The notes beneath the pieces are model-generated. The model was not told where the DNA came from and ran no database searches. It saw nothing but the letters and a program-made list of their open reading frames with translations. A DNA stretch of 64,000 nucleotides from contig JAZQTA010000009.1 of assembly GCA_045630385.1 (NCBI GenBank), positions 3,465 to 67,464 on the forward strand, read 5' to 3'. The position numbers were made by a program, and so were the translations under genes. Positions 1 through 64,000 of the stretch are shown in pieces (the first letter of the stretch is position 1; each line of letters starts with the position of its first letter). This DNA comes from Eubacteriales bacterium (GTDB lineage: Bacteria > Bacillota > Clostridia > Oscillospirales > CAG-272).

Positions 1-379
1 AACAATTGTTTGCACCATGAACAAAAAAAACGGTTTCAAAACAAAGAATAGAAAATATAGCTTTTTTTGCAAAAAGCAAGGAGCGCAAAGAAAACGCACC
101 GCGCAAGCATTGCGGCACGAAGCAAAAAAACAATGTCTTTCGCCCGATCACAAAAAAAGGCAGGGCATACGCGTTGACCGAGGCCTTAAAAGTTTTTTGC
201 CGGAAGCGGATCTGAAAAAATCGGCGCACCGCCCCAATACTTATTTGCTATATTATAACACGCTTCCGTGCATTTTGCAAGATATTTTTTCAAAAGCCAA
301 AATGAACAAAACCATCCTATAATATTTGTATAATATTATCAGAAAAATATGTTTTTTTTTCATTTTTTTCTAAAAGCCC

Positions 380-408
380 TTGAAAACCTTCAATACTTAT
401 GGTAGAAT
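380..408 (+). promoter_or_regulatory. sigma-A type promoter upstream of the first Cys-rich lipoprotein gene
   Basis: TTGAAA (380-385), 17-nt spacer, then TGgTAGAAT extended -10 (400-408). Lies about 30 nt upstream of GGAGGG (429-434) and ATG 439. Confidence 0.6.
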
Positions 409-438
409 GAATCAGAAAAACAATTTTTGGAGGGAAAA

Positions 439-1935
439 ATGAAAAGAATTTTCTTCTTACTTTTAACCGTTGCCCTGGCGCTCGTTGCGCTTACGGGCTG
501 TTTCGGTACCGAGAGCCACACGTACAGCTCCGATTGCGATCCTCTTTGCGACTGCTGTGCAACCCCCGTGATAAGAGACACGACAGGGTTCGACCACAAT
601 CGCGAGACCTGCGAGAGCACCGTCTGCTCCGTTTGCCAGACCGTGATCCTGCCCGCAACGCATCAGTATGAGAGTGACTGTGCTCCCAAGTGCTCCGTTT
701 GCCAAGCAATCCGCACCGACCTGAAGCACACCTACGCTACCGATTGCTCCACCGCATGCTCCGTTTGCGGCGAGAAGAGAGACGGCGTAGTTCACACCTA
801 CTCTCAGGCATGCGACGTTGAGTGTGACATCTGCAAGGAGATCCGCCCTGCTGAAGGCCTTGAGCATGCATGGCTTCACCCCTGCTCCACTCAGTGCACC
901 TACTGTGGCGCAACCCGTTCGGCAGAGCACGTATACGAGTTTGAGTGCTCCGTTGCTTGTATCTATTGCGGTGGCACCAGAGCTGTGGATGCCGAGAAGC
1001 ACGATTATGAATTCGGATGCAGCAGCACCTGCCGTACTTGTAATTATGTAAGAAAAGACAACGAACACGTTTACAGCAACGCTTGCGATCAGATCTGCGA
1101 TTACGGTTGCGGCCACCAGAGAGACGAGCAGCACGTATGGACCGGCATTTGCACCGACCAAAAGTGCGATGCCTGCGGTGCTACGAAGTCGGATAGCCAC
1201 GTAGATGCTGACGAAGACTACATTTGCGATGTATGCCGGAGCATTTACGATCACAAATGCTTCAACAATGATTCTCTTGACTGCGACCGCATCTGCGTAG
1301 TTGAAGGTTGCGGCAAGCCCGTTTCGGCACACAAATACGATTGCGATTGCGATGCGACCTGCGGTAACGAAGGATGCACCACCGGTGACAGAGTGGCTGC
1401 CGAGCACGAGCCCATTGCCGATTGCGGTACGGTTTGCCGTTACTGCGGTATAGCTCTTGAAGCTTCCGAGCCTGTTGCTCACACCTATGACGGTGAGTGC
1501 GATACCACTTGCAACAAATGCGGCGAAACAAGAAGCGTGACTGCACCCCACGTAGCCTCCGCTACCAAGGGATGCGGAATTTGCGATGTTTGCGGCGAGA
1601 ATACCGGCTTTACGCATTCCTATGATTCTGCTTGCTCCGCATTCTGCAATATTTGCGAGGCAAAGAACCCCACCGGCGGTCACGTAGGCCTCTACCTCTG
1701 CTCCACTGAGTGCAAGCACTGCGGCGCTGCACTGGATAGCATTCGTCACACCTTCGCTTACGATTGCTCGACTCGTTGCGCAATCTGCGGCGCACACGTA
1801 CGTACCGATGCAGCTGATGCTCACACCGATCTTGATGGTGACAAGGGTTGCGATATTTGCGGCGAGGCTCTGCCTACCACCGGCGAAGGCGTTCTTCCCG
1901 AACATACCATTCCCGCGAAGAAGGACGACGAATAA
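439..1935 (+). CDS. Cys-rich repeat lipoprotein, function unknown (paralog 1)
   Basis: The ORF track starts at 427 (TTG), but ATG 439 follows a GGAGGG RBS. Lipoprotein signal peptide MKRIFFLLLTVALALVALTGC. I count 62 Cys in 498 aa, almost all in triplets. About 17 units of H-x-[YF]-x3-C-x3-C-x2-C-G-x2-R. A strong terminator follows. Confidence 0.85.
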   Translation: MKRIFFLLLTVALALVALTGCFGTESHTYSSDCDPLCDCCATPVIRDTTGFDHNRETCESTVCSVCQTVILPATHQYESDCAPKCSVCQAIRTDLKHTYATDCSTACSVCGEKRDGVVHTYSQACDVECDICKEIRPAEGLEHAWLHPCSTQCTYCGATRSAEHVYEFECSVACIYCGGTRAVDAEKHDYEFGCSSTCRTCNYVRKDNEHVYSNACDQICDYGCGHQRDEQHVWTGICTDQKCDACGATKSDSHVDADEDYICDVCRSIYDHKCFNNDSLDCDRICVVEGCGKPVSAHKYDCDCDATCGNEGCTTGDRVAAEHEPIADCGTVCRYCGIALEASEPVAHTYDGECDTTCNKCGETRSVTAPHVASATKGCGICDVCGENTGFTHSYDSACSAFCNICEAKNPTGGHVGLYLCSTECKHCGAALDSIRHTFAYDCSTRCAICGAHVRTDAADAHTDLDGDKGCDICGEALPTTGEGVLPEHTIPAKKDDE

Positions 1936-1950
1936 TTCGTTAACGAGTTT

Positions 1951-1987
1951 ATGTCGTGACCACATTTCGTGGTCACGACATACTTTT
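1951..1987 (+). terminator. rho-independent terminator after paralog 1
   Basis: 13-bp perfect stem ATGTCGTGACCAC / GTGGTCACGACAT with a 5-nt loop, followed by ACTTTT. Confidence 0.75.
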
Positions 1988-2123
1988 CAATCGGATCTCT
2001 TCCTAATATTTATATAGGTTTTTAACTATTTATTTCCCTACTTGCTTTCTATCGTTCCTTCTTGTCGGCATGCGGCATGCCGCAAAAAATAAATGAAAGG
2101 ATGGATACTACATCCACAACGCT

Positions 2124-5036
2124 ATGAAAAGATTTTTATTCTGTACATTGACCGTTGTACTGATGCTCTTCGTTCTTGCAAGCTGCTTCGGTACAGAAAG
2201 CCATCGGTACACTGCTGATTGCTCTACAATCTGCGCCGACTGTAACGTCAAGATGCGTGACCCGTTGGTTGCGCACACCTATGACAGCTGTGCCGACCTT
2301 GATTGTAACGTATGCGGCGAAGAGCGCGAAATAACCGAGCATGAATACGCCGGTGTCTGCGCAACGAAATGCTCCGTGTGCGGCGCTGAACGTACCAACG
2401 AAAACAATCACAATTACGACAGCCCCTGCGACATCGATTGTAACGTTTGTAAGGAACCCAACAAAAACGTTTCCGAGCACGTTTACCAGAACGATTGCGA
2501 CACCGACTGCGAGTTCTGCGGTGCACAGAGAGTCACCGAGCACAAGTACACCAATGATTGTGACAAGGACTGTAACGTTTGCTCCGCGCTTAGAATTCCC
2601 AAGGCTCACGTTTACACCTATCCCTGCTCCCTCACCTGTAACGTCTGCGGCGCGGAGAACCCCGCACCTGCGGCTTGCCAATACTCCCACGCTTGCGATG
2701 CTGACTGTAACCTTTGCGGCACGCTCAGAAATGCCGCGGCGCACGTTTACGATCATGCCTGCGATGAGGACTGTAACGTCTGCGGCGAGGTAAGATCTGT
2801 CAACGATCACACTTACGACAACAGCTGCGACGCCGATTGTAACGCTTGCGGCACTCTCCGCGAAGGCGTGCACGCATTCGGTGCTTGGAGAACCAAGACG
2901 CCCGCAAGCTGCACCTCCGCTGAGATCCTCGTAAGATACTGCGCAGATTGCGGCGCAGAGGAGACGATGGATGGAGCACCTGCTCTTGATCACATCTTCA
3001 CCAACGATTGTGACGTACAGTGCAACCGTTGCAGCTACAAGAGAGAGATCAAGCACTCCTATGATACCGATTTCTCCGTTTACGTTCCCGTATCTTGCAC
3101 GACCGCAGAGATCCTTGAAAGATTCTGCTCCGTGTGCGGAGCGAGAGAAACCCAGATCGGCAAGGCCGCTCTCGGACACACCTACACCAACACCTGCGAT
3201 ACCACCTGTAACCGCGAGGGATGCGATTACGTCAGAGTGATCACGCACACCTTCGGCGAATGGGAAACTAAGACCATCGAAAACTGCGTGGATGATGAGA
3301 TCGAGCATCGCATCTGCTCTGTCTGCGGCGTAGAAGAAACCAGAACCGGCACTGCTGCTCTCGGTCACACGCCTTTGGCTACCGATTGCGAGATCTGCTC
3401 CGTCTGCGGCGAAGCAAGCGGCTTTGAGCATGGCTTTAGTGAATGGGGAACAAAAAAACCTGAGGATTGTTACAACGATGAGATTGAAAATCGCATCTGT
3501 TCCGTCTGTGGCGACGAAGAGACCAGAATCGGAACTGCCGCTCACGGACACGTTTATGCGGATGATTGCGATGCTATCTGCGAGCATGGATGCGGCTTTG
3601 AGCGTATCCCTCCCCACGTTTATGACGGCATTGAGGATCTCGTATGTAACGAATGCGGCCACAACCGTGAATGCACCGGACATCTTCCCTACGTAAAAGA
3701 CTGCACCATCTGCCGTATTTGCGGCAAAGCAAGCGGCTACGAGCATAGCTTTGGCGAATGGGAAACCAAGACATCTGAAAACTGCACCGATGCAGAGATC
3801 GAGCATCGCATCTGCTCCGTCTGCGGCGTAGAAGAAACCAGAACCGGCACTGCCGCTCTCGGTCACACGCCTTTGGCTACCGATTGCGAGATCTGCTCCG
3901 TCTGCGGTCAGGCAAGCGGCTTTGAGCATAGCTTCGGCGCATGGGAAACCAAGACACCCGCAAGCTGCACCGAGGATGAGATCGAGCGTCAGATCTGCTC
4001 TATCTGCCGCAAGGAAGCAACCAGAGTCGGCGACAAAGAAGCATTTGGCCACAGCTACGACAACAATTGCGACACCACTTGTAACACCTGCGGAACGTCG
4101 AGAACCGTAGAGCACGATTTCGAGGGTGTTGCATGGACAGAAAAGACACCTGCAGATTGCTTCAAAGCACAGATCCTTGCAAGAAAGTGCCTTGAATGCG
4201 GCGCTGAAGAAACCAAGGAAGGCATCGGCGCTCTTGGTCATACGCCTCTTGCAACCAATTGCACTGTCTGCGCAAGATGCGGCCAGCCGTCCGAAATCGA
4301 CCATGAATTTGGCGATTGGGTAACCAAGTCCGCGGCTGATTGCTACAATGCAGAGATCCTTCACAAGGTTTGCGGCAAGTGCGGCATCGCAAGCACGGAA
4401 ACCCAGGAAGGCGAACCGGCTCTCACGCATACCTACACGGATGCATGCGATGCCATTTGCGACCTTTGTAACACTTTTGAGCGTATTCCTCCTCACGAAT
4501 ACGCAGACGAGCATGACGTAAGCTGTGAGCTTTGCGGTGATGTTCGTGCCTGCACCGGCCACAAAGCATTGGCTAACAACTGCCTTGTTTGTGAATACTG
4601 CGGACAGGCAATTCCCGGTGCGGAACACTCTTACGCTTTCATTTGCGATACGGACTGTGATGTATGCGGTGCCACAAGAGCTGCGTCTCACTCGCCTTCT
4701 GCAGCAGATTGTACCGTTTGCCAGTACTGCGACCAAACCATTCCCGGCGCGGCTCACGTAGCACTCGAAACAGATTGCACCGTTTGTGCAAACTGTAACG
4801 CAGGCACCGGAAAAGCACATGAAGCAGATCCTCACAACTGTGTTGTATGTCAGCACTGCGGTAAGGCAAGCGGCAAAACGCATACGCCTAACACGGCAGT
4901 AAACTGCACACAGTGCGAGACCTGTGGCAAGAGCCTTGGCACTTCGCACACGGATGCGAACTCCGATGGTCACTGCGACAAGTGCCCGATGGAAACGCTT
5001 CCCGGCGAAAACTGGTACCCCTGGGCACCCCTTTGA
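2124..5036 (+). CDS. Cys-rich repeat lipoprotein, function unknown (paralog 2)
   Basis: Signal peptide with lipobox MKRFLFCTLTVVLMLFVLASC. The mature N-terminus CFGTESHRY matches paralog 1 (CFGTESHTY). I count 110 Cys in 970 aa, arranged as about 36 triplets of three module types. No canonical SD seen upstream of ATG 2124. Confidence 0.85.
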   Translation: MKRFLFCTLTVVLMLFVLASCFGTESHRYTADCSTICADCNVKMRDPLVAHTYDSCADLDCNVCGEEREITEHEYAGVCATKCSVCGAERTNENNHNYDSPCDIDCNVCKEPNKNVSEHVYQNDCDTDCEFCGAQRVTEHKYTNDCDKDCNVCSALRIPKAHVYTYPCSLTCNVCGAENPAPAACQYSHACDADCNLCGTLRNAAAHVYDHACDEDCNVCGEVRSVNDHTYDNSCDADCNACGTLREGVHAFGAWRTKTPASCTSAEILVRYCADCGAEETMDGAPALDHIFTNDCDVQCNRCSYKREIKHSYDTDFSVYVPVSCTTAEILERFCSVCGARETQIGKAALGHTYTNTCDTTCNREGCDYVRVITHTFGEWETKTIENCVDDEIEHRICSVCGVEETRTGTAALGHTPLATDCEICSVCGEASGFEHGFSEWGTKKPEDCYNDEIENRICSVCGDEETRIGTAAHGHVYADDCDAICEHGCGFERIPPHVYDGIEDLVCNECGHNRECTGHLPYVKDCTICRICGKASGYEHSFGEWETKTSENCTDAEIEHRICSVCGVEETRTGTAALGHTPLATDCEICSVCGQASGFEHSFGAWETKTPASCTEDEIERQICSICRKEATRVGDKEAFGHSYDNNCDTTCNTCGTSRTVEHDFEGVAWTEKTPADCFKAQILARKCLECGAEETKEGIGALGHTPLATNCTVCARCGQPSEIDHEFGDWVTKSAADCYNAEILHKVCGKCGIASTETQEGEPALTHTYTDACDAICDLCNTFERIPPHEYADEHDVSCELCGDVRACTGHKALANNCLVCEYCGQAIPGAEHSYAFICDTDCDVCGATRAASHSPSAADCTVCQYCDQTIPGAAHVALETDCTVCANCNAGTGKAHEADPHNCVVCQHCGKASGKTHTPNTAVNCTQCETCGKSLGTSHTDANSDGHCDKCPMETLPGENWYPWAPL
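3258..3430 (+). repeat. intragenic duplication, copy 1
   Basis: About 173 bp matching 3756-3928. The 113-bp core (3297-3409 vs 3795-3907) differs at only 2 positions by my reading. Offset is 498 bp, or 166 codons. Confidence 0.8.
3756..3928 (+). repeat. intragenic duplication, copy 2
   Basis: See copy 1. Both encode FGEWETKT..ENC..(D/A)EIEHRICSVCGVEETRTGTAALGHTPLATDCEICSVCG.ASGFEH. Confidence 0.8.
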
Positions 5037-5063
5037 TGCCGAGATAACCGAATAAATGAATTT

Positions 5064-5097
5064 GAGCGACCTACCTTCGGGTGGGTCGCTCTTTTTT
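5064..5097 (+). terminator. rho-independent terminator after paralog 2
   Basis: 12-bp stem GAGCGACCTACC / GGTGGGTCGCTC (one G-U pair) with a TTCG loop, followed by TTTTTT (5092-5097). Confidence 0.85.
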
Positions 5098-5119
5098 CAT
5101 CGCCGCGCAACGCGCGGTG

Positions 5120-5280
5120 TATATCATCCGCGAAGCGGCATATCATCCGCGAAGTGGTATATCATCAGCCCTTGCGGCTGTATATCATCCGCGAAGCGGC
5201 ATATCATCCGCAAAGCGGTATATCATCCGCGAAGCGGTATATCATCCGCGAAGCAGTATATCATCACCCCTTCGGGGTTG
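5120..5280. repeat. 8-unit tandem array, 19-bp period: (T/C)ATATCATC plus a GC mini-hairpin
   Basis: Units start at 5120, 5139, 5158, 5181, 5200, 5219, 5238 and 5257. Consensus is TATATCATCCGCGAAGCGG (hairpin CCGC-GAA-GCGG). Units 3 and 8 keep TATATCATC but carry different hairpins (AGCC-cttgc-GGCT and ACCCC-ttc-GGGGT). Confidence 0.9.
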
Positions 5281-5417
5281 TATAAATGATAAGCCACGCA
5301 AAACATTCCCTCAGTCGCTTCGCGACAGCTCCCTTTACACAAGGGAGCCTTAAACACAAAAACATTTTGAACTGATTTTTATTCGCATTATCCTTATCGG
5401 CAATAGCCTATTTTGAA

Positions 5418-5444
5418 CCACGCGACTATCGCGTGGTTTTCGTT
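5418..5444 (+). terminator. orphan plus-strand intrinsic terminator with no CDS upstream
   Basis: CCACGCG-actat-CGCGTGG followed by TTTTCGTT. It lies about 140 nt downstream of the tandem array and about 320 nt beyond the previous terminator. Confidence 0.55.
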
Positions 5445-5452
5445 ATACAAGC

Positions 5453-5487
5453 AAAAAAGCGAGAGCCAAGATTTACTTGACTCTCGC
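5453..5487 (-). terminator. terminator of the transketolase operon
   Basis: On the minus strand: GCGAGAG-tcaagtaaatcttgg-CTCTCGC followed by TTTTTTGC. Confidence 0.65.
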
Positions 5488-5508
5488 CATAATTTTATTA
5501 TGTAAGAA

Positions 5509-6450
5509 TTACTTCTTTGCAATAGCTTCCTTTGCCTTTGCCGCGATGTTCTTCGCAGTCAGACCGTAGATCTCAAGAAGCTCGGGCACCTTACCGCTGC
5601 GGCCGTAAGCATCTTCAACGCCTACACGCTTTACAGGGCAAGGGAAGTTTTCGGAGAGTGCTTCGCAAACCGCACCGCCAAGACCGCCGATCACGCTGTG
5701 CTCCTCTGCAGTAACAACGGCGCCGGTCTTTCTTGCGGAACGCTCGATCAGCTCTGCATCCAGAGGCTTAATGGTGTGGATATTGATAACCTCGGCATCA
5801 ATTCCATCTTCTGCAAGCATTGCAGCGGCTTCCATTGCAAGGTGAACCATGAAACCGGTCGCAACGATAGTTACGTCCTTACCTTCCTTGTAAACAACGC
5901 CCTTGCCGATCTCGAAGCGGTAGCCCTCAAGCTCAGCAGAGAGATCCGGAACGGCAAAACGGCCGTAACGAAGATAAACAGGACCGTCAAAGAGCAGAGC
6001 GGCTTCCGTAGCGGCATAAGCCTCGGTAGCGTCTGCGGGGCAAATAACCGTCATGCCGGGGATAGTACGCATCAGAGCGAGGTCCTCGTTCGACTGGTGA
6101 GTTGCACCGTCCTCACCAACGGTGATGCCTGCGTGGGTTGCACCGATCTTTACGTTGAGGTGAGGATAACCAATGCTGTTGCGCACCTGCTCGTATGCAC
6201 GGCCGGATGCGAAAATCGCAAAGGTGGAAACAAAAGGAATCTTACCGGTGGTCGCAAGACCTGCGGCAACACTCATCATATTGCCTTCTGCGATACCGCA
6301 ATCAAAAAATCTTTCGGGGAACTTCTTCTTGAATACACCCGTCTTCGTTGCCGCTGCAAGGTCTGCATCCAAAACAACGAAATCATGCTTTTCACCGAGG
6401 GCTGCCAATGCGGCACCGTAGGCTTCTCTGGTTGCTTTCTTTTCTGCCAT
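5509..6450 (-). CDS. transketolase, C-terminal (pyrimidine-binding) subunit
   Basis: 313 aa. Motifs REAYG..L..LG, VLDADL, FFDCGIAEGNM and GATHQSNEDLALMR are typical of split transketolase subunit B. RBS AAGGAGGGAA. Confidence 0.93.
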   Translation of the reverse strand: MAEKKATREAYGAALAALGEKHDFVVLDADLAAATKTGVFKKKFPERFFDCGIAEGNMMSVAAGLATTGKIPFVSTFAIFASGRAYEQVRNSIGYPHLNVKIGATHAGITVGEDGATHQSNEDLALMRTIPGMTVICPADATEAYAATEAALLFDGPVYLRYGRFAVPDLSAELEGYRFEIGKGVVYKEGKDVTIVATGFMVHLAMEAAAMLAEDGIDAEVINIHTIKPLDAELIERSARKTGAVVTAEEHSVIGGLGGAVCEALSENFPCPVKRVGVEDAYGRSGKVPELLEIYGLTAKNIAAKAKEAIAKK

Positions 6451-6464
6451 GTCTACTTCCCTCC

Positions 6465-7304
6465 TTATTTCAACTCTGCATCGATTTTGTTAAGATCTTC
6501 TACGGCAACAAGGTACTGCTCTTCCTTGGGAGCCTGACCGTGCCACTCGCACTTATTCTCCATGTAGGAAACACCCTTACCCTTGATCGATTTTGCGATG
6601 ATCACGGTGGGCTTTCCCTTCACGGTCTTCGCCTCCGCGAAGGCGGCCTCGATCGCGTCAAGGTCATGCGCGTCGATCGAAATTACGTGCCAGCCGAATG
6701 CGCGGAACTTCTCGTCATGGGGCGTGGGATCCATAACCTCGGCGATAGGACCGTCAATCTGAAGACCATTCCAGTCGATCACCGCGCAAAGGTTATCAAG
6801 CTTATAGTGAGCGGCAAACATAGCCGCCTCCCAAACCTGTCCCTCTTCGCTCTCGCCGTCACCAAGGATGGAATATACGCGATACGCATCACCCGAGATC
6901 TTTGCGGAAAGCGCCATGCCGCAAGCGGCGGAAATACCGAGGCCGAGAGAACCGGTGGTCATATCCACACCGGGCGTACCCTTCATATCGGGATGTCCCT
7001 GCAGGCGAGATTCGGTCTTACGAAGCGTCTTCAGCTCCTCTACGGGGAAGAAGCCGCGATGTGCAAGAACAGAGTACAGCGCAGGAGCCGTGTGGCCCTT
7101 AGAAAGAACGAAACGATCGCGCTTAGGATCCTTAGGATTCTTGGGATCAACGTTCATCTCTTCAAAATAAAGATAGGTCAGAATATCCGCAATGGAAAGA
7201 GATCCACCGGGATGGCCGCAGCCGGCGTTATACACGCCGTCAATAATGCCGTGACGAACTGCATTGGCAGTTCTTTTCAAGGCAAGCTTACGAAGTTCTT
7301 CCAT
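6465..7304 (-). CDS. transketolase, N-terminal (TPP-binding) subunit
   Basis: 279 aa. Motifs GHPGGSLSIADILTYLYF, FVLSKGH, GSLGLGIS and LGDGESEEGQVWEA. Directly upstream of the C-terminal subunit. Confidence 0.93.
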   Translation of the reverse strand: MEELRKLALKRTANAVRHGIIDGVYNAGCGHPGGSLSIADILTYLYFEEMNVDPKNPKDPKRDRFVLSKGHTAPALYSVLAHRGFFPVEELKTLRKTESRLQGHPDMKGTPGVDMTTGSLGLGISAACGMALSAKISGDAYRVYSILGDGESEEGQVWEAAMFAAHYKLDNLCAVIDWNGLQIDGPIAEVMDPTPHDEKFRAFGWHVISIDAHDLDAIEAAFAEAKTVKGKPTVIIAKSIKGKGVSYMENKCEWHGQAPKEEQYLVAVEDLNKIDAELK

Positions 7305-7341
7305 AATTTACCCCTTTATAAATATATAATGTAGTTTTTCG

Positions 7342-7374
7342 AAAAAGAAAAGAGGCACAATGCTTTGCGCCTCT
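7342..7374 (-). terminator. probable terminator after the membrane-protein gene
   Basis: AGAGGC..GCCTCT stem (7351-7356 / 7369-7374) flanked by an A-run and a T-run. Reads as hairpin plus T-run on the minus strand. Confidence 0.45.
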
Positions 7375-7390
7375 TTTTATGGTAATAAAA

Positions 7391-8104
7391 TCAATATCTC
7401 TTGCGAGTCTTGGTCTGGAAGATGATACCGATAAGAGCGAGAACGCCAAGGAGAACAAAGCCAACAATAACAGGCTGATTCGCAAGGAAAGGAACAGAAC
7501 CGCAAATCTTATCAACGATCTGAATGCCATATTTAGGCTTATCAAGAACGGTAACAACTGCCCATGCACCAAAGATGGAAAGACCCCAGATTTCGAACCA
7601 CTTGCGAAGGATAATAGCAAGAAGAGCGATTACGCCACCTGCTGCAGCTGCAACGATGAGGTTGCCTGCGAAGGAAGAAAGCGCACCGATCGTGCCGGAA
7701 TACAGAAGCCATGCAGGGAAATAAGCAAATGCTGCGATGTAAAGAACCATGTAAAGGAACTTACGAAGAAGGATTGCAATCACGCCCACAACAATACCAA
7801 CGATCCATGCATACTCCGCAATGGCATCAACGGGGATCTTGGGAACAATGTAAGCTACGGTCACGCCGCAAGCGATGCAGAACATACCGAAGAACTTCTG
7901 CACGCCGAGAAGACGCTTACCAAACAAAAGTTCGATTGCACCGAGAGCGATCAGGATGTAAGCAGCGAAAGGATGGATCATCGAAACCATATCCCACAGC
8001 TTATCCCAAATGCCTGCTACCTTTTCGTTGAAAAAACCGTTATAGATCTTTTCATACACTCCTTCAATTTTGCTGAAATCAGCGCCAAGAATCTTATCTA
8101 TCAT
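7391..8104 (-). CDS. polytopic membrane protein, function unknown (possibly DUF4203/TM7S3-like)
   Basis: 237 aa with about 6-7 hydrophobic spans after a short cytoplasmic N-terminus. No catalytic motif recognised. Confidence 0.7.
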   Translation of the reverse strand: MIDKILGADFSKIEGVYEKIYNGFFNEKVAGIWDKLWDMVSMIHPFAAYILIALGAIELLFGKRLLGVQKFFGMFCIACGVTVAYIVPKIPVDAIAEYAWIVGIVVGVIAILLRKFLYMVLYIAAFAYFPAWLLYSGTIGALSSFAGNLIVAAAAGGVIALLAIILRKWFEIWGLSIFGAWAVVTVLDKPKYGIQIVDKICGSVPFLANQPVIVGFVLLGVLALIGIIFQTKTRKRY

Positions 8105-8318
8105 TAGACTCCTCTTTCTCGGTGCGCACCTCGCGCCCGTTATTGTATTTGTTTATATTTTATCACATAATATTCCAAAAGTCAAGAGTTTTTCCATATT
8201 TTTTTTACAAAACGCATATTTTTAATTTCTTACAAAATCAGTCTCGTGATAAGCACGCAGCACGGAACGATAGCAGAAAAACAAAACATTTTTTTATTCT
8301 TCTTCCGCATTATCACGC

Positions 8319-8361
8319 AAAAAAAGCGCTCGGCCGTTTTTTGGGTGTCGAGCGCTTTTTA
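8319..8361 (-). terminator. terminator of the amino-acid ABC transporter operon
   Basis: AGCGCTCG (8325-8332) / CGAGCGCT (8349-8356) with an A-run before and a T-run after, so it is structurally bidirectional. Confidence 0.65.
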
Positions 8362-8396
8362 AAATATGCGAAAAAGACAATATTTGTTTGCATTTA

Positions 8397-9188
8397 TCAA
8401 TCTTTTGCGTTTTTCAAGAACGCAATCGTCTTCGGAGATTTCGGATTTTCCAATACCTCTTCGGGCGTTCCGAATTCCTCGATCACGCCGTCGGCCATAA
8501 AAATGACCTTGTCGGATACGCCCTTGGCAAATCCGATCTCATGCGTTACGATCACCATCGTGCGATCCGAATTCTTCAGCTCGCGGATCACCTTCAGCAC
8601 CTCGCCCGTAAGCTCGGGGTCCAAGGCGGACGTCGGCTCGTCAAAGCAGAGGATCTTCGGAGAAAGCATCAGGGCTCTCGCAATCGCAACGCGCTGTTGC
8701 TGACCGCCCGAAAGCTGATACGGATAGGAATCTCTTTTTTCGGCAAGACCTGTGACGCGGAGAATCTCTTCTGCGCGCGCATCGATCTCGGCGAAAATCG
8801 CTTTTTTATTCTGCTTAAAATCCGCGCGCTCCTTGGCGTGCAGCCTCGGTGCAAGCGTGAGATTTCCGATCACGCTGTACTGCGGAAAAAGATTGAACTG
8901 CTGGAACACAAGCCCCATCATTCTCTGCGCTTCCTTGTCAACCTCGGGCAAGCCCTCGGCATCCATACCGAACACGCGATGTCCGTCGATCCATATTTCG
9001 CCTTCATCCGGCGTTTCAAGGAAGTTCATCGAGCGAAGCAACGTCGTTTTACCGCCGCCCGACGAGCCGATGATGGAGAGCACCTCCCCTTTTTCAAGCG
9101 TGAGGTCAATGCCCTTGAGCACTTCGTTATTGCCAAAACGCTTTTTCAAGCCTTTGATTTCAAAAAATGCCATACGCCACCTCAACAC
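8397..9188 (-). CDS. amino-acid ABC transporter ATP-binding protein (GlnQ-like)
   Basis: Walker A GSSGGGKTT, signature LSGGQQQRVAIARAL, Walker B ILCFDEPTSALD. The start could instead be ATG 9173 (MAFFEIKGL). Confidence 0.93.
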   Translation of the reverse strand: MLRWRMAFFEIKGLKKRFGNNEVLKGIDLTLEKGEVLSIIGSSGGGKTTLLRSMNFLETPDEGEIWIDGHRVFGMDAEGLPEVDKEAQRMMGLVFQQFNLFPQYSVIGNLTLAPRLHAKERADFKQNKKAIFAEIDARAEEILRVTGLAEKRDSYPYQLSGGQQQRVAIARALMLSPKILCFDEPTSALDPELTGEVLKVIRELKNSDRTMVIVTHEIGFAKGVSDKVIFMADGVIEEFGTPEEVLENPKSPKTIAFLKNAKD

Positions 9189-9838
9189 CTGATATAATCG
9201 AGCTTTTTCTCAATTTTGCTAAAGAGAACCGAAAGCAAGCCGTTAAAAATGAGATAGAAAACGCCCGCATAGAACAGCGGCCAAAGGATTACCTCGGCAT
9301 TTACGATCTGCTTTGCGATCGTGAATAGATCCACATGAACGATAACGCTCGCAAGCGCAGTATCCTTGACGAGAGTAATGATCTCGTTTGACATCGGCGG
9401 GATGACGCGCTTGACAACCTGAAGAAGAACTACATGTCGGAACACCTGCCACTTGGACATACCGAGAACCTGGCCGGCCTCATGCTGCCCCTTGGAAATA
9501 CTTTCGATGCCACCTCTGAATATTTCAGAAAAATAGCAAGCGTAATTGATGCAGAAGGCTACGCACACCATCAGCAGCTGCTCATTTATGGTACGAATAG
9601 GAATACCAAGCCAAAGTCCGGGGCCAAGCGCGAATATTATAATCTGAAGCATCAGCGGCGTGCCTCTAATAACCCACACAAAGCCCTTGGTTAAATAACT
9701 CAAGGGCTTGAATTTGGACATCGAACCAAAGGCGACAAGCAACCCCAGAGGGATTGCTGTCGCCAATGTCGCGCCAAATATTAGCAAAGTATAGACAAAG
9801 CCGTCTAAAAGTTCAGCAGTAATTTGCCAAAAAGTCAT
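9182..9838 (-). CDS. amino-acid ABC transporter permease (His/Glu/Gln/Arg/opine family)
   Basis: 218 aa with about 5 TM spans and an EAA-like loop (SKGQHEAGQVLGMSKWQVFRHVVLLQ). Lies between the SBP and ATPase genes. Confidence 0.9.
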   Translation of the reverse strand: MTFWQITAELLDGFVYTLLIFGATLATAIPLGLLVAFGSMSKFKPLSYLTKGFVWVIRGTPLMLQIIIFALGPGLWLGIPIRTINEQLLMVCVAFCINYACYFSEIFRGGIESISKGQHEAGQVLGMSKWQVFRHVVLLQVVKRVIPPMSNEIITLVKDTALASVIVHVDLFTIAKQIVNAEVILWPLFYAGVFYLIFNGLLSVLFSKIEKKLDYIRC

Positions 9839-9840
9839 TC

Positions 9841-10701
9841 TTATTCAGCCTCAGTCTCTACAACTACGCAGCTCATACCGGCAGAGCCGTCCTCTGCACC
9901 GATCAGAGCATCCTTCATATCTGCAGTGGTCTTGTAAAGATCCTTGTCTGCCTGACGGATGATCGCAACCTGCTTGTTGTTCATGTAAGGAATGGTGATT
10001 TCCATTGCTGCCTGGCGCTCTTCGGTAATGGTCATGCCGTTCCAGATGCAGTCAATGGTCTTTGCATCAAGCTTTGCTTCCTTGGTTGCCCATTCGATAA
10101 TCTGGAACTCAACCGCAACGCCAAGCTTCTCAGCGACCTTCTTCGCAAGCTCGATATCAAAGCCGATCAGCACACCGTTCTCCTCGTAAGCAATAGGAGC
10201 AAAGAGCGTGTAGCCTACAATAAATTTGCCCTGACCTACAATGTAATCCCAGTCAGCCTGCTCGGAAGCGGTGAGCTCAGCAACCGTTGCGTTCTTATCG
10301 ATGCAAACCTCGGATTTAACACCGTACTTGTCAGCAATCGTGTCAACCGTTCCATCCTTCGCAAGCTCGATGAGAGCAGCGTTAATCTTCTTTGCCAAAC
10401 CGCTTCCCTTACGGGCTGCAATACCGTACTGCTCGGTAGCAAGAACAAGATTCTCAACGATCATAAGAGAATTCGCATAGGTGGTATCCTTGCTCATATA
10501 ATAGCCGGCCATAACGCTATCCATAACACCGACATCAATAGACTTAGCATTGAGCTGGAGAAGAACGTCCATTTGGCTGTTTACAGGGGAGAAGTCCTTT
10601 CCGAATTTGGTTTCATACTTCGAGCCGCCGCAAGAAGTGAATGCGAGGCACGCGGAGCAAAGCATTGCTACGCAAAGAACGAGGGTGATGATCTTTTTCA
10701 T
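9841..10701 (-). CDS. amino-acid ABC transporter substrate-binding lipoprotein (SBP family 3)
   Basis: Lipobox MKKIITLVLCVAMLCSACLAFTSCGG. Two-lobed SBP_bac_3-like sequence (GVMDSVMAGYY, DCIWNGMTITEER). Confidence 0.85.
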   Translation of the reverse strand: MKKIITLVLCVAMLCSACLAFTSCGGSKYETKFGKDFSPVNSQMDVLLQLNAKSIDVGVMDSVMAGYYMSKDTTYANSLMIVENLVLATEQYGIAARKGSGLAKKINAALIELAKDGTVDTIADKYGVKSEVCIDKNATVAELTASEQADWDYIVGQGKFIVGYTLFAPIAYEENGVLIGFDIELAKKVAEKLGVAVEFQIIEWATKEAKLDAKTIDCIWNGMTITEERQAAMEITIPYMNNKQVAIIRQADKDLYKTTADMKDALIGAEDGSAGMSCVVVETEAE

Positions 10702-10890
10702 TTTAAAAAATCTCCTTTAGTGTTTTATCACTTTAATTTGTTAAAGCGTTATCATTATACCGCATTCTTCGCGGTTTGTCAATACTTTTTCGAGAGAAAT
10801 TTTATTTTTTATAAAAAAAAGAAGAAAACGCGCTCTGCGGTCACAAGTAAAGCTCACGCAAGGCACGTTCCTATATATAGATAAATGAAG

Positions 10891-11361
10891 TTAAACCGCT
10901 CCGTAAAGGTTATAGATCGGAATTCCCTTTTGCGCGGCGAAGCGCTTGGTTTGCGCAGAGCCTCCGTTCTGGCGGCAAACGTAGCAGATCAGCATATCCG
11001 CGCGATCGATCAGGGCGCGGTTGCGCCGTTCCATGCATCCGCGCTCGTATTCCTCGGAAAGCACGATCGACTCGTCTGCCTCAGATAATACGTAGTTATA
11101 AGCGGCGCGCTGCATCGGCGTCCATTTTGCGGTTTGATTGGCGCAAGGAAGCATGAGGACGAGGCGCACGTCCGGATGGCTGACGCGAAAAAGGATCACC
11201 GCCTTGGCGGCATAGGTATCAAAGCCGATCGCTCCGCCGGTATAAAAGGTGCGGCAGCCCTGCTCGTACGCATAACGGATGGCACGCGCAAGAAGATCTC
11301 TGATCGCCGCCCCGCTTGAAGGCGGAATGGCGCGATGGCCGCTGAAGGCACAGCTTTCCAC
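10891..11361 (-). CDS. SLOG-fold DUF1273 (YpsA-like) protein
   Basis: 156 aa. N-terminal C-x-F-S-G-H-R motif, then GC..FYTGGAIGFD and a C-terminal RNRALIDRADMLICYV pattern typical of DUF1273. Confidence 0.65.
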   Translation of the reverse strand: MESCAFSGHRAIPPSSGAAIRDLLARAIRYAYEQGCRTFYTGGAIGFDTYAAKAVILFRVSHPDVRLVLMLPCANQTAKWTPMQRAAYNYVLSEADESIVLSEEYERGCMERRNRALIDRADMLICYVCRQNGGSAQTKRFAAQKGIPIYNLYGAV

Positions 11362-11450
11362 GGTCTCTCTCCTCTCAAAAATACTTTTTATTGCAAAAGA
11401 GCGGCTGCCGCAAAAGCGCGGCAGCCAAAACGGATTTCGTATGTAAGAGA

Positions 11451-12806
11451 TCAGGCTTCGAGATCCTCCGCATCGCGATCCTGCTTGCGGTCTTCCTTCT
11501 TTTCCTTTGCTCTCTCTTCCTTTTCGTTCTTCTCTTCCTCGGGCGGCGTTACCACCACGGTCAGGCGCTCGACCACGTTTTCGCCCATTTCGGTGACGAT
11601 GACGTAAAGACTCTTATAGCTGAAGCTATCGCCCTCGTGCACGTCCTCCTCAAGCATTTCAACGGCCCAGCCGCCCATCGTGGTATACTCGCTCTCAAAT
11701 TCGCGATCCTTGAAATCGATCTCGTCAAAAAATTCCTCAATATTGGTCTGACCAAGGACGGAATACGTGTTTTCCGCCGTTTTCTCGATCTCAAGCTCGA
11801 TAATATCGCTCTCGTCCCAGATATCGCCGACGATCTCCTCGAGGATATCCTCCATCGTGACGATTCCGAGCGTGCCGCCGTATTCATCCAGCACCACGAT
11901 CATGTGCACCTTCATCTCACGCATCTTCTCCATGGCATCGGGAAGCTTCGTGGTTTTATGCACGTAGCAGGTCTCTCGGACGTAATCCGCGGGACTTACG
12001 TTTGCAACGCCAAGCTCGGCAACCGCCTTCAAAAACGGCGCGATATAGAATACGCCCTCAATATGGTCGAGAGAATCCTTGTAGTAGGGGAATCTGGAGT
12101 ATCTCGCGGTCATGACCTCGGACAGAATGATCTCGGGGGCATCCTCGCAGTCGATACCCTGCACGTCGATACGGGGCGTGAGGATCTGCTCCACGGTGAT
12201 ATCCGAAAATTCCAGCGCAGACTGCAAAAGCTCTCCGCTATCCTCGTCGATAACGCCCTCCTCCTCGACCGTTTCAATGATCGTGGCAAGCTCTTCCTCC
12301 GTGACGAGGGGCTTATCCTCCTCATCCTCCTTTTTCCAGAGGCGGGAAACCGCGCGGACAAACGCCATGACGAGCGCGGTCAAGGGATAAAAGATCACCA
12401 TGAGCGTACGAAGCGCGTACGAGGTAACGCATGCATACGGCAGAGCGAGGCTCTTGCCGAGAAGCTTCGGGATGATCTCGCCGAAAATCAAAAGCACAAC
12501 CGTGGAAACCAAGGTGGAAACCACGCCGACGATCGCTTCGTTTTCTTCTCCGAGCAGGTTCAAGGTAATGATCGTGGACAGCGAGGAAAGCACGATGTTC
12601 ACAACGTTATTACCGATCAGGATCGTCGTTAACGCCTCGGGATAACGCGTCTCGATCTTTTCCGCAACGCGCGCGCCCTTATTTCCATCCTCCGCCAATT
12701 TCTGCAGGCGCATACGGTTGAGAGAAGAGAGCGCGATCTCCACGGAGGAGAAGAATGCTGAGAAAACGATCAGCACAGCGCAGGCAATCAAATACTTCGT
12801 TATCAT
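11451..12806 (-). CDS. CNNM/hemolysin-family protein (DUF21-CBS pair-CorC_HlyC)
   Basis: 451 aa. N-terminal 4-TM DUF21 (FFSSVEIALSSLN), a CBS pair and a CorC C-terminal domain, plus an acidic/Lys-rich tail. Confidence 0.88.
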   Translation of the reverse strand: MITKYLIACAVLIVFSAFFSSVEIALSSLNRMRLQKLAEDGNKGARVAEKIETRYPEALTTILIGNNVVNIVLSSLSTIITLNLLGEENEAIVGVVSTLVSTVVLLIFGEIIPKLLGKSLALPYACVTSYALRTLMVIFYPLTALVMAFVRAVSRLWKKEDEEDKPLVTEEELATIIETVEEEGVIDEDSGELLQSALEFSDITVEQILTPRIDVQGIDCEDAPEIILSEVMTARYSRFPYYKDSLDHIEGVFYIAPFLKAVAELGVANVSPADYVRETCYVHKTTKLPDAMEKMREMKVHMIVVLDEYGGTLGIVTMEDILEEIVGDIWDESDIIELEIEKTAENTYSVLGQTNIEEFFDEIDFKDREFESEYTTMGGWAVEMLEEDVHEGDSFSYKSLYVIVTEMGENVVERLTVVVTPPEEEKNEKEERAKEKKEDRKQDRDAEDLEA

Positions 12807-14203
12807 TTTTCCACCTCCTCATCGGTTGCGGACGCATCATCCGCCGCATCCTCTTCGGGCAGGTCGATCTCGGGATCGGCCAGCTTCACGGTGGCATACA
12901 GAACGCGGTTCTGCTCAATTTCATCAATCTCCACCGTCAGATCACCGACGGTAAAGCTATCCTCCTCCTCGGGAAGGCGGCCGAGCCTTTCGAGGATCCA
13001 GGTGCTGACGGGCTTATGCGGCGCAGTTCCCTGCGGAACGGCAAGGCCGATGCGGGTATACATTTCGCTGAGCGAAAGGCGGCCGCAAACGCGGAAATAG
13101 TTTCCGCCGAGCTTCACGAAATCATCGTCCACCACATCCTGCTCATCGTAGATCTCTCCGACGATCTCCTCGATGAAGTCTTCAATGGTAACGATACCGA
13201 TGATCGAGGTGCCCGCGCGGTCATGCACAAGTGCCATAGACTGGCGCTTGCCGCTCATCTCTTCCTTCAAATCATCAATGGAAGCATCTAAGGTTGTAAA
13301 GTACGGTTTACGAATCAGCCGAGAAACGCGAACGTTTCTATCGGCGATATAGGCCTTCAAGTAGTCGTTTACGATCAAGATTCCGATGCATTTATCCAGA
13401 CTGCCGCGGCATACGGGAAGACGAGAAAACTTCGTATGCTTAACGATATCGAAGATCGCCTCTCGCGGAAGCGAGATATCGAGCCACTGCACGTCAGCCT
13501 TCACGGTCAGAATATCCGCAACGCGGGTCTTCGAAAACTCCAATGCGGACTGCAAAAGCTCGCTCTGCTCCTCGTCCAAAACACCGTCCTCCTCCGAGGT
13601 TTCGATGATGGTGGAAAGCTCCTCCTCCGTCACCGTCGGCTCTTCCTTCACGACGACGATCTTATTCAAGAGCTTGGAAATTCCAAGGAAAATGATCGTG
13701 ATCGGATAAAGAACGTATTTGATGCCGCGAAGCGAGGGAGCGGCGGACATCGCCCAGCGCTCGGGCATATCCTTTGCGAAGTTTTTCGGAACGGTTTCCG
13801 CGAAGATAAACACCACGACCGTGGTGATTGCCGTGGCAACGGTGGTCACAACGCTTTCCGCTACGGAAACGCCGCGCTCGCGAAGAGCAACGAAAACGTG
13901 CCCCGAAAAAATGGTGGCAACCGCGGCGGCGCCGCAGTTCACAAGATTATTGCCCACCAGAAGCGTCGTCAGATACAGGTCATACTTCTCGCGAATCTTC
14001 AGCGCGAGGTCTGCCCTGCGGTTCTCTTCTTCTTTATAGCTCAAAAGCTTGATCTTGCTCACCGAAGAAAAAGCCATTTCGGTGGCGGAAAAATAGGCGC
14101 TTGCTATCAAAAGCAAAACGTACACGGCGATAAGTAGCCAACTACTCGGGTCCATGGAAAAAAAACCACACTCCTCTGTTTTGATATAAGGTGTATAGAG
14201 CAC
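12803..14203 (-). CDS. CNNM/hemolysin-family protein (DUF21-CBS pair-CorC_HlyC), tandem paralog
   Basis: Same architecture (YFSATEMAFSSVS...). 4-bp overlap with the downstream paralog. The start is uncertain: GTG 14203 or ATG 14155 (MDPSSW), and neither has a well-spaced SD. Confidence 0.85.
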   Translation of the reverse strand: MLYTPYIKTEECGFFSMDPSSWLLIAVYVLLLIASAYFSATEMAFSSVSKIKLLSYKEEENRRADLALKIREKYDLYLTTLLVGNNLVNCGAAAVATIFSGHVFVALRERGVSVAESVVTTVATAITTVVVFIFAETVPKNFAKDMPERWAMSAAPSLRGIKYVLYPITIIFLGISKLLNKIVVVKEEPTVTEEELSTIIETSEEDGVLDEEQSELLQSALEFSKTRVADILTVKADVQWLDISLPREAIFDIVKHTKFSRLPVCRGSLDKCIGILIVNDYLKAYIADRNVRVSRLIRKPYFTTLDASIDDLKEEMSGKRQSMALVHDRAGTSIIGIVTIEDFIEEIVGEIYDEQDVVDDDFVKLGGNYFRVCGRLSLSEMYTRIGLAVPQGTAPHKPVSTWILERLGRLPEEEDSFTVGDLTVEIDEIEQNRVLYATVKLADPEIDLPEEDAADDASATDEEVEK

Positions 14204-14270
14204 ACCAATTATATATTATATAGTATATAAGGAAAAAAGTCAAGAGGTGGCGTGTTTTTCCTTCCTTTAT

Positions 14271-15818
14271 TTATAGATTTTCGGTCAAAAATCGGCATTT
14301 TCGGCCTTTGCCCACGCTTTTGCGCGCAAAAAGCGCATCGGAAATCACAGAAAAAAGCGTACTGCACGCAACGAAGGAGCAGACAAAGAAGAGGATCTTC
14401 AACAGCATCCACGGCAGAGTGGTCACCGTTCCGTTCATCGAAAACAGGCGACGCGAGGCAAACGCGGAAAGCGCGGCGCTGATCAAGGGCGGCGCTGACG
14501 CCGTGAGAATAGGAATGCGGAATCGGATCGAGCGGCGCAGGCGGCGAAGCGAAAGAAGAAAATTATAAAGCTCCATCACGATGATCATCACGGCGTATCC
14601 CCATACCCCAAGCACCGGAAGAAGAAACCAAACGAGCAGAACCGAAAGAAGCGAATCGGTGATATTGATCCACATGGAAGCCACCTGCTCACCGATGCCC
14701 TTCAGCATCTGATCGGTCACGTGATCCAGATACATGATCGGAACGACCGGCGCGAGCATGGCAATATAGCGCCCCGCCTCCGCGCTGTGATAAAAAAGAT
14801 TTCCGAGCTCCTCTGAAAACAGCAGGAGAAGCGCCGCCGTGGCGATCCCGTAGCGAAGCGCCGCAAGAAAGGATTTTTGGCACATGCGCTCCATGCGCGC
14901 ACCGTCGCCATTCGCCTTCGCCTCCGCAAATTCCGGTACCAAAAGGCTCGCAAAGGAGGTCAGAAGCGCCATAGGATACAAAACGAGCGGCAGAGCCATG
15001 CCGTGCAGAATGCCGTAGGATGCGAGCGAATCCGACGCGCTCTGCCCGTAAAGGCGCAGGCGCTTGGGGATCAGAATATGCTCGGCGGTGAGAAGCGCCG
15101 AGCGCAGATAGGCAGATACCGCCAGCGGCAACGCCACGCGGCACACGGGAAGAAACGCTTCCCCCCCGTCCCCCTTTTCTTTTTTGCGGCGCGACAAAAG
15201 GAATTGAAGCCAAGCAAGCGCGAACGCGAAAAGATCGGTCAGCACCGCCGTTACGGCGAGAATGATGCATGAGGCGGCAATATTTTCATGATCGGCGCGC
15301 GACAGCAAAACGACCGTGAGCAGAAGCCGAAGCAGCTGCGAGCCGACTTGCACGCCCGCATTGTTTGCTACGCGGCGGATGCCGACGAAATAACCGATGA
15401 ACACGGAAAGAAGCGCTTCCGGGAGAAGCGAAAGCGCAAGAATGCGAAGCGGAAGCACGGTGCGCGCATCCGCGAGAAAATACGCGCCGAAGAAGGGCGC
15501 GAATAAAAACAGCACCGCCGAGGAAACGCCGCCGAAAAGCAACGCGTACAGCGTTCCCGCGCGCAAAACCGAGCCGACGGCGCGATCCCCCTTGCCGAGC
15601 GCGGCGGCCACAAGATTCGTCATCGCAAGGGAAACGCCCGAGGTGGCAAAGGTCAAGGCAAAGCCGTAGACCGTCATGATCAGCGTGTAAAGCCCCACCC
15701 CCTCTGCGCCGACCGCCCCCGAGACGAACGAGGATGCGAAAAGTCCCACGCCGCGCATCGAAAGTGCCACCAGCGTCAGCAGTATTCCGTTTTTAAAAAA
15801 TCTCTTCTTGTCGCTCAT
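14271..15818 (-). CDS. MOP-superfamily flippase (SpoVB/MurJ-like polysaccharide biosynthesis protein)
   Basis: The ORF track extends to 15953, but I prefer ATG 15818 (MSDKKRFFKNGILLTL...). About 14 TM spans. The N-terminal pattern G..LL....L..R..G..... G.EG.GLY resembles SpoVB/YtgP. Confidence 0.75.
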   Translation of the reverse strand: MSDKKRFFKNGILLTLVALSMRGVGLFASSFVSGAVGAEGVGLYTLIMTVYGFALTFATSGVSLAMTNLVAAALGKGDRAVGSVLRAGTLYALLFGGVSSAVLFLFAPFFGAYFLADARTVLPLRILALSLLPEALLSVFIGYFVGIRRVANNAGVQVGSQLLRLLLTVVLLSRADHENIAASCIILAVTAVLTDLFAFALAWLQFLLSRRKKEKGDGGEAFLPVCRVALPLAVSAYLRSALLTAEHILIPKRLRLYGQSASDSLASYGILHGMALPLVLYPMALLTSFASLLVPEFAEAKANGDGARMERMCQKSFLAALRYGIATAALLLLFSEELGNLFYHSAEAGRYIAMLAPVVPIMYLDHVTDQMLKGIGEQVASMWINITDSLLSVLLVWFLLPVLGVWGYAVMIIVMELYNFLLSLRRLRRSIRFRIPILTASAPPLISAALSAFASRRLFSMNGTVTTLPWMLLKILFFVCSFVACSTLFSVISDALFARKSVGKGRKCRFLTENL

Positions 15819-16019
15819 TTCCGTTTTCTCGGCAAATGCCTTCCCTTTCCTATTGCTTATCTTTTTTATTTTATGAAAGCCTCGGCTTGTCTTATGAAAA
15901 CGAAAATATTTTCTAACAAAGCAAACAAAAAGCGAGAACAAACGCACCGCCAAATCTCAATATTTTTTCTCGAAAATAACGTTATATGAAAACAATTATT
16001 TTCTTTTTTGCAAAATGCC

Positions 16020-16052
16020 AAAAAAGAGGCCGCGAACAAAAGCCGCGGCCTC
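16020..16052 (-). terminator. terminator of the surface-protein operon
   Basis: GAGGCCGCG (16026-16034) / CGCGGCCTC (16044-16052). On the minus strand the hairpin is followed by TTTTTT (A-run 16020-16025). Confidence 0.75.
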
Positions 16053-16071
16053 CAAAAAACTATTCTATTTT

Positions 16072-19000
16072 TTATTTAGATCGACAATAAACCCATTCCT
16101 GAACATTGGATATATCACCACCATTGCTCATCGCAGTCTTCGATTCAAGATTATTCGTAACCTTCTGATATGTGTATACTTTTTCATAATCAACATAACT
16201 ACTCAAATTGCACTCAAATCTAAAGAATCTCGATGTTCCCATACCGTCCTTCGTACTCGTGCTTTTAGGCAAAATACTATGGCAATTATAACCCATAATA
16301 CCCTTGTCATAACAATAGTCTTTATCCACAGCAGGGCAATTTACGGTAGACTTTATCGCATAGAAGTATATATACGCGCGACCATTAAAGGTGCCTTTTA
16401 CATTCGAAATCGCTCTATTGGTACCTTGTGCATATGCCACATTATACATCCAATGCCAGTAAATCCAACCGTCTCGGCTATTAGTTACAACTCGCTTGGT
16501 GCTTCCGTTATCATATCCTTCGTATGGAGCCTTAGCAAATTCTTTATAATACTTGTTCGCGGTATCATATCCCGTCGGGAAAGATGCATAATTTATGGAG
16601 CCGGATCCGGTTTCTCTCCACGTTTCATTGATTTTCGTCCATCCGGACATGGATGCATTGGTAGATTCGGTTGTTTCAGTCTTCGTATACGTCCACTTTC
16701 TATCAACGACCTGTGCTCCGGAGGGAATCTCCGATGCTTTTACCCAAACCGCAGCTTTTTGTTCCCAACGTGCAGTAATTGTCAGATTCGCTGCAGATCC
16801 GGGCTTGGTGGAAGCAGAAACAGCATTTCCATTCGCATCATACCAACCAAGGAAATTATGATAATCTCGCTTGGGCGTAGGCAACGTGCCAAGAGTATCA
16901 CCAAAGGTGAGCGTCTTAGTTCCGGGCGAAACCGTTCCGCCATTCGCATTGTAGGTAAGTGTGAATTTCTTGGGAGTCCAGCTTGCATATACTGTAAGAT
17001 TGGTTGCAGAGCTCGGCACAGTAGATGCCGAAACCGCCGTCCCGTTCGAAAGCTTCCATCCCGCAAAATCATAATTTGCTTTCGTGGGTGTCGGCAATGT
17101 TCCAAGACTATCGCCAAAGGTAAGAGTTTTAGACCCGGGAGAAACAGAACCACCTTTCGCATCGTAGGTCAGCGTAAACGTCTTGGGAGTCCAGTTTGCA
17201 TAAATCGTAAAGTTAGCGGCAGTGCCAGGCTTCGAAGATGCATTTACTGCTGTTCCATCCGAGAGGCGCCAACCTGCAAAATTATAGTTAGCACGCGTAG
17301 GTGTAGGCAACGTGCCCAATGCATCTCCAAAGGTCAAGGTTTTAGAAGAAGGAGATACCGAACCACCATTTGCATCGTAGGTTACGGTAAACGTTTTAGG
17401 CGTCCAATGTGCATACAATGTTTGATTTGCAAGTGCGGTTACAAACGTTTCTGCAGTTATCTGCGTACCGCCACTTGCCGCCGTATACCATCCGGCGAAA
17501 TTATAATTTGCTCTCGTGGGAGTCGGAAGCGCACCGAATGCTTGATTGTAGTATACGGTTTTTGAAGTCTCGGATACACTGCCTCCATTCGCATTGAACG
17601 TAACGGTGCTGGAGGTCAGCATGTTATTGAAGGTTGCCTCATCAATCTGCTGAACGCCCTTCGATGCCGTCAGCATACCATCGTTCACAGCAGATCCGCA
17701 AAGGTAATATTTACCGGTTACTTTCAGATATCCGGCAACCCCTGCATCCAATTTTCCAAAGGTCACGTTTTTGCTGATAACCGTGTTTTCGCTTTTGGAG
17801 CTTAAAATAATTTCTCCATACAACTTAACCTGCGTATTGGCCGCCTTCATGATAATCGCAAAGCCGGGGGCGTTTTCCACCGTTACGCGCGCAAGCTTTA
17901 CAGTCGCAGAAGCGAATTCCAACGGCGTATCCACATTACCAACAAGCTTCATGTTGCTGATGAAGGTTTCTGCCGCATCGGATTTAATGCTGAGATTTGT
18001 GAACGTCTTTCCTCCGCCGAACAAAGCAAAATATTCCGTAGAATCAGAAATAACGATCTTCTCACCATCGAAGGAATCCGTCATTTTGGTCAAATCCAAG
18101 GTGATTCTCTTTGCACCGGAATTCAAGATCGCCTTTGCAACTTCCTCATTTTTTGCCATAGCACTGATTTCCGCACAGCCCGCAAAAGCGGTGGTTCCGA
18201 TACTTTCCACAATGTTATCAATTGAAAAAGCCTTCAGCGAAGTGCACCCCTTAAACGCATTATCGCCAATGTGCGTTACACCGTATGCAACCACGCTCTC
18301 GAGATTTGTGCACCCCTCAAAGGCGTTGGCAGGAATTTCGGTGATATAAAGAGGCAAAATCACAGTTTTGATCTCGGTGTTTCCGCGGAAAGCGTTTGCG
18401 CTGATTGCCTTAGTCTGATATGCAGAATAAGTGTTATCTCCGTTGTTTACCGAATAGTACTGCGGAATAGATACTACGCCATCAAAGCCTTCGGGTGCAT
18501 CAAAACCGGTAATCGTGCCATCCAAATTCACTTCAAGGCCTTCCGTTCTACCGGTTACACCAACGATATACTCATTTACCTCATAAGGAATTTCAAACGA
18601 AACAACGCCGTTCTCACAATCGTTAAAGTTTGCGTTATCCTTGGAATAATCCAAATACTCATGTCGTTCGTCGTCAAGAACGCTAAACGAATACGTATAA
18701 TACGAACCCGTTGCAACGTCATATCCAACCACGCCATATACATGAACGGTTCCCGCCATTACAAGACGGTAATAACCTTCCGCATCTGCAGTATACTTTT
18801 TGCTCCATGATTTTTTCTCCGAGCTTCCTGCCGAATACTTTACGGAGGATTGATACTCGTTACGCTCGAGTTCCTCTTCATTGACGGATGCAGTCTTGCT
18901 GTTTTGCCCCCCCAGCGCTTCCGTCAAATTATAGCTGGTTTTTTTCAAAATCTCAGAAGAAATAGCGTTGGCAATCTGAGAATTTACACTTACCTCTTGG

Positions 19001-21207
19001 CTCTTTTCGTATCCCTCTTCGGAACCCCAAGAGTTCGAATTATTCTCCACCGTATTGTAATAAGAGGAGGAATCACTGGTATTTACCGTGCCGACATAAG
19101 TTGACACATGACCATCTGCGTGTTCAGCCTCATGCGTCTTTCTACCGGAAGCCGCCTCAGCCCCCACGGTCGTCGTATTTTTAACACCGGCACTTACTTT
19201 TGCGACCTTTACCGGAAGAGAGATACCCGCCTCTACTTCAGTTGTATTTTGCACACTTACCTTTGCATCTGCATAAGTGTCTTTGGTCTTATCATAGGAT
19301 TGATTGATACCAACAGACTGATCTCTTGTAACCTTAGAGGACGAAGAATGAGATCCACCCGATTCGTTACTAACGTACGTTGAACCACTGCTACTGTTGC
19401 TGACGAAATAATTACCACCAACCGTGTTACCTTCGGAGTCGGTTCTTTCCTCACTCTTTATCTGCAAATCTTGGTTTTCTTCTTCTTCAAAATAAATTTG
19501 ATTCCAATCCTCAGACAACGTCCAACCGGAGCTTCGCGTGGTCGCATTAGAAATAGAATTTGCAATGGTTTCAGCCTGTTCGCTGGTAATCGTTTCCGTG
19601 TATTCAAAATTAACCGTCATATCAAGCTTTTGATAATTGCCAATATAACCTATTTGATAGAGCGGCACATTATCAATTCGCCCGATATTATAAACAAACA
19701 AGAATTGTCCGGTTTTGTCATCCTCTATGATAACCGGAGCACCATAATCACTATAGCTCGTCGCTCTGTTTCTATTAGACGTCCAGTTTGCGTGAAGAGT
19801 TATATTACCGATAGTTCCTTCTTTTATTCTGGAAACAATGAAACCATCATTATTTGACCAACCAACGAAGGTATAACCGTACCACGAAGGGCTTATCAGT
19901 GTCGCACCCGTGTCTATCGTATATTTAATGCTTTCCACAGGAACATCAGGCGAATCGAAGGTTATCGTATATTCTACCTTTTCCCATTGCGCATAAAGCT
20001 TCTTATTTCCGGTGGTGCCGGGCGCAATCTCGGATACCTGCGTTCCATCACTGGTTTTCCATCCTCTGAATATATATCCGGGAGACTCCAAATCTTCAAG
20101 TTGCGCGCCAATCTCGGATACATAAGATGTGGGGTTGTTATTTACCACACCGACAGATGCTAAATATGTATCGCTTACGAACAAATCGTACGAAATGCTG
20201 TAATTTGTTCCCGAAATCATGGGGATCACATCTTGCTTTACAAGCACCTCTTGGCAAATGTCGCAGTGCGATCCTTGAGTAAGACCTGTACTCGTTTGCG
20301 TTGCAGGAATTGCTTCATCAATCACCGCATTGTGTCCGCTTGAGAGAATCGTAGTTTCATTTCTCTCTATTTGATTATTGCAAGCCTCATCGCTATAAAT
20401 TCTTCCGCAGGCTTCGCAATACCAAAACTCGATTTGACCGTCTTCTGTACAAGTAACATCCTTCGCGGCGCTGTGAATCAGCACATGCTTACAAACATTT
20501 CCGCGGTAAAGCTCGATATCACCCCATCCGGCAACATATCTAAAGAGAGCAACGGCATCCTTGGTTGTAACTTTATTATCGCCGTTTACGTCCAGTGCCA
20601 CAGAATCCACTTCAACGTTCCAACCCGCCACGTAGCGGAACAAAAGAATGGCATCCTTCGTATTCACCTTGGAATCCCCATCGATATCGCCGGGCAAACC
20701 ATGATAGATTCTGATATTGCCATTCACAACCGTCAAGCCGACAGGTCTCTCATTTTCATCGTATATATCATTTTGATCGAAGTGAACATTTATATCAGCA
20801 ACATAGTTATCCGGAGCGTTCTTTGCTACAACAAAAGTCAGTACGGCAAACTGTCCCTCAGCATGCATCTCCTCCAAAGGGCTGATCATCGTAATGGAAA
20901 GCGGATTATTATAAAGCTCCGCCGCAGCAACGTATGAACCAAATGCGGGATTAAATTCAACCGCTTGCAACGTCAACACATTGGAATCATACGCAACATC
21001 GAATTTAAGCGATGTCAGGCCGGGGTTGTTTTTGAGATCAAGAACAATCTTTACTTCATCCCCGGGAACTGCAGTTTTAGAAGCTACAGACAGCGTCATA
21101 CTCTTGTCGGATGGTAATTCCGATGCAAAAATGGTCAAAGGTAACGCGCACAGAAGCATTACCATAGAAAGAACGAACGCGATAATGCGTGAAAAATCTT
21201 TTTTCAT
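16072..21207 (-). CDS. giant secreted cohesin + dockerin + LRR + Listeria-Bacteroides-repeat surface protein
   Basis: 1711 aa. Signal peptide aa 1-29. Cohesin-like module aa ~36-168 (NNPGLTSLKFDVAYDSNVLTL). Two dockerin F-hand repeats aa ~172-228 (GDIDGDSKVNTKDAILLFRYVAGW / LDVNGDNKVTTKDAVALFRYVAGW). Cys module aa ~239-320. Flg_new-type repeats aa ~335-476 and ~1199-1482 (GY.F.GW...LYA.W). BspA-type LRR aa ~905-1015. Unassigned modules at aa ~484-880, ~1020-1195 and ~1483-1711. No LPXTG, SLH or C-terminal TM. Confidence 0.9.
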   Translation of the reverse strand: MKKDFSRIIAFVLSMVMLLCALPLTIFASELPSDKSMTLSVASKTAVPGDEVKIVLDLKNNPGLTSLKFDVAYDSNVLTLQAVEFNPAFGSYVAAAELYNNPLSITMISPLEEMHAEGQFAVLTFVVAKNAPDNYVADINVHFDQNDIYDENERPVGLTVVNGNIRIYHGLPGDIDGDSKVNTKDAILLFRYVAGWNVEVDSVALDVNGDNKVTTKDAVALFRYVAGWGDIELYRGNVCKHVLIHSAAKDVTCTEDGQIEFWYCEACGRIYSDEACNNQIERNETTILSSGHNAVIDEAIPATQTSTGLTQGSHCDICQEVLVKQDVIPMISGTNYSISYDLFVSDTYLASVGVVNNNPTSYVSEIGAQLEDLESPGYIFRGWKTSDGTQVSEIAPGTTGNKKLYAQWEKVEYTITFDSPDVPVESIKYTIDTGATLISPSWYGYTFVGWSNNDGFIVSRIKEGTIGNITLHANWTSNRNRATSYSDYGAPVIIEDDKTGQFLFVYNIGRIDNVPLYQIGYIGNYQKLDMTVNFEYTETITSEQAETIANSISNATTRSSGWTLSEDWNQIYFEEEENQDLQIKSEERTDSEGNTVGGNYFVSNSSSGSTYVSNESGGSHSSSSKVTRDQSVGINQSYDKTKDTYADAKVSVQNTTEVEAGISLPVKVAKVSAGVKNTTTVGAEAASGRKTHEAEHADGHVSTYVGTVNTSDSSSYYNTVENNSNSWGSEEGYEKSQEVSVNSQIANAISSEILKKTSYNLTEALGGQNSKTASVNEEELERNEYQSSVKYSAGSSEKKSWSKKYTADAEGYYRLVMAGTVHVYGVVGYDVATGSYYTYSFSVLDDERHEYLDYSKDNANFNDCENGVVSFEIPYEVNEYIVGVTGRTEGLEVNLDGTITGFDAPEGFDGVVSIPQYYSVNNGDNTYSAYQTKAISANAFRGNTEIKTVILPLYITEIPANAFEGCTNLESVVAYGVTHIGDNAFKGCTSLKAFSIDNIVESIGTTAFAGCAEISAMAKNEEVAKAILNSGAKRITLDLTKMTDSFDGEKIVISDSTEYFALFGGGKTFTNLSIKSDAAETFISNMKLVGNVDTPLEFASATVKLARVTVENAPGFAIIMKAANTQVKLYGEIILSSKSENTVISKNVTFGKLDAGVAGYLKVTGKYYLCGSAVNDGMLTASKGVQQIDEATFNNMLTSSTVTFNANGGSVSETSKTVYYNQAFGALPTPTRANYNFAGWYTAASGGTQITAETFVTALANQTLYAHWTPKTFTVTYDANGGSVSPSSKTLTFGDALGTLPTPTRANYNFAGWRLSDGTAVNASSKPGTAANFTIYANWTPKTFTLTYDAKGGSVSPGSKTLTFGDSLGTLPTPTKANYDFAGWKLSNGTAVSASTVPSSATNLTVYASWTPKKFTLTYNANGGTVSPGTKTLTFGDTLGTLPTPKRDYHNFLGWYDANGNAVSASTKPGSAANLTITARWEQKAAVWVKASEIPSGAQVVDRKWTYTKTETTESTNASMSGWTKINETWRETGSGSINYASFPTGYDTANKYYKEFAKAPYEGYDNGSTKRVVTNSRDGWIYWHWMYNVAYAQGTNRAISNVKGTFNGRAYIYFYAIKSTVNCPAVDKDYCYDKGIMGYNCHSILPKSTSTKDGMGTSRFFRFECNLSSYVDYEKVYTYQKVTNNLESKTAMSNGGDISNVQEWVYCRSK
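16762..17613 (-). repeat. four tandem diverged coding repeats of ~71-72 codons (Flg_new / Listeria-Bacteroides repeat type)
   Basis: Protein aa ~1199-1482: TF(T/N)..Y(D/N)ANGGSVSP.SKTLTFGD.LGTLPTPT.ANY.FAGW......AV.AS......N.T.YA.WTPK repeated. DNA copies are clearly related but diverged. Confidence 0.85.
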
Positions 21208-21245
21208 CTTTTTTCTCCTTTTATTTCAAAAATAAAATCATGAGA

Positions 21246-22565
21246 TTATTCAACGACAAAAACAAAACCGTTGATTACTTCAAACGCAATGGGCTCGAAA
21301 TCCTCGTCATATACCTCATCAATATACATGCCCAGTCGGATTTCCAATACGTCTCCAACCTCGAGCGTTTGCGGAATTTCAAAGTGCAACGTAGCAAACG
21401 TACCGTTTTCACTAACCTCAACAAGCGGGCTGATACATGTCAGCGGTTGCGGATTATTATACGGTGTCGGCGCAGTCACATACACGCCAAATGAAGAATC
21501 AAATACTACGTTCTGCAAGGTCAGACTTTCATCATATAAAACATCGAATTTTAAAGATGCAATACCCGGATTGTTGAAGAGCGAAATCACGACTTCAACG
21601 TCACCATCCCCAACCTTTGCAAATGCATCCTCTACCACAATCGCGGGACCGGCAATATCTCTTTCATATTGCGCAAATATTTCAACATCCTCTGTAATCC
21701 TATCATACGCCTTATCCCAACCAACAAATCGGAAGCCTTGTCTCGTCGGATTCGAAGGAGGGGTAGCGCTCTGCCCTGATTCAACCGTTTCGGTTTTTAT
21801 CACCGTACCGTCAAAATCTTTAAAAAGCACCACATACGTGCTTGGCGAGGCGTTGGCGCGATAAACCGCGGTCACCGTCTGATTCGCTACAATATTAATA
21901 TACGATCCATCCCAACCAACGAATTCATATCCCGCTCTGCTCGGTGCTTGAGGGGGCGTTGCATCGCCGCCTTGATCAACCAGCTGTGTTTTCAAAACCG
22001 TTCCATCGTAATCCTTGAAGGTGACGGTATACTGTACCACTTCGACAGAATTCGCTTCAAACTGCGCTTGATACGTGACGTCAGAGAGCACGGGGGCAAT
22101 TTGCGGCGTCCAACCGATAAAGGTGTATCCTGCTTTTACAGGAGTGACACCGTTGTATGTAGGTGTTGTTCCCTTGGGCACCTTCAAATCGGTTTCGAGC
22201 ACGGTATCTCCGTTTTTCCAAATAACCGTATATTCTTCGGGTGCTATATACGTAACGGCGTTGCTCCAATCACTGTTCGTGTAATTCACTCCGTCACCGA
22301 TGGCGCGAATCTTAAAAGTTTGGCCGTTCGTCAGTTTCCTGCTCGTCGTGGTGTTTTCCACGGAGAGAATCTCGCCATCAATGCTAATTTCAAATTTGTT
22401 CGCGACCGTATTCGCGCCCCACGATGCTGTGTCTCCCGAAAGAGTCACCCATGGAGCAGAAAGCTTCGTCGGTACTGTATTTCCGCCGCCACCGCATGCA
22501 ACAAGGCTCAAAATACAGGCAAAAAGAAGCCCGAATGCGAATATACGCAATACTTTCTGTTTCAT
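21246..22565 (-). CDS. lipoprotein with Listeria-Bacteroides repeats and a C-terminal cohesin-like module
   Basis: 439 aa. Lipobox ...ILSLVAC(24)GGGG. Three or four Flg_new-type repeats (GYTFIGW, GYEFVGW, GFRFVGW). C-terminal aa ~307-439 are paralogous to the N-terminal module of the giant protein (NNPGIASLKFDVLYDESLTLQNVVF..FG.YV.A...YNNP). RBS AGGAGGAAC. Confidence 0.88.
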   Translation of the reverse strand: MKQKVLRIFAFGLLFACILSLVACGGGGNTVPTKLSAPWVTLSGDTASWGANTVANKFEISIDGEILSVENTTTSRKLTNGQTFKIRAIGDGVNYTNSDWSNAVTYIAPEEYTVIWKNGDTVLETDLKVPKGTTPTYNGVTPVKAGYTFIGWTPQIAPVLSDVTYQAQFEANSVEVVQYTVTFKDYDGTVLKTQLVDQGGDATPPQAPSRAGYEFVGWDGSYINIVANQTVTAVYRANASPSTYVVLFKDFDGTVIKTETVESGQSATPPSNPTRQGFRFVGWDKAYDRITEDVEIFAQYERDIAGPAIVVEDAFAKVGDGDVEVVISLFNNPGIASLKFDVLYDESLTLQNVVFDSSFGVYVTAPTPYNNPQPLTCISPLVEVSENGTFATLHFEIPQTLEVGDVLEIRLGMYIDEVYDEDFEPIAFEVINGFVFVVE

Positions 22566-22595
22566 CCTTTGTTCCTCCTGAAAATGTTTACTATA

Positions 22596-22622
22596 TACGC
22601 CTATTACTATAATAGATGTACA
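22596..22622. repeat. inverted repeat, left arm (27 bp)
   Basis: TACGCCTATTACTATAATAGATGTACA. It is the exact reverse complement of 22754-22780. Confidence 0.95.
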
Positions 22623-22634
22623 AACGATGAACTT

Positions 22635-22662
22635 ATTATAGCACTCCTTTTAAAAAATACAA
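22635..22662 (-). promoter_or_regulatory. sigma-A type promoter of the surface operon, inside the IR-bracketed segment
   Basis: Minus strand reads TTGTAT (22662-22657), 16 nt, then TGcTATAAT (-10 = 22640-22635). It points toward ATG 22565. Confidence 0.6.
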
Positions 22663-22753
22663 GCGCTTTTTTTAGAAAAATACATTTTTTCTTTTTATTT
22701 TTGTGAAATAAGACAAACTTTCTGTTAATAATTTATTAGTGTTGTACAAGAGA

Positions 22754-22780
22754 TGTACATCTATTATAGTAATAGGCGTA
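22754..22780. repeat. inverted repeat, right arm (27 bp)
   Basis: TGTACATCTATTATAGTAATAGGCGTA. Perfect complement of the left arm, with a 131-bp spacer. Confidence 0.95.
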
Positions 22781-22914
22781 CACAATTCTTTTTTCATCCG
22801 TTTGGGTGCACCACGCTCCAACGCAAAAACGAATAATTAAAAAAGTCGTTCACGTTCTAAAATGCAGAGCAAACGGCTTTTCTTTTTTAATATGCACCAA
22901 ATTTTATTTTAGAA

Positions 22915-22966
22915 GCAAAAAAAATGCCGTTGTTCTCCTTTTTTAGCAGAGAACAACGGTATTTTT
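22915..22966. terminator. bidirectional terminator downstream of nahK
   Basis: CCGTTGTTCTC (22927-22937) / GAGAACAACGG (22949-22959), flanked by an A-run (22914-22924) and ATTTTT (22961-22966). Confidence 0.75.
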
Positions 22967-23048
22967 GTAAATATATATTTGCTTTTTTGGTTTTTACCCT
23001 ATAAAAAGTTCATCTTCCAAAAAAACGCAAAAACAAATCTTATAAATA

Positions 23049-24146
23049 TTATTTTGCGTATTTTTCGACAATCTTATGCATTTCGGGAAGTGCCTTTTCC
23101 ATATCGGATACGAGCTTGAACTGATTTCTTGCGCGGTCAAGATTGTGTCCTTCACGGCTGGTGCGGAAGTAGGTATCGCCCTGCAGATAGTCCGCAAGGA
23201 AGCGCTCGCCGCACTCCAGCGTCATCATGATCGCCGCCTCGGGCAGATAGGAGATCTCCGCATCGGTAAGACCGCCGGCCGCGCCCTCCAAAAATCCCTT
23301 TACGTAAATTTCGAAGAGGCCGATATCAAAGTTAACCTTCGAAAGATCCGTTTCATCCTCAAGCGCGGTGGTGGCGCCGAAGCGGATGGAATCACCGAAA
23401 TCGTTGATCGCATAGCCGGGCATGATGGTGTCCAGGTCGATGATGCAGATGGGGTTACCCGTGCGCTTATCGAAGAGAATGTTGTTAAGCTTGGTGTCGT
23501 TATGCGTTACGCGGAGCGGAAGCTTGCCTGCGGCGTATGCATCCTCGAAAAGATGCATGAAGCCCTCGCGCGCCTCTACGAAAGCGATCTCCTCCTTAAC
23601 GGATGCCGCTCTTCCCTTCACGTCGGCGGCAAGCGCTTCCTTGAACTGACGGAAGCGATCGGGCGTATTGTGGAAATTCACGATGGTCTCCACGAGAAGA
23701 TGCGCGGGGAAATCGCGAAGAAGCGCCTGGAAGTTACCAAACGCAACCCCGCTCTGATAGAACTGCTCAGGGTTCTCCACCTTATCGAAGCTTGCGCTGT
23801 CTACGATAAAGAGCGTTGCGCGCCAAAATTCGCCGTTCTCATCCTCGTAGAAATTCTTTCCGTCCACCGTCTTAACGAGGGTGAGCGTTTCGCGCAGAGC
23901 ATCGCCGCCGCGCGCAAGAATGTTCTTGCGAAGATGCTCGGTGACGAGCGCATAGTTGCCCATCAGACCTGCGGGATCCTTAAACACACGCTTATTGATC
24001 TTCTGAAGAATGTAGTGACGCTCCTTTTCGCCATCCTTGCAGATAACGAGGTGCGTTTCATTGATGTGGCCGTTGCCGTAAAGCCCGGTGCTCACGACCT
24101 CACCCTCGAAGGTGAAGGCTTTTGTAATATGGGGAAGCTGATTCAT
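23049..24146 (-). CDS. nahK: N-acetylhexosamine 1-kinase (NahK/LnpB-like, APH-fold phosphotransferase)
   Basis: 365 aa. Close motif-by-motif resemblance to Bifidobacterium NahK as I remember it: YG.GHIN.T, YILQ.IN..VF, NFH.TPDRF..F..ALAAD, LRVTHNDTKLNNIL, IIDLDTIMPG, DFGDSIRFGATTALEDE.DLSKV.F, TLECG.RFLADYLQGD.YF. Confidence 0.85.
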   Translation of the reverse strand: MNQLPHITKAFTFEGEVVSTGLYGNGHINETHLVICKDGEKERHYILQKINKRVFKDPAGLMGNYALVTEHLRKNILARGGDALRETLTLVKTVDGKNFYEDENGEFWRATLFIVDSASFDKVENPEQFYQSGVAFGNFQALLRDFPAHLLVETIVNFHNTPDRFRQFKEALAADVKGRAASVKEEIAFVEAREGFMHLFEDAYAAGKLPLRVTHNDTKLNNILFDKRTGNPICIIDLDTIMPGYAINDFGDSIRFGATTALEDETDLSKVNFDIGLFEIYVKGFLEGAAGGLTDAEISYLPEAAIMMTLECGERFLADYLQGDTYFRTSREGHNLDRARNQFKLVSDMEKALPEMHKIVEKYAK

Positions 24147-24209
24147 GATTGCTTTCCTTTCTGTATTTATATTTTATCTTTATTATCTTATTACGAGAGA
24201 GCGCGAGCG

Positions 24210-25151
24210 TCAACGCCCGTCGAGAAGAGCCGCACCGAGAATGCCCGCATCGTTTCCGAAGGTCGCGAGGGCAATGCGCGCGCATTTCACGCTACCGGGA
24301 TTCAAGGCTTCCACTTGCTTTTGCAAAGGAAGCAGAAGCGCCTCTCCCTGCGCAGAGAGGCCGCCACCGATCGCGATGATCTCGGGCTGGAGAATATTAA
24401 CGATATTGATAATACCGATCGCAAGATATCGGATAAAGCTATCCACGACCGCCTGTGCGGCAAAATCGCCGCGCTTTGCCGCATCAAACGCGGTTTTTCC
24501 GGTCACACCGTCAAGGCCGTCTGAGAGCCGCCACATAATACTGTCGGGACAGCGCTCCATCGCGCGCCGACTCTCACGTATAATAGCGGTGGCAGAGCAA
24601 TAGGCCTCAAGGCAACCGCGATTGCCGCAGGTGCACGCTCGGCCTTCGGCCTCCACGATCACATGCCCCGGCTCAGAGGCGCATCCGTTGAAGCCCTCCC
24701 AAATTTTCCCGTCAAGGGCGATACCGCCGCCAACGCCCGTACCGAGCGTGAGCAGCACAAGAGAGGATGCGCCGCACCCGACACCCCAGACCGCTTCCGC
24801 AAGGGCGGCGGCATTGGCATCGTTGGCCACGAAGCAAGGAAGTGAAATCGCCTGCTCAATGCATGCGCCAAGCGGCTCGTTATGCCAGCCGAGATTGGAT
24901 GCATCGATCACGCATCCGTTCTTCACGCATCCCGGAGCACCAACGCCGACGTGCGAAGCATCGGCAAGCGCGATGCCGTGCTTTTTGCATACCGAACGGC
25001 AAAGTGCCGCAATATCCGCCGCAATTTCGGCAGAGGAACGCGGCGCACGCGTTTTTATACTATCCTTGCATACAATCCGCCGCGTTTCGCAGTCCACAAG
25101 TCCGACGGCGATATTCGTGCCGCCGAGATCTACGCCAATTGCGTATTTCAT
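24210..25151 (-). CDS. ROK-family sugar kinase (glucokinase-like)
   Basis: N-terminal IGVDLGGTNIAVGLV ATP-binding motif and the ROK zinc motif C.CGN.GCLE.Y.S. 313 aa. Confidence 0.9.
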   Translation of the reverse strand: MKYAIGVDLGGTNIAVGLVDCETRRIVCKDSIKTRAPRSSAEIAADIAALCRSVCKKHGIALADASHVGVGAPGCVKNGCVIDASNLGWHNEPLGACIEQAISLPCFVANDANAAALAEAVWGVGCGASSLVLLTLGTGVGGGIALDGKIWEGFNGCASEPGHVIVEAEGRACTCGNRGCLEAYCSATAIIRESRRAMERCPDSIMWRLSDGLDGVTGKTAFDAAKRGDFAAQAVVDSFIRYLAIGIINIVNILQPEIIAIGGGLSAQGEALLLPLQKQVEALNPGSVKCARIALATFGNDAGILGAALLDGR

Positions 25152-25305
25152 AAGAGTATCCTTTCAGGCAAGGCTGCTAAACCGTATTTGACAGTTTTAC
25201 GATACCATTATATCAAATCGCCTTGACTTTTTCAATAGAAAATAGTATAATTATTTTGTAATATCGATTTTTTATCAATCTTTTTTACAAAAAAAGGAGA
25301 ATACC

Positions 25306-26133
25306 ATGACGCAGGCTGAAATCACGTCCGTCCTCTGCGACCTTTATAAGATCACGGGGTTCCGCATGTCCTTGCACAATGCGGATTTTGAAGAAATCGC
25401 CGCATATCCCGCAGAGCCGACGGCCTTTTGCGCCTACGTACATTCTCTTCCGGGCGAATTTCAAAAATGCCGCGAATGCGACCGTAACGGCTCGCGAGAA
25501 GCGCTTCTGCTTGGGCGCGCGCACTCTTATCATTGCCGCTTCGGGCTGACCGAGGTTGCAAGTCCGCTTTACAGCTTCGGTATCCTCACGGGATTCCTTA
25601 TGATGGGACAGGTGACCGTCGGCGAACCGACGGAATGCGAATCCGTGCGAAAGATCCTTCCCGAAAAGGAGTTTCGCGAAAATCTCCTTTCCTCCGTGCC
25701 CTCCGTGCCGCAGGACCTGCTTGCCTCTTACGTGAAAATTCTCACCATCTGTGCGGAATATCTGACGCTTTCCAACGCGCTCGATATCACACATCAGGAT
25801 CTCGGCGCAATGGCGAAAAACTTTATCGCGCAAAACTTCCACAAAAAGATCACGCTCGGTGATATCTGCAAGCACCTTGCCTGCTCAAAATCCACACTCG
25901 TGAACAACTTCCGCAAAACCCACGGCACCACCGTGACCGCTTATCTCACCGAGGTGCGCTTAAAAGAGGCGGAAAAGATGCTGATCGGGAACGAGAGAAC
26001 GCTCTCGGAGGTCGCGGCCATGTGCGGCTTCTCGGACCAATCCTATTTCAGCAAGGTATTTTCCGCAAAAATGGGCTGTACCCCCGGCGATTACAGAAGG
26101 AGGATACAGGATGAAAATTCTTCACACGGCTGA
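25306..26133 (+). CDS. PocR-domain AraC-family transcriptional regulator
   Basis: N-terminal PocR-like sensor (FC....S......C..CD........HSYHC.FGL.E...P) and a C-terminal AraC HTH (GFSDQSYFSKVFSAKMGCTPGDYR). RBS AAGGAGAA. Confidence 0.85.
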   Translation: MTQAEITSVLCDLYKITGFRMSLHNADFEEIAAYPAEPTAFCAYVHSLPGEFQKCRECDRNGSREALLLGRAHSYHCRFGLTEVASPLYSFGILTGFLMMGQVTVGEPTECESVRKILPEKEFRENLLSSVPSVPQDLLASYVKILTICAEYLTLSNALDITHQDLGAMAKNFIAQNFHKKITLGDICKHLACSKSTLVNNFRKTHGTTVTAYLTEVRLKEAEKMLIGNERTLSEVAAMCGFSDQSYFSKVFSAKMGCTPGDYRRRIQDENSSHG

Positions 26134-27181
26134 TCTGCACCTCGGCGCACCGATGCGCACCCATCTGCCGGCGCGCGAGGCACGGCTTCGCAGAGACGAG
26201 CTTCTTTCCACTCTTCACACACTCTTAAAGGCGGCAAGAGCGACGGAATGCTCCGCCGTCATTATCGCAGGAGATCTTTTCGATACCGCGGCAGCCGCCG
26301 CATCGCTTACCCCCGCAGTTCTTGACGAGATAAAAACCTTTTCGGATATAGATTTTTACTATACGAGAGGCAACCACGAAGCGGATGCGCATTTTTCTTC
26401 TCCTCTGCCGAAAAATCTCCATATATTCGGGGATAGTCTTACGTATTTTGAAAAAGGAAACGTCGTATTCTTTGGAAAAAACGTATGGAAAAAAGAGGAT
26501 TTTGACAATATTTGTTTGCAAGAAGAGAAAACCAACATACTGATCGCGCACGGCGCGTGGTCGGATGGCTACAATAAAAGTGCCGACATCCCCCTCGGTT
26601 ATCTTTCGGGACGGCACATCGACTACTGCGCGCTTGGGCACTACCACACCTACGCGACAAAGCGCGTAGATGAAAGAGGGATCGCCGTATACGCCGGCAC
26701 GCCCGAGGGGCGCGGCTTCGACGAAATCGGGCCAAAGGGCGCGGTGCTGATCGAGATCGAAGGCAAAAGGATATCCCATCAATTTCTCCCTCTTGCGCGC
26801 CGCACGCTCCACCGCATCGAGGCGGACGTTTCGGATGCAAAAAGCCTGCTTGACGTTTTTTCTCTTTGCGAGGCCACGCTGACCGACGCGAAAAAGGAGG
26901 ATCTTGTGCGCCTTGTTCTCACGGGAAAAAGAAAGCACCTTCCTACGGTCGAGCCCGAAGCCGCAGAGCGGCATTTGCACGGAAAATTTTATTATCTTGA
27001 GATTGAGGATGCGACGAGCGCCGCTCCGGATATAGAAAAATACAAAAACGAAAGCTCCCTGCACGGAGAATTCGTGCGCGCCGCAATGGCGGACGGCTCG
27101 CTCTCCGCCGAGGCACGAATGCGGATCATCAGCCTCGGGCTTGCCGCGCTGAACGGAGAGATCGGAGGTGGTGCACGGTGA
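26111..27181 (+). CDS. SbcD/Mre11-type metallophosphoesterase (YhaO-like DNA repair exonuclease)
   Basis: MKILHTADLHLG, GDLFD, GNHE, and GH.H motifs in the canonical calcineurin-like order. RBS GAAGGAGGA. Overlaps the AraC gene end. Confidence 0.85.
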   Translation: MKILHTADLHLGAPMRTHLPAREARLRRDELLSTLHTLLKAARATECSAVIIAGDLFDTAAAAASLTPAVLDEIKTFSDIDFYYTRGNHEADAHFSSPLPKNLHIFGDSLTYFEKGNVVFFGKNVWKKEDFDNICLQEEKTNILIAHGAWSDGYNKSADIPLGYLSGRHIDYCALGHYHTYATKRVDERGIAVYAGTPEGRGFDEIGPKGAVLIEIEGKRISHQFLPLARRTLHRIEADVSDAKSLLDVFSLCEATLTDAKKEDLVRLVLTGKRKHLPTVEPEAAERHLHGKFYYLEIEDATSAAPDIEKYKNESSLHGEFVRAAMADGSLSAEARMRIISLGLAALNGEIGGGAR

Positions 27182-28686
27182 AGCTGATTTTCGCACACGT
27201 TGAAAATTTCGGCACGCTGAAGGATTTTTCGCTTTCCTTCAACGAGGGACTGAATGCACACTGCATGGAGAACGGCGAGGGAAAAAGCACGCTGATCGCA
27301 TTTTTAAAATGCATGCTTTTCGGGCTTTCGGATAGCCGCAGTCGCGATCTTACGGAAAATGAGCGCAAGCGCTATCTGCCTTGGCAGGGCGGCGCGTTCG
27401 GCGGTTATCTTACTGTGGAGCACGAGGGTGCGGAATATCGCATCGTTCGGCGCTTCGGCGCTCGGCCTGCAGAGGATACGCTTGCGGTGTTTGACGAGCG
27501 CACGGGAGCACCCACGAATGCACTCGGTAAAATCCCCGGCCAGACGCTTTTCGGCATAGATGCAGAGGGCTTTTCGATCTGCTCTATTTTCTCCGAGCGC
27601 GGTTACTGCGCACAGCTTGAAAACGAAAGCATCATCGCCCGTTTGGGATCGGAGGATAGCGTTCAAGGGGCATCCGCCGCGTTGGATCTGCTTGCGGAGG
27701 AGCGGCGCATCTATGAAAAAAGAGGCGGCAGAGGAATGCTTTCCGAGCTGGAGGACGAGCTTACGATAAAAAAGGAAAGCCGTGAAATGCGCGAGGCGGA
27801 GGCGGCGGCGCTGCCCGAAAAGGAGCGCGCCTTTCTTTCCGCAAAGGCCGCCTTGGCCGCATTAACGGAGGAAAGCGAGGATGCCGCTCTCGCCGAAAAA
27901 AAGAAAAGACCGACGCTTATTTGGGCATTCATCCTTCTCGCGGCCTCCCTTTCGGCGGCGGCGCTTTCGGTGATCGGATCTTCTTTTTCTCGGCTTGCCT
28001 TGATCGGATTCTTGCCCGCGATCATCCTGCTATTTTTGGGAATACACGCATTTTTTGCAAATATTAATTTACAAAAAGAGGAAAAATTTCAAAATTGCAG
28101 CAACGCAAGCCCCTCTTCCCTTGCAGGAAAGAAAGGTATTTTTGAAGAGAGATACCGCGCCTCCACCGAAAGTGAAAGAGCATACGAGGCCGCACGGGAT
28201 GCACGCGAGGAGGCAGCGCTTCTATCCGCCGAGATCGAGCTGCTTGAGAAAAAGCGCGAGCGCATCCAAACCCATCTTTCCGACATTAAGAAAACCGAGG
28301 AGCTGCTCGAGGGCGCTCTGACCGCCTACCGTGAAAAGCGCGCGTCCTTATCGCACACCTTTTTTGGGGAGCATCTGCACGCGCTCGGCATCAAGGACGG
28401 CGAAGCCTATCGCTTGGGAGATCGCTTCGCGGTTTCCTTTCTTGACGGCAGTTCCTATCATGCGGCAGACACCTTGAGCCGCGGCGGAAAGGATCTCGTT
28501 TCGCTTGCGCGCTCGCTGGCGCTCACCTCGGCGCTTCCCACAGCACTCGCGCTTCCGCTCTTTCTGGACGATCCCTTTCTTTCCTACGACGACGGGCGCC
28601 TTGCCACCGCGCTATCCACGCTCGGCGCGCTCGCAAAGGACCGCCAGATCCTTTACCTCACCTGCTCGCACAGCCGCATGCCGTAA
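27178..28686 (+). CDS. Rad50/SbcC-like AAA ATPase with a central membrane-spanning hairpin (YhaN-like)
   Basis: GTG start overlapping the SbcD stop (GTGA). Walker A ENGEGKST, signature-like LSRGGKD, Walker B LPLFLDDPF. Short coiled-coil arms. Two hydrophobic spans at aa ~245-295 (nt 27910-28062). Confidence 0.8.
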   Translation: MKLIFAHVENFGTLKDFSLSFNEGLNAHCMENGEGKSTLIAFLKCMLFGLSDSRSRDLTENERKRYLPWQGGAFGGYLTVEHEGAEYRIVRRFGARPAEDTLAVFDERTGAPTNALGKIPGQTLFGIDAEGFSICSIFSERGYCAQLENESIIARLGSEDSVQGASAALDLLAEERRIYEKRGGRGMLSELEDELTIKKESREMREAEAAALPEKERAFLSAKAALAALTEESEDAALAEKKKRPTLIWAFILLAASLSAAALSVIGSSFSRLALIGFLPAIILLFLGIHAFFANINLQKEEKFQNCSNASPSSLAGKKGIFEERYRASTESERAYEAARDAREEAALLSAEIELLEKKRERIQTHLSDIKKTEELLEGALTAYREKRASLSHTFFGEHLHALGIKDGEAYRLGDRFAVSFLDGSSYHAADTLSRGGKDLVSLARSLALTSALPTALALPLFLDDPFLSYDDGRLATALSTLGALAKDRQILYLTCSHSRMP

Positions 28687-28723
28687 CGCTATATAAAAAT
28701 TCAAAAAAAATCAAAAATACCCC

Positions 28724-28752
28724 TTGACAAGCGAGAACAAAAGTTATATAAT
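28724..28752 (+). promoter_or_regulatory. consensus sigma-A promoter for yceD-rpmF
   Basis: TTGACA (28724-28729), 17 nt, then TATAAT (28747-28752). Confidence 0.75.
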
Positions 28753-28835
28753 AGAGTGTACGACTTTGGGCAATAGCCTAAACTATGCCTTTTTTCGTGC
28801 AAAACGTCAATCATCAATGACGGGAGGGATGGTTA

Positions 28836-29390
28836 GTGAAGCTGGATCTCAGACCGCTTCTGGCAGGTGATCGCCTGCTTGAATTCGATTATGAGCTGCC
28901 TCTTGACAGCCATACCGAGGATACCACGAGCTTTCTGTGGGGTACGCGTTTTCCTTCTCCCATGAAGGTGACGGGAAATATTACCAACACGGCCGGATAC
29001 ATGAGAATGACGCTTTCGCTCTCGTGCGACTACGTTGCACAGTGCGCAAGATGCCTTTCGAACGTTGAGGGTCAGTTTTCCCTTAACCTTGAGAAAACCG
29101 TTGCACCAAAGAATTTGCTTGGGGATATCACCGAGGACAAGCTGGATGACTACGCAATCATCGAGGACGGATTTCTGGATATGGACGAGCAGTTGCTTCT
29201 GCAGCTCGAGATGGAATTTCCGCTTCGCTTCCTCTGCAAGGAGGATTGCAAGGGCTTGTGCCAAAGATGCGGCAAGAATCTGAACGAGGGTCCGTGCTCC
29301 TGCTCCGAAAAGGAGATCGACCCGAGAATGGAGCCCTTGCGCAAGCTTCTTCTGAAAATGCAGGAAGAAGAAAAAGAAGATCAAAAATAA
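28836..29390 (+). CDS. YceD-family (DUF177) protein
   Basis: GTG start after a GGGAGGGA RBS. 184 aa with the C..C....//..C.E.C.GLC..CG.NLN...C.C pattern typical of DUF177. Conserved position immediately upstream of rpmF. Confidence 0.85.
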   Translation: MKLDLRPLLAGDRLLEFDYELPLDSHTEDTTSFLWGTRFPSPMKVTGNITNTAGYMRMTLSLSCDYVAQCARCLSNVEGQFSLNLEKTVAPKNLLGDITEDKLDDYAIIEDGFLDMDEQLLLQLEMEFPLRFLCKEDCKGLCQRCGKNLNEGPCSCSEKEIDPRMEPLRKLLLKMQEEEKEDQK

Positions 29391-29442
29391 ATTCACATAA
29401 AGAGATTGCGTTGTCGCAAGCTCGTATCAGGAGGTAAACAAC

Positions 29443-29640
29443 ATGGCAGTTCCGAAGAGAAAAGTGTCTCATTCCAGAAAGATGAAGAGACGCTCCAGCG
29501 TTTGGAAGCTGGAAAACCCCACCAACATCGTTAAGTGCCCCCAGTGCGGTGAGTTCAACCGCGCATACCGCGTATGCAAGGCGTGCGGCTACTACAAGGG
29601 TGTTGAGGTTATTGCTAAGAGCGAGCCCGTTCAGAAGTAA
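29443..29640 (+). CDS. rpmF: 50S ribosomal protein L32
   Basis: MAVPKRKVSHSRKMKRRS... with a C..C....C..C zinc ribbon. 65 aa. RBS AGGAGG. Confidence 0.95.
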   Translation: MAVPKRKVSHSRKMKRRSSVWKLENPTNIVKCPQCGEFNRAYRVCKACGYYKGVEVIAKSEPVQK

Positions 29641-29667
29641 TTTTGACGCTTGCGCTTGCACGAAAAA

Positions 29668-29706
29668 GCGGTTGCTTTTGCCGTTCGGCATGGCGACCGT
29701 TTTTTC
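29668..29706 (+). terminator. probable terminator after rpmF
   Basis: CGGTTGC / GCGACCG stem (one G-U pair) enclosing an inner GC hairpin, followed by TTTTTT. Confidence 0.55.
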
Positions 29707-29742
29707 TTTCCTTTTTGATTTTTTAAAGACGAGGAATGCAAA

Positions 29743-30501
29743 ATGATTTTTATGGATATAAATTTCCGCTCCGAGGCGCTCAATGGGAACGCCAGAGCCT
29801 CCCTGCTTTTGCCGGATCGGGCGGAATGCTTCAAAACGGTTTGGCTTTTACACGGTCTGCACGGCGATCATACGTCCTGGATGCGCTACACCTCGATTGA
29901 AAGATACGCCGCACAGTATAACGCCGCCGTCGTGATGCCGGATGCGCAGAACAGCTGGTATGCCGACACAGCGTACGGCGCGAAATATTTTTCCTTCATC
30001 ACCGAGGAGCTGCCCGCGCTTTTAAAAAAGCGATTCAGGGGATACAGCGAAAGAAAAGAGGACAACGTGATCGCGGGGATCTCCATGGGCGGCTACGGCG
30101 CGATGAAGGCCGCGCTCACCTATCCCGAGCGCTACAGCGCGTGCATTTCCCTCTCCGGATCTTTAGATATCACGAGAAAGAACCGTCCCTATTCCCTGCT
30201 GATGTGGCAAGGCAATTTCGGCTTTTCTTTAGAAAGCGCCGCAGAGCTTGAGGGAACGAAGGAGGATCTTTTTGCGCTCGCAAAGCGCGTATCGGATGAA
30301 AAGAAAGCGCCGCCGCGCATATATACCTGGTGCGGCACGGAGGACTCGCTTCTCTCCGTTAACGATGCCTTTGACGCGCACCTGAACGCCCTCGGCATTG
30401 CGCACGTCTATGAAACCTCCGAGGGAGATCACAGCTGGCGCTATTGGGACGATCAGATCCGCAAAGGCTTAAGCCTTATGCTTGGAGGCGAATACATATG
30501 A
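29743..30501 (+). CDS. esterase-family protein (esterase D / tributyrin-esterase-like alpha/beta hydrolase)
   Basis: 252 aa. WLLHGL.GDHT.W, nucleophile elbow GISMGGYGA and a C-terminal H.W..W pattern of the PF00756-type putative esterases. Confidence 0.8.
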   Translation: MIFMDINFRSEALNGNARASLLLPDRAECFKTVWLLHGLHGDHTSWMRYTSIERYAAQYNAAVVMPDAQNSWYADTAYGAKYFSFITEELPALLKKRFRGYSERKEDNVIAGISMGGYGAMKAALTYPERYSACISLSGSLDITRKNRPYSLLMWQGNFGFSLESAAELEGTKEDLFALAKRVSDEKKAPPRIYTWCGTEDSLLSVNDAFDAHLNALGIAHVYETSEGDHSWRYWDDQIRKGLSLMLGGEYI

Positions 30502-31073
30502 AAAGGCATTTCGAAATATTCCTTACAATGCTGAAGATCGGCCTTTTCACCTTTGGCGGCGGCTACGCCATGATCGCTTTGCTCGAAAGTGAATTTGTTT
30601 CAAAAAAGAAATGGCTCTCGAGGGAAGAATTTCTCGACATGGTTGCGATCTCGGAATCCACCCCCGGGCCGATCGCCATCAACGCCGCGACCTATATCGG
30701 ATATAAAACGCGCGGCCTTCTCGGCGCGTTGCTCGCAACCGTCGGCGTTATCATTCCTTCCTTTATTATCATATACGCGATCTCGCTTTTCTTCGACGCG
30801 TTTTTATCCCTCACCCTTGTGGCGAAGGCGTTTCGCGGCATTCGTGTCGCCGTCGTGTACCTGATCCTATCGGCAGGCATCAAGCTTCTTCGCGGCATGA
30901 AGAAAACCGCGCTTTCGGTATCCATCCTCTCCTTGACGGTGCTTTTCATGCTGCTGTTTTCCATTCTGGCAATCCGCTTTTCCACCGTGCTTTACATCCT
31001 GATCGCGGGCGTGATCGGAATATCGCTCTATCTCATCCGCGGTCTATACAAAAGAGAGGAGGGCGAAAAATGA
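30498..31073 (+). CDS. chromate transporter (CHR family), N-terminal half-size subunit
   Basis: ATG 30498 overlaps the preceding stop (ATGA). FTFGGGYAMI and ESTPGPIAINAATYIG motifs. 191 aa. Confidence 0.85.
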   Translation: MKRHFEIFLTMLKIGLFTFGGGYAMIALLESEFVSKKKWLSREEFLDMVAISESTPGPIAINAATYIGYKTRGLLGALLATVGVIIPSFIIIYAISLFFDAFLSLTLVAKAFRGIRVAVVYLILSAGIKLLRGMKKTALSVSILSLTVLFMLLFSILAIRFSTVLYILIAGVIGISLYLIRGLYKREEGEK

Positions 31074-31636
31074 TATATCTTACGCTTTTTCTGACCTTTC
31101 TTGAGATCGGCGCGGTTTCCTTTGGCGGCGGATACGCCATGATCTCCATGATGCGCGACAAGGCACTTTTCCACGGCTGGCTCACCGAAGGCGAGCTTCT
31201 GAACGTCATCGCCGTCGCAGAATCCACGCCCGGTCCGATCGCCGTGAACATGGCAACCTTCGTCGGCGCGGCAAAGGGCGGCGTGCTCGGCTCGATCGTC
31301 GCCACGCTCGGTGTGGTTCTTCCCTCGTTTTTGATCATTCTGCTCATTGCGGCGTTCCTTCCGAGCTTTTTGAAGCGCGGCGGTGTACGCGCGGCGCTCG
31401 GAGGCATTCGCCCCTGCACGGTCGGGCTGATCCTCGCCACGGGCATCACGATGCTTTTCAGCACGCTCTTCGGCTTTACCGACCTAAAGAGCGGCTTCGA
31501 GATCGATCTTCGCGGCATTCCGGTCCTTGTGCTTCTCGCGCTTTTCGGCCTTGTTTTTTCCCATATCAAAAGAAAAAAGCCCTCGCCGATCCTGATCATT
31601 CTGATCTCGGCGGGACTCGGTATGCTTCTGTACTGA
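31070..31636 (+). CDS. chromate transporter (CHR family), C-terminal half-size subunit
   Basis: VSFGGGYAMIS and ESTPGPIAVNMATFVG. ATGA overlap with the partner gene. Confidence 0.85.
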   Translation: MIYLTLFLTFLEIGAVSFGGGYAMISMMRDKALFHGWLTEGELLNVIAVAESTPGPIAVNMATFVGAAKGGVLGSIVATLGVVLPSFLIILLIAAFLPSFLKRGGVRAALGGIRPCTVGLILATGITMLFSTLFGFTDLKSGFEIDLRGIPVLVLLALFGLVFSHIKRKKPSPILIILISAGLGMLLY

Positions 31637-31643
31637 AAAAAAT

Positions 31644-31682
31644 CCCCCGACAGATTTTAAAGGTCTGTCGGGGGAGCTTTTT
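31644..31682. terminator. bidirectional terminator between convergent chrA and AraC genes
   Basis: CCCCCGACAGA (31644-31654) / TCTGTCGGGGG (31664-31674) with an A-run before and a T-run after. Confidence 0.8.
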
Positions 31683-31725
31683 ATGCCTGAAAATTCGGAT
31701 ATCCTCTTTTTTTATTCATCGGCAC

Positions 31726-32553
31726 TCATTCCTTGCGGGACGCGCGATACGCCGTGGGAGAAAGGCCTGTCTGCTCCTTGAAAAACCTGGAAAAATAGTT
31801 CTGATCCTCGCATCCGACCGCAAGCGCGATCTCCAGCACCGAAAGATCCGTGCTATCCAGCATGTTTTTGGCTCGCTCGATGCGCAAGCGGCACATATAA
31901 GCATGCGCAGATACACCCGTCACCGCGCGGAAAAGATGCGCGAAATATCCAATGCTGTAATTGCATTCCCTCGCAAGCGCCTCGATCGAAAGCTTTTTAT
32001 CCATATCGGCATACATGCGCTCGATCGCCCTCTGCACGCGCTTCTGCTTTTTCTCGTCGATCTGCGAGCGAGAACGCTCCACGCCGCGCGCAAGCAAGCC
32101 GAGAACCGAAAGGAGAAGGCCGCCCGTGATCGCCTCGTGCGCCGTCTGCGAGAGCGAATACTCGCGTATCATCTGTGAAAAAAACCATTCAAGCTCGCGG
32201 CTGTTCGATGCCTCGCCCACCGTGATATCCCAAAGGCCGAGGGAGCGCAAGACCGCCTCCGCATCCCGTCCCGTGAAATGAATATAATAGGAAAACGAGC
32301 CGCTATCCGCCTCAAAATAATACTCCTGCCGCTCTCCCGGGCGAAAAAGGATGAAGCGCCCCGCAGGGACGACCGCTTCTCCTTCCGAAAAAACGACGTG
32401 ACACGCGCCGCGCACGATATACAGAATATGATAATCCACACGCCCATACGGACGAACGCATCCGCGCCGCAGATGCTCCACGCGATTTTCACCGCAGGAA
32501 TTGAGAACCAGGGAAGCCGCATCCGATATGCGTTCTGTGCTAACCAGTGCCAT
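31726..32553 (-). CDS. AraC-family transcriptional regulator (cupin + HTH)
   Basis: 275 aa. N-terminal AraC-type cupin (HILYIVRGACHV) and C-terminal HTH (CEDQNYFSRFFKEQTGLSPTAYR). Divergent from the 32729 gene. Confidence 0.88.
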   Translation of the reverse strand: MALVSTERISDAASLVLNSCGENRVEHLRRGCVRPYGRVDYHILYIVRGACHVVFSEGEAVVPAGRFILFRPGERQEYYFEADSGSFSYYIHFTGRDAEAVLRSLGLWDITVGEASNSRELEWFFSQMIREYSLSQTAHEAITGGLLLSVLGLLARGVERSRSQIDEKKQKRVQRAIERMYADMDKKLSIEALARECNYSIGYFAHLFRAVTGVSAHAYMCRLRIERAKNMLDSTDLSVLEIALAVGCEDQNYFSRFFKEQTGLSPTAYRASRKE

Positions 32554-32728
32554 AAAAAAGCCTCCGCATTATTTGCTTTTCGTTATAATTATAGTATAAA
32601 ACCGTCGTTCTGTCAATATTTCAGCACACAAATAAAGCAGAAAAATCCATAAAGTGATGTGTTTTTTTCATATACAAGAAAAGGAAAACGCGGTACAATA
32701 AAAGAAAAAAAACACGGAGGCTTTTTAT

Positions 32729-34453
32729 ATGAATCCCGAAAGCTACGTTATATCCCACACGATATCCCCTATGAAGCGAATTTTTGACGGCACGATGCCG
32801 ACCGAAGACTTCACCTATATTTCGGGCATGAGAAACGAGCCTCTCGCCTTCTCGCTCGCTTACCGCTCCTCCGCAGAAAAGCGAAGCGGCATTCTCGCTA
32901 CCGATACCCCGATCGCCGTGCGCGTGACCTCCGCGCTCCCCGTATCCGTATACAAGGTTTGCAAGGTGCCCTATGCCGCCTCCGAATGCGAGGATGCGCA
33001 TGCGGGCGCAGTGGGCGGCTGCCCCGATATGCTTCTGCCGCGCATTGCCGCGCCCGAGATCATCCACTTGCCGCTGGATAAGAACTTCCCATATTACGAA
33101 AAAGACCAGCGCAATACATTGAACGCCTCGTGCTTTGCAACGCAGAGCGTTTTCATCCAGGTGAATGAGGATGGCGTCGACTGCCCTGCAGGTGACCACG
33201 CCGTGACGGTGGAGGTGATCGGCCTTATGAGCGGCGACGTGCTTTCTACCCATACGGTGACCGTGCATTTAGTGGACGCCGCGCTTCCCGAAAGCGATTT
33301 GATCCTCACCAACTGGTTCCATCAGGACTGCCTTGCAGACATCACGCACCGACCGCTTTACAGCGATGCATATTTCGAAATTTTAGAGAAATATTTGTGC
33401 GAATATGTCAAAAATGGAATGAACACTTTACTTTTCCCTGCATTTACGCCGCCGCTTGACACGCCGATAGGGATCGAGCGCATGAACGTGCAGCTCGTGA
33501 AGGTGAAGGTTTTGGACGACGGATATGCATTTGATTTTTCTCTTGCGGAACGGTTTGTCCGGGTGGCAAGGAGAGCGGGCGTGCGCACGCTGGAGCACAC
33601 GCATCTTTTCTCCCAATGGGGTGCAAAATATGCCATCACAATCTATGCAGAAAAGGATGGAGAGGAGGTTCGCCTCTTCAATTACGAAACGCCTGCGGAC
33701 TCGGAGGAATACGTTGCGTTTCTTGACGCCTATCTTTCCGCCTTCCGAGAATTCATCAAGAGGATGGAAATTGAAAACGATATTCTCTATCATATCTCCG
33801 ACGAGCCCGTGCTCGAAAATATCGAGGGCTACCGCCGCGCAAAGAATCTGATGCGCTCGATCTTCCCGAACGGAAAATTTGCCGACGCCTTGGACGATTA
33901 TGCATTTTTCGAGGAAGGGCTTGTAGAAACGCCCATCGTGAACGCAGGGAGCGTGCAAAACTACGAGGGGCGCTGTGACAGCTTTATGATCTACTACACG
34001 GGCGGCTCGCTGGTTCCAAACATAATCAACCGCCTGCTTCCGAGCGCACCGCAAAAAACGCGTGCCCTCGGCTACGTGCTGTTCGGTTACAACGCGAAGG
34101 GATTTTTACATTGGGCGTACAACAACTACTACGGTCGCCTTTCCAACGGAATCTTCCATCCCGCACAGGATCCCTGCTTCTACAAAAACTATCCCGGCGT
34201 GACCTACCTCGTTTATCCCGACACGGACGGCTCGCCTCTTCCCTCCCTGCGCGAAAAGCAGATGCTTGCCGCCACGCTTGACTATCGTGCTCTGCGCCTT
34301 CTTGAAGGCCTCGTCGGGCGAGAGAAGACAGTCGCACTCTGCGAAAAAATCCTCGGCGAGAGGATCAGCGTGACCGCAGTTCCAAGCGAAGGAGATACGA
34401 TCCTTTCCCTGCGCGAAGCAGTCAATAAAAAAATCGAAGAAGCACTTCGATAA
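32729..34453 (+). CDS. DUF4091 / GH123-like putative glycoside hydrolase
   Basis: 574 aa, no signal peptide. The overall layout and the LYHISDEP acid pair resemble DUF4091/GH123 proteins as I remember them. Assignment not verified. Confidence 0.5.
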   Translation: MNPESYVISHTISPMKRIFDGTMPTEDFTYISGMRNEPLAFSLAYRSSAEKRSGILATDTPIAVRVTSALPVSVYKVCKVPYAASECEDAHAGAVGGCPDMLLPRIAAPEIIHLPLDKNFPYYEKDQRNTLNASCFATQSVFIQVNEDGVDCPAGDHAVTVEVIGLMSGDVLSTHTVTVHLVDAALPESDLILTNWFHQDCLADITHRPLYSDAYFEILEKYLCEYVKNGMNTLLFPAFTPPLDTPIGIERMNVQLVKVKVLDDGYAFDFSLAERFVRVARRAGVRTLEHTHLFSQWGAKYAITIYAEKDGEEVRLFNYETPADSEEYVAFLDAYLSAFREFIKRMEIENDILYHISDEPVLENIEGYRRAKNLMRSIFPNGKFADALDDYAFFEEGLVETPIVNAGSVQNYEGRCDSFMIYYTGGSLVPNIINRLLPSAPQKTRALGYVLFGYNAKGFLHWAYNNYYGRLSNGIFHPAQDPCFYKNYPGVTYLVYPDTDGSPLPSLREKQMLAATLDYRALRLLEGLVGREKTVALCEKILGERISVTAVPSEGDTILSLREAVNKKIEEALR

Positions 34454-34548
34454 CAAGCAGAAAAGCGGCAGAAAACTCTGCCGCTTTTCTTGACAACAGC
34501 AGCGGTTTGTGATATAGTAGATACAATGATAATTTGGAGGAATTTCCT

Positions 34549-35223
34549 ATGATGACAATTGATTCTTATCTTGCAAAAAGTGAGAACGAAATGAACTATA
34601 TCGTGGCACATCCCGAGCGCTATGAAGGACTGCCGCTTCTCGTCTACCTGCACGGTGCGGGTGAGCGAGGAAAAAATATCGAGCATCTTTACCGCCACGG
34701 CGTGGCACGCATGGTGAAGGAAGGGCGAGACATTCCCGCCGTGGTGCTCTGCCCCCAATGCCCAGCCTTCTTTATCTGGAACAACATGGTGAAGGAAACG
34801 AAGGCGCTGATCGATAAGGTGGCAAAGGAATACAAGGTCAATCCCGACAAGATCCTTTTGACCGGCTCCTCGATGGGAGGATACGGCACTTGGGAGATGG
34901 GCATGTGCTATCCCGAGACCTTCGCCGCGATCGCGCCCGTTGCAGGCGGCGGCGTATGCTGGAGAGTCTCGAAGCTTAAAAGCACGCCCGTGCTTGCCTA
35001 TCACGGCGATGCGGACACCGTGGTTCCCTACTCGCAGTCCGAGATCATGATAAAAAGCCTGAAGGCAGACGGCGGCGAGTTTTCGCTCACCAATATGGAG
35101 GGGCAGGGGCACAACGACGGCATCTATAACGCCTACTTCTCCACCGACCTCGTAGAGCGGCTGCTCACCTATGAAAAGCGCGACCACAGCCACGTTTACG
35201 AGCCGTGCGAGGAAATGTTCTGA
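34549..35223 (+). CDS. alpha/beta hydrolase (carboxylesterase/phospholipase-type)
   Basis: ATG 34549 lies 8 nt after GGAGG (the ORF track starts at TTG 34534). LHGAGERG, nucleophile elbow GSSMGGYGTW, and HG..D..VP. Confidence 0.8.
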   Translation: MMTIDSYLAKSENEMNYIVAHPERYEGLPLLVYLHGAGERGKNIEHLYRHGVARMVKEGRDIPAVVLCPQCPAFFIWNNMVKETKALIDKVAKEYKVNPDKILLTGSSMGGYGTWEMGMCYPETFAAIAPVAGGGVCWRVSKLKSTPVLAYHGDADTVVPYSQSEIMIKSLKADGGEFSLTNMEGQGHNDGIYNAYFSTDLVERLLTYEKRDHSHVYEPCEEMF

Positions 35224-35278
35224 AATATCGAAAATGGTAGAAAATAAACACCAAAGCGGAACAAGGCTTTGAAAAATA

Positions 35279-35326
35279 TAAAAAACGCGCCTATCGCATC
35301 TACGTTCTTGCGACAGGCGCGTTTTA
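35279..35326. terminator. bidirectional terminator between convergent genes
   Basis: ACGCGCCT (35285-35292) / AGGCGCGT (35315-35322) with an inner TCGCA/TGCGA pairing. A-run before and TTTT after. Confidence 0.7.
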
Positions 35327-35327
35327 A

Positions 35328-36467
35328 TTATGCAAGCTTCAGCGCAGTCCGAATGCCGATCTCAAGGCCGGGAATAAGAGAGTCCTTTTCCACATATTCC
35401 TCACGCGTATGCGCTCCGCTCCCGATCCAAACCGCCATGGTGATTGCGGGGATACCGAGCGAATGCGGGATATTGGAATCCGTAGATCCCGATCCGCCCT
35501 TCGGTGCTTCGCCGCCGAGAACCTCGACCGTTGCATCCGCGCAAAGTTTTGCCAGTGCAGCAAGGGCATCCGCATCCACGTTTGCCGCGCAGGGGCGATC
35601 CCCCACAAGCTCCACCTCTACCGTAGCATCCTTGCGCTCTGCGGCAAAGATCCCTTCAAAACGTTTTTTCATAAACTCCAGGCATTCCAGATCGTCCGAG
35701 CGGTATTCGCAAAGCATTTTTGCTTCCTGCGCGATGGTATTCACCGAGGTGCCGCCCTCGACCGTGCCGACGTTATAGGTGGTTTTCGTTCCTTCCTTTT
35801 TCGGCACCTCGATCGCATAGATCTCGCCGATCATTTCCGCAATCACGGCAATGGCGTTACGATTACCGAAGCGACCGAAGGAATGGCCGCCCGCCGTGCG
35901 CGCGGTCACGAGATAGCGGTGCGAGCCGACCGAGCGATCCACGTAGTGGGCAAAGCTCGATCCGTCAAAGGAGACGAAGCGCGAAACTCTCCCCGCAAAA
36001 TCCGCCATGAAGCGGCGCGTGCCCTTAAGGTTTCCAAGACCTTCCTCACAGGAATTGGCGATAAAGAGGATGCCGTTTTTGCTTTCGATCTTCTTTTCGA
36101 AGAAAAATTTTGCGCACATCATCATGACGGCGAGGCTTGCCGTATCGTCACCCACGCCGGGGCAATAGATCTTGCCGTCGCGCTCATCGTAGGGCATCGG
36201 CTCGGTATCGGGAAACACGGTGTCCGTATGTGCGCAAAGCACGGAAAGCTCCTTTTTATCATCGGTCACGCCGTACGGCAAGATCACGTTGAGTGCATCG
36301 TCGATATACGCCCCCTCGCCACAGTTTTCATCAAACCACTTCTTGCAAAATGCCGCGCGAAGCTCTTCGTGATGCGAGGGTGCGGGGATCAGGCAAAGCT
36401 CCCGAAGTAGCGCATACAGCTCTTCCATATGTGCGTTCACATATGATTTTATATCCTTCGTTTGCAT
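35328..36467 (-). CDS. M20-family metallopeptidase (peptidase T / ArgE-DapE-like)
   Basis: 379 aa. AHTDTVFP, CPGVGDDTAS, SCEEGLGNL and a C-terminal H...E motif of M20/M25/M40 hydrolases. Confidence 0.85.
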   Translation of the reverse strand: MQTKDIKSYVNAHMEELYALLRELCLIPAPSHHEELRAAFCKKWFDENCGEGAYIDDALNVILPYGVTDDKKELSVLCAHTDTVFPDTEPMPYDERDGKIYCPGVGDDTASLAVMMMCAKFFFEKKIESKNGILFIANSCEEGLGNLKGTRRFMADFAGRVSRFVSFDGSSFAHYVDRSVGSHRYLVTARTAGGHSFGRFGNRNAIAVIAEMIGEIYAIEVPKKEGTKTTYNVGTVEGGTSVNTIAQEAKMLCEYRSDDLECLEFMKKRFEGIFAAERKDATVEVELVGDRPCAANVDADALAALAKLCADATVEVLGGEAPKGGSGSTDSNIPHSLGIPAITMAVWIGSGAHTREEYVEKDSLIPGLEIGIRTALKLA

Positions 36468-36542
36468 AAAAATGCTCCTCTTTTTTTATTCTTCATTTAT
36501 TTTACACCGAGGCGGCGATTTTGTCAAGGCAAAGGCGGTAAT

Positions 36543-37706
36543 TTACACAACGTCCAAAAAATTCCACGAAAGCGGTAGCGGCAACCATGCAAGCGCATGC
36601 GCAGGCAAACTGCCGAATGCCACGGGCGGAAGCGGACCGAAGAGAAGCTTCGCCGCTGTTTTTGCATCAAGAGAGAGATCCGCCCCCTCACCTTCGATCT
36701 TTTCGCAATGCGCCCCCTTCGCATCCACCGAAAGACGCAAAAATCCATAGCCTCCGACCTCTATACAAAGCGTTCCCTCGGGAAGCGGCGAGAGTCTGTT
36801 TTTCAGCTTCAAAAATGCATCGACCACGCGGTCAAAATGCAAAAATTTGAATTTTGACGGCGCATAAGCGCGAAGGCTCTCCGCGACGGATGAAAGCGCC
36901 CGCAGCTCGGTATGCATCCAAGGCGCGATCGGCAAGGTGACTGTTTTTTCCGTCTGCCGTTGCCATGCGCAAGCAAGATGCAAAAAGTCTGCGGACTGCT
37001 CGGCACGCAGCTCCGTCACACTCTGCCCATTCTCAGCGGCACACAAATATCCGATGGGGCGGCCGCCTCGCTTTGCAATATAGGCATCGCTGTATTTGGA
37101 GCGAAGCACCGAAAGAACATCCCGTTCTCCTTCACTCTCGCGCCGTTCAACGTAGCAGGGGGATGCCGCCGTCAGCATGCGGATATACCGCAGGTCGGCA
37201 ACGCTCTTCTCGGCAAGCGGCTCAAAAACGATGTCGCCGTATGCATCCTCGGAGATCGCGGATCGGTTTTTCTGCGAAAGCTCCGCGCTATACAGCGTGC
37301 CGCAGTCCTCAAAGCCGAAGCGCTCATAGCGTTGCTTCTGCCCTCCGAGGCGAAGGGCATCATACCCCTCCTTCTCGGCCTCCTCCATGGCGAGCGAGAA
37401 AAGCCGCGTAAAATATCCTCTGCCCGCATATTCGGGCAGGGTAGCAACGTTTCCCGTGGTGGCAAAGCGCAACGTGACATCCCCAACGCGTAGATCGAGC
37501 GGATAAATGCCGACGACCGATACGAGCCTTCCATCCTCAAAAAGCCCGAGATGCCGCCCCATATAAAGATCGTCCCTCACCCACATTTTCGGCTGCCCGC
37601 GCAAAAAATCAACCGGGCGGGAGCGAACTGCGGCAAAGCTTGTATTCAGAACATAAAGAAGCGCGTCATAATCCGAGGCACGAAGTCTTCTGATCTCCAT
37701 TTTCAC
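36543..37706 (-). CDS. GNAT-family N-acetyltransferase (Eis-like, with C-terminal SCP2-like region)
   Basis: 387 aa. Acetyl-CoA motif V.T.PEYAGRGYFTRLF. The length and C-terminal region are consistent with Eis-type enzymes. Confidence 0.7.
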   Translation of the reverse strand: MKMEIRRLRASDYDALLYVLNTSFAAVRSRPVDFLRGQPKMWVRDDLYMGRHLGLFEDGRLVSVVGIYPLDLRVGDVTLRFATTGNVATLPEYAGRGYFTRLFSLAMEEAEKEGYDALRLGGQKQRYERFGFEDCGTLYSAELSQKNRSAISEDAYGDIVFEPLAEKSVADLRYIRMLTAASPCYVERRESEGERDVLSVLRSKYSDAYIAKRGGRPIGYLCAAENGQSVTELRAEQSADFLHLACAWQRQTEKTVTLPIAPWMHTELRALSSVAESLRAYAPSKFKFLHFDRVVDAFLKLKNRLSPLPEGTLCIEVGGYGFLRLSVDAKGAHCEKIEGEGADLSLDAKTAAKLLFGPLPPVAFGSLPAHALAWLPLPLSWNFLDVV

Positions 37707-37734
37707 TTATTCCTTTCAAAAAGAGAATATTTAT

Positions 37735-40029
37735 TTACATATCCGCATCTTTCCCGGGTTCAACACGGAACATCTTGGTTTCTCCGAAATAAGATTCAAA
37801 GGAAAGCTCCTTTGCATTTTCCGCATATATCTTATTCTCGTACACCTCGGTTACCGTGCAGGGCTCGGGAAGCAAAAGCGTTTTATTTCCACTATGTGCC
37901 GCATGGTGCGTAATGTAATTTTTTCCAACGAAAAGAACGTCCTCACTATCACTGTAAATATGTGCGCCCGCAAAGCGTGCAATGGCGCGAAGCACCGATC
38001 GGTCGATTAGCTTTGCACCGTAAAAGATCGAGGTATACCCCTCGCATTCCTTTAGAGAAATGGCGGGAAAGGGCGAATTCGCAAAGTACGCAAGGTTCTT
38101 TGCCTCTGGATCGGCGCTATGGAACAAGGGATACAGATAGCTTTCAAAATGCGAATAGTGATAGGGGCCTGTGCCAAAATAATTATGCCTTGCAAAGCGC
38201 CCGAAGAGAGCACGCCGATCGAGCCCCTGCGTGGCGGGATGCGCCTCTCCCGAGAAACGGAAGATAGGATCAAAGCGATCGTTTTCCATCTTGATCTCCA
38301 TGCCGACGAGATCGCCGATATTTTCCGCGCACATCTTTATTTTCGCCGAGGGATCGGCAAAGCCCGGAGCATACAAAAAGAGTGCTACCGCACGCGCCTT
38401 CGAAAGCTGTGCCTTGATCCTTTCGCGCTCGCTTTTCGTCAGCACGAAGCAATTGACGAACACGTACAGCTTATGCGGCGGCACGCGCTCGGCGATCAGA
38501 TCGTTTACGTAATACTGAGAGTAGCGCACGCCAACGTACGGAAGCTCGTAGTTTCTGAGAAGCTCTGCGATCTCGCCCGTGGTTTGAATGGAGGCCACCT
38601 GCGTGGATCTTTCACAGAAAATATAAGCGACCTCGCTTTCCTTCGTGCGATTCAGCGTATACGCCTCCTTGCCGATCTCCTGCTGGCGCCCGATCAAGGA
38701 ATAGATCTCGGGAAAGCGGTAGCGGCGGCCGCCGAGCAGCTGATCGAACCACCAAGAGTAGTTATCACAGCAAATATTTTTTCCATACTCGCGCTTCATG
38801 GCGTTGATTGCATCGGTCAGATCGTATACGTTATATTTGTTTCTGAAATAACGATTTTCCGCGTGCGTGCGCGTATCCTCCTGGCTGATATAAATTTTGC
38901 CGTGCAGAGCAAAGGAGTCCTCCGCCACACGCTGTGCAGGCGCGCCGCCGGGCTGGCGGTTCTGATACACCGAGGGATTGAGCATAAAATCGTATTCGGG
39001 CGCTTCGAGGAGCATCGAAACGTAGCCGTTGCGCCCGGAGGTCAAGGTATTGTCGCACCCCTGCGAGCCGTAGCACATACCAACAAGGCGGTCAGGCGTG
39101 ATGCTCTTGATAACGCTCGCAAAATGCCGCTGAGCACGCGCCGTTGCCTTATGGTGTGCGCGATAAAAATCATAGACGTGGGGGCATTTGTTCATATCCG
39201 TGAACGCGCCGATATGCGTGCCGTTGCATGAGGCAGGCGGCGTTTCGGCATTGGAGAGCATTTTCCTTTTCGGAATCGCGGCATCAAAATCCGCCTCCAT
39301 GCCGAAATAATGCTCTTCATAGGTTGGTATTGGAGGATTTTCTATGCTGACGTCCTCTCGTCCCCATGCGCGGCGCAGCTCCTCATCCGTTCCGTAGGTT
39401 TCCGAAAGATAGAGCGAAAACTCGCGCTTGACTGCATCGCTATACCCTTGCACGCGCTTATTTTCCATATCAATATAAGGAAGACCGCTATACCACTCCG
39501 AGCTTTGCCCTGCGGCAGGAAAGCATCCGATGATGCGATCGGCATACGGAAGCGCCATGAGCCTTTTCCAAAGCGCGGCAAGCGCCTCTCCCGCCGCCTC
39601 GCGCCAAAGAGAGGATGCAAGCGAATACATCATCGGAAGATCCGCCTCGTAGGATTCTGTAAAAAGATGAAAGGGAGGGCGCGCGCCGTCGCTATAAGTA
39701 ATACATTCCTCGGGGTGCGCCTCGATCCATTCGATCGGAGGATGCAAGCCGATGCGAGGCATGATATACGCATCGGGTACTGCCGCAAAAAGCGCGCGTG
39801 CCTCTTTATCAAAAAGCTCGATCGCATCGGGCTGAAGCCAAATCGTGTTGCAATGCAAAAAGAACACCTTGATCCCCGCCTTTCCGAGGCTTTCAAAATA
39901 CGAGCCGTCAAAATGAATATCCTTGCCGCCGTTGTCTCTCGTGCGGACCGTGGCAAACGCGGGCGGATATACCTTGCCGTCAATCACAACCGCGGGGCGA
40001 CCGCCGCGCACCTCAACCTTTACCATCAA
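37735..40029 (-). CDS. large cytoplasmic protein, putative glycoside-hydrolase-like (family not recognised)
   Basis: 764 aa, no signal peptide. The N-terminal third is reminiscent of GH42-like TIM barrels. Divergent from an AraC regulator. Functional call is weak. Confidence 0.6.
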   Translation of the reverse strand: MMVKVEVRGGRPAVVIDGKVYPPAFATVRTRDNGGKDIHFDGSYFESLGKAGIKVFFLHCNTIWLQPDAIELFDKEARALFAAVPDAYIMPRIGLHPPIEWIEAHPEECITYSDGARPPFHLFTESYEADLPMMYSLASSLWREAAGEALAALWKRLMALPYADRIIGCFPAAGQSSEWYSGLPYIDMENKRVQGYSDAVKREFSLYLSETYGTDEELRRAWGREDVSIENPPIPTYEEHYFGMEADFDAAIPKRKMLSNAETPPASCNGTHIGAFTDMNKCPHVYDFYRAHHKATARAQRHFASVIKSITPDRLVGMCYGSQGCDNTLTSGRNGYVSMLLEAPEYDFMLNPSVYQNRQPGGAPAQRVAEDSFALHGKIYISQEDTRTHAENRYFRNKYNVYDLTDAINAMKREYGKNICCDNYSWWFDQLLGGRRYRFPEIYSLIGRQQEIGKEAYTLNRTKESEVAYIFCERSTQVASIQTTGEIAELLRNYELPYVGVRYSQYYVNDLIAERVPPHKLYVFVNCFVLTKSERERIKAQLSKARAVALFLYAPGFADPSAKIKMCAENIGDLVGMEIKMENDRFDPIFRFSGEAHPATQGLDRRALFGRFARHNYFGTGPYHYSHFESYLYPLFHSADPEAKNLAYFANSPFPAISLKECEGYTSIFYGAKLIDRSVLRAIARFAGAHIYSDSEDVLFVGKNYITHHAAHSGNKTLLLPEPCTVTEVYENKIYAENAKELSFESYFGETKMFRVEPGKDADM

Positions 40030-40164
40030 AAAAATCTCCTTGCTTTACATTTTATTATCATAAAGGAAAACGCATTTTCTGATTTGATTTTATCAAATAC
40101 CATTGACAAAAGCAATGGAATAATTTATAATCAAGATATAAAATTTTATCATCATAGGAGTCAT

Positions 40165-40896
40165 ATGGAGCTTTTGGTTTATACGCGCCTCTTCCGCGAA
40201 AAATTTCAAAAGGAAAGCTTCAGCAGTGAAAACGATCTTCTCCTTTGCGTGCTTGAAGGTGCATTTGAGGTAAGACGCCAAACGGAATGGATACGCGTTG
40301 AAAAAAATCAGGCATTCCTCTTTTGCAAGGGCGTGCAATACGAAAGGCGGATCCTCGCCCCCTTAACGATGGCACTTTTTCGCTATAACGGCAGCCGATC
40401 GCTTTTCCCCCGAGAGCATCTGATCTTCCACGATACGTGGCGCTTCCAATCCACGCTTGCACTCTGCGAAAAATGCAAAGACTTCCAGGGCGAACTCGGA
40501 AGGATGGCGCGACTGCTATGGGATCTTTCGTTGCAGTACGAAATTGAGGCAGAAAACGAAGCGGGGCAAAAAAAGGAAGATGAGGAAATGCTACGCGCCG
40601 AAAAAAGACTGCGAAACTGCATTGCAAAAGAAATATCGATCACCGATCTTGCCAAGGAATGCTCGCTCTCCCACGTGCAGCTGATCCGCCGCTTCCGCGC
40701 CGCGTTCGGCTGTACCCCTTCGGAGTATATGAGAGCCCTTCGCCTTGATCGCGCAAGAGAGCTCCTTTTGCAAACGGATCTTCCAATCAAGGCCGTGGCA
40801 ACGGAATGCGGATTTAACAATGAGTATTATTTCAGCAACTTCTTCAAAAAGCATACAGATCTTTCTCCAACGGCATTCCGTTCCATGACGCAATAA
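40165..40896 (+). CDS. AraC-family transcriptional regulator
   Basis: The ORF track entry 39310-40896 runs antisense through the neighbouring gene. I take ATG 40165 (MELLVYTRLF), preceded by TAGGAG. C-terminal HTH GFNNEYYFSNFFKKHTDLSPTAFR. Confidence 0.8.
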   Translation: MELLVYTRLFREKFQKESFSSENDLLLCVLEGAFEVRRQTEWIRVEKNQAFLFCKGVQYERRILAPLTMALFRYNGSRSLFPREHLIFHDTWRFQSTLALCEKCKDFQGELGRMARLLWDLSLQYEIEAENEAGQKKEDEEMLRAEKRLRNCIAKEISITDLAKECSLSHVQLIRRFRAAFGCTPSEYMRALRLDRARELLLQTDLPIKAVATECGFNNEYYFSNFFKKHTDLSPTAFRSMTQ

Positions 40897-40925
40897 CCTT
40901 CATTATTTTTAAGACAGGAGCAAAT

Positions 40926-41861
40926 ATGGAAAGAATTATTTACGATATCATCATAATTGGCGGCGGTCCTGCGGGATATACGGCGGCGCTCTACGCCGCG
41001 CGAGCAGGGCTTTCCACGCTCGTCATTGAGAAATTTTCCGCGGGCGGACAGATGACCGAAACGCAGTCCATCGAAAATTATCCCGGCTTTGACGAGGGGA
41101 CGGACGGCTTTACGCTTGGCTTCAAGATGCAGGCCGGCGCGGAAAAATACGGTGCAAAAACCATGAACGCCGAGGTCGCCAAGGTAGATCTTTTAAGCAA
41201 TCCCAAGCAGATCTTTACCGCGACACAGACGCTTTTTGCCAAGGCGGTTATTATCGCCACGGGCGCAACGCACAAGCACCTCGGGCTCGAGCGCGAGGAG
41301 GAAATGATCGGCCGCGGCGTTGGCTACTGCGCGGCGTGCGACGGTATGCTCTACAGCGGCAAGACGGTTGCCGTCGTCGGCGGCGGAAACTCCGCGGCGG
41401 CAGATGCGCTCCTGCTTTCTCGCATCTGCGGGAAGGTTTATCTCATTCACCGCAGAGACACCTTGCGCGCCGAAAAGATCCATCACGAGCCCCTCTCGCG
41501 CGCCGAGACCGTGGAATTCAAATGGAACGCGACCGTGACGGCCTTGCACGGCGAAGATAAGCTCACGGGCATCACGGTGCAAAGCACCAAGAACGGCGAG
41601 AGCGAGGAGATCGCGCTGGACGGTCTTTTTATCAGCATCGGCCGCTCGCCCGAAACCGCGCTCTTCGATGGGCAGCTCGCCTTGGAAAACGGATATATTC
41701 TCGCAGGCGAGGACACGAAAACAAGCATTCCCGGCGTTTTTGCCGCAGGCGACGTGCGCAAAAAGGCACTGCGCCAGATCGTGACCGCGGCGGCAGACGG
41801 CGCGATTGCCGCCCATTTTGCAGAGGAATATATCGAAACGGAATACGAACAAAGCAAATAA
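40926..41861 (+). CDS. trxB: thioredoxin-disulfide reductase
   Basis: IIIIGGGPAGYTAALYAAR, redox-active CAACDG, the second dinucleotide motif VVGGGNSAA, and GVFAAGDV. Confidence 0.93.
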   Translation: MERIIYDIIIIGGGPAGYTAALYAARAGLSTLVIEKFSAGGQMTETQSIENYPGFDEGTDGFTLGFKMQAGAEKYGAKTMNAEVAKVDLLSNPKQIFTATQTLFAKAVIIATGATHKHLGLEREEEMIGRGVGYCAACDGMLYSGKTVAVVGGGNSAAADALLLSRICGKVYLIHRRDTLRAEKIHHEPLSRAETVEFKWNATVTALHGEDKLTGITVQSTKNGESEEIALDGLFISIGRSPETALFDGQLALENGYILAGEDTKTSIPGVFAAGDVRKKALRQIVTAAADGAIAAHFAEEYIETEYEQSK

Positions 41862-41873
41862 GGAGAGATCAAA

Positions 41874-42989
41874 ATGTCATTTTTGTTATGTGCCCCCTCG
41901 GTCTTTGTGATCGGAGATGAATACGAGATTCTTATCAACGCCAAGGAAAACGGCATTCTTCATCTTGAGATCGGCGGCGAGGAATTTTTCGAGGAGAATG
42001 CGGGCGTGCTTGCGACCGAGCGTGCTTTTGCAAAAATCCGCGTGCCCCAAGAGGTGCTGGACAAAGCGGAGCGCTATACGGTCGTCTACCGCAAGACGAT
42101 CAACCATCAGGCGTATTTTTCGGAAATGGGAGAGGCGGAAAAGGAAGAATTTCGCTTCCGCCCCATCAAGAAGACGGAGGACATCCGCATCTATCATCTG
42201 GCGGACGTGCACAGCGCATTCGGCCTTGCGAGCAAGGCGGCCGCTTATTTCGGTGACGAAACCGATCTTTTCATTATGAACGGCGACATCGCCGAGGTGG
42301 AAAGATTTGAGGATTTCACGCGCGTTGCGTGCTTTCTCGGAGAGGTTGCCAAGGGAGAGATCCCGATGGTCTTCGTGCGCGGCAACCACGATACGCGCGG
42401 CAAGCTCTCGCATTTTTATACCGACTTTTTCCCCTGCAACGGCAAGGATACCTATTTCACCTTCACGGTTGGCCCGATCTACGGCGTTGCGCTGGATTGC
42501 GGAGAGGATAAGCCCGATGACTATTTTTACGATGCGGAGTACGATTTCAAATCCGCTTATAGCGGCATCAACCGTTTCTCGCCCTTTCGCCGCCGCGAGC
42601 TGAAATGGCTTCGGACTCTTGAAAAATCCGAAAAGCCCTACCGCCTCGCCATCTCGCACATCTGCCCGATGCAAACCGCGAGAAGGGCAGATAGTCCGTT
42701 TGATATCGAGCGCGACGTATACACCGAATTTTCAAGCGAGCTTTCGCGCCTTGATATACAGCTCATGCTTTGCGGACACATCCACAAGGCCTACTTCATG
42801 TATCCCGGCGACGGGCAAAGCCTACTGCCCCACACCTTCCCCATCGCCGTCGGCTCGGCTATGAAAAAGGAAGACGGCGCGATCGTTTCGCTCTCGGGCA
42901 TGGCGATCACGCTGAACCGAGAAGGTGCGACCTTGGGCGTCACGGACGAAAAGAAAGAAATTTCTATCGAAGAAAAAATCTCGTTTTAA
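41874..42989 (+). CDS. metallophosphoesterase (calcineurin-like)
   Basis: 371 aa. HLADVH, NGDIAE, RGNHD, and GHIH motifs in order. Confidence 0.8.
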   Translation: MSFLLCAPSVFVIGDEYEILINAKENGILHLEIGGEEFFEENAGVLATERAFAKIRVPQEVLDKAERYTVVYRKTINHQAYFSEMGEAEKEEFRFRPIKKTEDIRIYHLADVHSAFGLASKAAAYFGDETDLFIMNGDIAEVERFEDFTRVACFLGEVAKGEIPMVFVRGNHDTRGKLSHFYTDFFPCNGKDTYFTFTVGPIYGVALDCGEDKPDDYFYDAEYDFKSAYSGINRFSPFRRRELKWLRTLEKSEKPYRLAISHICPMQTARRADSPFDIERDVYTEFSSELSRLDIQLMLCGHIHKAYFMYPGDGQSLLPHTFPIAVGSAMKKEDGAIVSLSGMAITLNREGATLGVTDEKKEISIEEKISF

Positions 42990-43000
42990 GCCTTATATAA

Positions 43001-43044
43001 GCAAAATGCACTTCAAAGAAAAACTCCTTTGAAGTGCATTTTGC
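43001..43044. terminator. bidirectional terminator between convergent genes
   Basis: 18-bp perfect stem GCAAAATGCACTTCAAAG / CTTTGAAGTGCATTTTGC. Confidence 0.8.
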
Positions 43045-43065
43045 TATTTTTATTTACATTTCTTT

Positions 43066-43875
43066 TCAAAAAGGCACTTCTGCCCATCCGTTTTTCGTCA
43101 AGATTACGTGGGAAGAAAATCCGCAGTCCTTCGCGAGATCTACCGCAAGATCAAAGCCGCAATCAAGAAAATCCTTGTTATGGCAATCGGAATTGATCAT
43201 GATCTTTCCGCCCAACTTACGGATCGTCGAAAGAAGCTCAGGCGAGGGGTAGGGCGTGGTTCTGTATCCTCGGCCGATCGCGCCCGTATTGATCTCAAAG
43301 GGCTTTCCGTATTTTGCAAGATGCTCGATCGCGGCCTTTGCCATTGCAAAATAGCGCGGCGAGCGGCGGATCGAAAGCACCTCGTCGTATTTCGTGATCA
43401 GATCGACGTGCCCGATCACGTCTCCCTCCGGGATCTTATCCGCCAGGCGCATCACCTCGGCAAAATACGCTTCGGCATACACGTCCTGATCCCCTCCGAA
43501 ATGCGCCTCAAGATTTTTCAGCATCAGATCCGCATTGTTATCGACCGGACAAAACACGCCGTCCGCGAGAAGATTATGCACCGAGGCGATCACGTAATCG
43601 TATTTATATTCGAGCGGCGGCGACCAGGAGTCCTGCTCAATGCCGAGGAATATATCGATCTTATCCTTATATTTTTCCTTTACGCGCAAAACCTCTTCGC
43701 GGTAAGGCAGTTGCTGTTTTTCCGACATGGAGATATCCGCATCCAGAACGAAATATGCGTGCCCCGAAAAGCCAAGTGCCGAAAAGCCCCTTTCGATCGC
43801 GGCAAGCGCCATTTCCTCGGGCGTATCCTTTCCGTCACAAAAGACGGAATGGGTATGAAAATTCGTTTTTACCAT
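43066..43875 (-). CDS. histidinol-phosphatase, HisJ family (PHP domain)
   Basis: NFHTHSVFCDGK, GFSGHA and HVDL motifs. 269 aa. Confidence 0.85.
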   Translation of the reverse strand: MVKTNFHTHSVFCDGKDTPEEMALAAIERGFSALGFSGHAYFVLDADISMSEKQQLPYREEVLRVKEKYKDKIDIFLGIEQDSWSPPLEYKYDYVIASVHNLLADGVFCPVDNNADLMLKNLEAHFGGDQDVYAEAYFAEVMRLADKIPEGDVIGHVDLITKYDEVLSIRRSPRYFAMAKAAIEHLAKYGKPFEINTGAIGRGYRTTPYPSPELLSTIRKLGGKIMINSDCHNKDFLDCGFDLAVDLAKDCGFSSHVILTKNGWAEVPF

Positions 43876-43878
43876 TCT

Positions 43879-45585
43879 TTAATCCTCTGCTACAGCAAGA
43901 TACAGCGCCGTATCCTCACCGTTTTTCACCAGGAGCTCGGTGACGTAAAGCTCATCCAGCACGTAAGCCTCCGCCTCCACGGCATCCGCCTCCAGCGTCA
44001 GGAGAAGCGCTCCGCTTTCATTATAGACCGTGAACTGCTTTTTCTCCTCAACGGTCTGCTCGACGAGGATCAGGGAGGAGCCGCGCGGGATCTGCACCGT
44101 TTTTCCTTCATTTTTGGAAGCAAGCACCGCGGCGGTCTGCTTTTCGCCGTCAAAAAGAAGAACCTCGCCTTCCGCCTTGCGCATCAGAACCGACGAGCCG
44201 ATAAGCTCAAAATCCGTGATGCCGTTCTCCTCCATATCGTAAAGAAGCGCAAGATCCCAGTCGTAGATTTTATTTTCATGAATGAAGAGCCTCGATGCCA
44301 TCACGGTCTCCCCCGTTGCGGCAAGCGAGGGGAAGCGGCCGATCACGGTGCCCCATTCATTCAAAAGGAAATATTCGTCCGCAAGATTATGCGCCACCCA
44401 GCGGTTTTTCGCAACGCCGTGGAAATCCCCCTTATACATAGCGGGAATGATGTCACCGACAAAGCTGGTGATCTTTCCGCGGTTGGACAGGAGCGCCGCC
44501 CTGAGCGTATGCGCGTTCATATCAAGAATGTGATCCTGAACGAGGTAGCCCATCGCCAGGTTTTCCATGCTCGCATTCAAGCCGCGCGCACGCAAAATCG
44601 CATCGTCGGATACGATTCCGTCCTCACCGTCGGCAATATAAAAATCGGGATCCTTGATGACGGTTTTTTCGCCCGTGCGCACCGAGATCACCTCATGATG
44701 CAGCTTATATTTGATGCCCGCTTTCATATAAGTATACTGCGTAACGCTTGCATCCTCGACCGTAACGTACTGCGAGAAAAGCGTTCCGTCCGACAAAATG
44801 AAGCAGTGCGCGTCCACGGCATCCGTGGGAACGCGATAGATCGCGGTTAACGCCGCTTCCTTATCGTACACGTACCAGCAATCCACGCCCAGCGCATCGC
44901 GCTCCACGTGATAATAATAATCCGCTACCTTTTCATCAAAAACGGAAAGCTCGGCAAACGCCCCAAGCGTAAACGCGCGCTTTGCGGTGCCGTTTCCCTC
45001 CACGCGGTACACCTCGCGCTCAAAGCGCACAAGATCCAATACCGAATCATACACGCCGTTCAGCGCATCAAGGCTTCCGATATCCGCCTTCGTTGCAAAG
45101 ACGGTGCCTTTTTCATCCAGGAGCGAAACGGCGTAGCTCGGCGTTTGCGAAGCCGCAGCTTCAACGGCGGCACACCAAGCGGAGTCCCCCAAGGCGTTAT
45201 TCAGAGAAACTGCGTATGCAAGCGTATCCGTATCCGAAAAGGTGGCGATGACCTCGCCGCGCAGAACGTGCACGACCTTTTGCACTTTTTTCCCGTCCTC
45301 ACCGAAGGCCTCGTACAGCGCAAGGCGCCCCTTGCGATCCTTGCATTCACCGCCAACGTCCTCAACCCTTACGGCGGAGGTGATCTCGGTCTTATCCTGC
45401 GAAAGAGAGCCCGCTACCGTCCAAAAATCCACCATCGGCGTGCCCGCGCGAATGATCACGAGCGTGATCAGCGCTCCGACGCAGAGCAAAAGCAGAACGA
45501 GAACGAGAATTTTTTTGCGCATCGTCCCCTTTTTATCCTCAAGCTCCCCCTCTGCGGAAAGAATCTTTTTTTCTTCCATGCTCAA
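43879..45585 (-). CDS. membrane-anchored protein of unknown function
   Basis: 568 aa. Charged N-terminus, a single TM (KKILVLVLLLLCVGALITLVII), and a large extracytoplasmic domain with no motif I recognise. Confidence 0.7.
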   Translation of the reverse strand: MSMEEKKILSAEGELEDKKGTMRKKILVLVLLLLCVGALITLVIIRAGTPMVDFWTVAGSLSQDKTEITSAVRVEDVGGECKDRKGRLALYEAFGEDGKKVQKVVHVLRGEVIATFSDTDTLAYAVSLNNALGDSAWCAAVEAAASQTPSYAVSLLDEKGTVFATKADIGSLDALNGVYDSVLDLVRFEREVYRVEGNGTAKRAFTLGAFAELSVFDEKVADYYYHVERDALGVDCWYVYDKEAALTAIYRVPTDAVDAHCFILSDGTLFSQYVTVEDASVTQYTYMKAGIKYKLHHEVISVRTGEKTVIKDPDFYIADGEDGIVSDDAILRARGLNASMENLAMGYLVQDHILDMNAHTLRAALLSNRGKITSFVGDIIPAMYKGDFHGVAKNRWVAHNLADEYFLLNEWGTVIGRFPSLAATGETVMASRLFIHENKIYDWDLALLYDMEENGITDFELIGSSVLMRKAEGEVLLFDGEKQTAAVLASKNEGKTVQIPRGSSLILVEQTVEEKKQFTVYNESGALLLTLEADAVEAEAYVLDELYVTELLVKNGEDTALYLAVAED

Positions 45586-45634
45586 ATAAAAACCTCCATT
45601 TTATATCAAAAAGCAAACATTTGTTTTCAAAACA

Positions 45635-46807
45635 TCATTTCGCATCGTATGCAGCCTGCAATATCGCAAGCACTTCCTCGCGCGATAAAAATCTGTATCC
45701 GCCGCCAAGCTCCACCGTATCCGCAATGCGAGGAAGCATATCCTCCGTTGTTCCGAGCTCGCGAATGGACAGAGGAAGCTCCAGCTCCAAAACGAAATCG
45801 CGAAGCCTTACAATGCCCTCCAGCGCCACTTCTTCATCCTCTTTTCCTTCCGGGAGGACGCCGAAGACGCGCGTGGCAAACCGAACGAAGCGAGCAAGCC
45901 CGTCGCGGAAAATGTGGCGATAATAGGGAATGCTGATCGCGGCAAGCCCTGCGCCGTGCGCACAGTCGGTATACGCGCCGAGCTGATGCTCGATGCCGTG
46001 CACCTCCCAATCCTGATCCTTGGAAACGCCCGTGATATAGTTCAGAGCCATGGTGGCGCACCACATAATATTGCTCCGCGCCTCATAGCTCGTGGGCTCG
46101 CGGAGTGCCACGCGCGCCGAGCGGATCAGGGACTCCATCAGCCCCTCCAGAAGATAATCGCTCGTATTGTCGTCTTCCCCGGAAAAATACTGCTCCATCA
46201 AATGCGAAAAAATATCGAAGATGCCGCTCGCCATCTGGTATTTCGGGACGGTATAAGTGAACTCGGGATTGAGGATCGAAAAGCGCGGGCAGACCTCGGG
46301 CGGGAACACTCTCCCCTCCTTGATTCCTTCCGCCTCATTCGTGATCACCGAGCCGCTGTTCATTTCGGACGCGGTGCCCGCCATGGTCAAAATCGAAGCG
46401 ACGGGAACGACCGCATTTTCAAGCGGGCGAAGCTCTACCCAGTATTTTTGCCAAGCATCTCCCTCACAATATGCGGTGACGGAGATGGCCTTCGCGCAGT
46501 CGATCACCGAGCCGCCGCCAACGCCGAGGATCAGATCGATCCCATGCTCCTTGACGAGAGAAGCGCCTTGGAGCACCTCGGAATACCTGGGATTCGGCGA
46601 AACGCCGGGAAGCTCGAAAACCTCCTTACCGCATTCCGAAAGCGTTTTCACAACGAGGTCGTAGAGACCGATCCGCTTGATCGCGCCCTTTCCGTACACC
46701 AAGAGGACCTTCGGGCCGAACGCCGCAAGCGCCTCGCCAAGATGGGAAAACGCCGTGCGCCCGAAATAAATTTTCGTCGGATTATGAAACACAAAATCGT
46801 TTAACAT
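45635..46807 (-). CDS. iron-containing alcohol dehydrogenase (butanol dehydrogenase/YqhD-like)
   Basis: ATG 46807 (MLNDFVFHNPTKIYFG) follows an AGGAGGGAA RBS. GGGSVIDCAK and the His cluster H...H.IEH are present. Confidence 0.9.
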   Translation of the reverse strand: MLNDFVFHNPTKIYFGRTAFSHLGEALAAFGPKVLLVYGKGAIKRIGLYDLVVKTLSECGKEVFELPGVSPNPRYSEVLQGASLVKEHGIDLILGVGGGSVIDCAKAISVTAYCEGDAWQKYWVELRPLENAVVPVASILTMAGTASEMNSGSVITNEAEGIKEGRVFPPEVCPRFSILNPEFTYTVPKYQMASGIFDIFSHLMEQYFSGEDDNTSDYLLEGLMESLIRSARVALREPTSYEARSNIMWCATMALNYITGVSKDQDWEVHGIEHQLGAYTDCAHGAGLAAISIPYYRHIFRDGLARFVRFATRVFGVLPEGKEDEEVALEGIVRLRDFVLELELPLSIRELGTTEDMLPRIADTVELGGGYRFLSREEVLAILQAAYDAK

Positions 46808-46920
46808 GGAGATTTCCCTCCTTTTTTCTTCATTATACACTTTTTTTTATAAAAAATCAACCGTATTGCACGGAAGATTTGAAAAAGAATAAAAAAATTT
46901 AAATCTTTATAGAGAAATTC

Positions 46921-46949
46921 TTGACTTTGACAGGGTTTTGTGCTATACT
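46921..46949 (+). promoter_or_regulatory. sigma-A type promoter for the SCIFF locus
   Basis: TTGACT (46921-46926), 17 nt, then TGcTATACT (46941-46949). Confidence 0.6.
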
Positions 46950-46984
46950 ACAAAAAGAAAACACTAAAACGGAGGAAGGATCCC

Positions 46985-47137
46985 ATGAAGCACATCAAGA
47001 CTCTTAAGACCCGCAACCTTTGCGCAAGCGCGAAGAACGGCGGCTGCGGCGAATGCCAGACCTCTTGCCAGTCCGCTTGCAAGACCAGTTGCGGTATTGC
47101 AAATCAGCAGTGCGAGAACAAGAAGGAAAGCAAGTAA
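46985..47137 (+). CDS. scfA: SCIFF ranthipeptide precursor (six cysteines in forty-five residues)
   Basis: MKHIKTLKTRNLCASAKNGGCGECQTSCQSACKTSCGIANQQCENKKESK. Matches the highly conserved SCIFF core GGCGECQTSCQSACKTSC. RBS GGAGGAAGGA. The ORF track start at 46940 is too far upstream. Confidence 0.93.
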   Translation: MKHIKTLKTRNLCASAKNGGCGECQTSCQSACKTSCGIANQQCENKKESK

Positions 47138-47188
47138 TCAAAAGCTTTTTCTTTCTATCGGGGCATCGAAAGATTTTTTCGCCCCTGA

Positions 47189-47225
47189 GAGGGTGCCTCA
47201 AATCTTGTTTTGAGGCACCCTCTTT
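47189..47225 (+). terminator. strong hairpin with a short U-tract between scfA and scfB (partial terminator/attenuator)
   Basis: 14-bp perfect stem GAGGGTGCCTCAAA / TTTGAGGCACCCTC with a 6-nt loop, followed by only TTT. Confidence 0.6.
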
Positions 47226-47266
47226 CCTATAATTTATAATTGATTTTTTCTCAAAAGGATATAAAT

Positions 47267-48652
47267 ATGATACATCAGTACAAGCAAAACGGAATGAATA
47301 TCGTGCTCGACGTTACCTCGGGTGCCGTGCACGTTGTGGATGACGTGGCCTACGATATTATCGCTATTTTCGAGCATCAGAACAAGGACGCCTCTCTCGC
47401 CGCCATGCGCGAAAAATACGAGGGCAAGGACGGCATCACCGCCGCAGACATCGAGGAATGCTACGCGCAGGTGGAGGCGCTCAAGGAAAGCGGCCAGCTT
47501 TTCACGGAGGATACCTTCCACCCCATGGCAGGCGAGCTGAAAAGAAAGACCGCAGGCGTGATCAAGGCGCTTTGCCTTCACGTGGCGCACAGCTGCAATC
47601 TGAACTGCTCCTACTGCTTTGCGAGCCAGGGAAATTACCACGGCGAGCGCGCACTGATGAGCTTCGAGGTCGGCAAGCGCGCGCTTGACTTCCTCGTTGA
47701 AAATTCCGGAAGCCGCCACAATCTCGAGGTGGACTTCTTCGGCGGCGAGCCGCTGATGAACTGGGACGTTGTGAAGCGCCTCGTTTCCTACGCAAGAGAG
47801 ATAGAAAAGGAAAAGAATAAGAATTTCCGCTTTACGCTGACCACCAACGGCGTTTTGATCGACGACGACGTGATCGACTTCGCCAACAAGGAAATGAGCA
47901 ACGTGGTATTGAGCCTTGACGGACGAAAAGAGGTGCACGACCGCTTCCGCGTGGATTACAGCGGTAAGGGAAGCTTCGACCGCATCGTGCCGAAATTCCA
48001 AAAGCTCGTAGAAGCGCGCGGCGGCAAGAATTACTATATGCGCGGCACGTTTACGCACTACAATCCCGATTTTTTGAAGGATATTGAGACCATGCTCGAC
48101 CTCGGCTTTACCGAGCTTTCCATGGAGCCCGTGGTTTGCGATCCCGCTTCCCCCTCCGCACTGACCGAGGAGGATCTCCCGATCGTTTTGGAGCAGTACG
48201 AGAAGCTTGCCGAGCTGATGCTGAAGCGCAAGGCGGAGGGGCGCCCCTTCACCTTCTATCACTACATGATCGACCTCTCGGGCGGCCCTTGCATCTACAA
48301 GCGCATCTCGGGCTGTGGCTCGGGAACGGAATATATGGCCGTTACCCCCTCGGGCGATCTTTATCCCTGCCACCAGCTCGTGGGAGAAAAGGAATTCTGC
48401 CTCGGAAACGTCTTTGACGGCGTGAAAAATTTCGAGAAGCAATCGGAATTTGCCGCTTGCAACGTGTATGCAAGAAAGGACTGCGAGGACTGCTGGGCAA
48501 AGCTTTACTGCTCCGGCGGATGCGCGGCCAACGCATATCATGCAACCGGCTCGGTCACGGGCGTTTATAAATACGGCTGTGAGCTTTTCAAAAAGAGAAT
48601 GGAATGCGCCATCATGGTTGCCGCTACGGACATGATGGAAGATGACGAATGA
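47267..48652 (+). CDS. scfB: SCIFF radical SAM/SPASM maturase (thioether-forming)
   Basis: MIHQYKQNGMNIVLDVTSGAVHVVDD N-terminus, radical SAM CNLNCSYC, and a C-terminal Cys-rich SPASM region (C.DCWAKLYCSGGC). Immediately downstream of scfA. Confidence 0.9.
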   Translation: MIHQYKQNGMNIVLDVTSGAVHVVDDVAYDIIAIFEHQNKDASLAAMREKYEGKDGITAADIEECYAQVEALKESGQLFTEDTFHPMAGELKRKTAGVIKALCLHVAHSCNLNCSYCFASQGNYHGERALMSFEVGKRALDFLVENSGSRHNLEVDFFGGEPLMNWDVVKRLVSYAREIEKEKNKNFRFTLTTNGVLIDDDVIDFANKEMSNVVLSLDGRKEVHDRFRVDYSGKGSFDRIVPKFQKLVEARGGKNYYMRGTFTHYNPDFLKDIETMLDLGFTELSMEPVVCDPASPSALTEEDLPIVLEQYEKLAELMLKRKAEGRPFTFYHYMIDLSGGPCIYKRISGCGSGTEYMAVTPSGDLYPCHQLVGEKEFCLGNVFDGVKNFEKQSEFAACNVYARKDCEDCWAKLYCSGGCAANAYHATGSVTGVYKYGCELFKKRMECAIMVAATDMMEDDE

Positions 48653-49989
48653 TGGAAACACCAATACTTGATTTTGCCGCCCGCTATGCCAATGCGGGCG
48701 GCGTGCGTATGCACATGCCGGGGCACAAGGGGCGCTCGCTTCTCGGATACGAGCCGATGGACATCACCGAGATCGACGGTGCGGATTCCCTTTACGAGGC
48801 GAGCGGCATCATTGCCGAAAGTGAGAAGAATGCCGCCGCGCTTTTCGGAGCGGAAAAGACGCTTTTTTCCGCCGAGGGTTCCTCCCAATGCATCCGTGCA
48901 ATGCTTGCTTTAATTCGTTTGCACGGTGCAAAAACGCAAAGAAACAGTTATATTTTGGCATCAAGAAACGTGCATAAGACCTTCGTTACCGCCGCAGGCC
49001 TTTTGGATCTTGCGGTTCGCTTTATTGCGCCTTCGGAGGGAGCAAGCCTTCTTTACGCGCCGATCGACCTTGCCGCTTTAGAGGAAATTTTCAAGGCAGA
49101 CGCCCCGATCGCGCTCTATATCACCTCGCCCGACTATCTCGGAAATATCGCGCCGATCGAGGCGCTTTCGGCGCTTTGCCACCGCTATGGCGTTTTGCTC
49201 TGCGTGGACAACGCGCACGGCGCATATCTGCGTTTTCTGCCCCAATCGCGCCACCCGATGGATCTTGGCGCGGATCTCTCTTGCGACTCGGCGCATAAGA
49301 CGCTTCCCGCCTTGACGGGCGCGGCGTATCTGCATTTAAACCGCGGGCTTCCCGATTATTTCTATAAGGAAGCCAAGGATGCGATGGCGCTCTTTGGATC
49401 GACGAGCCCCTCCTATCTGATCCTTGAATCGCTGGATCTTATGAACGCGCTTCTTGCGGATGAATTTCCGAAAAAAATACGAGAGCATCTGCCGCTTTGC
49501 GAGCGCTTCAAAAAAAGGCTTTCCGATCACGGCTTTGCGCTTTCGGGCAACGAGCCGATGAAGGCAACCCTTTTGCCGAAGGCCTTCGGCTATACGGGGA
49601 AGGCGCTTGCCGCACAGCTTCGAAAAAGCAATATCGAATGCGAATTTGCGGACGAGGACAGTCTTGTTTTCATGCTCTCGCCCTACGTGAGCGAGGCGGC
49701 GCTTACGAAAACCGCCGACGTGCTGACGGCACTTCCCCGCCGCGCCCCCATTAACGAGGCGCCCCCCGCGCCCCACGTTCCGCGCCGCGCTTGCTCCATC
49801 CGCGAGGCCATGCTTGCGCCGAGCGAATGTATTCCGATCGAGAAGGCGCTCGGGCGCACGGTATGCTCGCTTGCGATCGGTTGCCCTCCCGCCGTGCCGC
49901 CCGTGGTCTGCGGCGAGGTGGCCGATGAAAAGACAATTGAGATCTTGCGCTACTACGGCATCAGCGAATGCCGCGTTATGCTACCTTAA
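48649..49989 (+). CDS. PLP-dependent Orn/Lys/Arg decarboxylase-family protein
   Basis: MHMPGHKG, and DSAHKTLPALTG (PLP lysine). ATGA overlap with the scfB stop. 446 aa. Confidence 0.8.
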   Translation: MMETPILDFAARYANAGGVRMHMPGHKGRSLLGYEPMDITEIDGADSLYEASGIIAESEKNAAALFGAEKTLFSAEGSSQCIRAMLALIRLHGAKTQRNSYILASRNVHKTFVTAAGLLDLAVRFIAPSEGASLLYAPIDLAALEEIFKADAPIALYITSPDYLGNIAPIEALSALCHRYGVLLCVDNAHGAYLRFLPQSRHPMDLGADLSCDSAHKTLPALTGAAYLHLNRGLPDYFYKEAKDAMALFGSTSPSYLILESLDLMNALLADEFPKKIREHLPLCERFKKRLSDHGFALSGNEPMKATLLPKAFGYTGKALAAQLRKSNIECEFADEDSLVFMLSPYVSEAALTKTADVLTALPRRAPINEAPPAPHVPRRACSIREAMLAPSECIPIEKALGRTVCSLAIGCPPAVPPVVCGEVADEKTIEILRYYGISECRVMLP

Positions 49990-50016
49990 ACACCTCCCGA
50001 AAGGACGGATTTTTTC

Positions 50017-52089
50017 ATGAAATGGTCAATGAAGAAAGGAAAATATTCCTATATTCTGCGCTACTATCTCCCTTGCCTGCCGCAATATGACGAAGCGGTG
50101 ACCGAGCGGCGCATCGAGGATCTGATCGCGTTTTCCAAGCGCGCGAAAGTGGATGCCGTGATGCTCTACGTGGATCTCAATCCCTTTTGGTATTATATGC
50201 CCGACAGCGAGGCGCATGCCGATTACGTGGCTTCCGTGATGGAAAGAATCACGCCGCGCCTGCGCGCCGAAGGGATCTCCTATCAACTGAACTATCAGAA
50301 CCTTTTCGGCTCCGTGGACGGCAACTACGATCACCGCGCGCTTTGCGACTGGGAATGCTATACCGATGAATTCGGAAACGTTTCCCTCGGCGTCGGCTGT
50401 ATGTTAAGCGAAAAATTCAGAGAAATCGCGCTGAAAAAGCTGAAGCGCTTTTCGCTGACCAAGCCCGATGCGATCTGGATCGACGACGATATCCGCATCC
50501 ACAATCACCGCACCGAGCTCCGATGCGTGCTTGAAGGCAAAAAGGGCGCAGAGGAATTGGACTTCGGTTGCTTTTGTGACGCGCATCTGCGCGCATTTTC
50601 CGCACGGATCGGCCGCAAGGTAACGAGAGAAGAGGTGCGCGCCTCCATTCTCGCCAAGGGAAAGGCGCAGGAGCTTGCGATACAATACAGAGAGTTTCAG
50701 CGCGGCGTTTGCGCCGACATGAACCGCGCGATCGAGGAATGCGTGCATTCGGTTTCTCCCGACACGCGCGTGGCGCTGATGACCTCCGTTCCCGACGTGC
50801 ACGCCGTTGAGGGACGGCACTGGGGCGAGTTTCTCACCTCGCTTTCGGGCACGCACAAGCCTCTGATCCGCTCGCACTTCGGCCCTTATATGGAGAGCGA
50901 TCCGCGCATTTTCGCGGATGCATATCTGCTGGCAGATCAGCTTCGCACCGATGCCGAAAGCGAATTTTTGCGCTCGGAGATCGACTACTGCCCCGAAATT
51001 GAAAACACCCGATTCACCCGCTATGCAAAAAGCGTGGCGGCAACCGCGTATCAGCTCAATCTTTCCGCCTTCATCGGATGCCCCGGCGTGACGCTCAGCA
51101 TCTTTGATCTGGAGGGCTGCGTTCTCTCCGAGGAGCCCGAATGGGAGCATCTGCTCGCCTCGCACGCGCTCTTCTGCGATCGCATGAAGCGCGATCTGGC
51201 AGGAATGGAAAAATGCGGCATCGGACTTTTGACCTCGCCCGATCGCTATCCGCTTGCCGAAAAGGCGAAGGAGAGCCACCGCATCAGTGCCACCGTGCAA
51301 AAGCGCCCGATGGAAGCGCTTCTCTCCCGCCTCGGCGCACCGTTTGCTTTCTTTACGCCCGAAAAAATCGCCGATCAGGAAGCCATTCTGCTTGAGCGAA
51401 GCGGCGTTCTCCAGCTTTCGGACGAGGAGCTGCTCCTCTGCCTCGGCAAGGGACTTCTTTTAGACCTCGGCGCGGCCGAGGAAATCGAAAAGCGCGGCTT
51501 CGGTGCGCACCTCGGCGTATCGATCGGAGATCGCGTGATGCAGGTTGCCGCTTCTGAAAAATTCACGAAGCGTACCCATAAAGACGGCTCTGCCGTGATC
51601 ATTCCCTCGCGCATCGGCCCGAAGGCGTATGCGGAGATCACCCCCAACGGCGCAGAGGTGCTTTCGCATCTCTATTCCCCCGACGGATGCGCCCACGTGG
51701 GACTTACCTATTTTGAAAACTCGCTCGGCGGCCGCGTTGCGATCTATCCCACCGAGGGTGATTTCGGCGACGGCTTCCCCTCGATCCACCGCGTGGCGGT
51801 GCTGCGCGAGGTGTTCGGAAGACTCGCCCCCTCACTTCCCATTGCTTATCTGCCCTCCTTTGGTCTCACCGCCGTTCGCAAAGACGAAAAGAGAGAAGCT
51901 ATATTCCTCTCCAATCTCTCCACCGATGCGGCGAAGGACATCACCGTTCGCTTTGCGAAAGCGCCGAAATCGGCCGTTTGCTATTTTGAAAACGGAAAGA
52001 AAAAGGTACTTACTCCCGAAGGCCGCGAGGTAACGCTTCCCACGGCGCTTTATACCTACGGCAACGCCGTGATCCTTGCCAAATACTGA
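50017..52089 (+). CDS. large cytoplasmic protein of unknown function
   Basis: 690 aa, no signal peptide, no motif recognised. Compositionally normal coding sequence with weak RBS AAGGACGG. Confidence 0.65.
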   Translation: MKWSMKKGKYSYILRYYLPCLPQYDEAVTERRIEDLIAFSKRAKVDAVMLYVDLNPFWYYMPDSEAHADYVASVMERITPRLRAEGISYQLNYQNLFGSVDGNYDHRALCDWECYTDEFGNVSLGVGCMLSEKFREIALKKLKRFSLTKPDAIWIDDDIRIHNHRTELRCVLEGKKGAEELDFGCFCDAHLRAFSARIGRKVTREEVRASILAKGKAQELAIQYREFQRGVCADMNRAIEECVHSVSPDTRVALMTSVPDVHAVEGRHWGEFLTSLSGTHKPLIRSHFGPYMESDPRIFADAYLLADQLRTDAESEFLRSEIDYCPEIENTRFTRYAKSVAATAYQLNLSAFIGCPGVTLSIFDLEGCVLSEEPEWEHLLASHALFCDRMKRDLAGMEKCGIGLLTSPDRYPLAEKAKESHRISATVQKRPMEALLSRLGAPFAFFTPEKIADQEAILLERSGVLQLSDEELLLCLGKGLLLDLGAAEEIEKRGFGAHLGVSIGDRVMQVAASEKFTKRTHKDGSAVIIPSRIGPKAYAEITPNGAEVLSHLYSPDGCAHVGLTYFENSLGGRVAIYPTEGDFGDGFPSIHRVAVLREVFGRLAPSLPIAYLPSFGLTAVRKDEKREAIFLSNLSTDAAKDITVRFAKAPKSAVCYFENGKKKVLTPEGREVTLPTALYTYGNAVILAKY

Positions 52090-52103
52090 AGGAGTGAAGC
52101 ACT

Positions 52104-53159
52104 ATGCAAACCAAAGACCGTACGGAAGCCCTGAAACGGGAAATGACCGCGTATTGCGAGGCACACCGTATTTTTGGCTCGCTTCGCATCACACATCACG
52201 ATAGCACCATCCTTGAGACTACCTTCGGCTACGCGGATATAGAGTCGCAGCGCCCCTTTACAAAGGATTCTCTTTTCTCTCTTTATTCGCTCACCAAGCC
52301 CTTTTGCGTGCTTGGACTTTTAAAGCTTTGGGATGCGGGGCGCGTGGATATCGATGCGCATCCTGCACGCTATATCCCCGAGGCTGAGGGACTTTGCGAG
52401 CGTGTCACAATCCGCCATATGCTCCACCATACGAGCGGCCTGCCCGACTTCGGGCAGAACAAGGAATTTGCCGCCGCGCACCGTCCCGGCACGCCCGACC
52501 GCATTCGCGCACATCTTTGCGAGCTGAAGCGCTATCCGCAATATTTCGCGCCGGGAGCGGGCACAATGTATGCAAATATCAATATGATACTGCCTGCACT
52601 GATCATCGAAAACGTCTCGGGGCTTTCTTATGCCGACTATATGCAAAAAGAGGTTTTCTCTCCGCTCGGCGCAAAAAGCATCCTCGTGGACCATGAGGGG
52701 CTTACTCTCGAAAACAGAGTGACGGGCTATGCGCTAAGCGAGGACGAAACCGCTGTTTACCCGACCGAGCGACGCCTTGACTGGATGATGGGCGCGGGAG
52801 ATCTTCTCGGCACGGTGGATGACGTATACGCCCTCTGCCGCGCGATCAGGGAGGGACTTCTGCTGAAGGAGAGCACCTGGCGCGAGGTGCTGACGCCTGC
52901 GCCGATCAACACCTTCGGTATGGGATGCAGAGTCGATCCGTGGCACGAAAAAGAATGCATCATGCACACCGGCGGCCACGTAGGATTCCGCACACTTCAT
53001 AAATACCTCCCCCGAGAGGATTTTGATATCATCTTCCTTTCAAACAGCGGCTTCGGCTCGGCGCGTGCGGATCTTAGCGAAATGATCTTTTCCACGTTTT
53101 TTGAAGAAGATGCAAAAAGAGAAAACCGAGAAGTAGAGATGGACAAAGGGTATATTTGA
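52104..53159 (+). CDS. serine hydrolase (class C beta-lactamase/esterase family)
   Basis: S-x-x-K motif (SLYSLTKPF), YAN (Y-x-N) and H.GGH.GF near the C-terminus. 351 aa. Confidence 0.8.
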   Translation: MQTKDRTEALKREMTAYCEAHRIFGSLRITHHDSTILETTFGYADIESQRPFTKDSLFSLYSLTKPFCVLGLLKLWDAGRVDIDAHPARYIPEAEGLCERVTIRHMLHHTSGLPDFGQNKEFAAAHRPGTPDRIRAHLCELKRYPQYFAPGAGTMYANINMILPALIIENVSGLSYADYMQKEVFSPLGAKSILVDHEGLTLENRVTGYALSEDETAVYPTERRLDWMMGAGDLLGTVDDVYALCRAIREGLLLKESTWREVLTPAPINTFGMGCRVDPWHEKECIMHTGGHVGFRTLHKYLPREDFDIIFLSNSGFGSARADLSEMIFSTFFEEDAKRENREVEMDKGYI

Positions 53160-53210
53160 TCTTTATTTCCCTACATTTCTTTACATAATAACACAAAAAA
53201 GGAGTTTGCT

Positions 53211-54896
53211 ATGGCACAGTTTTTTGATTTTTTCAATCACATGAGCAAGAAAACAAGGATCATTTTCTCCCTCGTTTTCGGAACGCTTGCGGCGCTGATC
53301 CTCTTCTATATCTTTCTGCCGCCGCTGAACCCCTGCTCCGTGGGTTTTTGGGTGTATCTTCTGGCGGTTCTCTTCTTCTATCTCGTTCCCTTTCTGAAGC
53401 CCGAGCTTTCTCCCGTGGTGATCCTCAGCCCGAAGGAATCCGCCGACAAGCCTGCAAAAAAGCAGAGCGCAAAGCTCTCCGTGAATAAATGGGCGGCGAT
53501 CCCGCTTCTCATTCCCATTGCCGCAATACTTCTCGGCTCGATCATTTCCTCCGAATTTTTCTTCGCGAGGCGCTATGCCTCGGTCATTAAGGTAGAGGAA
53601 TCCGTGTTCTCCGAGGATATGCCGAAAACCGACATGGCCGCCATCACCAACATCGCCTTGATGGATAGCGACAGCGCCGCCATTCTCGGCACGCGCACGC
53701 TCGGCTCGCTCTCGCACGTGGTTTCGCAGTACACCTTGAGCGGCTACTATGCGCAGATCAATTACCACAACACCCCGAAAAAGATATCCAACCTTGAATA
53801 CGACGGCTTCTTCAAGTGGCTCGGCAACCGCAAAAGCGGCGTGCCCGGCTTCGTTATGGTCGATCCCGTAAAGAGCGAATCCCAATACGTGGAGTTCAAA
53901 ACGCCGATCCGCTACGTGAACAGTGCGTTTTTCGGCGAGGATCTGACGCGTAAGCTTCGCATGAGCTATCCCACGAAGATCTTCAACTCGATCACCTTCG
54001 AGGTGGACGAGGAGGGCAATCCCTACTACGTTGTTTCCTGCGCCAGACCGCGCGTGTTCCTCTTCGGGGCAATGGATATTTCCGAGGTGATCCTCTTCAA
54101 TCCCGCGAGCGGCGAAAGCGAGATCATGGCCGTGAAGGATGCGCCCTCGTGGATCGACGTGGTGTATACGGGCAATCTCGCGACCGAAAAGTACAATTGG
54201 AAGGGCGCGTATGCGGGCGGCTTCTTAAACAGCGTGATCGGTAACGTTGGCTGCACCGTGGCAACCGATGATTTCGGCTACCTCGTGCGCGACGATGACG
54301 TTTGGTACTTCACCGGCGTGACCAGCGCCGTGGCAGATGATAAATCCAACATCGGCTTCATTCTTTCCAACGCGAGAACCGGCGAATACAAGTTCTATCC
54401 CGTGGTCGGCGCGGAGGAGCATTCCGCCATGGCCGCCGCCGAGGGCGAGGTGCAGGAAAAGGGCTACACGGCCTCCTTCCCCTCTTTGGTGAACATTTCG
54501 GGACAAGCAACCTATATCTGCGTTCTGAAGGATGATGCAGGGCTCGTGAAGCTCTACGCCCTCGTGAACGTGGAAAATTACAGCATCGTCGCCACCGGCG
54601 CAACGCAGACCGACGCGATGAGCGCATACACCAAGCTTTTGAAGCAAAGCAATATCGACATCGGTGACACGGGCGCAGAAAACGCAACCTTCACCGTGAC
54701 TGACGTACGCATTGTTCCCGTTTCGGGCGTTGCGACCGTGTATATCACCGCCGACGACGGCAAGGTCTACAAGGGCTACCTCGAGGCCGACGAGGCGCTG
54801 ATCCTCGTGCAGAAGGGCGACACCCTCTCCGTCACCTTCTCGCGCGGCGAGGTCGAAAACGTGCTGACCATTCTTTCGTGGAGCTTCGGAGAATAA
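53211..54896 (+). CDS. membrane-anchored protein of unknown function
   Basis: 561 aa with three N-terminal hydrophobic spans, then a large soluble domain. No motif recognised. Confidence 0.7.
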   Translation: MAQFFDFFNHMSKKTRIIFSLVFGTLAALILFYIFLPPLNPCSVGFWVYLLAVLFFYLVPFLKPELSPVVILSPKESADKPAKKQSAKLSVNKWAAIPLLIPIAAILLGSIISSEFFFARRYASVIKVEESVFSEDMPKTDMAAITNIALMDSDSAAILGTRTLGSLSHVVSQYTLSGYYAQINYHNTPKKISNLEYDGFFKWLGNRKSGVPGFVMVDPVKSESQYVEFKTPIRYVNSAFFGEDLTRKLRMSYPTKIFNSITFEVDEEGNPYYVVSCARPRVFLFGAMDISEVILFNPASGESEIMAVKDAPSWIDVVYTGNLATEKYNWKGAYAGGFLNSVIGNVGCTVATDDFGYLVRDDDVWYFTGVTSAVADDKSNIGFILSNARTGEYKFYPVVGAEEHSAMAAAEGEVQEKGYTASFPSLVNISGQATYICVLKDDAGLVKLYALVNVENYSIVATGATQTDAMSAYTKLLKQSNIDIGDTGAENATFTVTDVRIVPVSGVATVYITADDGKVYKGYLEADEALILVQKGDTLSVTFSRGEVENVLTILSWSFGE

Positions 54897-54910
54897 GACA
54901 CTATAAGACA

Positions 54911-54951
54911 AACTGAGCCGAGATGTTTTTGCATCTCGGCTCAGTTTTTTT
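54911..54951 (+). terminator. rho-independent terminator
   Basis: 15-bp stem AACTGAGCCGAGATG / CATCTCGGCTCAGTT followed by TTTTTTT. Confidence 0.85.
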
Positions 54952-55177
54952 ATTTGAGTTTTTTTGGTTCATCAATAAAACCGGCAAAATAGTCAAGAGA
55001 AACATTATAATATTCCGCTAAAACAACCACGCGCTCAAAAGGAATGGCTCTTTTCCCATTCTCATACTGCGCATAATAGGATTGGCTTGTACCTATGATT
55101 TTAGCAATTTCCTCTTGACTTTTATCGGCATCTTCCCTGAGATCCTTCAATCTCTTATATACACTCATTTTTTTCAC
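54950..55177 (-). CDS. XRE-family helix-turn-helix transcriptional regulator
   Basis: 75 aa. LKDLREDADKSQEEIAKIIGTSQSYYAQYENGKR is a canonical Cro/C1 HTH. Confidence 0.88.
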   Translation of the reverse strand: MKKMSVYKRLKDLREDADKSQEEIAKIIGTSQSYYAQYENGKRAIPFERVVVLAEYYNVSLDYFAGFIDEPKKLK

Positions 55178-55281
55178 CTTTGTTTTTTAAAAATTATAAC
55201 ACAAATGAACTAAAAAGGGTTGGCTTTAGTTCGCATGTGGACTATAATATATTTAATTCAATATTAAACTAAACATGAAAG

Positions 55282-55557
55282 GTGCAAAAAATGAAAGAGA
55301 CACTCGAAAAGTTATGGACGGAATATCTCTCGGAAGAAGCTGCAAAAATGGATACGGAAGAAAAACGGCTTACCAAAACGGCGGTGGCGTTGCACGAAAA
55401 GGCAAACGATTTGCTGACCAAAGAGCAAGCGGATGCGGTGGAAAAATACGTGGATATGCTGAACGAGCTTCATGCCGTTTTTGCGAAAAAGGCATTTTGC
55501 AAGGGATGCGAATTTGCGGTTTCGTTTCTTTGGGAAGCGAAAAATGTGGAGAAATGA
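55282..55557 (+). CDS. small helical protein of unknown function, divergent from the XRE gene
   Basis: 91 aa, charged and helical, ending in C.GC. The start could be ATG 55291. This is a common partner type for XRE regulators in Clostridia, but I cannot name the family with confidence. Confidence 0.55.
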   Translation: MQKMKETLEKLWTEYLSEEAAKMDTEEKRLTKTAVALHEKANDLLTKEQADAVEKYVDMLNELHAVFAKKAFCKGCEFAVSFLWEAKNVEK

Positions 55558-55563
55558 GATCGG

Positions 55564-56364
55564 TTAGATTTCGGTGGCTTCGCCCTGCAGCTCGGCAATA
55601 TAGGTTTTGGGGGATTTTCCGAGCGACTGCGAGAACACCTTGGAAAAATACAGTGCATCACCGAAGCCGGAGAGAAAGGCAATGTTTTTCACGCTGACAA
55701 CGCCGCGCTCCATTAAAAAGACGGCGTGACGAAGCCTTAATTCTCGCAAATACTGCGTGAAGGCAATTCCCTTTTTCTTTTTGAAACGCGAGGAAAGGTA
55801 TTTCGGATCATAGCCGATCTCCTTCGCGATCATCGGCAGGGTAAGCGCACGATCCGTGAAGCGCTCCTGCGTGATGGCGATCACCTTGGAGATCGCGTCC
55901 TCGATCTCGCCTTTTACAGGCGAAAGCTTGGCGAGCGAATAGAGCAATACGCTTTCGCAAAGGATATCGATATTTCCCGCCTGCGCTTCCCTTTGGCAAT
56001 CCTCCCAAAAGGGGATCAAGCCCTCGTAGCCCTCAAAAACGCCATCCGCCTCCTCCAGCCCAAAGCGCGAGATCAGCTCCTCTGCGCGGCGGCCGAAAAA
56101 GGAGATATAGAAATAGGCGAGGTCATCACCGCCGCGCACGGAAAAGCTCTGCCCCTCGCGGACGAAAAAGAGAGAGCCGCGCGCGATCCCACACTCCTTT
56201 CCGCCGAGCGAAAACACGCCCTCGCCGCCGAGGACGAGATGCAAGGCGTGATGCTTTGCGCGCACCCCCTGCGCCTGGGCTTGCCTCGATTCTTTGATGA
56301 AATTGACACAGATCAAGTCGCTTGAGCGAGAGGGACTGAATTTACAAACGCTTTCTGTTTTCAT
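55564..56364 (-). CDS. AraC-family transcriptional regulator
   Basis: 266 aa. Cupin-like N-terminus and C-terminal HTH (GFGDALYFSKVFSQSLGKSPKTY). Divergent from the oxidoreductase gene. Confidence 0.88.
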   Translation of the reverse strand: MKTESVCKFSPSRSSDLICVNFIKESRQAQAQGVRAKHHALHLVLGGEGVFSLGGKECGIARGSLFFVREGQSFSVRGGDDLAYFYISFFGRRAEELISRFGLEEADGVFEGYEGLIPFWEDCQREAQAGNIDILCESVLLYSLAKLSPVKGEIEDAISKVIAITQERFTDRALTLPMIAKEIGYDPKYLSSRFKKKKGIAFTQYLRELRLRHAVFLMERGVVSVKNIAFLSGFGDALYFSKVFSQSLGKSPKTYIAELQGEATEI

Positions 56365-56552
56365 ATAGCGCTCCTCATTCGTTTTCTACATTTTAGCAAA
56401 AAAAAGAGAAAAATGCAAGACGGCTGCGAAAGAAATACAACTTTTTTCCATATATTCATAGAAAAACGCCATTTACGAGAAGAAAAAAACAAATTATAAT
56501 AAATACGGAAGCATTTCTTCCGAAATACAAGTGAACGAAGAAGGAGAACCTT

Positions 56553-57830
56553 ATGCTTAAAAAAACCGTTAAGATCGGTATTTTCGGCGGCTATCGCGGC
56601 TCAAATTACTACAAAAATCTGATGGCGAACAACGGCGAGATCGTTGCCGTTTGCGATAAAAATGAAAAGTATGCAAAAAAGGCAAAGGATATGCTTGGCG
56701 GCGACGTTGCCATCTACACAAGCTTTGATGAGCTGATCGAGTATCCCGGGCTTGAGGCGATCCTGCTTTCAAACTATTTCCACGAGCACGCCCCCTACGC
56801 GATCCGCGCATTGGAAAAGGGCATTCACGTGCTGAGCGAATGCACCTCGAACGGCACGATGGCCGAGGGCGTGGCGCTCGTGCGCGCGGCCGAAAAGAGC
56901 AAGGCCGTTTATATGCTGGCGGAAAACTATCCTTATATGCTCTTCAACCGGGAAATGCGCCGCATTTTCAAGGGAGGCTCGCTCGGCAAGCTGATCTTCG
57001 CAGAGGGCGAATACAATCATCCCATGGATCCGGAGGACGATCTGAACTATTATATTTCGCTTTGCCCCGATTCCAAGCACTGGCGCTACGATCTGCCACG
57101 CTCCTATTATATCACCCACGCCCTGGCACCCTTGATGCATATTACGGGGGCTTTCCCCAAGCGCGTGACGGCAATGGCGGCCTTGGATCCCAAGCCCGAG
57201 GAAAAGGAAAAATTACAGCGCGGCGTTCCCGAGCGCGCGGCGATCATACTCACGCAAAATGACGATGGCTCGATCTTCCGCGTGACGGGATGCGCAGCCT
57301 TCGGCCATCACGAAAATTCCTACCGCATCTGCGGCACGAAGGGACAAATGGAAAACCTGCGCGATCACTCCGAGAGAGTGCTTCTCTCCTATAACAGCTG
57401 GGATAAGCCCGATGAAGGCGAGAATACAAGAATTTACAAGCCCGAGCTCATAGACGAGGATAAGGAGCTGATCGAAAAGGCCGGGCACGGCGGCGGCGAC
57501 TTCTTCGTGGCAAGAGAATTTCTCTCTTGCATCCGCGAGGGCAGAAGACCCGTATTCGACGTTTATTTTGCAACCGCGATGGCATCTGCCGCGATTCTTT
57601 CCCATCGAAGCATCCTTGAGGGCGGCAAGCCCTACGATATTCCCGACTTCCGTAAGGAGGAGGACAGAAAAGCCTACGAAAACGATACGCTCTCTCCCTT
57701 CCACGGCTCGGACGGCACCCTTCCCACGATCACGCCCTCGGCCATGCCCGAATACCACACGCTCACCGAGGCGGGACGCGCACGCTACGACAGTCTTGTA
57801 AAAGCGTACAGAGAAGCGCATCAAAATTGA
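56553..57830 (+). CDS. Gfo/Idh/MocA-family oxidoreductase
   Basis: N-terminal Rossmann KIGIFGGYRGS and a LSEC.. (E-K-P-like) region. 425 aa. Confidence 0.8.
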   Translation: MLKKTVKIGIFGGYRGSNYYKNLMANNGEIVAVCDKNEKYAKKAKDMLGGDVAIYTSFDELIEYPGLEAILLSNYFHEHAPYAIRALEKGIHVLSECTSNGTMAEGVALVRAAEKSKAVYMLAENYPYMLFNREMRRIFKGGSLGKLIFAEGEYNHPMDPEDDLNYYISLCPDSKHWRYDLPRSYYITHALAPLMHITGAFPKRVTAMAALDPKPEEKEKLQRGVPERAAIILTQNDDGSIFRVTGCAAFGHHENSYRICGTKGQMENLRDHSERVLLSYNSWDKPDEGENTRIYKPELIDEDKELIEKAGHGGGDFFVAREFLSCIREGRRPVFDVYFATAMASAAILSHRSILEGGKPYDIPDFRKEEDRKAYENDTLSPFHGSDGTLPTITPSAMPEYHTLTEAGRARYDSLVKAYREAHQN

Positions 57831-57908
57831 CAGCGCCTCCAACATGAAAAAAATCATACCAAAAAACGAACAATTCTTGCAGTTATAATACAAAAGCGAA
57901 AATATCTC

Positions 57909-57937
57909 TTGAAAAAGCGACAGAAATATGATATAAT
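57909..57937 (+). promoter_or_regulatory. sigma-A type promoter for the 58038 gene
   Basis: TTGAAA (57909-57914), 17 nt, then TGaTATAAT (57929-57937). Confidence 0.65.
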
Positions 57938-58037
57938 CATGATACAGTCATATACGGACGGCTTGAATCATAAAGAAGAAAGAATTTTTTTCGTTTTTCG
58001 TGACAGGCCTTCCGCAAAAAAAGAAAGAGGTATTTTT

Positions 58038-58580
58038 ATGAGTGACGAGCTTTCCTTTAACGGCGCGGAATTTGCCAAGCCCGTAGAAAACAAGGGTAAA
58101 TACAAGAAGAAGCGCATGATGTTTCTCGGCCTGTACGTAGCGTTTGCCGCGGCGTATCTTTACGTAGCCCTCGTGGCAACGAAGGCGGCGGCGATCATCG
58201 CGATTCTTCCCCTTCTCATCTACATCCTTTATCTTGCGACCTGGCGCTACTGCAACTTCGAGTGGCTGATCCGCATAAACGTCGGCAAGATCACGATCTA
58301 CCACCTTTACAACAAGAGAGAAAAGGAAAAGCATTCCTTTATGGCAAAGAGCATCCTTTCCGCGCTTCCCGACACCGAGGAGAACTTTGAGAAGCTGAAG
58401 GAAGGCGCAACCGTGATCGACTTCCGCACCGCGCCCGATGAGAAGGAGGCTTACCTCTTCCTCTACGAGGAGGGCGGCAAGAAGACCTTGATCCGCGTTT
58501 CGGTTTGCCGCGCGGTCGTTGTTGCCGCTCGCAGATACAGCGAGAACGTGATCGTTGACAAGGATTTCCTTCTGGTTTAA
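58038..58580 (+). CDS. small membrane protein of unknown function
   Basis: ATG 58038 (MSDELSF) follows AAGAAAGAGG. Two TM spans and then a soluble C-terminal domain. The ORF track start at 57909 coincides with the promoter. Confidence 0.7.
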   Translation: MSDELSFNGAEFAKPVENKGKYKKKRMMFLGLYVAFAAAYLYVALVATKAAAIIAILPLLIYILYLATWRYCNFEWLIRINVGKITIYHLYNKREKEKHSFMAKSILSALPDTEENFEKLKEGATVIDFRTAPDEKEAYLFLYEEGGKKTLIRVSVCRAVVVAARRYSENVIVDKDFLLV

Positions 58581-58596
58581 TTTTTACATTAAATAA

Positions 58597-58653
58597 ATAA
58601 CACCACCCTTACGGAGAATCTCAAAATCGGATTTTCCATAAAAGTGGTGTTAT
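58597..58653. terminator. long hairpin between convergent genes (probable bidirectional terminator)
   Basis: AATAACACCAC (58597-58607) / GTGGTGTTATT (58643-58653) with additional pairing in the loop. T-rich flanks on both strands. Confidence 0.55.
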
Positions 58654-58680
58654 TTTATTTCTTTAATAGAACGGGCCGAA

Positions 58681-60216
58681 TCAATCGGGCAGGACCGAGA
58701 GAAGCTGCTCGGCGGCTTCTCTATCAAGCATTTCCACCTTGACCTCGTTATCCAACGCGTTCGCGCGAAGGTGAAGGATCAGGGTGTAGATCCCCGCGCG
58801 GGCGCGCAGAGGCGTGGTCACGTCCTCCACCGCGATCAGGGAGCGGCGCATCAGGGTGGTGATGCGCTTCTGATAGCCGCCGCCGTATACCGTGATGCGA
58901 TCCTCGGTTATGGCAATTCCCGCCGTCTTATAGGCAAGGAATGCACCGAAGGCGCGGAGTCCCACGGCGATCGCAAAGCCGATGGCAAACAGAACGGAAA
59001 CGATCGAAAGCGCGATCGCGGGCGCATCCAAAAGATACATCAGGGAAAGCGCGAGTACCGCACTCAAGGCAGAAATTGAGAAAATGAGAAGCGTGCTCCA
59101 CGAGATAAAGGGAAAATAGCGAACGGCGCGCGTTTTCTTTTCCATGGGCACGTATGCGGGAAGAAGTGAGGCGATAATCTCGGCCGCCTCCTGCGCGCGG
59201 CAAAGCGGCAAGAGCATGCCGACCATGGAAGCGCCTTTATTTTGCTGATCCTCTCCGCCCTCGTGATAGCCGATGACCTCAAGGGTGAGCGTTGCATACC
59301 CGAAGAGGCGCTGAATAAGACCTTGGCGGATCACGACACCCTGGATGCGGTCGAAGCCGAAGCTGTTTTCATGGCGCGTGAGAAGTCCGTAGGATATCTC
59401 GAGATCCTTCGCCGTTTTACGGATGCGGAAGTTATAAAATCCGATAAAGGATTGCAGAATGCTTACAAGGAAGGTGAAGAGAGAAATTCCCACCGTCACG
59501 ATCAAGCAGACGATCAGCGCAGGAACGAGCACGAAAAAGATCTCGCCGGCAAAAATCCTATACAGCACGGGAACAAGACAGAAATAGGCAACGAGCGCAA
59601 GCACGATCACCGTTAAGGTTCCCAAGGCCGCCGATGCGATATTCAAAAGCGAATAGATCAGCTTCTTTCCCGAGGACAGAACGAGATCGCCGCCCTCCGC
59701 GCAAAGAACCTCCTCAGCGGGGGCTTGCTCCGCGGCAACGGACTCGCCGTTCTTTTTTGCCTTCAGAAACGCCATCAGCCGATCTGCCTCGGCGGCCGTT
59801 TCGTAGATCAGAATCTCGGAGGTCATGGCCGTATTGGCCGATCCGCTATCCACCGTGATCACCGCAAGTCCGAAAAGGCGCTGAATGATATTTTGCTTTT
59901 TATTGATAGCGTGCATTTTGCAGTATTCGAGAATTGAATTCTTGCGGAAGAGCACGCCGCGCGTGACGCGAACGTCATTTTCGGTCAGCGTATAGGATGC
60001 GAAGCGAAGGTAGAGCACGCGGTAAAGAATGAGCGCCGCATATACGGCAACCATGGCGAGAATAAAGAACGGAAGAGCGCGAAGATCCCATCCGAGCATA
60101 TTGCCCGCCTCGTCCTCCAGGATGAGCGCATCCATAAAAGCGAAGGCGGCAACAAGAGTGATAAAGATATCCGCGACGAAATGGTAGTAGAGGTAATTCT
60201 TACAAAACTTCTTCAT
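58681..60216 (-). CDS. YdbT-like membrane protein with three bacterial PH (bPH_2) domains
   Basis: About 511 aa from ATG 60216 (MKKFCKNY). Repeated pattern of a TM pair followed by a PH-like module (Y.LT...V....G.L.R....I.........Q..IQRLFG). Downstream of a YdbS-like gene. Confidence 0.75.
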   Translation of the reverse strand: MKKFCKNYLYYHFVADIFITLVAAFAFMDALILEDEAGNMLGWDLRALPFFILAMVAVYAALILYRVLYLRFASYTLTENDVRVTRGVLFRKNSILEYCKMHAINKKQNIIQRLFGLAVITVDSGSANTAMTSEILIYETAAEADRLMAFLKAKKNGESVAAEQAPAEEVLCAEGGDLVLSSGKKLIYSLLNIASAALGTLTVIVLALVAYFCLVPVLYRIFAGEIFFVLVPALIVCLIVTVGISLFTFLVSILQSFIGFYNFRIRKTAKDLEISYGLLTRHENSFGFDRIQGVVIRQGLIQRLFGYATLTLEVIGYHEGGEDQQNKGASMVGMLLPLCRAQEAAEIIASLLPAYVPMEKKTRAVRYFPFISWSTLLIFSISALSAVLALSLMYLLDAPAIALSIVSVLFAIGFAIAVGLRAFGAFLAYKTAGIAITEDRITVYGGGYQKRITTLMRRSLIAVEDVTTPLRARAGIYTLILHLRANALDNEVKVEMLDREAAEQLLSVLPD

Positions 60217-60685
60217 TCGCCTTTTCCTCCACGCGCTTTTCAAGATAGCCCTCCAGCACCTCGATCATAAGGTCTGCCTCGGCTCTTGAAAGGCAAGCAA
60301 GATTGAAGTTTGAGCCCGCCGTGGAGATCATGACACCGCTAAGACCGAGCGCCATCATGATCGGGCCCTCAAAGCGGTGCAGATCCTGGATCTGGCATAC
60401 GGGAATGGTGACCGAGTGGCGGAAGATCACGCCGCGGCGCACGAGGATGCGCTTTTCATCAAAGCCGTAAGCGTAAAGCTTATAGCGGAAATACGGAAGG
60501 ATCAGAAGGAAGGCAAGCGAGATCAGAACGGGAATACCCGCGCCGATCAGCACCGCAACTCGCGCGACACCGGCAGGCGCCAGAATCGCGGCGGGAATAA
60601 ATGCGCCGAGAATGGCAACGGCGGCAATGCCGCAACGGAGGTAAAAGAGCTGCATTGCTCTTTTGGGAAGCTTATTCATTTTCAT
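60200..60685 (-). CDS. YdbS-like membrane protein with a single bPH_2 domain
   Basis: 161 aa. Two TM spans, then YGFDEKRILVRRGVIFRHSVTIPVCQIQDL. Overlaps the ydbT-like start. Confidence 0.75.
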   Translation of the reverse strand: MKMNKLPKRAMQLFYLRCGIAAVAILGAFIPAAILAPAGVARVAVLIGAGIPVLISLAFLLILPYFRYKLYAYGFDEKRILVRRGVIFRHSVTIPVCQIQDLHRFEGPIMMALGLSGVMISTAGSNFNLACLSRAEADLMIEVLEGYLEKRVEEKANEEVL

Positions 60686-60707
60686 AATCGGTTCTCCTTT
60701 TTATGAT

Positions 60708-62603
60708 TCAAATTTCAAAGCTCGGCTTTTCGCCAAGCAAAAGTCTGCAAAGATAATATACGGGGATCGCGGACCAGCCGTGGCAAAGGCTTCCCGCGCC
60801 GTCGAAGTCCTCCCAGCCCTTTTCGGTTTCCCAGAAGCTGGTTGCTCCCTCGGCAAGCATACGGCCGTATTTTTTCTTTATATCCTCGATAATATACGAA
60901 GAATAGTCAACATTTGTTTGCAAAAGAGCATCATAGAAGTAAGTATGCATCGAAAGCGTGATCGGAACGAGGCTTTCATCGGTCAGCATTTTCTCCACCA
61001 CGCTCTTATCTCCAACGCCGCAAAGCACGGCAATGCTGTTTGCAAGAACGCTTCCCTTATCGCTACCCGTGCTCATGCGGAAGTATCCCTTTTCCTCGAC
61101 AAAGAAGGCCTTTTTGATCGCACGGAGCATGCCCTCGGCGGTGCTTTCGCCTCCGTAGAGCGCGGCATAGTCGCGGCAGGCGAGAACGTACATGCCGTTC
61201 AGCGCAAGGTCATAGCAAAACGTATATTCCTCGGGGGTGCGGTGAAGATCGTGATCGTTATCGCTTTCCTCCGACCATTCGTAGAAATTCCAGAAGGGAT
61301 ACGGAAAGCGAGGGATCAGGCCGCTTTCATCGATGCGCGAGGCAAAGGCGGCGAGCATTTTTTCCATTGCGGGGCGAACGAGCGGCAGCACCGACCGATC
61401 TCCCGTGTGCGCCACGTAATCCCGCACAACGCGCGGAAAGCACAGCGAAAAGGACGGAATGGCAAACGCTCTTTTGGTTGGGAAGCAAAGCGGAAAGAAT
61501 CCGTTTTCCATCTGCCCCTCGGCAAAGAACAGCACGTGGTGGCGCTGGAGCGCCGCGCCTCGGAAGGCGGTGTATCCGCAAAGCATCTGATTGCGGCTGT
61601 CAAGAAGATAGGTAGACTGCTCGCGCCAAGGGCAATCCTCGTAATGCTCGTGCACCGAAAGGCGAAGAGTATTCACCGAGGTATCGTAAATTTTTTGGAG
61701 CAGAGGATCGGAAAAGCTTTTTTTCTTTTCCGAAAAACGGCGGCTCACCTCTCGGATCGCAAAATGCGAAACGGTGATGGGCGCTTCGTGCGCGACCTCA
61801 AGATATCTGCCCGCGAGGCGGCGCAGGGGATGCAAAAATACGTTTCTTCCCTTATGCGCCTTATATTCCACCGAGAAATCGCGGCCGCCGATCAGGCGCG
61901 GCACGTGACCGTCCACAAGATGCTCGCCGTACGAGACCGTCAGAAGCTGATCCGCATCGGACAAAAGATCCAGAGAAAGGAAGCCCGCACGCTCCTCTCC
62001 GAGATCGAAAAGATAGGTGCCGTGATCGGTGCGCGTCACCGCGGCCGCCTTTGCAAGCGGCAGAAGGCGAAGCGGCGAAATACTGCGCTTTTTCGGCTGC
62101 GGCCGATCCGCGGACACAGCGCTTTCCCAAGCGGCCGGCGCGGCGGTGCTGTCATAAAAGAAGGAAAGGCCGAGCTGAACGGTGATCACCTTTTTATAGC
62201 CCGCTTTATATCCCGCTACCTTGCGGCAAGCGATACCCGCATCCGAGGCGAAGATTGCTTGACCGTCGGCACGAAGCTCAAACCAAAGCCCGGGCGCGTC
62301 GCTGATATAACAGCTGGAATCCACACCGGGATGCCAGGCAAGAATGCGAAGGGTGTGCCCCCCGCCGTCCGCAAGGAAGCGCGAAACGGCGCATTCGTCA
62401 TAAAGCGGTGCATTGGGATACGCGCCGCTCTGCGAAAAGAGAACGAGCTTTTCGTCTATATATGCGGCAAAATGCCCCTCGGATGCGACGGCAAGCGTGA
62501 TTTTCTTCCCTTTCCCGACCGATACGGGCAAGGAAAACTCCGCATAGCTATCCGCCTCCGCGGTGGGAAGCCATATCCATTTTCCGGACAAGGTGTTCTT
62601 CAT
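60708..62603 (-). CDS. GH78-like six-hairpin glycoside hydrolase (alpha-L-rhamnosidase-related)
   Basis: 631 aa. N-terminal GKWIW motif, an internal EDCPWREQ (compare the GH78 DCP.R(E/D) motif), and a C-terminal ATSFWE......GSLCHGWSA.P. Confidence 0.7.
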   Translation of the reverse strand: MKNTLSGKWIWLPTAEADSYAEFSLPVSVGKGKKITLAVASEGHFAAYIDEKLVLFSQSGAYPNAPLYDECAVSRFLADGGGHTLRILAWHPGVDSSCYISDAPGLWFELRADGQAIFASDAGIACRKVAGYKAGYKKVITVQLGLSFFYDSTAAPAAWESAVSADRPQPKKRSISPLRLLPLAKAAAVTRTDHGTYLFDLGEERAGFLSLDLLSDADQLLTVSYGEHLVDGHVPRLIGGRDFSVEYKAHKGRNVFLHPLRRLAGRYLEVAHEAPITVSHFAIREVSRRFSEKKKSFSDPLLQKIYDTSVNTLRLSVHEHYEDCPWREQSTYLLDSRNQMLCGYTAFRGAALQRHHVLFFAEGQMENGFFPLCFPTKRAFAIPSFSLCFPRVVRDYVAHTGDRSVLPLVRPAMEKMLAAFASRIDESGLIPRFPYPFWNFYEWSEESDNDHDLHRTPEEYTFCYDLALNGMYVLACRDYAALYGGESTAEGMLRAIKKAFFVEEKGYFRMSTGSDKGSVLANSIAVLCGVGDKSVVEKMLTDESLVPITLSMHTYFYDALLQTNVDYSSYIIEDIKKKYGRMLAEGATSFWETEKGWEDFDGAGSLCHGWSAIPVYYLCRLLLGEKPSFEI

Positions 62604-62740
62604 AAAACGCTCCTTTTGTTTTCTTTGCTTTTATACTATCACAACGCGCGCGTTTTTGCAAGAGAAAAAATATGAATTTGCGCTTTACATTTTTTTTGGC
62701 ATGTGCTACAATAAAGTAAACAAAACTGCGGAGGCGAAAA

Positions 62741-64000
62741 ATGACTTCTCTTTTCGGAAATGCAAAATTTATCAGCTGTGCAACGCCCGTCGTCGGCCGT
62801 CGGACGGGAACGGCCAATCCTACGCTGCGCTTCAGAAGAGCCTTTGACCTGAAAGCAATGCCGAAGAAGGCCACCGTGCGCATTGCGGGGCTCGGCTGCT
62901 TCCTTCTTTATATCAACGGAAAAAGAGTGAGCGACGAGCTCCTCTCCCCCGCCTTCACGGATTACACCAAGACCGTGCTCTACTGCGAATATGACGTCAC
63001 GCCGCTTCTCTGCGAGGGCAAAAACCTCATCTGCGCAGAGGTTGGCAGCGGCCACTTTAACCAAAGCGAGGCAGACACCTGGAGCTTTTACGCCGCACCG
63101 TGGCGAGATTTCCAGAAGCTTCTTTTCGCGCTCGTCCTTGACGGCGAGATCGCGCTTGTCAGCGATAAAGCCTTCCGCGTCAGCCGCGTGATCGGAGAGG
63201 ACGGCATTCCCACCTTCGTCGGTCCTTGCTATTACAGCGTGCTTCGCGTGGGCGAGCGGTATGACGCAAGGCTGGAGGACGGCTGGCTCGAGCCCGATTT
63301 TGACGATCGCGCATGGATGCACGCCTCCTTCGCGGCGCATCCCGGCGGCAAGCTCAAAAAGCAGTCACTCCCTCCGATGCGCGTGTGCGAGAGGCTCAAG
63401 CCCGTGAAAAGCTGGGCATCGAAAAACGGCCGCGTTTACGATTTCGGAAAGGGCATCAGCGGCGTATGCGAGGTGTCCATGAAGGCAAGGCGCGGCACGG
63501 AAATGACGATCCGCTACGGCGAGGTGCTGGATGGGCGCGAGCTTGACAGCACGCACATCGGCTGCTATCAGAAGATCGACCGTTTCTCCGAGGATACCTA
63601 TATTTTCAAGGGCGGCGAGAAGGAAACGCATCACGCCTCCTTCGTATACCACGGCTTTCAATTCGTGGAGATCCTCGGCGCGACACCGAAGGACGATGAG
63701 ATCACCGCGCTCTTTATCCGCACGGATCTGAAATCCCTCGACGATTTTTCCACCTCTGACGAGCATATCGCATGGTTTGCCGAGGCGGCAAAGACCTCGC
63801 TTCTTGCAAACTTCCACGGCTTCTCCGAGGACTGCCCGCACCGCGAAAAGAACGGCTGGACGGGCGATGCTTCCCTCTCCGCGGCGCACGCCTGCCTACG
63901 CCTGGATATGCGCGCGGCATACAAAAAATACCTTCTCGACATCATCGACACCCAGCGCATAAGCGGACAGATCAGCTGCGTTTGCCCGACGGCGGGCTGG
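62741..64000 (+). CDS. alpha-L-rhamnosidase (GH78), 5' partial, runs off the window end
   Basis: Not in the ORF track because no stop is reached. My hand translation from ATG 62741 (RBS GGAGG) gives 420 in-frame codons: MTSLFGNAKFISCATP...RIAGLGCFLLYINGKRVSDELL...EDCPHREKNGWTGDA. Confidence 0.8.
   Translation, partial: MTSLFGNAKFISCATPVVGRRTGTANPTLRFRRAFDLKAMPKKATVRIAGLGCFLLYINGKRVSDELLSPAFTDYTKTVLYCEYDVTPLLCEGKNLICAEVGSGHFNQSEADTWSFYAAPWRDFQKLLFALVLDGEIALVSDKAFRVSRVIGEDGIPTFVGPCYYSVLRVGERYDARLEDGWLEPDFDDRAWMHASFAAHPGGKLKKQSLPPMRVCERLKPVKSWASKNGRVYDFGKGISGVCEVSMKARRGTEMTIRYGEVLDGRELDSTHIGCYQKIDRFSEDTYIFKGGEKETHHASFVYHGFQFVEILGATPKDDEITALFIRTDLKSLDDFSTSDEHIAWFAEAAKTSLLANFHGFSEDCPHREKNGWTGDASLSAAHACLRLDMRAAYKKYLLDIIDTQRISGQISCVCPTAGW

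Follow-up and report, generated by a model that had tools for sequence, protein, structure and literature searches.

The 64,000-nucleotide stretch of Eubacteriales DNA analyzed here (the window) contains a tandem array of short hairpins between two convergent genes, and the question raised by this locus is whether the array specifies a discrete small RNA, as one reading in an earlier note had it, or acts as DNA. The convergent-gene gap is 472 bp long (stop codons at 5036, plus strand, and 5509, minus strand). On its left side, a gene encoding a 970-residue Cys-rich lipoprotein ends in an intrinsic terminator (5064 to 5097, plus strand; stem 5064 to 5091, T-run 5092 to 5097) comprising a 12-bp stem with 8 GC pairs and TTTTTT. 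On its right side, a split transketolase operon (genes 5509 to 6450 and 6465 to 7304, minus strand) ends in a second intrinsic terminator (5458 to 5488, minus strand). No relative of the lipoprotein C terminus was found, and no exact transketolase product was on record for the same locus in relatives.

The array occupies positions 5101 to 5284 of the plus strand and consists of a starter hairpin followed by eight units, each composed of a fixed 9-base linker in (T/C)ATATCATC and a C:G-closed mini-hairpin. It starts at a degenerate linker, TTTTTTCATC, lying on the terminator T-run ahead of the starter hairpin hp0′ (5101 to 5119, plus strand; CGCCGCGC-AAC-GCGCGGTG), after which the first full linker appears. 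The eight units (5120 to 5279, plus strand) begin at 5120, 5139, 5158, 5181, 5200, 5219, 5238, and 5257, with ATATCATC itself at 5121, 5140, 5159, 5182, 5201, 5220, 5239, and 5258. Hairpins 1, 2, and 4 to 7 are of the form C-CGC-(G/A)AA-G(C/T)(G/A)-G (CCGC-GAA/AAA-GCGG variants, with one G·T and one C·A), hairpin 3 is C-AGCC-CTTGC-GGCT-G, and hairpin 8 is ACCCC-TTC-GGGGT. The array ends with a partial linker, GTATA (5280 to 5284, plus strand). Tandem Repeats Finder reported a period of 19 with 7.5 copies at 5119 to 5265, in addition to a 61-nt super-period. All six occurrences of TATATCATC in the 64 kb lie inside the array (chance expectation, 0.32; none of 100 shuffles reached 6), and an 18-mer allowing up to 3 mismatches occurred 6 times in the window versus 0.21 expected. 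The eight-unit organization described from the letters alone was thus confirmed by the sequence, Tandem Repeats Finder, and the shuffles, and the open reading frames predicted across the array are indeed spurious. Predicted folds of the array gave z-scores of −1.9 to −3.5 for either strand and either molecule and did not discriminate between them, because the near-identical units cross-pair.

Two further elements in the gap do not belong to the array. At 5300 to 5349 (plus strand) lies one copy of a dispersed repeat with two hairpins, (CAAT)CCCTCAGTC-[variable hairpin]-GACAGCTCCCTTTACACAAGGGAGCC; its exact 24-mer was found in 63 IMG/VR contigs, and its word depth in metagenome X3 was 7,400 to 24,000 versus approximately 7 for its flanks. 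The segment 5385 to 5452 (minus strand), with the hairpin AACCACGCG-ATAGT-CGCGTGGTT, is an IS200-type left-end remnant without a transposase gene: it aligns just upstream of an IS200 Y1 tnpA pseudogene in the Subdoligranulum plasmid OY725880 and reaches a depth of 13,775 in X3. Of the two, only this remnant bears on an IS200/IS605-derived miniature transposable element (PATE), as it alone matches an IS200 left end and the array itself does not. The hairpins that the earlier note had placed at 5314 to 5326, 5328 to 5348, and 5418 to 5444 therefore exist as described, but as parts of other repeat families rather than of the array. The note's proposal of a transcript of ~330 nt between two terminators fails because its second terminator, 5418 to 5444, is the hairpin of the IS200-type left end, which reads on the minus strand. 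A single contig of low depth, 26 nt of which align on the side of the array, suggests that a related strain from X3 lacks the segment 5147 to 5452 and that the array of that strain directly abuts the A-tract of the transketolase terminator, with a joint at 5146→5453.

Judged by its sequence, the array is a member of a large and barely described family of extragenic mini-hairpin elements of gut Oscillospirales. The family includes at least 120 loci in ~110 metagenome-assembled genomes of ruminant-gut Oscillospirales plus one phage, in which the array lies between a RusA-like gene and terS. All listed loci have GYATATCATC in common, while the hairpins vary in sequence and stay paired. Most viral matches to a three-linker pattern were coding repeats with no relation to the family, and the only genuine ones are L008, L050, and L112; a two-unit pattern had no match in JGI metagenomes. 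Arrays contain 3 to 13 hairpins. The commonest form is an inverted module of 3+3 hairpins, and the copy in the window has its eight units in one orientation, 3′ of a protein-coding gene. Family elements sit just after the intrinsic terminators of genes and tRNAs; modules are anchored to the bidirectional terminators of tRNA and tmRNA operons, at least 47 of them lying 52 to 64 nt past a tRNA or tmRNA gene, with many different identities among these genes. A start made of a T-run, ATC(C), and a hairpin is common to the window and the family, hp0′ is the counterpart of hp0 (CCATTGCGAAAGCAATGG) in the tRNA-side modules, and the window's terminal ending, of the family type hairpin plus G(T/C)AT(A), is shared by loci L183, L216, L222, L224, and L225.

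The elements occur in multiple copies per genome, several assemblies having copies on different contigs. Dispersal over many loci and genomes is essentially the behavior of a scattered REP-like repeat, the outcome that the earlier note had named as telling against its proposal. In four bovine metagenomes, the aggregate DNA depth of the module was about one-third to one-fifth of that of a tRNA gene. No synteny of encoded proteins was detected around the arrays among the listed loci, except for a gene encoding a four-helix bundle of ~115 residues, found beside 12 of the 120. A tblastn search with an IS200 TnpA query detected no Y1/HUH gene beside the arrays at the 120 listed loci, and no conserved rep, par, or integrase gene was found nearby in the window or at the listed family loci. 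At orthologous tRNA-Arg(CCG) loci, the 3+3 layout is kept across species, with compensatory changes; this conservation is compatible with a host function and is silent on whether DNA or RNA is the acting molecule.

Hairpin sequences vary inside arrays as well as from one array to the next, with 204 distinct sequences found in 367 units, and the conserved part is the linker. Alignment of 42 homologous modules revealed changes on both sides in 30 of 46 hairpin pairs, with 91% of the cells paired, a level reached in none of 500 shuffles. RNAalifold identified 19 compensatory pairs, and 163 of 197 distinct hairpins (83%) are perfect. The observation, made originally on the window alone, that hairpin potential is kept while its sequence changes therefore extends to the family. 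A covarying, long-range closing stem of 10 bp encloses the terminator-proximal arm. RNAalifold also proposed an inter-arm ladder in which ATATCATC would pair with GATGATAT to form 10-bp helices and four-way junctions. This model was rejected, as the position-specific variants of the linker show no covariation: full complementarity was seen in only 44 of 126 rungs, and there are conserved C·A and A·G clashes.

The loops show a pronounced strand polarity. On the ATATCATC strand of both arms, which lies on opposite DNA strands in the two arms of a module, loops are of the type cGNAg or cGNNAg, with GAA outnumbering TTC (94 versus 1), GCA outnumbering TGC (44 versus 1), and the tetraloops GCAA and GTCA found 17 and 14 times, respectively, versus 0 for their counterparts. 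Triloops are more numerous than tetraloops (102 versus 47), GNYA and GNRA tetraloops are about equally common (17 and 22), a C:G pair closes 54 of the 60 GNA triloops, and wobbles on this strand comprise 19 G·T versus 4 A·C. Whatever the base N, GCGNAGC and GCGNNAGC form hairpins of extraordinary stability in DNA, a stability that is much lower in RNA (PMC13037366), and the effect of the C:G closing pair is documented (PMC3201870). The polarity of the loops follows the rules of hyperstable DNA hairpins rather than those of RNA, and the earlier note's link to the GCGAAGC mini-hairpin is an apt one. The ATATCATC strand is C-rich at 12 of 15 one-orientation loci according to GC skew, a proxy for the direction of replication that fails in the control (tRNA sense strand, 19 positive and 15 negative).

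No RNA contig covers the window array, a result that carries little weight at a coverage of ~4×. No conserved promoter (−35/−10) was found upstream of the family arrays, which counts against an independent small RNA gene; the −10-like boxes near the arrays belong to divergent neighboring genes. Metatranscriptome contigs do include the element (unstranded contigs and crude depth), and its depth relative to that of the tRNA did not rise from DNA to RNA libraries, so that no enrichment of the element over DNA was seen. A sponge of the CsrB/RsmZ type, another candidate put forward earlier, is likewise not borne out: there is no conserved promoter, GGA loops of the CsrA type account for 11 of 367 loops, and the supposed 3′ terminator is the IS200-type end.

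The closest known family is Gut-1 (Rfam RF01706), of which the window family is a sister. The best Rfam match to the window is to Gut-1 on the opposite strand (5215 to 5288, minus strand; 34.2 bits; E value, 6e−5), followed by a second Gut-1 match at 5116 to 5190 (minus strand; 24.2 bits). The search thus identified a related family at a score under the Gut-1 gathering threshold of 50 bits, which was reached neither in the window nor at 19 family loci. Both families consist of tandem short hairpins (three or more in Gut-1, eight in the window) with covarying stems and a conserved AU-rich linker, and both come from metagenomes of gut Clostridia. Gut-1 seeds, too, are found 3′ of a tRNA or of a terminator that follows a stop codon. 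Their two arms are of opposite polarity, with a center complementary to the first hairpin, and, on the strand opposite to that of Rfam, they display GAA and GCAA loops. The two families differ in the linker, which is GUGAAAU/GUGAUAU in Gut-1 (reverse complement, AUUUCAC/AUAUCAC) and GAUGAUAUAC in the window family (reverse complement, GYAUAUCAUC), the latter sharing only a UGAUAU core with part of the Gut-1 seed. They also differ in arm order, which is R then F in the two Gut-1 seeds examined and F then R in the window family, and in the source, human gut versus ruminant-gut hosts. The authors who discovered Gut-1 considered it certain to be an RNA (Weinberg et al. 2010; PMC2864571). No function or follow-up published since 2010 was found in the literature, and the match therefore supplies a name rather than a mechanism.

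Other systems share some of these features. Like the REP/BIME elements of Enterobacteria and Pseudomonas, which are associated with RAYT Y1 nucleases, the family comprises multicopy, dispersed extragenic palindromes that cluster at the 3′ ends of genes and frequently alternate in orientation, with a hairpin and a short conserved flank that would be read as single-stranded DNA (ssDNA). Protection of mRNA ends, termination, and gyrase binding have been proposed as roles for REP/BIME. Unlike the REP palindrome, which is conserved and has a GTAG-type flank, the palindromes of the window family vary and its linker is conserved; no RAYT gene was found at the 120 listed loci, the copies per genome are apparently several rather than hundreds, and REPs have neither the tight link to tRNA and tmRNA terminators nor the fixed 3+3 layout. 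Pneumococcal BOX elements, modular and MITE-like, combine end modules with internal units that vary in number; they lie between genes and can form long folded structures. The window family resembles BOX in its modularity, intergenic setting, and folding capacity; BOX units are unrelated in sequence, of ~45 to 60 nt, conserved, and not anchored to terminators or tRNA genes. C:G-closed GNA/GNNA loops on stems of 3 to 7 bp are also found in the phage G4 primase site, RSF1010 ssiA, and the hairpin promoters of the phage N4 virion RNA polymerase, which are strand specific and poorly bound by SSB (PMC13037366). These signals are single origin or promoter sites of phages and plasmids, each with a known enzyme, whereas the window family forms chromosomal arrays of 3 to 13 hairpins. 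A CRISPR array was dismissed, since its repeats are of at least 23 nt and the constant part here is 9 to 10 nt, with palindromes as 10- to 17-nt “spacers.” A ToxI-like array of a type III toxin-antitoxin system was also rejected, the array lying between convergent gene ends with no downstream open reading frame, for a toxin or otherwise, on either strand.

The main rival to a DNA-level element is the view under which Gut-1 was curated as a small RNA in Rfam, namely, that transcription of the arrays, by read-through of the terminator or within a 3′ trailer or a small RNA, yields an RNA that would block 3′ exonucleases, insulate termination as a back-up or in both directions, provide a platform for processing, or act as a sponge that titrates a protein through the AUAUCAU linkers. 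We regard this view as a serious one with a probability well short of even. It would account for the strong hairpin covariation, the covarying closing stem around the terminator-proximal arm, the excess of G·U wobbles on one strand, the 22 GNRA loops, and the presence of the element in metatranscriptome contigs; the first arm, in the window as in the tRNA-side modules, directly follows the terminator on the sense strand, and the F-then-R order makes each arm sense to transcription coming from its own side. However, the arrays follow bidirectional terminators that look efficient, and they do so without a conserved promoter. Often the distal arm is turned toward the promoter of a codirectional downstream gene, and nothing would therefore transcribe the folding strand of that arm. 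One-orientation arrays point either way relative to neighboring genes, and polarity is therefore independent of transcription; Gut-1 seeds, moreover, show the opposite arm order. The preponderance of triloops and the parity of GNYA and GNRA loops are unlike stable RNA loops (PMC13037366), and neither the rarity of CsrA-type GGA loops nor the element-to-tRNA ratios in RNA libraries fit this view.

A selfish mobile micro-repeat devoid of host function, in which units or the 3+3 module with its terminator would be copied to terminator-proximal sites by a trans-acting, RAYT-like Y1/HUH enzyme acting on ssDNA, is improbable. It would explain dispersed, nonsyntenic elements, the array in a phage, and the recurrence of the position-specific hairpins AATTCCGCAGGAATT and AAAACGAAGTTTT beside different tRNAs in different genomes with similar terminators. 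Arrays begin with “...ATC” and end with “GYAT...,” resembling insertions at short targets, and IS200-family ends are very abundant in the carrier communities, one being 120 nt from the window array. Against this, no Y1 transposase lies near the 120 listed arrays, there is no single template because the hairpins differ between units, no pair of empty and filled sites was found, and perfect hairpins and a layout kept at orthologous loci contrast with the decay expected of dead copies. Very unlikely, finally, are repeats bound by a protein as double-stranded DNA (iterons, parC/tubC centromere-like sites, or arm-type sites of integrases) or a neutral slippage minisatellite. The 19- to 25-bp direct repeats with a constant 10-mer recall the former, as does the inverted 3+3 layout, in which the arms are arranged like arm-type sites on either side of a core. 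Hot spots of integration include the flanks of tRNA and tmRNA genes, and scars bordered by repeats of tRNA 3′ ends were observed, but the arrays are on the chromosomal side of these scars. The iteron sites suggested earlier lack their defining features: a plasmid origin requires a Rep gene, an AT-rich region, or DnaA boxes next to direct repeats of 17 to 22 bp, and the neighbors are lipoprotein and transketolase genes with, as the note had seen, no Rep gene nearby; in the family, no neighbor, be it rep, par, or integrase, is conserved. The defining features of a centromere are likewise absent. Palindromes, compensatory changes, and strand-specific loops would be needless for a protein binding double-stranded DNA, and a neutral array, although the 61-nt super-repeat of the window does show slippage, would lose its hairpins across ~110 genomes.

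We therefore favor, at slightly under an even chance, a REP/BIME-like extragenic ssDNA hairpin array that acts at the DNA level rather than as a discrete small RNA. Dispersal, selection on hairpins, loop polarity, agreement with the mini-hairpin rules, and the lack of a promoter and of RNA enrichment seem to favor this reading; the G·T excess and the GNRA loops fit RNA equally well, and the covarying 10-bp long-range pairing would be natural for an RNA domain. In the proposed mechanism, each unit would comprise an 8-nt single-stranded linker (YATATCAT) and a short C:G-closed hairpin with a GNA or GNNA loop, which would fold when the ATATCATC strand becomes single stranded, for instance through replication, supercoiling, or the opening of a transcription bubble or R-loop. 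Recognition would be of the unit as a whole, linker and hairpin together, presumably by a putative protein of the host or of a mobile element. No binding protein was found for the arrays. A sequence-specific reader of the stem is excluded because hairpin sequences differ between units, unlike in REPs, and mobilization of the REP/RAYT type is unsupported because Y1/HUH genes are absent beside the 120 listed arrays. The elements occupy a “safe” strip just past intrinsic terminators, and arrays such as that of the window may lengthen or shorten by slippage or unequal exchange between identical linkers, of which the three-unit super-repeat of 61 nt is a sign. Candidate roles include an insulator of topology or termination, an SSB-excluding site for priming or restart, and a selfish repeat mobilized by an HUH enzyme.

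It is conceivable, if doubtful, that Gut-1-type elements as a whole, including the ATATCATC branch, are strand-specific ssDNA signals made of SSB-resistant arrays of cGNAg/cGNNAg mini-hairpins. SSB binds GCGNAGC and GCGNNAGC hairpins poorly, and the natural uses known for them are ssDNA signals (PMC13037366). The dyad module would then mark the ends of tRNA and tmRNA operons and of some other genes and be read by a dedicated putative protein, possibly for primosome or priming restart after collisions between replication and transcription, for recruitment of a topoisomerase, or by an HUH enzyme. The strand assigned to Gut-1 in Rfam would in that case be reversed.

For annotation, spurious open reading frames over such arrays should be suppressed, and the ATATCATC branch is missed by the Rfam Gut-1 model. 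Anchoring to the bidirectional terminators of tRNA and tmRNA genes, the 3+3 dyad layout, the covarying closing stem, and loop polarity are features that the Rfam entry lacks. The family is a very abundant noncoding element of herbivore-gut Clostridia, of which only the human-gut sister, Gut-1, has been named. Should it act as RNA, it would represent an unusual module located distal to the terminator; if it acts as DNA, it would provide a rare chromosomal, structure-encoded ssDNA signal in Firmicutes.

The 472-bp gap between a convergent gene pair (window 5036-5509) is flanked by an open reading frame (ORF) for a 970-aa Cys-rich lipoprotein on the + strand (2124-5036) and by a split transketolase operon, which the gene calls place on the - strand from 5509. 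The lipoprotein terminator (+ strand, stem 5064-5091 followed by a T-run) leads straight into TTTTTTCATC. Sequence inspection then revealed a starter hairpin (5101-5119), eight units each consisting of (T/C)ATATCATC and a short hairpin (5120-5279), and a partial linker, GTATA (5280-5284), at the array end, all on the + strand. Tandem Repeats Finder returned a period of 19 with 7.5 copies plus a 61-nt super-period, and the linker 9-mer occurred six times in the 64 kb, always within the array (0.32 expected). The units, the terminator and the convergent-gene gap described in the earlier note are thus all present, although the interpretation offered there was only partly supported. No tRNA gene was found in the window, nor any Rfam match at curated thresholds. 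The lipoprotein-like ORF is made up of Cys-rich CxxC...C modules, dozens in number, and contains within it a 183-bp tandem repeat (3729-4072); it had no Pfam match or family, and no relatives were found in a JGI metagenome scan.

Two neighbouring repeats do not belong to the array. The first (5300-5349, +) is a copy of a dispersed two-hairpin repeat, in which a variable hairpin separates CAATCCCTCAGTC from GACAGCTCCCTTTACACAAGGGAGCC; an exact 24-mer of this repeat is present in 63 IMG/VR contigs (L120-L182), and it has no Rfam match. Inverted pairs about 70 nt apart are frequent (MITE-like), copies also lie in phage intergenic regions, and bovine gut metagenomes contain the repeat at very high depth. 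The second (5385-5452, -) matches an IS200-type left end by alignment, and in a Subdoligranulum plasmid the matching sequence immediately precedes a Y1 tnpA pseudogene. This segment, like 2440-2560 of locus L303, is an IS200-type left-end remnant without a transposase gene. It immediately follows a terminator T-run (junction TTTTTGCT/TGTATAACGAAAACCAC), as does the Subdoligranulum copy. The hairpin at 5418-5444, previously read as an orphan terminator, is thus the IS end hairpin, leaving the proposed 330-nt transcript unit, of which it was the 3' boundary, without basis. In one bovine metagenome, the word depth of both segments was 7,000-24,000 versus ~7 for the flanks. Contig joints from 5351 to 5411, 5415 or 5427 suggest that, at other sites, the two are combined in a small composite element. 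In a related strain, the array seems joined directly to the transketolase terminator (joint 5146 to 5453; one low-depth contig of metagenome X3, whose array side aligns over 26 nt), suggesting, if the joint is right, that 5147-5452 is extra in the window strain.

A scan for three linkers at a spacing of 9-18 nt, with each species represented by one genome, gave at least 120 loci, from which, as listed, at least 136 arrays were parsed. Among the listed matches, nearly all hosts are metagenome-assembled genomes of Clostridia from ruminant or other herbivore guts (labelled Acutalibacteraceae, Oscillospiraceae, "Eubacteriales", Ruminococcus or Christensenella), the flanking proteins are not conserved, and the palindrome that follows the linker GYATATCATC varies in sequence and length (204 distinct sequences in 367 units). 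In at least four assemblies, copies lie on more than one contig. Two architectures were found: one-orientation arrays of 4 to 13 units, including that of the window, often with multi-unit super-repeats, and the much commoner 3+3 module, composed of three units, a centre and three inverted units. One predicted phage in IMG/VR (contigs L008, L050 and L112) has a five-unit ATATCATC array flanked by a RusA-like gene and terS; the remaining viral matches were rejected as unrelated coding repeats. The phage array (L008 8610-8760) closely follows a terminator and directly precedes the genes for the small and large terminase, where a pac or cos site usually lies.

In an alignment of 42 full 3+3 modules, pairing within the seven local hairpins was 91%, versus 74% in shuffles and 30-42% with slid partners, and 30 of 46 hairpin pairs had changed on both sides, which none of 500 shuffles reached. 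The claim that hairpin potential is kept while its sequence is not thus held, and hairpin structure is under selection, on one strand. Among the listed matches, 163 of 197 distinct hairpins are perfect, and mismatches on the ATATCATC strand are G.T rather than A.C (19 versus 4; p ~0.001, one-sided binomial estimate). Loops on that strand are GAA rather than its reverse complement TTC (94 versus 1), with the same polarity for GCA (44 versus 1), GTA (18 versus 1), GCAA (17 versus 0), GTAA (12 versus 0) and GTCA (14 versus 0). The distinct hairpins in this set include 102 triloops and 47 tetraloops (17 GNYA, 22 GNRA), and a C:G pair closes 54 of 60 GNA triloops. This polarity belongs to the unit and not to the locus, as the two module arms have it on opposite DNA strands.

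Long-range pairing was strongly supported, from the alignment, between the module centre and hp0, the first hairpin of the tRNA-side module: 10 bp, hp0 loop included, are 96.7% paired, with double changes in 6 of 10 pairs, equalled by none of 500 shuffles. The same complementarity is present in Gut-1 (RF01706) seed sequences. It could be a stem that closes the terminator-proximal arm or, equally, an inverted-repeat pair acting at the DNA level. A ladder of ATATCATC with GATGATAT between the arms was rejected (44 of 126 rungs fully complementary), because linker variants that are conserved at given positions clash (GCATATCATC facing GATGATATAC, ATATC facing GAGAT).

At least 47 mixed-orientation clusters have a tRNA or tmRNA 3' end within ~120 nt, typically at 52-64 nt, representing at least 15 anticodons. 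On the tRNA strand, tRNA-CCA is followed by an A-tract, a stem and a T-tract (a bidirectional terminator), ATCC-hp0-GG, three ATATCATC units, the centre, three GATGATAT units and a hairpin-TGATT; the terminal TTGATT often doubles as a -35 box in the promoter of the gene that follows (TTGATT-17 nt-TATAAT). In three loci with the tRNA apparently 220-540 nt away, a duplicated tRNA 3' end directly precedes the terminator; a later insertion has separated tRNA and module. Inserts of 190-520 bp at this position (L200 4740-4975, L189 4937-5450, L234 ~620-830), bounded by direct repeats of the tRNA 3' end (12-17 nt), resemble scars of integrative elements that target tRNA genes, or miniature forms of such elements. 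One-orientation arrays also lie at gene ends, but face either way relative to the neighbouring gene. The sole recurrent neighbour of the 3+3 module (12 of 120 loci among the matches listed) is a gene for a ~115-aa four-helix-bundle protein, which we take to be 23S-rRNA-intervening-sequence-protein-like; it lies ~80 nt from the array (L186, L208, L229, L231-L233, L239, L281, L301 and others), and its promoter takes the terminal TTGATT as -35 box. Local GC skew is negative on the ATATCATC strand, making it the C-rich one, in 12 of 15 one-orientation loci, window 5120-5279 included, and on the + strand the skew is negative over the whole window. The 8-kb skew fails the tRNA-orientation control.

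Whether the arrays act as DNA or as RNA divides the evidence. Action at the DNA level, counting a selfish-repeat variant, has in our judgment about an even chance. Whatever the base at N, GCGNAGC and GCGNNAGC form hairpins that are exceptionally stable as DNA and much weaker as RNA, bind SSB poorly, and are known in nature as single-stranded DNA signals, namely the G4 primase site, ssiA and N4 promoters (PMC13037366); their dependence on a C:G closing pair is documented (PMC3201870). The family loop repertoire fits these rules, one module uses both DNA strands, polarity is independent of neighbouring transcription, and the arrays lie past strong terminators without a conserved promoter, all of which we count for DNA. 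Action as RNA, which we consider rather unlikely, is consistent with the wobble bias, the GNRA loops and the sense orientation of the first arm after terminators; a covarying long-range stem would be natural in an RNA domain, and Gut-1 was rated a certain RNA by its discoverers. However, the element:tRNA depth ratio, ~1:3-5 across four DNA metagenomes versus 1:3 to 1:300 across four metatranscriptomes (weak data from unstranded contigs), indicates no RNA enrichment of the element.

We propose that the array is a REP/BIME-like extragenic hairpin array, in which the unit read, on the ATATCATC strand when single-stranded, would be the 8-nt linker with its adjoining C:G-closed GNA or GNNA hairpin. 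Arrays would persist in the strip past terminators and change length through slippage between linkers. A partner protein is presumed, as is a cellular role: the arrays may insulate topology or termination, may offer an SSB-free site for priming or restart, or may be selfish repeats. The REP analogy falls short mainly in that a Y1/HUH gene lies beside none of the 120 loci among the matches listed.

A permissive Rfam scan aligned the window array, on the minus strand, to Gut-1 with 34.2 and 24.2 bits (gathering score, 50), and none of 19 family loci tested reached the threshold. Gut-1 was described in 2010 from metagenomes of the human gut, with no function proposed (PMC2864571), and a full-text literature search for the motif by name found no paper. 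Its seed shares the design of the family, with a tRNA or stop codon followed by a terminator, GUGAUAU or GUGAAAU between hairpins, a centre complementary to the first hairpin and then ATATCAC units; its loops, read on the strand that Rfam does not use, are GAA and GCAA, as in the family, whereas the arm order is opposite (two seeds examined). With this shared design and a subthreshold score, the window element is a sister branch of Gut-1, which probably works in the same way yet falls outside curated membership. The array is not a lone curiosity: it represents a new branch of a motif family that is known but uncharacterised, and several of its features lend themselves to testing.

Follow-up and report, generated by a model that had tools for sequence, protein, structure and literature searches.

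The locus analyzed here raises the question of whether a perfect inverted repeat, situated just upstream of a two-gene operon for surface proteins, encloses a promoter that is turned ON and OFF by site-specific inversion. The preliminary description of the window, by which we mean the whole 64,000-nucleotide stretch of DNA that was analyzed, had proposed such a switch in its ON orientation. This reading is supported by the consensus form of the two sites, a recombinase-linked family of related units, the covariation of site centres, the geometry of the promoter, and the inversions found in relatives. We therefore consider it very probable that the unit is a promoter flipped by a recombinase, assembled in its ON state, and in control of a cohesin/dockerin surface operon. 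The inverton is an already known type of switch, to which the unit of the window is newly added.

Anatomy of the repeat pair and its promoter

An inverted-repeat search revealed that positions 22596-22622 and 22754-22780 form two 27-nt arms that are 100% complementary and lie 131 nt apart, precisely as had been claimed. They are the sole perfect, widely spaced inverted repeat of such size in the 64 kb, and the arm at 22596-22622 reads TACGCCTATTACTATAATAGATGTACA. The preliminary description had also proposed a search for further copies of the 27-mer; in the 64-kb window none were found, even with three mismatches allowed, and two matches were obtained in 0 of 100 shuffles. The features of the unit and its surroundings are the following:

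16025-16053, minus strand: intrinsic terminator closing the two-gene operon (T-run after a stem of 11 pairs, 8 of them GC)
16072-21207, minus strand: second controlled gene, encoding a 1711-aa secreted protein with N-terminal cohesin and dockerin, BspA-type LRR_5, and Flg_new repeats
21246-22565, minus strand: first controlled gene, encoding a 439-aa lipoprotein with the lipobox LVAC and Listeria-Bacteroides (Flg_new) repeats
22596-22622, no strand assigned: predicted gene-proximal recombination site, 27-nt arm, with the core 23-nt motif at 22597-22619
22623-22753, minus strand: candidate 131-bp invertible promoter cassette, in the ON orientation as assembled, based on the sequence, the size class of the family, and the position of the promoter
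22635-22662, minus strand: predicted extended -10 promoter, read directly from the sequence
22754-22780, no strand assigned: predicted gene-distal recombination site, 27-nt arm, with the core motif at 22757-22779
22920-22966, no strand assigned: bidirectional terminator (18-nt stem, 94%, flanked by an A-run and, on the opposite side, a T-run)
23049-24146, minus strand: nahK (N-acetylhexosamine 1-kinase; E 1e-93 to solved N-acetylhexosamine 1-kinases), the upstream neighbour, outside the switch

The proximal core (22597-22619) is dyad-symmetric and consists of TACGCCTATTA, the trinucleotide CTA, and TAATAGATGTA. Both arms agree with the 23-nt family motif ACRYCTATTRNNNYAATAGRYGT (ACRYCTATTR-NNN-YAATAGRYGT) with 0 mismatches, their flanking T and ACA also fit the family consensus, and the motif is found nowhere else in the 64 kb. 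Measured from start to start, the two core motifs are 160 nt apart, and the central 7 nt of the distal site are the exact reverse complement of the proximal centre (7/7).

The preliminary description had placed the promoter TTGTAT-16-TGcTATAAT on the minus strand, aimed at the lipoprotein gene, which was literally correct by direct reading: the -35 element TTGTAT lies at 22662-22657 and is followed by a 16-nt spacer, the TG at 22643-22642, and the -10 element TATAAT at 22640-22635. There are 12 nt between the -10 (22635) and the proximal repeat, and 15 nt between the end of the -10 and the core motif, while transcription is predicted to start near 22628. The -35 element is weak: it shares only 3 of 6 positions with TTGACA, which is why the cassette promoter escaped the consensus scanner. 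That consensus promoter scan found no other promoter between the terminator and the ATG, and the only evident promoter of the operon thus appears to be the one inside the bracketed segment. Just past the left repeat, the ribosome-binding site (AGGAGG, 22579-22574) and the ATG (22565) of the lipoprotein gene were located as originally described.

As to the encoded proteins, the first gene had been called a cohesin lipoprotein. Its lipoprotein character was confirmed by the lipobox LVAC, but the protein resembles a cohesin only weakly at its C-terminus (E 0.0023; 18.6 bits, with the cut-off at 24.1), and the clear cohesin (N-terminal, E 3e-10) and dockerin belong to the second gene. Similarly, both the terminator and nahK are present beyond the distal repeat, but nahK is not convergent as had been stated: it is encoded on the minus strand, co-directionally with the operon, and is convergent solely relative to a flipped promoter. 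Because nahK ends at the bidirectional terminator (22920-22966), the operon is insulated from read-through. At a distance from the operon, the region 427-5036, which shows no Pfam matches on either strand, was at first guessed to be an rRNA operon, and this was rejected since Rfam found nothing there. It encodes one or more Cys-rich repeat lipoproteins, and the antisense ORFs in this region are spurious.

The anatomy might also be read as that of a static element, which would serve as a pair of operators for a looping repressor, or as a DNA cruciform or RNA hairpin, without any recombination. Each arm is itself a dyad, as in an operator, and folding of the unit as a single strand gave a 27-bp stem with -32.2 kcal/mol (z = -7.2). 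However, a transcript from the internal promoter would include one arm only, which rules out the long hairpin in the mRNA, and the terminator at 22920-22966 stops any read-through that might span both arms. Operators, in turn, have no need for reverse-complementary asymmetric centres that covary between partners, and they leave both the inversions with arm exchange and the linkage to a recombinase, described below, unexplained. We therefore regard a static element as quite improbable.

Homologous operons and the associated recombinase

Pfam analysis of every called gene indicated no recombinase of any type in the 64-kb window, and the family recombinase had no significant tblastn match there, in agreement with the earlier remark that neither a tyrosine nor a serine recombinase could be recognized there. 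To either side of the unit, 22 kb and 41 kb of DNA are free of recombinase genes, and a recombinase that flips the cassette must therefore act in trans.

Homologs of the operon were more informative. In two loci (L001 and L002), a lipoprotein homolog with 58% identity has a promoter as far upstream of its start codon as in the window, without flanking repeats. In a third one (L003), a homolog with 56% identity heads a similar cohesin/dockerin/LRR operon, and directly upstream of this operon lies the gene for a 309-aa tyrosine recombinase. The 445-bp spacer between the recombinase gene and the operon contains four copies (A to D) that closely resemble the repeat of the window. Copies C and D form a 19-nt perfect inverted repeat with 135 nt between them and a spacing of 158 nt, and the promoter of the C-D cassette (TTGAAT-17-TGaTATAAT) faces away from the gene. 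The cassette of the window, taken in the direction of the gene, aligns with the reverse complement of this C-D cassette, with an equal distance between the -10 and the site; hence, the cassette is turned one way in the window (ON) and the other way in the homologous operon of L003 (OFF). Outside the sites and the promoter, homology of the inner 131 bp to the family cassettes was not detectable, the identity to other cassettes being ~0.62-0.64 in either orientation, with unrelated AT-rich cassette pairs reaching ~0.6.

The L003 recombinase is composed of Phage_int_SAM_3 and Phage_integrase domains and is highly conserved, with more than 120 protein clusters that are 77-100% identical (Oscillospiraceae, Ruminococcaceae, and Clostridia MAGs). 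Among solved structures, the catalytic domain of Tn1549 Int (6EN0, E 1e-17) is its closest relative. On the NCBIfam "tyrosine-type DNA invertase" models, the protein scored 21-24 bits against cut-offs of 221-222, while the scores for XerC (71 against 335), XerD (60 against 330), and XerA were also far under the cut-offs. Judged by its sequence, the enzyme is not a member of the FimB/E family. An N-terminal arm-binding domain like that of Tn916/Tn1549 Int appears to be absent, as far as can be judged by length (309 aa, compared with 317-residue solved Int chains that are devoid of it).

A family of recombinase-linked sites in Clostridia

MAGs and metagenomes of gut and rumen Clostridia provided 93 distinct units in which the 23-nt site occurs as an inverted pair. 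A protein-first search, in which the L003 recombinase was compared with species-representative genomes (GTDB), yielded 75 loci. In these, ACRYCTATTRNNNYAATAGRYGT occurs just past the stop codon of the recombinase and again, mostly, 137-160 nt further on, and it is nearly missing from the other ~700 kb of the same loci. A DNA-first search of metagenomes with the motif pair alone yielded 119 loci, 47 of them with full-motif inverted pairs, and a recombinase homolog adjoins 43 of these 47 pairs. The association between site and recombinase thus holds when starting from the protein as well as when starting from the DNA.

The units share further features with that of the window. A strong extended -10 promoter (TTGAcw-17-TGnTATAAT) is present in 89 of the 93, and its -10 hexamer lies 13-16 nt from one site in 79; the 15 nt measured in the window represent the modal geometry. 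Site spacings range from 128 to 191 nt overall and cluster at ~129, 137-140, 146-151, and 157-160 nt. The last class is the largest (28/93 units) and includes the window with its 160 nt. Since these classes (~129, 138, 148, and 159) are ~10.5 bp apart, they suggest a helical-phase requirement for synapsis. Downstream of the units we often found surface-type genes, encoding Flg_new, LRR_5, collagen-like, Big_2, cadherin-like, camelysin, and pilin proteins, as well as genes for ResIII/SNF2 helicases, SPFH zinc-ribbon proteins, and FtsK-like ATPases. Flg_new and LRR_5 are common to the operon of the window and the target genes of the family, and the helicase/ResIII targets found elsewhere may be phage-defence genes.

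The window's own version of the site was not retrieved from any of these sources. The exact 23-mer had no match in the species-representative genome collection, and the identical 27-mer occurred in no family locus, the nearest sites having 3 mismatches (L085 and L186, with a recombinase 62% identical to the query, and L021, with one 72% identical). A recombinase locus from NCBI (L204) contained sites of the family and not those of the window. An exact look-up of the lipoprotein and NahK proteins of the window found no other contig, the species being known from one assembly.

As regards the location of the recombinase gene, the unit adjoins its 3′ end in 72 of the 93 cases, with the first site at most ~120 nt past the stop codon. 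Another 13 units lie 130-2500 nt further downstream, and a few had no recombinase in the available flanks. Such remote units include those of L042 and L047, which are 2.4-2.5 kb from the recombinase, and that of L141, a locus with long flanks, where no recombinase is present within 2-4 kb. The window does not show the recombinase immediately upstream that is typical of the family: where related loci have the recombinase gene, it has nahK, and its unit would therefore be a remote one, served in trans.

This arrangement brings up the only serious rival to an active switch, namely that the unit is a true member of the family whose promoter has been fixed in the ON position, its cognate recombinase having been lost or never present. 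Such a locked or fossil switch would account for the lack of a recombinase within 22 kb and 41 kb of the unit and would fit with remote units being the minority in a family where 72 of 93 adjoin the enzyme. Furthermore, the homologous L001/L002 operon uses a fixed promoter at the same position without repeats. However, unselected sites would be expected to decay, while those of the window are intact (27/27 nt, 0 mismatches to the consensus, and complementary centres), and remote units do exist in the family, with L042/L047 being found in both orientations. A locked switch is therefore unlikely, and a cassette that can still be flipped by a recombinase remains our preferred reading.

Inversion of related units

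If the sites are recombined, their centres should bear traces of it, and this is what the related loci revealed. The site centres vary between loci (TCA, GGTAT, GTGTA, TTACA, and others), and the central 7 nt of partner sites are perfectly reverse-complementary in all listed pairs, with the exception of L030 (5/7). This covariation between partners is the signature expected of a strand-exchange region.

Inversion itself was observed in three near-identical contig pairs from different samples, which differ by a clean inversion with the inner arms swapped and the outer arms kept. In the pair L042 and L047, the flanks are 100% and 97.5% identical, while the inner 127 nt reach 99.2% identity only when one of the two is reverse-complemented. 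The inner segments of L125 and L101 are 100% identical as the reverse complement, and those of L114 and L107 are 96% identical as the reverse complement, with swapped arms. Because the inner arms were exchanged and the outer arms retained, the crossover took place in the centre of the site.

Two further loci, L007 and L008, whose recombinase is the same as that of L003, end in a hybrid site, in which the left half of B is joined to that of A in reverse complement. Beyond the hybrid site, L008 runs into the reverse-complemented 3′ end of the recombinase gene, which makes it a palindromic contig. A de Bruijn assembler yields such a contig when one sample holds both orientations, and the hybrid of L007/L008 is the junction expected from an A × B inversion within one sample. 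Contigs of related loci also often break at the sites or just past them. These misassemblies (the palindromic L008 and the many breaks) might raise the suspicion that the unit of the window is itself a chimeric or palindromic join made by the assembler. However, the window is continuous and non-palindromic, its flanks are unique (nahK and the terminator on one side, the ribosome-binding site and an intact gene on the other), and the same architecture recurs in ~90 independent assemblies. We thus give almost no credence to an assembly artefact.

The observed inversions also bear on the possibility that the unit is a MITE-like, 185-bp non-autonomous transposon with ~25-bp terminal inverted repeats and a TA duplication hidden in the repeat ends. 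Its size and terminal repeats are typical of MITEs, and the homologous L001/L002 locus is without the repeats. The lack of a target-site duplication, noted earlier, is not decisive, since the 27-bp repeat starts and ends with TA and could mask a TA duplication inside it. On the other hand, the unit is present as a single copy in the 64 kb, and the repeat is linked to a tyrosine recombinase, not to a transposase, in 72 of the 93 units (43/47 in the motif-only scan). Where related units differ, they are inverted between identical flanks rather than present in one locus and missing from another, and the internal promoter is kept at a fixed distance from the site throughout the family. Moreover, the distance from the promoter to the start codon matches that of the repeat-free homolog L001/L002, so that the promoter is not obviously foreign. 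A transposon is thus very improbable, and the preliminary description's alternatives of a MITE or a plain hairpin found no support in view of the recombinase linkage, the inversion polymorphism, and the one-arm transcript.

Discussion

Proposed mechanism of the switch

The anatomy of the unit is best accommodated by the following model. The two 27-bp repeats would be core sites of a simple tyrosine recombinase, each made of two ~10-bp binding arms (ACRYCTATTR) inverted around a short asymmetric centre. The recombinase, which is probably encoded elsewhere in the genome and would act in trans, would pair both sites, swap strands in the centre, and thereby flip the 131-bp cassette in this organism. 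With the cassette ON, the extended -10 promoter, if active as predicted, would fire through the proximal site into the genes for the lipoprotein and the 1711-aa cohesin/dockerin/LRR protein. The transcript would end at the terminator at 16025-16053, and the nahK terminator would block read-through from upstream. With the cassette OFF, transcription from the reversed promoter would be stopped by the bidirectional terminator (22920-22966) after ~200-300 nt. A clonal population would then be a mixture of cells displaying and not displaying the surface complex.

Relation to known systems

Functionally, the closest systems are the RecV switches of Clostridioides difficile and, among the invertons of Clostridia, a group that the hCom2 community study connects with a tyrosine recombinase/integrase group ("inverton group 139", PMC11892184). 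The units described here resemble gut-bacterial invertons from PhaseFinder-type surveys in that a short intergenic promoter segment is enclosed by inverted repeats next to genes for surface proteins, a tyrosine recombinase is found near most members of the family, and the orientations are mixed in populations. The unit of the window differs from them in having no adjoining recombinase. The two examples quoted for group 139 have ~206 and 228 nt between the repeats, compared with 105-137 nt here, and the site motif was not found in the accessible portion of the supplementary text (PMC11892184).

In C. difficile, RecV switches control cwpV, the flagellar flgB, pdcB, and others (PMC2784873, PMC9286219, PMC12282940). 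Like the units analyzed here, they belong to Clostridia, and several short invertible segments at remote positions depend in trans on a single tyrosine recombinase; segments of 150-200 bp, bracketed by repeats of ~20-30 bp, precede genes for surface or motility functions. The cassette of the window family differs from these switches in that it carries a full extended -10 promoter, fixed at 13-16 nt from the site. Several C. difficile switches work via terminators or 5′UTR effects, not by carrying a promoter, and we know of no relationship in sequence between their repeats and the sites of the window family.

The fim system of Escherichia coli (FimB/FimE) is alike in that a tyrosine recombinase flips a promoter cassette and so turns a surface structure ON or OFF. 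The fimS element measures 314 bp, has 9-bp repeats, and requires IHF and Lrp. The two systems differ in their enzymes, the family recombinase remaining at 21-24 bits on the invertase models with their cut-offs of 221-222. In organization, the sites are similar to those of Xer/dif and Cre/loxP, with two inverted ~10-11-bp arms, a short asymmetric centre, and ~23-27 bp in total, and the family recombinase, like the simple recombinases of these systems, has SAM-like and catalytic domains only. In contrast to them, the sites of the family are paired in inverted orientation 128-191 nt apart, which serves inversion and not dimer resolution or integration. Among the Tn1549/Tn916 integrases, the catalytic domain of Tn1549 Int is the nearest solved relative of the family recombinase.

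We found no description of the site motif in the literature, and we tentatively suggest that this large inverton family (Oscillospiraceae, Christensenellaceae, and relatives), together with its site consensus and spacing classes, might not yet have been described. The family is characterized by a dedicated Tn1549 Int-related recombinase, a dif-like core site of 23-27 bp, and a portable promoter cassette. It also includes double switches, as with the four sites in L003, and a regulon with remote units served in trans.

Significance

For the reading of genomes, these findings mean that MAG assemblies give one arbitrary orientation of such units and often break at their sites. For annotation, the 23-nt consensus combined with a recognizable recombinase offers a read-free way to detect switches in uncultured Clostridia, and for engineering, the site and the recombinase could become a compact invertase/site pair. 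If the proposed mechanism is true, the bacterium studied here would have a heritable and reversible ON/OFF control over its cohesin/dockerin/LRR surface complex, a form of bet-hedging of the kind used against host immunity, phages, and changing substrates.

Site spacing and promoter orientation in the family

Across the 93 distinct site pairs of the family, the start-to-start spacings of the sites fell into classes of about 129, 137-140, 146-151 and 157-160 nt, separated from one another by roughly one helical turn; since the units share phylogeny, these classes are an observation and not a statistical result. As assembled, 56 of the 72 units adjoining a recombinase gene had the cassette promoter directed at the 3' end of that gene, an orientation in which the downstream gene is OFF and the promoter runs antisense to the recombinase. 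This bias may come from the state of the population, from antisense feedback on the recombinase or from a bias of the assembler.

Apparent double switches and a homologue free of repeats

In L003, the operon with a homologue of the window's lipoprotein and an adjacent recombinase gene, the spacer from recombinase to operon (7567-7957) was found to contain four sites (A to D), as were those of L004 and L006. In L003 they delimit two invertible cassettes in succession:

Cassette A-B: promoter TTGATT-17-TACAAT, directed away from the operon
Cassette C-D: promoter TTGAAT-17-TATAAT, directed away from the operon

Site B also pairs with site D (32 nt, 88%), and the arrangement resembles a double switch or a nested one. 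Comparable double units were present in L015, L016, L021, L025, L058, L079 and L163.

The homologue with 58% identity to the window's lipoprotein (L001 1-340, L002 1-190) is preceded by the promoter TTGTAT-17-TGtCATAAT, whose distance from the ATG equals that in the window; we found no flanking repeats around it in these intervals. A stretch close to the RBS, GAGAGATGTACA, resembles a half-site and may be a remnant of a recombination site.

Other features of the window

427-1935, +, ORF
2124-5036, +, ORF for a large lipoprotein of Cys-rich repeats (HxYxxxCDxDCNVCG...)
31726-32553, -, AraC-type regulator
32555-32587 / 32694-32726, 33-nt inverted repeat (73%, 106 nt between the arms)
32729-34453, +, GH123 glycosidase

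The lipoprotein ORF had no match in Pfam or Rfam, and a Pfam search of both strands of 427-1935 gave none; the equally long ORFs on the opposite strand of this region (500 and 945 aa) were judged spurious. An rRNA operon at 427-5036 was rejected, as Rfam gave no match and 2124-5036 encodes the repeat lipoprotein. The 33-nt repeat occupies the divergent intergenic region between the regulator, to its left, and the glycosidase, to its right, and is probably just two mirrored RBS and leader regions.

Assembly breaks, binning and genes behind the switches

Among the genome and metagenome contigs L010-L084, many stop 0-300 nt past the end of the recombinase gene, i.e. within the switch, and the family invertons seem to fragment short-read assemblies systematically. 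Close recombinase homologues (53-69% identical) were also found on six contigs, L028, L033, L060, L070, L071 and L075, binned as Bacteroidales, Bacteroidaceae, Prevotella, Muribaculaceae, Elusimicrobiaceae or Acidiphilium. Mis-binning of the six contigs is a likelier explanation than real spread across phyla, although horizontal transfer may have occurred.

Part of the family switches precede cytoplasmic helicase or nuclease-type genes instead of surface-protein genes:

L115, L127, L166, L192, L197: 1080-aa ResIII/helicase with HA domains
L025, L027: SNF2/ResIII
L023, L136: SPFH with zinc ribbons

The genes behind these switches may be phase-variable genes for phage defence.
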